From Raillietiella orientalis (Eukaryota), in assembly GCA_036172245.1 (NCBI GenBank), contig JAYWIR010000111.1, positions 124,001 through 166,247 of the forward strand: a stretch of DNA of 42,247 nucleotides. Reading direction: 5' to 3'. The notes beneath the pieces were generated by a model. The model saw nothing but the letters and a program-made list of their open reading frames with translations, ran no database searches and had not been told where the DNA came from. Each line of letters opens with the position of its first letter. The first letter of the stretch is position 1. The position numbers and the translations under genes are program-made. Below are positions 1 through 42,247 of this stretch, one piece after another.

Positions 1-160
1 AGAATACAAATTCCCTACCTTGTATAGAAGGGGTAGGTTATACCCCTCTTCCTGGTAGGCGCGCATCTCCGCTATAGCCGCTGGCGTAGGTGCCGTAGCC
101 ACGGCGTTCCAAGCCCTTAGCAGGGCCGGAAGCGTATCACTGGTGGCGGGAGCACCCACT
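1..160 (-). mobile_element. L1/Tx1-type LINE, ORF1 N-terminal fragment (runs off window start)
   Basis: Minus strand reads RAWNAVATAPTPAAIAEMRAYQEEGYNLPLLYKVGNLYS. This matches the AY..GY.PSL.YKVG motif in the ORF1 copies at ~27930 and ~33730. Confidence 0.75.
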
Positions 161-161
161 G

Positions 162-2902
162 ATGCGGATTTTTTATTCGTCTCTTTACGCCAGGGCGCCC
201 CCGGATCAAGATGCTTCTCTGCGCTTGCTTCCGGAAGGTGTTTTAGCAATAGGAGAGGAAATGAGGTTAAGCATCGACGATCCTTTTGCCACTAGCGAAA
301 TCCTCGCCGGAATCAAAAGACTCAATAGACGAAAAGCTCCAAAGAAAGACGGCCTGCCCGCGGAGTTCTTTCAGAGCTTCGCGAAAGAGCTGGCAACCCT
401 GCTGCTTCAGGTGATCAGGCTGATCCGAGACGAAGGCGATGCTCCCGCCTTGTTTCGGTCAGCCAGAGTGAGGCTTCTTCGGAAAGGCCGAGACCTCAGG
501 GATTTAAAGAACTGGCGTCCGATTACGTTTGTGAATACGGCCACGAAGTTACTATCAGGGCTATGAATTACGCGTCTGGGGCAGATGGCAGAATCCATAA
601 TTAGCCCGGAGCAGACTTCTGCTGTTTCCGGGCGAAATATGAATGCCAACCTCTTCGCAAGCACATGGATGCACCTGCAGAGGAGGCGGAAGAAAGGGAA
701 AGGGAAAATCGGCAACCCCACATTGGGGGCGCCAGCCGGGATGAAAAGGGAACCTCGGGCAAGGGAGTTGGCCCTAGCACTTGCAGTCGATCTCCATAAA
801 GCGTTCGACTGTGTGGAGCAGGAACTCCTCTTAAAGCTCCTGGGTCGCACGGGCTTTTCACCCTTCTTGATTTCCTACCTGCGCTCTTCCAGGCGGAACG
901 CAATACTCTCGATCTGTTTCAGCGGTCAAAAGCTGTATGGCGTGCCGGAGCCACAGAACAGAAAGCAGGGCAATAGTCTCAGTCCCCTGCTCTTTGGAAC
1001 CTACTTTGAGTTGGTGCTAAGAGCATATAAAGTGACTTTGGCTTCCTTGCCCAGCTCGTGCCCCGGCACGACCGCCGTAGCAGCCTATGCCGGCGACCGT
1101 CTACTCCTGTTACCAATGTCCATTTCGGCTAAGGCGGTCGAGGATTTCTTCGATCTGCTTGGCGGCGGGACCGGACTTCAGCTCAACAGGGCGAAGTCGT
1201 CGGTGGTGCCAATAGGTGCGGAGTGGGCAGGGCAGCAGTACTGAATCCGTTCGACGATCTCCACGGCCAGGTGCTTGAAATACCTTGGTGTGTCGTTAAA
1301 GGACTACTTTTATGCGGAAGCGTGGTCCAGCTGCCTCCAAAAGGTCGAATCGGCGATCGGCCCGTTCATGGAAGGCAGGTCTCAATTGCCGGAACGGGCC
1401 GCGGTTTGAAACCCCTTCGCGGCCTCTATCTTCCGCCTCTTGCTTTTTGTTTGCCACGCCCCCGGGAAATGCAAGAAGCGCACGAAGGACCTCCTCCGCA
1501 GAGCCTTTTGGGGCAAGGGGAGGCCCCGAGTGCCTCTGAAGGACTTGTGGGCTCCTCGTCGGGACGCCGTTCTTACCATCTGATTCTGAAGTGCGTGGTA
1601 AAACAGCGTCGTTAATGCAACTTTGCCATCGCAGCAAATATGTGGAGGATTTCTTGGTGCATCCCGCTCCGCCTCTTCGCCAGCCGTGTTCCCCGGTGCG
1701 AAGATCTGGCGTCTTTTTTTCTGTGCTCTGGCCGGAAGACTCGTTGATGTGGCCAGCTGCTACTGCGCATTGCAACCCTGTCGAAGGCGAAGAGCTGGAT
1801 GGCTCGTAGCTTCTCCAACTCCTCCGCCTGGATGCAGGAGAATGTCGGCACCTGGGCTAAGCTGAATCAGAGGTGCAATAACAATTCTAACTGCCTCCGA
1901 TACTGCATTTACATCTCTCGAGCTCTGCGAGAAATACTTGGATTTCCCGCGAGTTGCTCTTGGGCGGAGAGGACACCCCTCGCAACGACTATGCTTTTCT
2001 TTAGCAGGGCGCTTCACGGCAGCCGGACGTTGAGGTGGATAGTCTCTTGCCGGAGCTCAGGCACCGAGAAAATGATGAGCGTCTGGACCATGGATCAACT
2101 GGCGGACGCCACGACCCCGTGCGTTCAGCCGCGAGAACTGCAGAGATGTGGCGAGCTGCTCGCCATCCCATTGATGTGATGAATTGGCCCCCGGTTTTAA
2201 GACAATCCAGGATCCTGCCCCTTAAGTCGCAAGAATCAATGTTGCTGCTTTTGCACTTGGGTTTACCTTGCTACGCACGCCGCTTCCATTGGACAAGGGC
2301 AGCGGTACATTCATCGTGTGCCAGGTGTGGGTAACAGGAATCGTTCCCCTACCTTCTTGTAAACTGTGCTGCCCTCCGCTCCCTATGAGAATTTCTTGGA
2401 ACTACCCTCGGTCTTTCGGTGGGCAGAACGCTCTGAGACGTTTTAAGTCTTCTCTTCTTGCGTGACGCCTTACAGGCAGCTGCAGCTGTTGGAACGCGAT
2501 GCTGCATCCGCTTCATCGTTGAGTTCCAAAGTGATGCCCACGACGATGGAGTGGATTTACGCAAGAGGGATGTCTTTCCATGCGCTCTACACTTCTTGGT
2601 TAGAGCCACGTGATGGCGCCAGCTAGGACAACAGCAGATGAACCTCAAGTGCATCCTGCGAAGGATGGGTGTACCTCAAAGTAAACAGTGATCCTTTCTA
2701 CTCCCTCCAAACTGTTTTTTTACTTTACGTTTTATTTTTCTTTCTGTTTTTCGACAACATCCCATTTCGCTGCCAATGAGAGTCACGCCGAGCCTCGTCC
2801 TGGCGTTTCCGGAGGTTTGGTGTTGTGTGGCCGTTAGTAGGGCATGGTACCACGTATGTAGAATGTTTTTTAATAAACACCCCGGGATGACCCGCGTGTA
2901 AA
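162..2902 (+). mobile_element. 5'-truncated degenerate LINE ORF2 (RT, C-terminal zinc-binding region) with 3' UTR
   Basis: RT motifs KAPKKDGLPAEFF, NWRPITFVN, AVDLHKAFDCV, QGNSLSPLLF and AYAGD (catalytic YxDD decayed). LLLLHLGL...CARCG follows near 2250-2330, then a T-rich 3' UTR and an AATAAA-hairpin end at 2872-2902. Several stops and frameshifts. Confidence 0.92.
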
Positions 2903-3560
2903 CCACACGGAAGGCGTTGAGCTTCTGCCACATCGCGAAAACTCTCGCGAATTTTTCGAGTTCAGTGCGGATGTCATTTTCACCCATCCGCACTGTTGTC
3001 TTGGTAAGGTAGACCACAATGGAGTGGTCCAAAGTGTAAGGGAGTAAATTTCTGCCTTCAAATTGGACGAACATGCAGAGCATCTTATGGGATAGAGCTG
3101 CATCCTTGCAGATGAGCTCCGGCAACTGCTCTCTCTCCGTACTGAGATGCACAGAATTTGTTGATCGGCAATGCCCATCCTTTTGATGGCATTGCCGAAT
3201 GTTCGCGACCGTGAAGGAGAGTATAAGTTTTCTACCTTGCAAAAGGGCAGAAATGTAGCCCTCCTGGAAAAGGACTTGTTTTCCGCGGCAACATCGGTTG
3301 CTACCGCCGCTGTCTCCGAGCTCCAGGCCCCTGCTGCGGCGGCGGGGGGAGATTTGGTGGCTCTGGGGCGTGATACTACCTCCTATGGCTTGGGAGACGC
3401 GATGTTCGCAGCTTTTGCACCTGAAACTGCAACGTTTACAGGCATTTCAGCCTGTCAACGGCCGCGCATTACACAAAAAATACCAGAAAAAATTTCGTTA
3501 TTCACGGAGCGCACAACAATCGCATCCGACATGCACCGGTAGTCAGGCGCCACTACTCAT
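2903..3560 (-). mobile_element. LINE 5' UTR and ORF1 N-terminal half, degenerate
   Basis: ELICKDAALSHKML...IVVYLTKTTVRMGENDIRTELEKFARVFAMWQK aligns with ORF1 27953..28645 (DLTCKDASLAQRLL...VQEEFKKYGTVHALWTK). Confidence 0.8.
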
Positions 3561-3567
3561 CGTTGGA

Positions 3568-4186
3568 TGCAAAGGAGCCCACAGAACGCAGTCTCTCCAA
3601 TCTGCTTCTTCCGACGGGTAACCCTACTATCGACGAGGAGGAACGCGCCATCTTTGACTTGCCCTTCACTGCGGAAGAAGTGTATTTGTCCATAGCGGGC
3701 CTGAAGAAACGTTAGGCGCCTGGGGAGGACGGCCTGCCCGCGAAGTTCTTTCAGTGCTTCGCGGCGGATCTCGATCCCCTGGTGCTGAGCCTCACCACGC
3801 AGATGTGGGAAACAGCAGATGTTCCCATTTCCTTCCGCTCAACAAACGTTCGGCTCCTGCCGAAAGGTGGGGATTGACCCAGCTCAACAACTGGAGTCGC
3901 ATCACCTTGTTGAATTCGGACGTCAAGTTGTCCTAGGAGCTATAGGCCGCACGGCTAGAAAGAATCGCAGAGTCCTTGGTAAGTCCTAAGCAAACGTATG
4001 CTGTTCCGGGCGCTCCATGGACACGAATCTCTTCTTCGCGCGAACATGGTTCGAGTTGCAGCAGCGACTGGCTCAGCAGAGCCAGGCCGCCGCAAGCGCC
4101 TCTGCCAAGGGCAAGAGGCGATGCTTGAAGCACGATGGACTGCCGGGCACAATAGCAATCGCCATTGATCTCTGCAAAACGTTAGA
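3568..4186 (+). mobile_element. LINE RT N-terminal fragment
   Basis: AKEPTERSLSNLLL...DLPFTAEEV...APGEDGLPAKFFQCF and IAIAIDLCKTLD. Homologous to ORF 37853..38278. Confidence 0.85.
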
Positions 4187-5775
4187 TTTTCACCCGGATT
4201 TCCCTGGTGCGTTTATTTATGAATAAACGCCCCGGCGCACAAAGACGTCAGTTGCTGGAGCAATGCGGCAGCCACGCACTAAGAAACACAGAGTTTGCCG
4301 GGTCACCGGTTCCTAGACCGGTGAGGTCCAACAAGGCAGCAGGAGGAAGGGAGAAAAAACAAAAAACTAAACAAAAAGAAAAGAAAAAGTGAGGGGATAC
4401 GTGAAGGGATCACTGTTGATGCTGGGGCCTTTGGAGCCCTTGCAGGATGCCGGCAAGCTCTTTCTGTATAATTGAAACCAGATGGGGTCATCGCAACGCC
4501 CTCAGGAATTGAGCGGCGCACTGGATGGCATCCTTATCGCTTTGTCCTCCTGTAGCCGTGCTCCATGCCGTGACGATCCCGCGAAAGCAGCACAAGGCTG
4601 CTATCAAGGCCGCCGGCCAAAGGGCTTCAAAAACGAAGGCGGCTTTCAATGCGCCCCTGGGGGTGCCGTAGGGAACAACAATAGCTGCAACAAAGCGCAA
4701 CGCAAGGGGCCGAAGGGCATCACAATCCACAAGGAGGTGGGGGAGGGACTCCTGTTCCCCACACCTATCACAATTGGGATCGACCGCTCCCCACGTCCAG
4801 TGGTGTCGCCGGAATTTGCAGTGGAGTCCTTAATGCTGCAACAGTAGAGCCGACTCCTGCTATTTAAAGGGAAGGGTGAAATTGTTTATGAGCACCTGGG
4901 GTTACTTCAGATGTTTAATGAGAACATCGAGGAGCGCTCCCCAGCGCAGAAGTCCATTGGAAGGCGTACTCGAGTTCGCAACGTCTGTTAACTGTCGCGT
5001 ATTTCACTCTCCCTGTTTCGTCACCATGACGGAGATGGTTGCTTTCACCTCCGCCTCAGCTGCAACATCGCTGTCCTGAGCATATATCATGGAGGCCAGC
5101 GCAGCATCGAGAAGGGTTCTTCCTAACCACGCTCGCTTCTTCGCATCCTCCAGGAACTCTCGGAGCGTGCAACTTCCGTGGCTTCCAAACGGAAAAACCG
5201 TCGTTCCTGTTGGACGCGTTGCATGCCGCACTGTGCTTACGTGCGAACGGTTTTCCGCAACCAAAGATTACCGTTCGCGGGGCGACAGGTGATCCATCCG
5301 AGGTATTTCAAAAACCAAGGCAGACACCCTCTGCAGCTGCAGCCCACATCAGTTTATGCGGAAGCGATGAAGTGAAAGGACGTGAGTCATATGTTACAGG
5401 TAGACTTCCTGACGAGGAGACGTGAAGGAAGGCACCAGAAGGTGCTTCACAACTTCGGCACAACAGCTAACATCCGGAACTTGAGCAGAAGCTCTAGCCG
5501 CTCCAACGTGAGGATGCCTAGACCGCCATCCATACGCGGAGAGCTCAAGTCCTTCAAGCGGACCCAGACCCTCAAAGTCTCCAAAAGGGCAATACGGAGG
5601 AGGTTCTTCGACCGCTTTTTGATCCTCTCTGTGGTGAAGAAAACAAAAAGCAGGGAACGGGGAAGGAGAGCCGCGAACGTCTTCCTAAGAGCGACTGTTC
5701 CTGCAGGAAAAACCTATCGCCTGGCAAGTGACTTAAGATTACCTACATGTCCTACCTCATCGGAGGCAGGGAAAA
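4187..5775 (-). mobile_element. LINE ORF2 C-terminal part with 3' UTR
   Basis: VWVRLKDLSSPRMDGGLGILTLERLELLLKFR motif at ~5470-5570, zinc-binding region at ~4730-4860, and the family 3' terminus at 4187-4217. Confidence 0.85.
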
Positions 5776-6005
5776 ACTCTTAAAGGGGTGGAGGTCCAGG
5801 GAACTAGCGGTCGCAAGTACCCCGAGTGTCCCGCCGAACGGACTTTTACGCTGGGGCGCACTGCTCGACATACCTCCGGAGGAGGGGAAGTGGCCCCCAG
5901 CGTCATGGGACAACGGCACCCTTCCCCTACAGTGGCAGGAGAAGGCGTTCCTTCTGCTCCATTGTGGATTTCTAAGCAGAGCACTGTCGCACTAAACATT
6001 GGGGA
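5776..6005 (+). mobile_element. Short LINE ORF2 C-terminal fragment
   Basis: RWGALLDIPPEEGKWPPASWDNGTLPLQWQEKAFLLLHCGF is homologous to the minus-strand copy at ~41300-41520. Confidence 0.75.
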
Positions 6006-9000
6006 ATTTTCACCCGGTCACGCCTAGGCGTTTATTAAAAAAACGCTATACATTTGCGGTACTAGGCCCCGCTACGGCCATTATTTCATGGGACTTGCCA
6101 GGAAGCCGGTTCTGAGGTTAGCTTGTCCTGCTCGGCAGCGGAGGGGATAGGAAGTAAAAGAAAAAGATAAATGAATTAAATGAAGAAGAAACTATTTGGG
6201 GGGCCGGGAAGGGATCACAACCCGCTAGAGGAAGAGACTATCCTTTCCAGGATGCCCTCGAGGTCCCTCGTCATAGCTCCCAGATGGGACCAGCTGATCG
6301 CGATTCGCAGGTTGCCACTTGCGTGTACGATGGGGTCCCTGTCGCTGCTTCCTTTGTTGGCACCGCTCCAGGAGGCCACAATTCCTCGAAGGCAGCAGAG
6401 GGCTGCCAGGGTTGAGGCTGGTGGCGGGGCGTCTCGCACGAAGAGGAGTCTCACAACGTCTATTAAGGTACAGCCGACCGGCAAAAGGAGGGTCATAACA
6501 AAACGTTACCACAAGGGCCGGAGGGCAGCGCAGTCCACTAACAGATGTGGGAGGGATTCGTTCACCGCGCACACTGCACAGTTCTGTCCCACATTTCCCA
6601 ACGTCCAGTGGTGGCGGCGCGCGTTGCAGAAAAGACCCCAGTGCAACAACAACAACGCCGTTACCTGCCACTTGAGGGAAAGGGTAAATGCATCTCTAAA
6701 TAACGGGGCCACACTAGGTCATCCGCCAGGATGCCAAGCAGCTCGCCCCTTCCCCGTATCCCATGCGGGTAAACGCTTGGGGTTGCGGCGCCTGCCAGTT
6801 CCCTCATTGTCCACCCGCTTAGATCCTTCCTCGTGCCTGCTATCGAGGCCGCACAACACAGGCCTCATTGCCCGTGTTGTGCGGACGTTAGTGGGGCCTC
6901 GTACCACGTCTCTGTAGAGTTTTTCTAGTAAACGCCTTAGGCGTATATAAGTGGCATCATTAAATCCCCGGAACAGGCCGTGCACAAGGAACTCCTCGCA
7001 GAACACGTGGACCGAAACCTTCATGCGGTCCCAGTCTTTAAGTTTCCGGAGGATGAGGCCTCCCAGTACTTTGTGAAGATCTTTCTCCGCACCTGAGATG
7101 CGCGTCCAGTCCCCGGGCAGACGCCACGCCCTGGATGGTGGTCCTCTGTAGCGAGGCATAACCTCGAATATCAACCGGATTTGGTCCGATAGCGTCGACG
7201 GAAGTTTCCCTCGTCTACCGACCCGTGGGCACAGGTCGGCGTCAAGGAAGACGTGGTCTACGCTTTGGACCATTTCCGGTAGATCCACCAAGAAGTTGCG
7301 CGTGCGCATAGCAGCGCACAGCTCGTTAGATGCGTATTTTTGCTTGCACGGCACACCTGTGAGCAGGAGGATGTTGAATTCCCCACCGATCAGATGCACT
7401 TTGCGTACGTTTGTATCCGCCAGCCAGTCGCGCTACAGGGTTTCGAGGAACAAAGAACGTTCCCCGTACCCGCATCCTCCGCTTGGAGCGTACACATTGG
7501 TCACGACAAGGTCGATCGAGTCGGACCACCTAAGGATGAGCTGGCCAACCCGACTGTCGTTCTCGAAGCGAACGTCCTTGACGAAGGCGGCGACTGATAG
7601 CTTCATAAAAAAGGCGACGCCACAGGTGTTGCGAGCGCCGCATTGCTAAAACAGACGACCCCCTGCGATCCTCTCGATCTCCTGGGCGTTCTCCGCGGTG
7701 ATCACGTGGATCTCCTGCAGGAACGCCAGGTCGAAGTCACGCAGGGTGTCGGCCGTATCCCACCTGTTGCCGTCGTCGCGCAGCCCTTTGACGTTCCAGC
7801 AGGCTATGCGGGTCCTACGGCGATAGGCGAGCCCAGGTGTTAATCCTGGGAAAGTGGCAATGGGGCTCCCGTCACCTTGTCGTGCGGGACTCTAATAGGA
7901 GGAGGTGCGTCGCGCACCGCTTGTCCCTCCTCCATGGGGGCCGAGTGTTCGTCAGGGACGTGCAGAGGAAGGGGGGTTTCACCCACCTGTACTTCTTCCT
8001 CCATGAGGATAGCCAGCTGCACGGTGTCGAGAAATCAGGGATTCCCACCCTCGCCTCCCATGCTGCCGTCTTCCCCCTCGGGTGCCAGTTCATCCTTCTC
8101 CTTCTTTATCCGTATGCGCCTCCTGGGATTCTGGGACTTGCTCTGTAGTCTTCTTTGCTGGCGCATCCGTTGAGGAGGACACACTTCCGGCATCCGATTC
8201 GGCCTCACCTGCATCCGGAGCCTTCCTCGCGGGCGGCCGTCGTAAGCCTTTCCTGGAGTTCTTCTCACGGCCTTGCAGTTCTGCCTCGAGTTCTTCCACT
8301 GCCTGCTGGAAAGCGGCATCCCCGATCGCGTCAGACGCGGCGCGCGGTTCATCCTCTGTTTCCCCAGAGGGTTCGCCATCGACCGTCGCGGCTTCGGCGG
8401 ACGCGAGGGAGGAAATTGCTCCCCCGGGAGCGGCATCGAGTGCCTCCACACGCTCTTACTTTATCGAACAAGCGCGAAGTTTTTCGCGGCACGGGTTTTT
8501 ACGCTGCGTTTTTGTTTTCCCTGCGCTTCGTTCGGTACTCCAATGCTTTCTTCGGGGCTGTACCGTCTGTCGGCCTTCGCCGTCGTTAGCGTCGTCGGGA
8601 GTGCTCGAAATCGATGTTTGCTGGGATGGCTTAGAGACTGGCATCTGGCTCCTTACGGCCTGCTTCATGTTATTCGTCTCTCTCGCCCGTTTCCCCTTTG
8701 CCTTTTTGGCAGCGGGAGGGAGCGGGATTTCTTGTCTTGGGCACACATTGCGGACGTTGCCCTTGTTTCCACATAAGTGGCATTGGATGTTAAGGCACCG
8801 TTTTTTTTAATTGCCCTGTAGCATCGCAATGGCCACAATATTTGGTCTTTCTCAGTTACCAAACAACGAATATTTCCTCGCCGATATTTACTTTGTGGAG
8901 AAACCCACCATTCTCTGGTAGTGTGACGCGGGCAGCGGCAATCCCACTGAAGAGCCTTTCGTACGTTCGGAAGACATTGGGTTCGGCCCAATACGCGGGC

Positions 9001-9640
9001 ACATTACTGTGTTTTGACAACTCCTCATGGACACTGGTTTTGTCCATTCAAAGTGCTAGGCCAGTGAGGTGGACCACGAAAGAGCGGTCCTCCATCACAG
9101 AAAAGATAATGCGGCCGTCCACCGTAATGGGGGTGTTTAGCAGGCGCTGCACTAGACTCGCTTCTCTGCAAGTCAGCTCAACTCGCTGGCCCCCACTAAG
9201 GACCGAGAGGCCCTCGATGTCTTCCTCTCTCACATTTAGTCTTTGCAGCTCCATTTCAAAGAAGCGTGCAATTTTCTAGTCGAGCACACTGCCTACCTTG
9301 TAGATCCGCGACGGTTCTTAACCGCTGTCCTTGTAGGCAGTCTGCTGCGCTACTGCAGCCGGGGATGGTGCAGCAACGACAGCACTTCAACTCGTCGCCG
9401 CTGGCGAAGAGGGTCGCGAAGGGGCGGCTGCCCCCAATTCCGATGGGGCAAGCGCCTTGGATTCCGTGAGGGCGGACGCCCCCACATTCATGGTTGCTGG
9501 AGAGCAAGTCGCCTCTTCTCCCTCAATTTCCATCGCGGTGTCCTCAGGCATTTCTGCCATGGGGCACCGGCGCTCCTACACACCAGACAAAACCTCCGAA
9601 ATCCTTCGCACTAACTAGACTGCTGAGCAATGCAAACCAC
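6006..9640 (-). mobile_element. LINE with 5' UTR, ORF1, APE and 3' end, but RT internally deleted
   Basis: ORF1 ~9550-7840 has decayed CCHC knuckles at ~8740-8840 and ends ...PLSQD*. APE motifs IACWNVKG, GGEFN, DHVFLD and SDQ are present. These join near 6960 directly to the ORF2 C-terminus (CAVCAVNESLPHLLVDC at 6506..6712). The 3' terminus is at 6007-6036. Confidence 0.88.
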
Positions 9641-10320
9641 CTCTGCTCCCTAGAAGGACACGGGGAAGTGTGTGTGTTAACTGTATAGAGTGCGGGGAAA
9701 AGGAAACCTTCCCCCACTTAATCATCGATCGTGTTTCCCTCCGCGTGATGTGGTACTGACTCTCTTCGATCTTGAACATTCCGGTGGGCGATCCCAGGAA
9801 CATCTTCAGACGCCTCCTTATGCGGGACGCCTTGAGAACCTCTGGGTGTGTAGCAGTTCTCTGTTGCATACGTGGAATCCTGTACAAGTGGACCGCGTGA
9901 CGGAGAGGCCGGACCAGTCGGAATGCCATTCACTGGGCAGCCATCTCCTTAGAGAAGGCCTGCTGTTGGCGCCTACATCGTCAACATTTACCGACACTGG
10001 TTTGCATCCGGAACCGGATGCAGAGGTCTCCTCACGGCGTACCGTGATCCCCTCCTCTCTCCCCCCAGCCCAGAGAACATTGCCCCCCAGGCGTTTTCTT
10101 TTTTTTGTTTTAATTTTGTTTTTCTCGCCCCTGCATCTGTGCAAATTACCTTATAAGGCTGCGAATCGGTAAGAAAAAGTGCCATAAGTACGACAAACAC
10201 AAGTATGCTGAGGAAAAAGACAAACATTATGAACGAAAGACTTTATTGTTGAATTTTTTTCCTTCTCATGATTGTGAAAGAATTTTAATAATAAAAACCC
10301 CGGCTCACCCGGTTGAAAAA
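9641..10320 (+). mobile_element. LINE 3' end fragment (zinc-binding region and 3' UTR)
   Basis: CIECGEKETFPHL at ~9682, GTGATCCC plus T-rich UTR at ~10044-10125, and AATAAA-hairpin-A5 at 10290-10320. Confidence 0.8.
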
Positions 10321-11245
10321 CCTGAAGATTACCTGCCACCGAAGTACTTGAAGTACCTCACCATGGGAATCCTTAAAAGGACTTAGTCCTGCTGTTCTGT
10401 CCACGCCGCTCCAACTGGCATTACGGACGTCTGAGACCGCAAGAGCTCCCTCCCCCACCCAAACATCTGAACCTCTGCCGGCGCACGCACCAGAATTTCA
10501 TCTACGCACCAAGCCCTTTCGTTTTTCGAGCTGTAATCAGGTGAAAGCGTAGAACAGTTTTGCCTCCATGCTTCGCCCGAAAACAGCATATGTCTGTTCC
10601 GGTTTGATGAAGTCGTTTGCAACACGTCCCTGGCGCTTTGCCTAAACTTTTGCTGGCAACCTGGTGTCCGCATACACTATTGTGATGGGCCGCCAGTTGT
10701 TCATGCTCGTTACATCTTCTTCCTTAAGAAGGAGCCGCATCCTTGCCGAACGAAACGATGTTGGAATGCCACTGTCTCGTGTATCAGCAAGGTGAGTTGA
10801 TGTACCGGGGTGGTAAGCTGAGCCGCGAAACTTTGATGGAACTCCGCGGACAGGCCATCCTTTTCTGGAACCTTGCATTTCTTACGCTTTTCCATGACCA
10901 AGAATATCGCTTCTATCCTGAAGGGCTCTTCGAGGAAATTTTTTTCCTCTTCCCTGATCGCTGGAGCGCGTTCTGGGCTCAGGCCACTAGGGAGACGTTC
11001 TTGCGTACAGGGAGTTATAGAAACACCGCAGGAGGCCGCGGATTTGAGCGGTTGACGAGTACTGTTGTCCCTGTTCCTCCAGCAAGGTGGCTGATCTGGA
11101 CTGCCAGGTTTTCCTCTCGGCTCCCGCTTTGTATTCCGGTAGCCTGCGGATGTCGGCGGTCCTGGCGTAAGGTCAGGCCTGTAGATACGACCTTTCGTAT
11201 CTACAGGCCGTATGTATCCGTTTCCGGAGGGGGCAGTTTTCAAAC
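10321..11245 (-). mobile_element. LINE RT N-terminal fragment
   Basis: EEPFRIEAI...KKCKVPEKDGLSAEFHQSF and NNWRPITIVYAD. Confidence 0.85.
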
Positions 11246-12012
11246 TTCTATGGGTTGAGGAGAGCAGGTCATCTCCCCTTCACCAATCGCCATTGCGGTG
11301 TCCTCAGTTATTTCTGCATTTAAAGACTGGCGATGCCACACATAACGCGAACTTAACAACTGCATTTCTCTGACCAGTCCGCGGGGCGATGCGAAAGCAC
11401 GTTCACCCGCTATAAGTACGCTGAGCAGAGTAAGCCCTGAAAATGCCTGGTACGGGGATTGGGATTTACCCCCACATGATCGTTGATTGTCCTGCACTTA
11501 AACACTTTTGGGAATGACTCTTGAGATCCCGGTTGACAGCCTTCCGAGAGTCATTTTTCGGCTCTTCTTCGTGCAAGATGCCCTGCAGCCAACCTTTGCT
11601 GTAGGAGCGCTTTGCTGCTTCCCCGGTATTGTTGCTGCGTGGTGATGATGAGACGAAGAAAATGACTACGACAGCAACGTGATCGAGTATGCAGCTCTCT
11701 TCTTGTGAACAGCAACTCGTTGGCCCCATCTATAAAGAAATATGCAAGAGGACCTCGAAGGCATCCTTCAGTGAATGGACCCTGCACCAAGTAATCAGTG
11801 ATTTCTTATCAATCCTTCAAAGATTTTTTTTTTTTCATTGTGGTTTATTAATAGTTTTGCTTTTTCCCCCATCCACTACCGCTGCGAAGGAGAGTCTTGT
11901 CGTTCTGCCCACCAAAGAACCTGCAGGTCCGTTGTTGTGCTAGCTGTAGAGTGAACCTTGTACTGAATCGGCTGTTCTGTTTATAATAAATTCCTTGCTG
12001 TGACCGGGTGGC
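11246..12012 (+). mobile_element. Highly decayed LINE 3' end fragment
   Basis: PHMIVDCPAL (zinc-binding remnant) at ~11472, T-rich UTR at ~11823, and degenerate terminus AATAAA...GACCGGGTG at 11985-12010. Confidence 0.7.
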
Positions 12013-13300
12013 AACATGGAAACGCCAGTTCCGCATGGTCTTTGTCATCCTGTTGCAAACAACGAAAGCAATGCTGCAGGCATTCTAGGGCTTTGCCGTT
12101 AATTAGACGTCCCGCCTGAGCTACCGGCGAGATCGGCGGCTTGCTGTTCGGTGAGAGCGTGTGTCTCAAGCAACAGCACCAGATCGAACTCGCGCAAGAC
12201 GTAAGATACCAACTTCCCATTATCATTGTGCTGCAGCCTGTTGACGTTTCAACAGGTCATGTGGACGCGACGGGAAAAGGCAAGCCCACTCATTACTGCT
12301 GCAGACATGCCAGAGCTACCTTCTCCCCGTCCGGCGAGGCATCAGCCTGAAGCACGGCATAGTGGAGGGTGCAGAAGCACTCGTTCTTCCCCACGCCACT
12401 TGCGGCTCTCTGGAGTCGAGGAGAATCGCCTTGGACTTAAGAGTATCGGGAACCGTTCCCGGCATCAGGTTTGCTACAGGAAACTTTGGGCTTGCGCGCA
12501 GCCTAGGGTTTCCCGTGGGCTTGAGGAACCAGAATCGCTGCTGACGGACTTGCTGCCATGGGACTCAACCTCGGAGTCCCAATTTCGTGTGCATGATAGA
12601 CGTTCTTTCTACCTACTCTTTTGCTGGCAGCCTGTACCTGCTCCAGCATTCAGCGAGGTTGCCGCCGTCGCCTATCCCGATTTCAACGTCTCGGCGTCGT
12701 CTAGTTCCCTTTCGCTGCGGGCGACAGCGGCAGCGCACATGACCGCAGCGGAGACTTTTTCTTGCGAATTTCTTGATGCACGGTGCTGCCTCCTCACTTT
12801 GCCTACCTCTCTGATGAGGAAATGGGAAGGATTTCTTGTCTTCCACTGTTTATTCTTTTCCTCCACAAGAGTCCAACCGGATTCATCGTCCTCTATGTTG
12901 CCTCGGCTTAATGCAAATGCTGCAGTATCTTTTGCATTTTTTCGTGGTCCTCCGGATGGGCGATCGGGGCCAGTTTCTTCCTCGCCACCTTTGCCTTTTC
13001 TATCTCCTTATCGCAAGGTACGAACAAATTCGAGCAAGGTTTTGCAGTCTTTCCCACGTATCAAATCTCTGCGGACGGATTGTCTTCACTTTTTACACTT
13101 CAAGGAAGTTATATGTGAGGTAGACAAGAAAAGGATACGCGTATGGTCCGTCTTCCTGTACTTTGTTCAGACTGGAAATGTAGAATTCTATGATGAATTT
13201 GTTAAATGGAAGGCAAAGTTTGTGCACATAAGTTCTTGCAAACGGCGTTTGAAATTCATTTGAAGATTGAATACAGGTATTTTCGAATACTGCTGATAAA
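12013..13300 (-). mobile_element. Decayed LINE ORF1 and start of APE (same subfamily as 35538-40686)
   Basis: 12230-12630 is recognisably similar at DNA level to 39260-39660 (e.g. ATCGGGAACCGTTCCCG.CATCAGG). The ORF2 start reads MSAAVMSGLAFSRRVHMTC*NVN. Decayed knuckles at ~13070-13180. Confidence 0.8.
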
Positions 13301-13926
13301 GATGGTGTGAATCGCAGTGCAGATTAAGTGCAAAGGAAAGAGTTGAAGGATGAAATGCACAGAAGCTAGAGATGATTATGGTGATGTTAACTGTAAATAA
13401 TCGTTGGTAGTGGTGGCGGATGATGCCTATTAATGTTATTGTAAACAAAACTCCATAAGAGAGATAGATAATGACGATAAAATATTGCTAGTGGAATGTT
13501 TGACATTATGATAACCAATGAACTAATTAATAATCTAAGTAGATCTCTAATTAGATAGTTTAATTTGAGTTTCAATGTTCGACATTATATCAACATCCTT
13601 AAACAAACCAGTTAACTATTTATCACAAAATGCAAGCACCTAGTTGTTACGAGTACAATTAAATAAAGAAAACCAAACTTTTAAAAGGTAAAATTTAGGC
13701 AAATCAGAAAATCAAACCCATATTAAAATAGCACAAACACAAGAAATATAGCATTTATATCTTTGGAATTGATCAGTTTTGTGTGCTATGCGGAATCCTG
13801 AATGTATATGAGGATAGAAAAAGTCTACTTACTTGTGCTCTTATAAAGAAAGGATATCTATGCAATGAGTCTTTTATTCAGGGTTATTCAAATTTTCAAG
13901 AACAAAAAACAGCAAAATGCAAAGAC

Positions 13927-13932
13927 TTTATT
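13927..13932 (-). terminator. AATAAA polyadenylation signal of gene body L
   Basis: TTTATT on the + strand, about 33 nt downstream of the TGA at 13965. Confidence 0.6.
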
Positions 13933-13964
13933 CTACACTAATCAATTAATAATAAGACTTCTAG

Positions 13965-14841
13965 TCATTTAAGCCCACTCAACTTCACAGTAACGAGTGT
14001 TCCAGGACTCCATGTGCATCGTAGTTTGCCCGGTACAGGAAGCACATTCCGGCCTTGATGTAGCCTGAAAAATTTCCACGCTTTTGTTCTCAATCGAAAA
14101 CTTTCCATTGTAATCGTGCCGAGCATTCGAAGAATACAACACCCTGCTTCCGCAAAGTACATTTCTTCGAGAAGATATGAGAAAGTAGGCGCATGGAAAA
14201 GTTTCAAGCAACAAATTGCAAACTCAAACCCTCCGAAACATTCCTCAAACCTGTTGGAATTCAGCTGAAGATTTCAAATGAGCCAGCTGCACGCATTCCA
14301 AAAAGGTATTCGCGATTAAACACTCTGTATAATGAACACAAAGCAACCTAGGCGATTTCTATTAACTAATTTCAAAGAAGCCATGCACAGCAGTGAAACT
14401 CATAAGGTAATAAGGAATCTATTCCAATGCGGGTAGAATCAAAACATTCCAAACTAGAAATAAGAGTGCTCAAAAATACATACGTTTCAACACTCTGAGA
14501 ATAAGTTACAGTACAAGAACGGTCTGGTCCTTCAAGGAAGAAATTAATCTGCTCACTTGCACCAGGACCTTCCACCTGAAATCAGAAAGAAATTCGCACT
14601 TCAGGTAGAATTGGCTCACCTCAATGTCGGTACTGCATAGACCTTGACGTCTATTATGTCTATCATTAGTAAGCTGTACATCACAATCAGTTAGAGTGTA
14701 GTGAAAATAAAGAGAACACGGCCCTGTCAGATGTGTAAAGTACAGCTCTTCTTCAATAACTCTCTCCTGAATCAAACTAAGGTTCTTACAAAGAGAGAAA
14801 CATTCGGTTCCACTAGTAGAGAATAGAACAACAATGGAAAC
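13965..14841 (-). CDS. Spliced gene body L (last 3 exons, 137 aa); unknown Cys-containing, possibly secreted protein
   Basis: Exons 14841-14620 (222 nt), 14575-14484 (92 nt) and 14064-13965. Splice sites: tttgtag|, |gtgagc, tttcag|, |gtatgt, tttcag|. Open reading: VSIVVLFSTSGTECFSLCKNLSLIQERVIEEELYFTHLTGPCSLYFHYTLTDCDVQLTNDRHNRRQGLCSTDIE/VEGPGASEQINFFLEGPDRSCTVTYSQSVET/LHQGRNVLPVPGKLRCTWSPGTLVTVKLSGLK*. The structure is independently mirrored by the paralogue at 22775-23644. Confidence 0.85.
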
Positions 14842-14894
14842 CTACAAATTAAAAATGCTCAGTTAATTGAAAACATCATGAAAAAATTCAGAAA

Positions 14895-17389
14895 CAGTTT
14901 GCGCAACGCTACGTTAGAGCATCTTGAAGCATAGCAAAGATTGATAACACGGCGAAAGGTCGAAGCAACTGAGTCAAGAGCACTTCTACGAGCGGCACGA
15001 ACCCACAAAGGATCACGAGATATTTCGGTTGAGCGCATTCCATGCAACTGTAAACATCCAATGGGCATTCCATCGGGAACCTCATCGGACATGAGAAACA
15101 CGAAAGCATTCGGTGAACGACGTCGAAATTCGCAGAAAACGACGAAAAAACATCCCGGATACCTGCATATGAAGAGGAGACAACACACGAAAGCAATGCG
15201 ACATTAAATGCATCGAAACTTAAAAAGGGAGGACAAAAGCATCCTTTTCCAAGTATGCAGACTCAGCACCCGTACGCAAGCGCGTTCGATGGACGGAAGA
15301 ATGCCGAGCGGGCTCGTGCCTCTCTGAGGGTCGAAGATTACGTTCACTGGATCCGCGACTCCGCATCCAAATTTATTCGAATCTACGCCAGAGCCTTCAG
15401 TGAACTACAAGCAGGGTTGCCGCGGAAATGAGCATGGTCAGAAAAGGGACACTGCGCAGTCAAGCAGATTCCGCAAAGAGTAAGTTGACCATGTCTGAAC
15501 TTCGGAGCACACGTAACTGCAACAAAAACGCCACTCCACTTTCCAGACGCGCAAAGGAGCAATCACTGCTTAAGAACGTACCACGGAGCTAAACTCCATC
15601 GAGAAACTCGGCACAGATTAAAAAAATTCTGTTATGCGGCGCGATGAACGCACGCAGAAACGATGTCGCGCTTCAACGGAAGCATCCACGGAAAAGCAAC
15701 GCGCGAAACCCAGAGGAAACCAGACCACGTCCTTCCGCAATCGACATGCCAACGAACGGAGAGCTAAAGAAACGCTCCATTTCCCTCAGTTGTACGATGA
15801 AAGTAGACAGCGCGACGCCCGATAAAAGAAGCCGCACGCATGAGGAGGAAACGTGGTATGACCAGGGATGCAATGCCTCTCTCAAAGAATGCTGCTTACG
15901 ATGGTGAACAAGATGCGCCACAGCATGCTGCTGTCTTTCAGAGCTTTACACGGGGCGAGTCGTTTCTTGAGCGCTGCACTCAAGAGACGCTCAGACCTTC
16001 TCCAGCATTTATACCGACTTACGCACATTGCCAACCAATACCAGCCATGGTGAACACCTGGAACCGCACGAGTCAAATGTGTAGAACACTCATCGCTCTC
16101 GGAAGCATCGCATCGCAGTATCGGTGATGCAATCCTAAAGGACGGGCAGCTGCAGGAACGTTAGCTGCAAGTCAGTGCAGCGAAGCAGCGTTACAAAGCT
16201 GCGTTTACGATGATCGGCAAAACGCCGTGTAAAGGCACGGATCACTGCAGCCTACCGATCCGCGAGCCAAAACGGCAAAGAAACACTTGTGGTACACCGA
16301 GAATTCTTCCACCGATTGCTGTTGCCACAGTTGTTTCTCACAAGAAATACCTGCGAATCAAATGATGCGAAGCGAACGATCTCCGTATCGTAATGAAAAA
16401 GGGCCTGGCATGTTGGGATCGACAACTACATGTCCACAGGAATAAAGGAACTTGAAAGACCAACAAAAAGCAATGGGAGATCGCAGCGGTTTTTCTGCTC
16501 ACTAGGGCTGCGATGCGTGAATGATACTAGTCGATTGAGCGCTGCACGAGAGGATTTTCTTGAACGAAGACATCCTATCAGACTTTCGCTACGCTCCAAA
16601 AACGTACGTCCCTAACGAGTCTAGTTCGCTTTTCGGAATTCTCGCAAAATCTATATCAATAATAATGTGGATCCTTCTCAGCTGCGTCGTCTGTCATCCA
16701 ACACAAGTATGCGGAATTTCTCTTGCAGGTAGGTTAGTTATGTAGAGAGTGGAAGTGCACGGAACTTACATGAAGGCCGTCAACTTTCAAGCAGAATTTG
16801 CGGGAATTACGGGATTACGCTTTTTGAACTGCGATCGCTGTTTAAATGCAGAAGCTGTGAAGGGAAGCGTTCACTGAATGGGACGGAGTCTTCCATGAAG
16901 TGAGTCACATGGTAGCTTTAACCGCAAGCACGAGTTGCATCGCGTGACAGTTGAGAAACAAGATACGCCAAGCTTCCTCCGTGGACCAGTTGTCAGTCCA
17001 TTTGCTGTCCTCTGCACCCCCCATGCTGCTGTTTTTGAGCGCAAGCAGCATGCTGTTGGCGAGGGAGCAGAAGATCTCCTACAAACTGTCAATTCTGGCC
17101 TAAAAGAGAACGCCCGTTCCGGATGCTTAGTTCAAGATTCTCTTAAAGAAAAGCGCGTTCTTCGTTCCGCGATGACGGCGCATTCCCTTTTGAAGGAACA
17201 AATCGGAACTAAAGAAATACGGAGAAACCTTCGAGAGTAGAGAGAACTCGATCGAGATCAAAAGAGGAAGAAGAGACTTGGTGGGGAAAAACGCTAGAAA
17301 AAAGAAAGTCGTCGTTCGAGAACGCACAAAGGAGAGGATAAAGTTCCTGAACACGGTAATGATGGAGAACCCCGACAGCTGGATGGGCA
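14895..17389 (+). repeat. Left arm of 2.5 kb inverted repeat
   Basis: Begins CAGTTTGCGCAACGCTA and ends CAGCTGGATGGGCA. It is the reverse complement of 20192-22691, and mirrored ORFs appear in the ORF track (e.g. 16935..17240 + and 20341..20646 -). Confidence 0.97.
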
Positions 17390-19145
17390 TTTCCTGTGCG
17401 CTAACTCGACGGTGCGGGATGCTGATTCCGCTTTCACTGGATTCTGCACGGCTGCGAAGAGCTCAAATTCGCATCTTTTGTAGAGTAGATTGGATTCGTG
17501 TGCCAACTGCTTCTCAGGATCGTCTTCTAATTTTTCTACTGCCCAACTCTTCTTTAAAGATCACTCTTTTAGGCACATGGCAAGGATGCCTCCAAACGAG
17601 AACTGGTGATCTCAGAAGGACAGAAATTTCTACGAGCGAGTAGTGCGCATCACGAGGATAGAAGCTTCAGTAAAGGTCGAGAATTGCAGGTCACAAAGAG
17701 TCGGTACCCAAGAAGTACGCATTTTTCTTGGATGCAACCGAGAAAAAAAAACGTTTCGCATCCGCGTTGACAGGATGCTGGATGGAGCATCCAGACACGA
17801 ATCACGATGCAGCGTCATCACCTGTGACGTAAGTTTGCCACAGCTTCGAAGTTTCCGATCATTTATTCTTTGGTCCCGGCACGCATGGGCTGGAGGTTTT
17901 TTTTCATCTGCAGTCAGTAAACAAGGCACGACTTGGATATGAGCACCGACAGATGTTCGCCGCGGTTCTGTTCAGAGCTTGAAAGAAAAAAAAGTGCTCC
18001 GTATACCAGGCATGGTCATTGCTTGTTCCAGCAAAGCATCGAAGGAACAAAGAAGAGATCGTCGCCTGGAAGAAATTCAACTGCTTTTGCCTGCAATGGA
18101 TAATGACGCGACATCCAGCTTAGCTGATCGGTCATTTAATAGCAGTCCGGAGTAGGTGCAACATTTTTTCTTGGTCTGGATGAGTTTAAATATCAGTCGG
18201 AAATGGCGATGCTGGGTATCATCTACTGACTACCCACTGACGATAAAAATTTAATGTAACTTCACCCAATCTAGCAGCGCGGCTGCTATTTCTGATTCGT
18301 CTAATTACAATCCATTTACGTGTAATCCCTACATTCCTTTCGAGTCTTCATAGGCCATAGCAAGAATGTATATCAGGCCAAAAAAGATCGATGATACCGG
18401 ATTAGATCGCGCCTATTTACGCTCATGGTCATTATCAGGAGAAGGAGCTCTTCGAAATGAGGAGGAATTTTTTTCCTGAAATGATCACCGTGTAAGTATT
18501 GGACTAAGATATGTAGTGCTTTCGGTTCTCTTAACCTGCTTCCTTTGCATCAAAAGATTTACGCTGAAATCGATGTACAAGGATTCTTTCTTTCACTCAG
18601 CTCACATAAAGAAAAGTAGGTGTTTCTCTGCATAAAATCCTACATAGAGTCTCTGAAGAATCATCTCTGTGGAATTACGTAAGGCACACGTGTCATCTAG
18701 AACAATCCAACCCACAACTGTTTATGTTTTACGAGACTGCAGACGATGGCAGTACTACCGCTGGCAAACACCGGGTGATGATCTCCAGAATATTTTGCTC
18801 TTTTTCGGTAGATTATGCATTTTTTCAAAATGCAAAGGTATTTCTCACTGACTCCTCATCAACGGGCTTTTCGACTTGCTCTCAAGCGAGATTCTCTCAT
18901 TCTGTAGAGACGACCTATGAAACGAAAGAGAGCGTTTTACTGATGTCTTTTAAGCATGTTCTTAGCAAGAATTGCGGAATCTTTTTTTCAACGTTTCTCA
19001 ACTCTCGCGTCGGTGATGGAACAACGCTCTGAGAAGCATTTGATTCCAATTGGTATCGTACTTTAGATACACAGAGTTGCAAATACTCACGCAGCTATTA
19101 AACCATAACAAAAACTCCAGTAGAATCTGAAGTTTAAAAACTCAC

Positions 19146-19169
19146 AGTGGCCTGTAGCCCTTTGTTCAT
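19146..19169 (-). CDS. Candidate first coding exon (MNKGLQAT) in the spacer
   Basis: ATGAACAAAGGGCTACAGGCCACT|gtgagt has a strong phase-0 donor. Spliced to 14841 it gives MNKGLQATVSIVVLFSTSGTEC, which resembles a signal peptide. Short enough to arise by chance. Confidence 0.35.
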
Positions 19170-19289
19170 ACCGCCGTTCCGAAGACAGTCTTCTGATAAC
19201 CCTTCGATTTCGAGTTGGCGCTCGTCTTACTCGTGAAGCAAGCCGAATGCGTCAGACCAGGTGTACCGGGATCATTCGGAGTGCTCACG

Positions 19290-19575
19290 TTTCGGATATT
19301 TTGAAGACTCCAACCCGGGAAAGGAAGGGAAGGGCTGAATGAACTTCCTGGTCGACCACGACATAAGTGGTTATAAAAACATTCTTCTCCTTTTGCTCCG
19401 TCTTTTAGCTTCCCTCTTTACGAAAACATCGACGGAAAGTTGACGGCACGCATCGTCGCCATTCTTTGCGCGCACGGAGTTATAGCACGCTGGAGCGTAT
19501 TGTCGCCGTCCGCTTTCCGACTTCCTGGTAGAAAACCTGGCGCGCACGCGTTTTCGCGCTACTCCCCGGAAAGAA
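19290..19575. promoter_or_regulatory. Candidate CpG-rich promoter in the spacer
   Basis: Local CGCG-rich patch (TGGCGCGCACGCGTTTTCGCGCT at 19538-19560, containing an E2F-like TTTCGCGC). It lies just upstream of the candidate micro-exon and borders a purine-rich tract. Compositional evidence only. Confidence 0.3.
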
Positions 19576-20191
19576 AGTGTGTAAGAAAAGAGAAGGAAGA
19601 AGAAAGGGAATGAAACAATGAAAGAATCTTCAAATCCTATTGCTTGAATGCGTAAGAAAAGAGCAAGGTATGATTAGGAAGAAGAAAGTTTTTCCTGGAG
19701 GAGAGGAAAGGGCAACAAAGCATAATGACCTTCAAGGTTTGAACAGTTTCATGGTAGACCTTAGGATGAAGTGATGTGAAGCGTTAGTATCCCAGGAACT
19801 CTACCCAAATGTGAAGGGAGGGCGACGCATTCCTCGCATCACCGCATCCTTGGCGTCTTTTCGGCACCGCCACCGAGTCTCGGCTTCCTGGGTGTCTGAG
19901 AATGCGCCGCGCTTGTGCCATTAAAAACGCGGAGACGCGCAGCTGCTTACGATCTTGTCTCTCACGACAGTTGTTCATCGTGCACTCTTCCCGCACGCAA
20001 GACACTCTGAGATTACGGAGCAGCCGGCGGAGACCCAAAAATTTCCGGCACAAAGAAACACATCAAAGCGTTCGCAGCAGCAGCAGCCCTTCAACAAATC
20101 TGGCAGGATCCGGAATCCTGGTCTTTCTGCACCACTGATGAAAGCGTGTGTTGCATGGCATGGTGCCTTGAGGGATTACGGGGCCGAGTCG

Positions 20192-22691
20192 TGCCCATCC
20201 AGCTGTCGGGGTTCTGCATCATTACCGTGTTCGGGAACTTTATCCTCTCCTTTCTGCGTTCTCGAACGACGACTTTCTTTTTTCTAGCGTTTTTCCCTGC
20301 CAAGTCTCTTCTTCCTCTTTTGATCTCGATCGAGTTCTCTCTACTCTCGAAGGTTTCTCCGTATTTCTTTAGTTCCGATTTGTTCCTTCAAAAGGGAATG
20401 CGCCGTCATCGCGGAACGAAGCACGCGCTTTTCTTTAAGAGAATCTTGAACTAAGCATCCGGAACGGGCGTTCTCTTTTAGGCCAGAATTGGCAGTTTGT
20501 AGGAGATCTTCTTCTCCCTCGCCAACAGCATGCTGCTTGCGCTCAAAAACAGCAGCATGGGGGGTGCAGAGGACAACAAATGGACTGACAACTGGTCCAC
20601 GGAGGAAGCTTGGCGTATCTTGTTTCTCAACTGTCACGCGATGCAACTCGTGCTTGCGGTTAAAGCTACCATGTGACTCACTTCATGGAAGACTCCGTCC
20701 CATTCAGTGAACGCTTCCCTCCACAGCTTCTGCATTTAAACAGCGATCGCAGTTCAAAAAGCGTAATCCCGTAATTCCCGCAAATTCTGCTTGAAAGTTG
20801 ACGGCCTTCATGTAAGTTCCGTGCACTTCCACTCTCTACATAATCATCCTACTTGCAAGAGAAATTCCGCATACTTGTGTTGGATAGCAGACGACGCAGC
20901 TGAGAAGGATGCACCTTATTATTGATATGAATTTTCCGAGAATTCCGAGAAGCGAACTCAACTCGTTTGGGACGTACGTATTGGGAACTTTGCGAAAGTC
21001 TGATAGTATGTCTTCGTTCAAGAAAATCTTCTCTCGTGCATCGCTCAGTCGACTAGCATCATTCACGCATCGCAGCCCCAGTAAGCAGCAAAACGGCTGC
21101 GATTTCCCATTGCTGTTTGTTGGTCTTTCAATTTCCCTTGTTCCTGTGGACATGTAGTTGTCGATCCCGACATGCCAGGTCCTTTTTTCCTACGATACGG
21201 AGATCGTTCGCTTTGCATCATTTGATTTGCAGGTATTTCTTGTGAGTAGCAACTGTGGCAACAGCAATCGGTGGTAGAATTTTCGGTTGACCGCAAGTGT
21301 TTCTTTGCCGTTTTGCCGCGCGGATCGGTAGGCCGCATTGATCCGTGCCTTTATACAGCGTTTTGCCGATCATCGTAAACGGAGCTTTGTAGCGCTGCTT
21401 CGCTGCTCTGAGTTGCAGCTAACGTTCGTGCAGCTGTTCGTCCTTTAGGATTGCATCACCGATACTGCGATGCGATGCTTCCCAGAGCGATGAGTGTTCT
21501 ACACATTTGACTCGCGCCGTTCCAAGTGTTCACCCTGGCTGGTATTGGTTGGCAATGTGCGTAAGTCGGTATAAATGCTGGAGAAGGTTCGAGCCTCTCT
21601 TGAGTGCAGCGCTCCAGAAACGACTCGCCCAGTGTGAAGTTCTGGAAGGCAGCAGCATGCTGTGGCGCATCGTTTTCACCATCGTAAGCAGCATTCTTTG
21701 AGACAGGCATTGCATCCCTGGTCGGAGCACGTTTCCTCCTCATGCGTGCGGCTTCTTGTATCGGGCGTCGCACTGTCTACTTTCATCGTGCAACTTAGGG
21801 AAATGGAGCGTTTCTTTAGCTCTCGGTTCGTTGGCATGCCGATTGCGGAAGGATGTAGTCTGGTTGCCTGTAGGTCGCGCGCGTTGCTTCTCCGTGGATG
21901 CTTCCGTCGAAGCGCAACATCGTTTCCGCGTGCGTTCATCGCGCCGCATAACAGAATTTTTCCAATCTGTGCTGAGTTTCTCGATGGAGTTGAGCTTCGT
22001 GGTACGTTCTAAAGAAGTGATTGCTTCTTTACGCGTCTGGAACGTGGAGTTGCGTGTTTGTTGCAGTTACGTGTGCTCCGAAGTTCAGACATGGTCAACT
22101 TACTCTTTGCGGAATCTGCGTGACTGCGCAGTGTCCCTTTTCTGACCATGCTCGTTTCCGCGGCAACCCTGCTTGCAGGTCACTGAAGGCTTTTTGCGTT
22201 GACTTGAATAAATTTGGATGCGGAGTCGCGGATCCAGTGAACGTAAGCTGCGACCCTGAGAGGGGCAAGAGCCTGCTTGGCATTGTTCCGTCTATCGATC
22301 GCGCTTGCATACGGGTGGTGAGTCTGCATACTTGAAAAGTAATGCTTTCGTCCTCCCTTTTTAAGTTTCTATGCATTTAATGTCGCATTGCTTTCGTGTG
22401 TTGTCTCCTTTTCAAATGAAGGCATCCGGGTTTTTTTTTCCTGTCGTTTTCTGCGAATTTCGACGACGTTCAACGAATGTTTTCGTGTTTCTCATGTTCA
22501 ATGAGGTTCCCGATGGAATGCCCATTGGATGTTTACAGTTGCATGGAATGCGCTCAACCGAAATATCACGTGATCCTTTGTGGGTTCGTGCCGCTCGTGG
22601 AAGTGCTGTTGATTGAGTTGCGTCGACCTTTCGCCGTCCTATCAATCTTTGCTGTGCTCCAAGATGCTCTGGCCTAGCGTTGCGCAAACTG
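20192..22691 (-). repeat. Right arm of 2.5 kb inverted repeat
   Basis: Begins TGCCCATCCAGCTG and ends TAGCGTTGCGCAAACTG. Reverse complement of 14895-17389. Confidence 0.97.
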
Positions 22692-22774
22692 CTTGCTCAT
22701 TGCTGCGTAATCTTATTGTTTTCATTTGCCGTCTCGCATACGTTATTAATTCACTCATTGCTTATTTTTCGTAG

Positions 22775-23644
22775 GTGATTCCTGGATCTATATGCTATAA
22801 CCAGATTGGTTCTGAGTTTTCTCAGATTCGAAATTCCACTGTTGCTTTGGATAGAGTTTTCACAGATATAATCGGCTTTGAAGATGTACGCGGACCTTGT
22901 GTTCCTTTGTTTACCAACCGTGCAGGTGTATGCGAGTTTGCTGTGACTAATTCACGTTCCACTTTAAGAAGTGGTGTTTGCACTATGACTACATTTGTAA
23001 GATGATTCCTCATAGTGACGGATCTTATTAGCATTTTAGCTTCTGCATACCCAAGCTTCTTTGTCAGTTACTTTATTTCTATCACAGTTTAGTGGCGAGT
23101 GTTATCTTGAATTAGGAGGCGTAAGTCGCAGGTATGTTCTAGTTGTGCTGACAGCATGTATGTGTGATGGAGGTTCCTGTGAAAGGTTGTTTTGATTTTC
23201 GCTCGTTTTTCTGTTGATTCCTGCTCTCGTGTAAACTGTTTTTGGATGTCCGTGGATTTGGAGCTGGTTTTTTTGTCCTTTGTATTCTAGGGAATTTGTG
23301 TACGTACTTTTCTCTTTGTGAGTACATATAACGTTTGTTTCGCCATAGTATACATCCCAAACTTTTTTTTAAAGTTCTCTGTATTTTTTTATTTGTCTCG
23401 GATTTCCTATTTTTCAGTTGTTCTCGATATCCAGAACGTGCACTTCTGAGTGTCTGTGTTTATGAACTATTGCTTAATTTGTCTATTACTTTTTTGCATT
23501 TTCTAATTTCGTGTTTACCTTTGAATATGCTTAAGGCTGCTGCCTGGGCCAAATCCTGGATCCTTTCCAAGCACGTTGAGGTGTGATTGGCGCAATCTTA
23601 GAGGAAGCCATTTCAAAGTTACGTTCAGACCTACACTTGGTTGA
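22775..23644 (+). CDS. Spliced gene body R (last 3 exons, 140 aa); divergent paralogue of gene body L
   Basis: Exons 22775-22996 (222 nt), 23040-23131 (92 nt) and 23536-23644. Splice sites: ttcgtag|, |gtaaga, ttttag|, |gtatgt, ttaag|. Open reading: VIPGSICYNQIGSEFSQIRNSTVALDRVFTDIIGFEDVRGPCVPLFTNRAGVCEFAVTNSRSTLRSGVCTMTTF/LLHTQASLSVTLFLSQFSGECYLELGGVSRR/LLPGPNPGSFPSTLRCDWRNLRGSHFKVTFRPTLG*. Confidence 0.85.
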
Positions 23645-23699
23645 TCAGAAGGTTTTCCACAGTACCTCTCAAAATCTTCTCGGATAATGCGCGTTTGAA

Positions 23700-23705
23700 A
23701 ATAAA
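23700..23705 (+). terminator. AATAAA polyadenylation signal of gene body R
   Basis: AATAAA about 55 nt after the TGA at 23644, followed by a T/GT-rich tract. Confidence 0.6.
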
Positions 23706-24299
23706 AACGTTCAGCACATTAGTTTGGATTTTTTTATGTGTTGCTTTGTTACAGCTGGATAAATAGACAATTAGAGTCCTTAATTCGTGACTTGATCATT
23801 AAGAGACAGTGTGACCTCTGGAAATAAAATGCTTGCAATGAACTTTCGACGGATATTAGAAATTTGTTTTTAAAAACGAATGCTGCAGAAGGAATCATCT
23901 GAGCCCGATTTGGCGTATCTGAACTTCGTTCGAAGCACAGGAAATAGCAGCTAGATCCGGCAATCATGTATTTCCCTAAACAAGGAGTCTTTCTCACTCA
24001 CTATGTTGCTGACTACCTTTTCTCCTTCTCGCAAACTCTGTCGTTTGCTCTCTTCGCGATATCCAGGTTTTCCAAGGAAAAATCAATATTAATTATAAGG
24101 TTTTGTGTTCGCTCTTCCTGATATTCTGCCATGGATAATGAGGATATCGTACCGTTGGATACGTGCAGAATGTCTCGCATGAATATCAAACATCCTTCTA
24201 CAGGTGCAGAATTATCATAGAAGCAAAGCAGTGCACTTGGTCAGCAATTGGGACATTGAGAGTTTCTGGCACACCAAAATGGTCATCCTTTTGAGCAGA

Positions 24300-25460
24300 T
24301 TCACTCGATTAACCAGGAGCAGCAACGGTCGGGACTTCAACGGACGGCAAAAGAGCTGACAGCCACGCTCCAGCAACCACCCAATGACGAGAAGAAGGCC
24401 TTGAGGCGTTCTGTTCAGGTGTAAGAACCAGAAACTTCGCAGTTTGAACCCGAAGCCGGCAAGGCTCCTGATGTCAATTTGCCGAAACCAAAAGCGAGCA
24501 GGAAAGGAGGCAACCAGCGACGCACCGTTTCTTTACAGGCGGGGGAGGAAATCCGCTCGGACCACGACGACAAGCATGCGATGTCCGCGGGATTTCGCGA
24601 CTACTCGCAGGAAGCGGTACAGTGAAAGCGGGATCCGTCAACCTCCTCCGACGGTTCGCCTCCATGCAAGGATCAACACATCGCCATCGAAATACATCGA
24701 CCGCAGGCTAAACAGGAGTCGAAAGACGCCACACAATCAACATAAGCACATCCACGCGTAGACTGTCCTCCTGCCGTCGACTGCACGTAATCTGTTGGAA
24801 CGTCAACGGGATGCGTCCGCAACAGGAAAGAAGTGGCCGCCAGCTACCGGGACATCGATCAGGCGCTTCTGCAGTAGACGCACGTGCTCCACGCAGGGGA
24901 GACCAAGGAAACAGAACGGATCGCAGGCGGGCGGCTACTATACGAAAACGGAAAAGACTGCATTCGCGGTGTGGCTTTCATTCTCAAACCAGCCGTCGTT
25001 GATGCGTAGCGCGTCGTGCACTTTGACGAAGAAGGTCAAGTCAGCCATCCTGTGATCAAGTGGTCCGATGCGATCGACCTCGTCATAACCAACGTGTTCA
25101 CGCCCTGCACGAGATACAGACTCGCAAAACGCAGTGCGTTCTTTCGAAGCATGCGGCGAGACTGGCTGGCTGAAGCACACCTACGAAGGGCACACCTGCT
25201 TGCCGGGGACATTAACGTCCCCATGCTGGTAGGTTCGTTCAACATACGACCACAGCTGGACAACGAGATGTGCGCTGCAATGCATGAGAGAAACTTGTTG
25301 ACCGCTGATGCCGGGAAGGAAACAAGGATCAACCACATGTTCCTCGACAAACACCTGTGTTCACAGAAGAGAAATAGAAAGGCAGTGACTTCAGAATTTT
25401 TCGACAACCCCAGGCTTGTGCTGGAGATACATCAGCGCAGTAAAGGTCCACCCTGACAGC
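24300..25460 (+). mobile_element. Decayed LINE ORF1 tail and APE endonuclease
   Basis: CWNVNG at ~24792. ORF 25016..25456 contains VITNVFTP, HLLAGDINV and NHMFLD. The left boundary is uncertain. Confidence 0.8.
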
Positions 25461-25469
25461 GTGATGTCT

Positions 25470-27560
25470 GCCAGGAAACCGGTTTCAAAGGGATCACTTA
25501 TCACTGAAAGAAGGGCCCATCGTTTGGAAGAAGCCTTCGAGGTCCATCCGCATATGTCCCAGTTGTGGCCATCGGGCAGCTCTTCCTATAAAGATACTGA
25601 ATGCAGGATGACGTTGCTCTCTTTGAAATTCGGTTCTTTAAAGGCAGCATCGCTCCAAGCCACCACGATGCCTCGAGTGCAGCAAATTGCTGCGAAGGCT
25701 TGCGGCTGACTGTAGGGCGTCCCATACGAAGAGAAATTAAAGAACGTTTCTTGGCTAGCTGCCCACCAATAGCCCAATGGCCGTAGGAAATCGTTCCCCT
25801 AGGTTTCGAAGGGCAGCACAATCAACAAGAAGATGAAAGAGCGATTCCACACCTGGCGCACTTAGGATTCACAGCTACCCTTTTCCAGTGAAAGCGGCAT
25901 GCGCTGCAGGGTAACCCTGAGTGTAACAGTAGCAGCTACAACTCTTGTCACTTAAGGGACAGGAACCTCGATTCCTTTAATACTGCGGACCTCTTCAGCT
26001 AATTCATCAAGATGCCGAACAGCTCGCCCCAAGTTAATAGCCATCGCGCATAAACGCACAGGGTCGTGGCATCGGCGAGCTCTCCCATGGTCCTTCCGCT
26101 GATGAACCTCTCTCGTCCTACTTTGCGGCAGGAAACTTTCCACCTTTGCATCCACCTGCTCTGAGGTGCCCCCAAAAGGAAAGGCACCACCGTCGCTATG
26201 CAGGCCATCTCTGCCTACGTGCCCATATCGGGAAAATCCAGTAGGTACCACACCATGCAGCGTGCGCAGAGACCGCGTAACAGGCGTATCCACTTCTCTT
26301 GGCTCCTCTGGTATATTGCTCCCTCCTCCTGTCGATAGTCTCCTCCAGTCAGGCGGGGGAATTAACGGGGTAGCAAGCCATCCAGCTGTTTTCCTGCGAG
26401 AGCGTTGCCATGTTTGCGAGCACTAGGCCGCATCTGCGAATTATCCGGCCGCGGCACCAACGAAAAGACGCGAGTCCATCGCACCGAGACACACGGCTGG
26501 CGAGGAGGCGGGCCGGAATGCACCAAGGGGTGCTGCACAGCTTCGCTGCGATGGCCATGGTGCGCCATCGCAGCTGAAGATGGACGCGCTACAGCGTCAA
26601 GAGGCTAAGAGAGCCCTACTGACGCGTTGCGTACAAGTATTTCAAAGAGACTCGGGGCCTTCCCTTGCCCAGAAGGGCCATGCGCTGCAAATACTTCGTT
26701 CTCTTCTTTCCTTCTACAGGGACAAACCAAGAAAAATTAGGGGGAGGAGGAGGACGTAACCGAACCCGTTCCATACCGCGGCTCATTCCGGCAAGAGAAA
26801 CTTGCCTTTCAGAAACGGGCCGCACGCTAACTCCACATTCAGAAGACTTTTTGACCACAATTCTGTTGGACAAACCTGCCCCATCAATACGCGTAGGGTA
26901 CCTGGCCGTGGCAATCCCCAATCGGATCCTATCAGGCCGTTCTGCCCACGTCGCAACAATTGGCTCCACCGACGACTTTGCCTTGTTCTATTGCAGTCCG
27001 GTCCAGCGGCTAAGCAAATCGAATCAATCCGCGACTCCTGCTGCCGGGGTGGACATGGGCAATAAGAGCACAATATCGTCGACATAAGCTGCTACTGCGG
27101 GCGTTCCGGGGCACGAGCTCGGCAAAGCAGACTGAGTGGCCCTACACGCACTCAGCACCAACGGAAGGTGGGTGCTTAAGTGCAGGGGACTCAGACTGTC
27201 CACCTTCCGTATGCCGCGCAGCAATGGCCCGCTGTACGCTACTTGACTACTGAAGGAAACGTTGAATAGAGATTTCCGCCAGCAGGAGCGCAATGCGAAG
27301 TGTAGTGAGGCTGGGAAGCCAATGCTACTCAGAAATACTAACGGAAGATCCTGGTTCATCCAATTGAATGCCTTGTGGATATCTACCGCGATCGCTACGG
27401 CACCCTTTTTGGCCCGGATTTCTTTTCCCTGTCCGGCTGGAGGCCTTAAAGTGGGGCTGCCGATCTACTCCATTTTTTTTCTTCTCACACCACTGCAGAT
27501 GAAACCATGTGCTCGCAAAGAAAAGTTTGGCCTCCATAATTCGCTCGAGAAGAGCGTAGG
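25470..27560 (-). mobile_element. Degenerate LINE ORF2 (RT core to C-terminus)
   Basis: RGIRKVDSLSPL...PSSCPGTPAVAAYVDDIVLLLP (27024..27359), plus C-terminal AAICCTRGIVVAW (25586..25777). Confidence 0.88.
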
Positions 27561-30080
27561 TCTGCCACATACCCCAAACGCGACGCCCACAGTCCGGCAA
27601 GGAGCTTGACGTGCGAATGTGTTTTTTCAGCGCACGTCTGCGCCTGTTGCGGAGCCTTTATTCGATTGAGCTTCTGTGTGTGCGGCATCGCCGCTGTCCT
27701 ATTGCAGCAATGCCTGAGGACACCGAGATGGATGTCGGAGGGGGAGAGGCTTGTTCCTCTCTTCAGCCCATGGGGGTGGAGGCCACCGCCCCCACGAAGG
27801 CGAGGGCAACCGACCCCTTGAAAAAGGGGGCAACCGCGTCCTCGGATTTGTCTTCTGCAACGACGGAGACCTGAAGGGCCGTGGCTGCAGCGCCTTCTCC
27901 TGCAGCTATAGCACAGAAAAATGCCTACCTTGAATAAGGATACAAGCCGTCCTTGATTTATAAGGTAGGGAACTTGTTTTTCGGCAAACACGCCCGCAAC
28001 TCCGAAAAAGAGTTGCAGCGACTGCACGTTAAAGAGGAGGGACTGGAAAATCTTCCCGTGATGAGTGGGGGTCATCGGGTGGACTTGACTTGCAAAGATG
28101 CAAGCCTGGCTCAGCGCCTGCTCAATACACCCATCACGCTGGAAGGCCGAAAGGTTTTCCCGGTTACGGAGGATCGCTTTATTGCGGCGCACTCCACTAA
28201 GGTAACTCTGCGCATAACGAAAACTGGCGTGCAGGAGGAGTTCAAAAAATACGGTACGGTGCACGCGCTGTGGACCAAGCCCAACGTCTTCCAAACCTAT
28301 GGAAGAATGTTCAGTAGCATGAACGCAGCGCGACTGAACGTCCACGAAAACGGTGGGCTACCCCACGTACTGAACGTTGGCAACGAGATGGTCGAATTCT
28401 GGTACGTGGGAGAGCCCAAGTACTGTGGAAACTGCGATGCCACAGGACACCTGAAAAAACGGTGCCCTTACATCCAGTGCTTTCACTGCGGGGTGAAGGA
28501 CCACCTTTGTAAAGTGTGTCCACAGCAGGAACCTCCAGCGCAATCTGCTTTGAAAAAACCTGAAGCCAAACGCTTGGAGAAAGTGAATAAATACAAAGAG
28601 GTGAGAGATAGGCATAACCAAAAGCCAGAGCCCGAACCCTCTTAGCAGACATCGGTCGAGAATACTCCCGACGACGCTGGCGAGAACAAGTGTTGGCGGA
28701 TGGCGAAGCCAAAAACCCCCAAAAAAAAGAAAACCGAAGGCCTGACAGCGGAACCCGCGACATCTCCTCTAAATAGGAGACAACTACGCGGATTGCTTCG
28801 CGAATGTTCGGTTGCCTTGCAGCGCGTGAGGGTCCCAGAGACTGCGAACGGGGGAGATATCTTTAGCCTCGTTGCCGACAAAGACGCGACCGCGGAAGGC
28901 GAACTCTCTGTGCAAACAGATGGGGAACCGCGCTAAGCGCTCGAAGCAATCGAGTAGGCCGCCTTCCAACAACCGGCGGAAGATCTCGCGGCCAAAGTCG
29001 CCGACCATGAGAACGGCTTGCGAAAGTCCTTGCAAAGGCCGCACGCGAGCAAGGCACCTCCGACAGGTGACCGCGATCCGGATGCCGGAAGTTCGTTCTC
29101 CTCTGCGGAGGCACTTCCGGAGAAGACTGGACGGAAGTATAATAATCCGCAGAGGCGCATCCCGACGAAGGAGAGGGACGTACCGGCAGCTTAATGGGAA
29201 GCCGGCTGCGTGGGAACGAAAGAAGGGATTTTTCCACCCTTTACGACCGAGCAGCTGGTCTCCTCCATGAAGGAGTGGGAGCAGGTGGGTAATTGCCGTT
29301 CCCTTCCACCGATGGGCCTTGCGGAGGAGATAGTGTTGGAGGAGGGGGAGCAGACAGTTCACAACCGCTCCCCCCCGCCGTCCGTCCCAGCCGACGAATC
29401 GGTGTCCCTGGAATAGAGGGAGCAGGTGCGTGAAACCCGCCCTTTTCCACCGATGCGTCCTGCCGAGGAATCGGTTCCTATAGAGAAGGGAGTACCGGAG
29501 CGCGATGCTCTTGCCCCTCCTCAAGCCGTCCTGCCTGACCAGGTGGAGGGAGCCCCACTGTCGGTTTCCCGGTAATAACACCTGGGCTCTCCTGACGCCG
29601 TCGGATACGCGTGGCCTGCTGGAAAGTGAACCGGCTGCGCGACGACGGCAACAGACGGGACACGGCCGCCACGCTGCTTGACTTCGACCTGACACACCTG
29701 CAGGAGATCCAAATGATCATCGCGGAGAACGCCCAGGAGATCAAGAGGATTGCAGGGGGACGGTTGCTGTGGCAATGAGGCACCAAATACACCTGAGGCG
29801 TCGGGGTTTTCATGAAGCCGGCGGTCGACGCTGCCTTCAAGAGCGTGCGCTTCGACTTAGCCTGGTCGCGTCGGCCAGCTGATTCTCAGGTGGTCCGACA
29901 CGATCGACCTCCACGTAACAAACGCCTCGGCTTGCTTGAATGAAAACGTCGGAACAAACCTGTACGGCCCCAGCGGTGCGGCCAGGTATCAGGAACGTAT
30001 ACCGTTTCTGGAAAGCCTGAAGCGCGACTGGCTGGTGGAAGCGAACGTGCGTAGGGCTCACTTGATTTCGGGAGACTTCA
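27561..30080 (+). mobile_element. LINE 5' UTR, ORF1 with two CCHC zinc knuckles, and APE N-half
   Basis: ORF1 starts MPEDT at ~27710. 27953..28645 has CGNCDATGHLKKRC and CFHCGVKDHLCKVC (CX2CX4HX4C twice). APE motifs VACWKVN, NLYGPSG and ISGDF follow. Confidence 0.92.
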
Positions 30081-31330
30081 GTCGAGTGGGGACGTGTTTT
30101 TTCGTCGCTATTGTGTCTTGGCTGTCTTCTGCTTTATGTTGGTGTCGTGCATTTCGACGACGATGTCGTGCCAAAAGGAAGCCACTGAAGTTGGGGGACC
30201 AGCGTTTGGATCTGCAACCGTGGAACCGACGTCCGCTTTCTCTTCGTCTTCCACGCCAGCTGCGAGAACCTTTGCTGACGTTGCTGCTGCCGCAGCTGTC
30301 AGAAGGGTACCACTCCAAGAGGCGGAGGTGCAGGCCTACGTAGGCCAGGGCTACAATCCCTCACTTTGCTACCAGGTCACTGGATTTCTTTCTGTTCGCG
30401 ACGGTATTCAGTTCAACGATGAACTGACCAGTGTTGGCGTGCAGGAGGAAGACCTTTTGGCTATTATGCCCATCAAAAGCTTTAGATATTTCAAAGTGCG
30501 CTGGATAGTCGCGGCTGTTTTGCAACGCTTGCTGCGCAATCCTTTGTTTATCCGTGTTAAGACGGTCTTCCCATCTAATGGATGAGTCGTTCGTGGACAA
30601 GCTTTACGGCATCGAATCGGAAACTTCCGACCGTGAATTGCGGACTGTGTTAGCGAAATTCGCCACGGTTTAAGCTCTGTAAAAGGTTGGAAGCACCTCA
30701 AGGATATAGCGTTCATCGTCAGCTATAGCGCCGTGGTTCGACTAATTATGCCGGACCTCCGGTTCCTGCCTTAGAAGCTGTAGGTGAACGATACAGTTGT
30801 TCACCTATGGCATGCAGGCAAGCCTCACGTATGTGAGGAATGCGGAGAAGAAGGGCATTATTCACAAAAGTGCCCTTCTAATAAATGCCGCTACTGCAAG
30901 CAATCTGGACACAAATTAAAGAATTTTCCGGACCTTGCTAGGAAAAAGGCAACCGCAGAGCATCAACGTACGAAATCCGTCGCGAAAAAAATAAACGAGG
31001 CAAAAAAAAAACAGTGCGCACGGGCGAATTCTCGTTACGATGCGAAGTAGAATGCTAACCATCTGCAAAGGTCCTTACCGTTGAAGCCCCTCGCGCCACA
31101 CTTAGCGGCAAGGAATCTGCAATAGAAGGGGCGGGAGAGCTCAAAGGTCGACTGCAGAGCTCCTGTCATCGATGCAGAATCCCGGTTTTAAGCCTAAAGA
31201 ACAAAGAATCCCAAAAGAAAAAAACCGCTGAATGCTGAATGCTGAATGGCGGTCGCCGTAAAATGGAAAGTAAACATTCCACCACCTTGCCCCTTTCAAA
31301 GCCGAAGAAGCCCAATGGCCAAAGAAGGAA
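30081..31330 (+). mobile_element. LINE 5' UTR and ORF1 of a different subfamily, decayed
   Basis: MSCQKEATEVGG...AYVGQGYNPSLCYQV, with knuckles CEECGEEGHYSQKC and CRYCKQSGHKLKNF (30784..31050). Confidence 0.85.
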
Positions 31331-31335
31331 GGAAG

Positions 31336-31373
31336 TAGGTTAGGTTAGGTAGGTTAGGTTAGGTTAGGTTTGG
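31336..31373 (+). repeat. Short (TTAGG)n telomere-like tract
   Basis: TAGG TTAGG TTAGG TAGG TTAGG TTAGG TTAGG TTTGG. Confidence 0.9.
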
Positions 31374-31379
31374 CTACCC

Positions 31380-31798
31380 TTACTTTTTGAGCTGCAGAGC
31401 CACTGGCTCAACAACCCTTGCCCCCAAGCTGCGCACCTCTTCGCGGAAGACTTCAACGTCCGACTGTTGTCCGACGATTGCAGCCGCCCCAGGAAGCGCG
31501 CGCTGCCCATCGAGAATTGGGCGTCGGTGCACGCCGCCAACTTGATGGTCAGCGAACCTGGAATAGAAATATCGCCCGATCAAGTTTTCCTTGATGCAAA
31601 CCTGCATTACGGTGTGGGTAAAAGAGGAAGATTGTTGACTGGGCTTTCTAAGCTCCACACGTTGGAGTTTGAACTCCTTCCGCCAGCCAAGGGGCCTCCG
31701 TTGCAAAACAGGAGGATGTAGGCGGATTGGCTTAGCCACCCGGAGGCTGCGGAGCATCTCCGTGAACCCCTCCGAGGCTTCGCCATTCAAGAACTCGG
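31380..31798 (+). mobile_element. LINE APE C-terminal fragment
   Basis: ASVHAANLMVSEPGIEISPDQVFLDANLH...ADWLSHPEAAEHLR is homologous to 38560-38800. Confidence 0.8.
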
Positions 31799-33320
31799 TT
31801 CTCACCCGGCTGCGCCGGGGCGTTAATTCTTTCGAATAAAACAAGCGTTGGTGGCTGAACTGGTGGTCCGGCTACCCACTGGGAAACAAAATTAAGCATG
31901 CCGGGTCACCGTTTTGCATTCTAGTACGGTCCACCACGACAGCAGAAGAGGCAAGGACAAAACAAAAAATTAAAGAAAAAAAAGAAATATATGAAAACAA
32001 GATTTGGGAGGCTCGGGAAGGGATCACAGTCTGCTGTGGGGCCGTTACATCATTTGCAGGATGCCGGCAAGCTTATTTTGGAATTTTGAAAACAGATGGG
32101 TCTTTTCTGTGGCCGTCCTCATAAATTCGGCTGCGCACTGGACGGCAACTTTATCCCCCGGTCCTCTTGTTGCCTTGCTGCATGCACCGACAATCCCGTG
32201 AAAGCTGCACAGAGCTGCTAACGAGGCTAATGCCGAAGGGCGAAGCAAACGAAGAGCGATCTAACTGGGTCTCTGGGGTTGCCAAAGGGGATACCGATTG
32301 GTGCGGCAAAACGGTTCCAAAGGGGTCGAAGAGTCACACAATCCAAAAAGAGGTGAAAGAGGGACTCCCATTCTCCCCACCTCGCACAGTTAGGGATCAC
32401 AGCTCCTCAGGTGCAATGGTGTCCGCGGGCGTTGCAGAGGTGTCCACAATGCAGCAACAGTAGCGCCGACTCCAGCCATTTTAAGGGGAGGAGTGAAGTG
32501 TTCATCAGCACATAAGACGACTTTTACTCTACCTACGGAACATTTAGCAGCTCGCTCTAGCGCACGAGTCCAACAGAGGTGGTAATCCGGGCCGCAGTTT
32601 AACAAAGAATCCCCGTTTTATATTTCCTGATTTTTTTGTCCGTACCAGAGATTTCAACTTCCCATAGCGCCGCAGTGTTGCTGTCCAGATATTCCTTTAG
32701 GGAAAATGGCATTGCAGCGAGGAAAGTTCTTCTTGCCCACGCTCGTTTTTGGGGGTTCTTCAGGACCTCCCTGAGCGTCAGGCGGTCATTACGGACGTAG
32801 AATTGTCTCTGCCCTTCTTGGGTGCGTTGCTAATTGCTCTTTGCCCACGTCTCAACCGTTTCTTGCAGCCATGCAGGTCCATTAACGCAACGACAGCAGA
32901 GCCATCCCGCGTTCTTTTACATCATGTCAGGTAATCTCCGCAGCTGCAACCCGTAGTGACCGACTTGGCGGCGACGACGGAGCGCAAGGAAGGATGACAG
33001 TCCCACCTTGCATGCAGCCTGCTCGACGAGGAGAATGCGGGCTCGAACCAACTGCTGCTCCAATACTTCGCCACTAGGGAAAGTAGTCGAAACTGGAGTT
33101 GGAGCTCCAGCCGCCAAAGCATCAGGAGACCGAAACCGCCGTCCCGACGCTGAGCGTTCAAGTCCTCAAGACGGACTCGGGCCCTCCCATTACCACACAG
33201 GGCAATCCTAAGGAGGTCCTTCGTCCGCTTTTTAGTCTCTCTGATGGATGGAAAAACCAAAAGCAAAGAACGGAAAAGAAAGACCGCGAAACCCCCCCTC
33301 CTCCGTTTAGACGGCCATTA
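31799..33320 (-). mobile_element. LINE ORF2 C-terminal part with 3' UTR
   Basis: RARVRLEDLNAQRRDGGFGLL (32922..33266), GIVGACS at ~32190, UTR motif GTGATCCCTTCCC, and terminus at 31799-31828. Confidence 0.85.
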
Positions 33321-35537
33321 AGCTGGCGGATCCGGATTGCCACTCCTGCCTCTGGGCTCCAGCACCGGATTCGGCTAGCCTGCGTACGTCTGCTGTTCGC
33401 GCGTAACATTGAGCTTGTAAATACGATCTCTAGTTACGCACGCCTTAGCCAACCAATCTTGTGGTGAGCGGACGTGTTTTTCCGTCGTTCCACCTGCGTG
33501 GCAAGAGGAGTGTTCTCTATTTGAGTGTTCTGTGCGTTCACATCGTCGGTGTTAGATGGCATCGCTGCCAGAGGACACTACGATAGAGGTAGGCGTGGGG
33601 GAGGCTAGCTTCTCCTCACGGCCTACAGAATCAGGGGCATCTGCACCGGAATCCTCTTCGGCGACGCCGAGGACGTGGAGCGCCATGGTTGCCGCGTCTA
33701 GCGCGGAAACCATGCCGGAGCAAGCGGCCTACAGGGCCTCTGGATATGAACCATCACTGGTTTATAAGGTAGGACCCTTGTTTAATGGTTGCACCTCCCA
33801 GGCCTTCAGCAAGGCATCACAGGATCTTCCTGTTCGCGAGGAGGATCTCGACGGCCTTTCCGTACTCAGCGGGGGCAGCGCGTGGAGTTCGTCAGCAAAG
33901 ACGTAGCCATAGCAAAGCGCATGATGAACACACCGCTGAATGTGGATTGCAGGAAGATCTTACCGGTTTGCATGGATTGCTCGGTAGTTGTCCATCTAAC
34001 CGGAATTACGAACCGCGTTACGCGCTCTGCAGTGAATGATGAATTAAGAAAGTACGGCGAGGTACACGCGCTCTGGCCAAAGCCAACCATCTTTAATGGC
34101 TTTAATAGTTATTTCAAAGGGCGGGCAGCAGCGCGTGTCACTGTAAATAAGGTTGCTGGGTTAACCCGCAAACTGGAGGTCGCGAAGGAATCCGTCGACC
34201 TCTGGCACGTGGGAAAACATCGCTATTGTAACTACTGCAATGCAGTAGGGCACTTGTGCAAGCGGTGCCCGAACATTGTATGCCACCTATGCGGAAAGAA
34301 GAAGCACGTTCGACGCGTGTGATCTAAGCGCCCCATCCCGGTGCCCGCTGCTGCCAAAAAGGCACAGGAAAGAAGCAGAAAGCTGGTCGAAAGGCGAAAA
34401 GTTGAAAATGGCCGCTCCCATCCGCCAGCCTTTCTTCCTACCACACAGGCGTTCGGAGGAAAAACTCCCAAAGACGCAGGAGTGGAGGATGGCTGGCAGC
34501 TGGTTAAGGCCAGGAAAGAAAAGTAGATTCTGAGGAAACAAAAGTCGGAAAAGAAAACTGCCGGCAAAATTGAAAAAGCCGTTCCGCTTTCAAAAAAACT
34601 TCGCGATTGCTCCGTGGCATCGGAACCCTTAGCCGTTCCTGTGGAGGTCGCCTGCGGAAATGTTCAGCGAACAACTGATGGAGTCGCGATTGAAAATCGA
34701 GTGGACGAGCTTACTCTAGGCTTAGAGTGTGAGACGCGCGACTCGTGCTCCGAAAGAGAGGACGCCGCGTTCGATAAGGTCGCGGAGGAAACCGCGGCGA
34801 CGTTCGCCGGCAACGAAGACGCGGCCTTCGAGAAGGCCTCGCAGGAGCTCGCAGCAACGCTTGCCAAGCGCGAAACCCCGTTTTGCAAGGGCGTCCGCAG
34901 CCCGGCTCCGAAGAAAATGTCTGCCGCAGGTGAGTCCGACTAGGAGGCCGGAAACTCATCCTCCTCCGCGGAGGCACCACCTCGAAAAGCAGGACGTAAG
35001 TTCCGAAAGCTCAAGGAGTGCCCTCTTGTTTCGAAGAAAGAGGAAAAACAAGACGACGACTGCAGCGTGGCACCCCGGAGGGGAATCTCTCACGCTCGGA
35101 AGCCGGCGCACAGGCTTCGCCCACTGAGGAAGGTGAGCAGGGTAACGAAGCCAACCCTGCATGCGACGAACCAAAAAAGCCCGCCCCTATGGAGGAGGGC
35201 GATCAGGTAGGCGCGACCACACCTTCGGGCGATCCGCTTGACACGCCGACACCAATGGAGGAAGGGGATCAGGTGCTCGACGCACCAACCCGTCCGCCTC
35301 CAAGCGCCCCGCCTCAACAGGTGGCGTACGCCGCACTGCCACTTTCGCAGGATTAACACCTGGGCTCGCCTGTCGCCGTCAAAAACGCGTAGCCTGTTGT
35401 TGTGTCAACGGGCTGCGCGACGACGGCAACAGACGAGATACGGCCTGCGTGAGTTCGACCTGTCCCTGCTGTAGGAGTTCCACGTGAACACCGCGGCAGA
35501 CGTCGAGGAGAACGAGACGATCGCGGGGTGTCGGCTG
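33321..35537 (+). mobile_element. LINE 5' UTR, near-complete ORF1 (CCHC x2) and start of APE
   Basis: MASLPEDT at 33556, CNYCNAVGHLCKRC and CHLCGKKKHVRRV*, ORF1 end ALPLSQD* at 35356, then the APE N-terminus. Confidence 0.9.
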
Positions 35538-38500
35538 TTTATCGCCCGGGTGCGCCGGGGCGTTTATTACAAACTATACGGGAACAAAGTTCCCGGACAA
35601 AGGACATAGAGTAACGAAGAGGGTGCGAACCCCGACACGCAGGTCGGTAAGACGTAAGTCCGGAACGGGAGGGAGGGGACCACAAATACACCGTATAGGA
35701 AAAATAAAAATAAACATATGCAGGGCAGGGGACAGGGATCTTTGGTACGGCCGTTCCTTTCTTTCAGAACCGGCGATGGATGCCGGGGATCTCTCTCCTC
35801 ACGCTCTCTGGTAGAAGGGTCCACACGGCAGCCGACGACATGCTGGCGCTGGCTAAGCCGGTGGGCTGACGAAGGATGGCCATCTTTTCCACTTGTTGGT
35901 GGGCTTTGTCGATGGCACGAATGCAACACACGGTTACAACAACAGCACCAAAGAGCAGGCCGCCTGGCGTGAAGAAGCGTCGCATCAAATTTCTCGCGCT
36001 TTCCCCCTGGTGCAGGAGAGCTGAGGCCAGCCTCCGCCACAGTCCTAGGAGGGCACCGCAGTCCAAGAGCAGGTGCGGGAGCTTTTCCACTTCTCGCACC
36101 GCTCACAGTTTGGGGAGACAACTCCCCCGATAACAAGGTTCGTGCGCTGGTTGGAGCGAAAACCCCAATGCAACAGCATAATCACGTCCTGCTTCCACGG
36201 AAGGGGGAACACAGAAGTGTTCAAATACGAGGGAGGAACCACAAGTTCTTCGGAGGGCACCCTCACGTGTTCGCTTAACCGAAGGAGTCCCTTCGGAACG
36301 TGGCGAGGCGTGACGTCTTCCGCCAGCTCGCATGTCCTCCAGACGAAGATAGGTCTCGTTGTTCCTGCGATGGTGCAGGCGACCTCCCATCTCGCCCGTT
36401 CGCAGCGGTCATCTTTTACCCTGAGGGCTGACAGTGCGTTAACGAGGTGGGTGACGGCCAGGCGGGTCGACTTCTCCTGGCTGTTGCACACCTCATCCAC
36501 CATGCAGTACGGGGAGAGGAGAGCGCAACGGAGTTCCAGGACGGAAACATTCTGGTGGTTTGCACAGCCATGCAACGGTTCCTGCCGTCAGGCTTGAAAG
36601 TTCGTTGGGCGGCAGGAGATCCATTCCTGGGCTTCCAGGAGCCGGTAGAGAGGTTTCAAGAGGAAAGCGAAGCTTCTCGTGGCGCGCTCCGCGTACGGCC
36701 GCAGCGAGAGAAGTCCATCGCTGCCTGTGCAGCGCAGCAGAAGCAGACGCGCGGGTGCGCACCAAGGAGTGGAACAAAGGTTGGCGCACAGAACCAACAT
36801 CCGAAGCTGCACCTGCAGCTCGATTCTCTCCAGAGTCAGGATGCCTAAGCCAGCTCCCCGACGCGGAGGCACCAAGCCTTTGAGGCGGATCCTGGACCTC
36901 GCAGGTCCCCACAGAGCGTTCTTTAACAGGCTGTGAGCCTGAAGCTTGGCCGAGTAGGGGAGCGGGGAAACAAAAAGCAGAAGACGCAAGAGGGGGGAAA
37001 CGAAGGTGTTCCATATCGTGGCCCGCTCCGGCAGGACGAATCTGCCATGGTGTATCGGGCTCAGGACATTCGATGCCTTCCGAAGGCATTCCGTCCACAC
37101 TTCCACTGGGCTGATGTTCCCCAGCGGAACGCCCAGATATTGCATGGAGGAAGCGGTCGGGATCCCCAGGCGGATCCAGTCGGACTGCCCCTCCCACGAA
37201 GCACCAATAGGTACGACCACTCTCTTGCTCCGGTTTACGCTCATGCCCGCTCTCCGCCGAATCAGCTCGAAGAAATCCTCGAGACTGGACGCCGGGGTGG
37301 TGATGGGAAAGAGGAGAAGCAATCGTCAGCTCAGGCCGCCACAGACGACGTTCCTGGACAAGAGCTCGGCAGGTTGGCCACCGTCAGCCTGTACGCCCTC
37401 AGCACCAACTCAAAGAAGATGCTGGAGAGCCACGGGCTTAAGCTGTCGCCCTGCCTGATGCCTCGACGAACCGGCACGCCGTACACGTGGCAGCCGCTAA
37501 AAGAGATGGAAATGCGCGCGTGGCGCCAACAAGCGCGCAAATGTGCCACGAGTTGCACCGGGAGACCGACACCTTCCAAGAGCTCCAGCAGGAGATCCTG
37601 ATTTACGCAATCGAACTCCTTGTGGAGATCGACCGCTACCGCCAAGGCACACGGCGCTTTCCCAGGTCCAATGCAGCGACTCCTAGCCTCGGCAGCCGCA
37701 GATGCGGTTGCCTGGCTGTCGTGCGCCACGCAACGTTGCAGCTCAAGCCACGTACGCGCCAATCACAGGTTCGCCTCCATGGACCGCCTAAGAACAGCGT
37801 GAGACTGCTCCGGACTTACCACGAATCCAGCGATCCTGCCTAGGCGCGCTACTTACAGCCTGGAGAACAGCTTGACGTTCGCATTCACCAAGGTAATGGG
37901 ATGCCAGTTGCTTAAACGGCGCATGTCTCCGCTTTCCGGCAAGAGACGCTCCCTTGCTAAGCGAAACGAGGCCGGTACATTGCCCGTCACTTGCTTCCGC
38001 AAAGAAAGCCTCAGCACCAAAAAGATGAGTTCCGCCGCGAAGCACTGGAAGAACTCCACAGGCAGACCATCCTCACCTGTCGCCTTACACTTCTTGAAGC
38101 CCGCTATAGCGGAAAACATTTCTTCCGCCGTGAAGGGCAAGTCAAGTGTGGTGCGTTCTTCCTTGTCGACCGCCGGGGAATCCGCCTGCAGGAGCAGCTC
38201 CGAAAGACGGCGTTCCGTCGGCTCCCTAGCATACAACGAGGAGTAGTAGCGCTTTACGAGGCAGCGAACTTTGGCCACGCCCGAGCACTCCAGGCCCTAG
38301 TCGTCGAGCAGAAAAGCTGCTCCCGACTGCCAGACCTGGCGCTCGGCCTTGGCCTTGCACTCCGCAAGGTACCGTACGTCCGAGCATCGGGAGAATTGGC
38401 GGGCCTGCAGAAACTCTCTGCAGTTGGCTGCGCCTTCTTCGAAGCCACGGGGAAGCACGCGCAAGGGTAACCGGCTGCAGAACTCGCGGAACAATCTTTT

Positions 38501-40686
38501 CAGATCGTCCCAGTCCACGAGCTCTCCAACGGTAAAGGTCTGGAGATGCTGGCGGAGGTGCTCCGCAGCCACCGGATTTCTCAACCAGTCGGCCGGCAAC
38601 CTCCAGACGTGCGTCGAAGGGCCCTTGCCAGGCGGGAGTAGCTAAAACTCCAGCCTGTAGTGGTCGGAAAGCTCGGACGGCTCGTGACCTCTTCGACCCA
38701 CCGGGCAATGCAGTTGATCGTCGAGGAACAGATGGTCCGGCAAAGCACGCATCCCGGGATCGTCGGCCAGCAAATTCGAGGCGTGCACCGACGCGCACAT
38801 CTCGTTCACCAGCCGTTTCTCCCGGCGACTGTGAGACTCCTCCGATAGCGCGTGGACGTTGAAGTCCCCGGCTTCGAGGTGAGCCACGTCGGGGCCGGAG
38901 TTGCTGAGACAGCGGTCGCGCAGCCTCTCGAAAAACTCCAGTTTCTCGGTGTGACGCGCGGAGCCGCTTGGCGCGTACACGTTCGTGACGACAAGGTTGA
39001 TCGATTCGGACCACTTGAGAACAAGTTGGCCCACACGACCTTCCTTGTCGAAACAAACGCTCCGCACTGCACTTGCCACACTGCGCTGGACAAGGAATGC
39101 GACTCCGCAGGTATTCTGAGAGCCTGACATCCAATGGAGCGTCCCGCCTGCGCAAACTTGCAGATGGGCCGCTTGCTGCTCGGAGAGTGCGTGAATCTCC
39201 TTCAGCATGGCCAGATCGATGTCGCGCAAGACGTTGGCAACCAATCGCCTCTTCTCGTTGTCCTGCAGCCCGTTGACCTTCCAACAGGCCACTCGGACGC
39301 GACGGGAAGAAGCGAGACCGCTTATTGCTGCTACGGACATGGAGGTGCGTTCCTCGCCCCGTCCGGCGAGGCATCCGCCGGGAGCACGGCGGATGACGTA
39401 GCGCAAGCGCTTCCTGTCCTCGCCGAGCCGCTCACGGCCGGCTCGGTCGAGTCGAGGACCATTGCCTATGGCTCCGAGGAGCATCGGGAACCGTTCCCGA
39501 CATCAGGCTCTTGCCTGGCAAGTTTTGGCTTGCGCGCAGCCCTGGCCTTCACCGGGGCTTGAAGAGCCTTAGCGCTGCCCTCGGACTACTCCTCGGAGTC
39601 CAAATTCCTCGCGCGCGCCGGGCGTTTCGTCTGCCTCTTTTTTTGCTGGCAGCCCGGAGCTGGTCCAGCACTCTTAGAGGGTGCCTTCGTCGCCGATCCC
39701 CCTTCCTGGGTCATGGAATCGGCAGCTCTTCTCTCGCAGCGGGTGTTTGCGACGGCGCGCGCGGCGGCAGCGGTGGCTTTTCCTTGCGCCTTCCTTGGCG
39801 TGTGGGGTTGCCTCTTCAGCCCGCCTACCTTTCTGATCGGGAAGTGGGAAGGATCGCGCGGTTTGCTCTCCTTCTGTTCCCGACGAAGGTCCAGGCATCC
39901 TCACCGCCTTCCTCTTTGCCTCGGTTGGGCGCGAGGTTTTCCAAGGTCCTTCGCATCCTTTCCAAGGCCTCGGATACGGCGATGGAGGCCAGTGTCTCCT
40001 TCGCCACGTCTGCCTTCTGCACCTACTTACAGGAAGGTGTGAGCAGAGTGGCGGGATTCTCGTGGGTTGCGCGAGGCTTTTCAGCCTTTGCTACCATTCC
40101 ACCCGCCGTGACTGGCTTTCTTGTCGCGGGCCAAGGGGGGCGCGACCCCTTTCTCGACGCTCCGGCGGACTTCCCGGGCGTGCAACCGCTATTTTGCTAT
40201 GTAGCGAGAGCGGACGGAATTGGCGGTTTTGCAGTCTGCCCTAGGTTTTTTCCAGACTGCTTTGCCCGGGGATTATTTTAAGCAGCTTCGAGAAGCTTTT
40301 TGCCCTTTTGTGCGGGCATTTGAGAAGCATTGCTTCCAAACACGCCCGCGCAATCGGACTTTGTGCTTGTCCGCTGCGAAACCTCGTTCGCCCCGAATTT
40401 CTTCCCCGAAGACGGAGCGGATGGAGTCGGCGCGAACGGCGATGTTGCAAGGAGGTTACTTGTCCTTCTCTTTAGTTTTAGCTCGGCGCACTCCTTAATC
40501 AAGTTACTGAGCAGCTTACAGTATCGGCAACTGCTTGTTGGGCACTTCCGTGGACGGTGGCCCTTCTTCCAGCAGTTGTCGCAAGCTGGGGTTTGCCCGG
40601 CAAACCGAAGATAGACGACAAAGTCACCGAGGAGGATCTGCGGAGGCATGAGCTTCCGATCGTCCATAGTGACGCGCGCCGTCGCG
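35538..40686 (-). mobile_element. Most complete LINE copy: partial ORF1 and full-span ORF2 (APE, RT, zinc-binding), frameshifted
   Basis: ORF1 knuckle CDNCWKKGHRPRKC. ORF2 begins MSVAAISG...VACWKVNG, then NVYAP, AGDFN and SDH. RT motifs NWHPITLVN, VDLHKEFDCV, GIRQGDSLSP and QYLGV. C-terminal CERC. 3' terminus at 35538-35568. Confidence 0.95.
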
Positions 40687-42247
40687 ATTCACACCCAGAT
40701 GTGCCGGGGCATTTATTTCATTGAAATGAAATTACATAGAAATGTCGCGTGGCGAACCCTAAGGTACACCACTCCAAAACATTTTGCTGGTTACCGGCTC
40801 CATGCCGGAGAGGTCCTTCCGATGTGCGGAGATGGAAAATAAAGAAAAACAAAAAGAAACAAAAAGTTGCAATGTGGGGGGGAACAAATGTTGTAGGGGT
40901 GGGAGGGCAGGAAAGGGAAGACGGTGCGCGTGGAAAGGTCCTCTAGATCCTATTCAGGATCCGCACAAGCTGAGTCCTTTCAGCACCCAAGTTGCGCCAC
41001 TTGCGTACACTGCGCGCGAAAAGGCGAGTCCAGTGTAAGGCGTTGCCGGTTGGCTGACGCCTTCTTCTGGTGGCGTTCCAAGCCTCCACTATTCCTCTGA
41101 TGCAGCAGAGGACTGGTACGCTAGCCGGCGGGGACAAGGCGTCACTACAGAAGACGCGCATTATAACGTCCTTTGGGCCGCATCCGCGCAAGTCCAGGAT
41201 CGTCGCGAGACGATCCCACAAAGAGGGGAGGGCGCTACACCCAAGGAGAAGGTGGAGGAATGTTTCTTTTTCCCCAGTCCGGTCACAATTAGGATCCACA
41301 GACCCCCGGGTTTTGTGGTGCAGGCGTGCTATGAATGAAAATCCCCTGAGAACCACAAGAAACGACACATCCTGCCATTTCAGGGGGAGGGATGCACTGT
41401 TCCAGAACGCTGCGGGCCACTTGATCTCTTTCGGAGATAGTCCGAGTAGCTCGCCCCAGCGTCGAATTCCGTTGAGCGGAACACTCGGCGTCGCAGCTTC
41501 AGCTAGCTGCCAAGATGTCTACAAATTTTTTGATTGTGTCCACCCGCCTATAGTGCAGGACACAGTTCACTTCCCCTGCTCGCTACTGTCCCTGGCATCC
41601 ACAAGGAAAGTCAGCACTGAGGCGAGGGGGGTTATCAAGGTCCCCAGAAGCTTGTCGTGGGACTGAACGATCTCCTGCAGCGCCCAGCGGGCGTGCCTTT
41701 CCATACAAGTGTTACTTGTGCCCGCCGGGACGTGGATCTTTTCCCAGATGGAGACTCACTTGTGCAACCAGGCGGAGTAGTTTCCTGAGAGGCAGGAGAT
41801 CCAGGCGTTTTCTCGAACCGCAACGAAGATGCGTCGCAGCAAAGAGCCACAGTATGGTCTTCTGCAGACGCGCGCAGACAGAAACGACAAAAGTCCGCCG
41901 ATTCCGCAGACTCATTGGGCTAGCAGGCGTGCTGGAACGCAACAAGGCGTGTCCCACAATTCGGCCGCGAGGGCGAGAGTCCTGAATTCAAGTTGCAGTT
42001 TCATGCGCTCCAGCGTAAGTACGCCAAGTCCACCGTCCTTACGTGGAACGCACAAGTCTTTGAGCCTCACACGGGACCTCCCTTTGCCCCCACGACTGTC
42101 CTCAGGAGGCACGCTGCTCGTTTCCGAATAAAATAAGGGGCGGGGCAAACAAAAAGTAGGGGGCGAAGGAGGGGAGCTGCAAATGCGTTCCACACCGCGG
42201 CCCGTTCCGGCAAGTAAAACCTGCCTTGCAGGAACGGACCGATCGCC
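40687..42247 (-). mobile_element. LINE ORF2 C-terminal part with 3' UTR (runs off window end)
   Basis: RVRLKDLCVPRKDGGLGVLTLERMKLQLEFR and CDRTGEKETFLHLLLGC. Terminus at 40687-40717. Confidence 0.9.

Follow-up and report, generated by a model that had tools for sequence, protein, structure and literature searches.

Introduction

In cone-snail toxins and amphibian skin peptides, a conserved signal or 5' part is joined to a hypervariable mature part framed by cysteines. The contrast there involves many paralogues and is independent of any palindrome. Small secreted beta-sandwich domains with six cysteines are found among ML/NPC2-like, Ig-like, and apicomplexan SRS or 6-Cys proteins. Long inverted repeats with paired genes are described from the sex chromosomes of mammals, where palindrome arms are reported to be held alike by arm-to-arm gene conversion (PMC8600007, PMC8327919, PMC8981503, bioRxiv 10.1101/800185). 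The working definition given there is arms of >8-10 kb with >99% identity, and GC-biased conversion has been reported for palindromes (PMC8981503).

The locus considered here lies in a 42,247-nt stretch of DNA from Raillietiella orientalis, analysed as a whole and hereafter called the window; all positions are counted from its first letter. The locus combines an inverted repeat with two diverged, cysteine-containing genes. The surrounding stretch is gene-poor and rich in LINE and other retroelement debris, and LINE open reading frames used as protein queries gave no match.

Gene models and exon architecture

The evidence supports the presence of two unannotated and very old paralogous sets of protein-coding exons, L (left) and R (right), that have the same architecture and reading frames held open by selection. 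They are arranged head-to-head in divergent orientation, R spanning 22775-23644 on the forward strand and L 13965-14841 on the reverse strand. R consists of a 222-nt exon (22775-22996), a 92-nt exon (23040-23131), and a last exon of 109 nt including the TGA stop (23536-23644), separated by introns of 43 and 404 nt. A second copy of this last exon, ~82% identical, appears among the DNA contigs of the single low-depth run from the same organism. In L, the 222-nt exon (14620-14841) encodes a hydrophobic start, the conserved glycosylation sequon, and three of the aligned cysteines. An intron of 44 nt separates it from the 92-nt exon (14484-14575), after which come a phase-2 intron of 419 nt and a last exon of 100 nt including TGA (13965-14064) that carries the motif G.N....P..LRC.W. 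All six exons passed the exon and splice-site check, and the 222-nt and last exons were also placed by alignment, with a frame test for the 222-nt exon.

All four internal introns begin with a GTAAG, GTATG, or GTGAG donor (GTRNG) and end in AG, and the TAG directly 5' of each 222-nt exon is an acceptor too. The spliced frames are open over 140 codons in R and 137 in L. An AATAAA lies 56 nt past the stop of R (23700-23705, forward strand) and another 33 nt past the stop of L (13927-13932, reverse strand). The shared 222- and 92-nt exon lengths, similar intron sizes, and downstream AATAAA had been proposed in the initial annotation, and were borne out. That annotation had missed the absence of a start codon from both models: no ATG start is present in the three verified exons of either gene. 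L lacks any Met codon, so its three exons cannot be a whole gene.

Constraint on the encoded proteins

The two proteins align without gaps over 123 residues across the three exons, at ~25% identity (23-27%). Ungapped identities per exon, previously counted by hand as 18/74, 5/31, and ~10/32, were recomputed as 18/74, 5/31, and 9/32, and blastp aligned 119 aa at 27% identity (48.9 bits). The six motifs listed in the initial annotation begin at the same residues in both proteins (15, 27, 40, 53, 80, and 109), and the five cysteines that it had aligned were reproduced at residues 42, 53, 69, 95, and 121. The Smith-Waterman score of L against R is 116, which none of 2000 shuffles reached (28.8 +/- 5.0). 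Taken alone, the 222-nt exon scores 84, again reached by none of 2000 shuffles (23.3 +/- 4.3), and the score of the last exon was reached in 6 of 2000; the similarity of the 92-nt exon by itself is not significant (491 of 2000).

In its coding frame, the similarity of the 222-nt exon was equalled by none of 500 shuffles, whereas the other five frames contain 2-12 stops and score at or near chance, with 10 to 380 of 500 shuffles doing as well. Nucleotide identity is 0.40 in coding sequence versus 0.26 expected by composition, and 0.31 versus 0.29 in intron 2; no alignment of intron DNA between L and R rises above shuffles (z 0.3 and 1.9). Because the introns are without similarity and the other five frames are at chance, the constraint acts on the protein. 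Identities at codon positions 1, 2, and 3 are 0.42, 0.46, and 0.36, and pN is 0.57 and pS 0.70, values from which no reliable dN/dS follows because dS is saturated. Purifying selection had already been suggested from the open frames at such divergence, and the shuffle statistics and the contrast between exons and introns agree with it.

A palindrome between the genes

L and R point away from each other across a palindrome of 7.8 kb in total, which adjoins both genes and had escaped the initial annotation. The blastn self-match pairs a left arm of 2498 nt (14892-17389) with a right arm of 2503 nt (20192-22694), 14892-17389 against 22694-20192, at 92.97% over 2503 nt. Between them lies a unique spacer of 2802 nt (17390-20191) without internal symmetry or a Pfam match. 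Within the 42-kb window, blastn detected no other self-match and nothing similar to 13001-24400 outside that interval. A 47-nt stretch of the arm had no exact match in metagenome contigs.

Between the arms there are 180 substitutions and just three gaps of 1-2 nt. With 95 transitions and 85 transversions, a RIP-mutated duplicate of the fungal kind, in which almost all changes should be C-to-T or G-to-A, was rejected. Divergence falls into two tiers. Change-point analysis separates an inner tier of 652 nt (16738-17389 in the left arm, 20192-20843 in the right), 1.5% diverged from its partner, from an outer tier of 1851 nt that is 9.0% diverged and begins at 20844 on the right. The likelihood ratio of this change point is 53, reached by none of 300 permutations, and a chi-square test over 10 bins gave p = 9e-6. 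GC content is 0.49 in the arms, only slightly above the 0.46 of the spacer, and 0.39 in the gene bodies.

Short unique stretches separate the arms from the genes: 50 nt between the left arm and the 222-nt exon of L (14842-14891, reverse strand), the predicted 3' end of intron 1, and 80 nt on the R side (22695-22774, forward strand). Compared with each other, these 50-80 nt are not significantly similar (z 1.8). Divergence changes abruptly at this boundary, the arms being 7% diverged versus saturated introns just outside. The arms are without coding signal. Frames of at least 50 codons open in both arms show no synonymous excess (non-synonymous >= synonymous), the ratio of non-synonymous to synonymous changes being above 1.5 in all but two (6:6 and 7:8), and no Pfam domain was found in arms or spacer.

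Predicted first exons and secretion

Candidate first exons, defined as an ATG leading to a phase-0 GTRNG donor, number seven per side. With one homologous site, of nine codons (ATG plus eight, phase 0, donor GTAAGC), the joined N-terminus is in both genes more hydrophobic than with any other candidate; the site lies at 15900-15926 on the reverse strand for L and at 21657-21683 on the forward strand for R, and the two versions differ in one of nine residues (V versus L). Each arm has a single TATA[AT]A on the sense strand, 87 nt upstream of this ATG (16008-16013, reverse strand, on the left; 21570-21575, forward strand, on the right), and the only other ATG between TATA box and putative start overlaps the TATA box itself. 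A sense-strand excess of T over A, like that of the genes' introns, extends from ~21100 to 23700 for R, with a mirror image around L. From these features we infer that each arm carries exon 1, a TATA box, and the start site. Three further candidates, of 2, 6, and 43 codons, are common to both arms, and versions of the genes that use them are less likely. A 34-codon candidate (22501-22602 / 15085-14984) has a weak donor, GTGCT. Trans-splicing at the acceptor of the 222-nt exon, with the AUG supplied by the leader, was also considered.

L and R are probably small secreted proteins with precursors of ~146-149 aa. Joined to the predicted exon 1, their N-termini reach a Kyte-Doolittle hydrophobic window of 3.12 in L and 2.24 in R, the latter only moderate. 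Both proteins have an N-x-S/T sequon for N-glycosylation at residue 20, and they contain six and seven cysteines. In the conserved scaffold, five cysteines are aligned and one, N-terminal, is not. The conserved sequon and the putative signal peptide favour secretion. Neither translation ends in a hydrophobic C-terminal tail of the kind expected for a lipid anchor. The beta-rich extracellular fold proposed in the initial annotation is still conjecture.

Database searches

Family searches were made with single exons as queries, and a blank result from them is weak evidence. All six exon-encoded pieces matched no Pfam family at E values up to 1 and up to 10, and PDB sequence profiles returned noise only for single exons (E 0.75 and 2.7). 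An HMMER profile of the two 222-nt exons, run against 1.84 billion representatives, gave two matches, both translated tandem repeats aligned in the TGPC region only, and these were rejected; with a query of 73 aa in a library of this size only fairly close relatives could pass, so the blank is weak. Best scores in the ESM Atlas were 0.90 for R (unnamed or bacterial clusters) and 0.76 for L, and were not used. Scans for related loci covered 107 pattern matches in metagenome contigs, 43 in viral contigs, and 82 in prokaryote genomes, none of which was a relative, and Rfam gave no match. In the window, neither tblastn nor a profile compared with all six-frame open reading frames detected a third member. 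Given the ~82% identical copy of the last exon of R, the family may be larger. The earlier statement that the family is not recognisable stands for single exons in the Pfam, HMMER, and PDB sequence searches. Because no relative of the protein was found, conservation is judged from two sequences.

Evolutionary history

Our preferred reading, which we hold with moderate confidence, is that L and R are head-to-head, secreted, cysteine-rich paralogues from an old inverted duplication, whose 5' halves have been homogenised by arm-to-arm conversion. The inner part of the duplication would have been left as the palindrome, each arm containing a TATA-box promoter, most of intron 1 (~1 kb), and the nine-codon exon, source of the Met and of the first part of the signal peptide. 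Conversion between the arms, happening repeatedly, would keep these 5' halves 91-98.5% alike up to a boundary in intron 1 that lies 50-80 nt short of the 222-nt exon. Beyond it, the mature-protein exons would have diverged to saturation, with frame, splice sites, length, and cysteines preserved by selection.

The homology, the open frames, the splice architecture, the palindrome with its two tiers, and the lack of coding signal in its arms are direct observations; gene conversion as the homogenising process is read from the pattern of sequence divergence. At a single locus, gene conversion and two successive segmental copy events look alike. The nested divergence (1.5%, 9%, saturated) is easier to reconcile with repeated conversion that spread out from the centre than with a single duplication, and the raised GC of the arms is weakly in line with GC-biased conversion of palindromes.

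The alternative that survives best accepts the same genes and has one or two recent, one-off events, for example fold-back or template-switch duplication, copy the 5' region of one gene onto that of the other, followed by neutral decay. The differences between the arms do look neutral (95 transitions to 85 transversions), non-synonymous changes outnumber synonymous ones by ~2.5-3 to 1 in most arm frames, the outer tier stands at 93% identity without recent conversion, and the two tiers could represent two events. However, this copying would need to have stopped by accident 50-80 nt short of the homologous exon in an already inverted, ancient paralogue, and on two occasions, its nested end points sharing one spacer as their centre. 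An ancient palindrome with a shrinking homogenised core would need no such coincidence, and we consider one-off copying unlikely.

Somewhat less probable, in our judgement, is that L and R are dead relics, the 3' exon sets of a once-functional family, now neither transcribed nor translated, with leftover open frames. The verified exons do lack an ATG, the surroundings are gene-poor and littered with LINE debris, and single-exon queries found no homologue in any protein collection searched. Against decay, 137-140 codons remain open over three exons in DNA of ~39% GC in which synonymous sites and introns are saturated, and all eight internal splice dinucleotides, the sequon, and five cysteines are retained, so that death would need to be recent in both copies. 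Frames, splice sites, and cysteines kept despite saturation imply that selection was at work for most of the period after L and R separated.

It is improbable that the arms are a mobile or dispersed repeat inserted independently beside two paralogues, or that arms and spacer together are one element bounded by long terminal inverted repeats. Foldback-type elements consist of long inverted arms around a spacer, which the structure here resembles, and the window is rich in retroelement fragments. Yet the outer arm ends lack a target-site duplication, arms and spacer contain no transposase, reverse transcriptase, or other Pfam domain, and the 42-kb window holds no further copy of the arm. With one insertion between L and R, the acceptor-led exons would be left just 130 nt apart, and it is improbable that two insertions independently hit the same intron position in opposite orientation. 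Chance or residual non-coding similarity without any genes, an idea encouraged by the discovery of the models by eye and by a 92-nt exon that is not significant alone, is effectively refuted, since the observed score was reached by 0 of 2000 shuffles, only one of six frames is both open and similar, and the exons are similar and the introns are not.

If the models are right, two real genes amid retroelement debris would be missed by annotation based on open reading frames or homology, and L and R would found a protein family without detectable relatives. The sharp, nested boundary between homogenised and freely diverging DNA lies inside an intron. One gene would thereby combine concerted evolution of its regulatory and signal half with deep divergence of its mature half, and the reach and direction of palindrome gene conversion would be directly measurable at a small locus. 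More speculatively, and with low confidence in the whole, the locus might be a self-homogenising diversification module, in which gene conversion locks promoters, 5' UTRs, and signal exons in step and the boundary within intron 1 leaves mature domains free to diverge. The outcome would be secreted proteins, regulated together yet distinct in function, from a family that lacks known relatives.

Comparison with described systems

In size and cysteine content the proteins recall the ML/NPC2-like, Ig-like, and SRS or 6-Cys domains: a mature part of ~125 aa with some six cysteines and, close to the C-terminus, a Cys-x-Trp that precedes a strand-like stretch. They differ from these in lacking a Pfam or PDB match beyond noise with single exons, and in having no lipid-anchor tail.

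Mammalian sex-chromosome palindromes, as those reports describe them, resemble this locus in having inverted arms around a unique spacer, paired gene copies, and somewhat raised arm GC, and in an arm identity much too high for a duplication of that age. The arms here measure 2.5 kb and are 91-98.5% identical, shorter than the >8-10 kb used in that literature, and their overall identity of 93% is far below its >99%, which counts against the conversion reading. In the mammalian palindromes so described, whole genes lie within the arms and stay identical, whereas the arms here would contain promoter, exon 1, and part of intron 1, and the protein-coding bodies, saturated with change, are found beyond them.

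The contrast within each gene is that of cone-snail toxins and amphibian skin peptides, with a putative signal start that is nearly identical (one of nine residues differs), mature parts at ~25% identity, and cysteines fixed. Unlike in those peptides, 2.5 kb of non-coding DNA is conserved here along with the exon, which points to a process at the DNA level and not to selection on the signal peptide. The locus thus offers a DNA-level route to the pattern of conserved signal and variable mature peptide that is usually ascribed to selection.

Gene models and their similarity

We rebuilt both genes from sequence. The plus-strand gene R has exons at 22775-22996, 23040-23131 and 23536-23644, separated by introns of 43 and 404 nt, and its minus-strand paralogue L has exons at 14841-14620, 14575-14484 and 14064-13965, interrupted by introns measuring 44 and 419 nt. 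At their 5' ends the four internal introns read GTAAG, GTATG, GTGAG and GTATG, and all end in AG; a TAG immediately 5' of each 222-nt exon acts as acceptor. Spliced, R has an open frame of 140 codons and L one of 137; both stop at TGA, and AATAAA lies 56 nt (R) or 33 nt (L) 3' of the stop. The exon architecture proposed in the initial annotation was recovered, with GT..AG splice sites and open frames. Its hand counts are exact, the ungapped identities being 18/74, 5/31 and 9/32; its six motifs occupy identical residue numbers in the two proteins, and its five cysteines align at positions 42, 53, 69, 95 and 121. To these we add a shared N-x-S/T sequon at residue 20.

The two proteins are 27% identical over 119 residues (48.9 bits, blastp), with a Smith-Waterman score of 116 versus 28.8 ± 5.0 for shuffled sequences (0 of 2000 as high). 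By itself, the 222-nt exon scores 84 versus 23.3 ± 4.3 (0 of 2000), and the last exon is equalled by six of 2000 shuffles; the 92-nt exon by itself shows no significant similarity (491 of 2000). Each of the five alternative frames of the 222-nt exon is interrupted by 2-12 stops, with scores close to or at chance level. In DNA alignments the 222-nt exon alone rises above shuffles (z 3.9), and neither intron does (z 1.9 and 0.3). Nucleotide identity is 0.40 across 123 ungapped codons versus 0.26 expected from composition, and 0.31 versus 0.29 in intron 2. Because exons, rather than introns or other frames, are alike, and pS is near saturation (0.70; pN 0.57), the similarity lies in the protein and the L/R split is very old. 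Judged from sequence, the gene-pair reading is sound; shuffle tests, frame specificity and the exon/intron contrast support the core interpretation already put forward, an old paralogous coding pair.

Queries for the family searches were single exons (30-73 aa), and at that length and library size only fairly close relatives are detectable. With these queries, no relatives were found in Pfam, PDB sequences, the Atlas or three contig collections. Two matches in a sequence-representatives search were rejected as repeat artefacts. A structure model of a protein fragment (pLDDT 59, poor) gave no match. An impression of resemblance to ML/NPC2-like or Ig-like domains found no support in these searches. 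Given such short queries and large libraries, the family may provisionally be called an orphan, without recognizable relatives.

A palindrome between the genes

The feature added to the earlier account is a palindrome with a putative conversion boundary inside intron 1, the intron preceding the 222-nt exon. Its arms (14892-17389 and 22694-20192) are 92.97% identical over 2503 nt and flank a unique spacer of 2802 nt. L and R are its outer neighbours and point away from each other, their 222-nt exons starting 50 nt past the left arm (L) and 80 nt past the right arm (R). Between the arms there are 180 substitutions and only three gaps, each of 1-2 nt, a very low gap-to-substitution ratio (3:180) that may reflect the organism's mutation spectrum. 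RIP was rejected as the source of the differences, since transitions number 95 and transversions 85.

Arm divergence is uneven: 1.5% in the inner 652 nt and 9.0% in the outer 1851 nt, with a change point at 20844 (likelihood ratio 53; 0 of 300 permutations as high) and heterogeneity across ten bins (chi-square p = 9e-6). Divergence rises through three nested levels with distance from the spacer (1.5%, 9% and saturation). No synonymous excess was found in any frame of at least 50 codons open in both arms, arms and spacer have no Pfam or Rfam match, and nothing similar to the L/R-palindrome stretch occurs elsewhere within the 42-kb window. In the spacer, 19544-20077 includes a purine-rich low-complexity stretch (about 19560-19630) where depth in a DNA run reaches 17 versus 0-3 nearby, probably from unrelated simple repeats.

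Putative first exon and promoter

Neither three-exon model contains an ATG, and L lacks Met altogether, so an upstream exon is required. Candidates for this exon 1 were all sense-strand ATGs in arm, spacer and junction that are open for at most 60 codons to a phase-0 GTRNG donor, the type found in the four internal introns. Each side yielded seven. One homologous site ranked first on both sides by hydrophobicity of the joined N-terminus, and three others of the seven are common to both sides. The top-ranked site gives predicted nine-codon exons at 21657-21683 (+) for R and 15926-15900 (-) for L, each with donor GTAAGC; their sole residue difference is valine against leucine. The joined N-terminus of L has a textbook pattern (a basic residue, ~12 hydrophobic residues, small residues, then the first cysteines), which is weaker in R.

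TATA[AT]A occurs once on the sense strand of each 2.5-kb arm, 87 nt 5' of the predicted ATG. The one intervening ATG overlaps the TATA box itself; a transcript starting ~30 nt past the box would therefore meet the exon 1 ATG first. On the R side, a T-over-A skew like that of the L and R introns spans about 21100-23700, and the L side shows its mirror image. From these features we infer the model of exon 1, promoter and start.

Surrounding sequence

Contigs identical to the window were present in one DNA run, including one spanning the left arm's outer edge (14773-14923); the run may be the source sample and is thus not independent of the window. Another of its contigs, 235 nt long, matches 23495-23646 (the last exon of R and the end of the 404-nt intron 2) with 28 differences (~82% identity), which hints that it may be a further copy of that exon or a family member, or derive from a related strain.

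Outside the L/R locus, the only recognizable genes in the window are non-LTR retrotransposon fragments (567-1244, 27938-28645, 36588-37762, 38642-39502 and 40943-41518) with RVT_1, zf-CCHC (weak), Exo_endo_phos and zf-RVT domains; word-based protein searches with two of their ORFs found no relatives. A short interstitial array of about seven units of TTAGG, which is a telomeric type of repeat in certain animals, lies at 31335-31370, with a threefold GCTGAAT repeat 90 nt upstream; the array is not long enough to point to a particular taxon. Adjoining the AT-rich 3' side of L is a 352-codon stop-free frame (12205-13263, +) with no Pfam match, and GC drops abruptly around 13100, from 0.51-0.57 to roughly 0.30.

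Proposed conversion model and comparison with known palindromes

The head-to-head pair would have arisen by an old inverted duplication. Arm-to-arm exchange may then have repeatedly re-copied the inner part, comprising promoter, exon 1 and most of intron 1, in events whose reach shrank with time, leaving nested tiers and an outer conversion limit inside intron 1. The three mature-protein exons would have long gone unconverted, diverging under purifying selection on the cysteine scaffold. With so few gaps per substitution in the arms, intron lengths could be held (43/44 and 404/419 nt) while sequence was randomized.

One or two one-off copy events might stand in place of recurrent conversion, but these need coincidental nested end points beside an already inverted ancient paralogue. 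That L and R are dead relics agrees poorly with their 137-140 open codons and with the retention of every splice site and five cysteines through saturation. As for the arms being a mobile element or dispersed repeat, they show no target-site duplication and no element protein, and no other copy lies within the window. Chance similarity is excluded by the shuffles, the single matching frame and the likeness of exons but not introns.

Recurrent conversion also fits, weakly, with base composition: GC is 0.49 in the arms, above the gene bodies (0.39) and slightly above the spacer (0.46), and GC-biased conversion is described for mammalian palindromes (PMC8981503). Structurally, the locus behaves like the converting palindromes found on mammalian sex chromosomes. 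It lies outside the working definition used for those (>99% identity, arms >8-10 kb) and differs from them in kind, because its coding bodies lie outside the arms.
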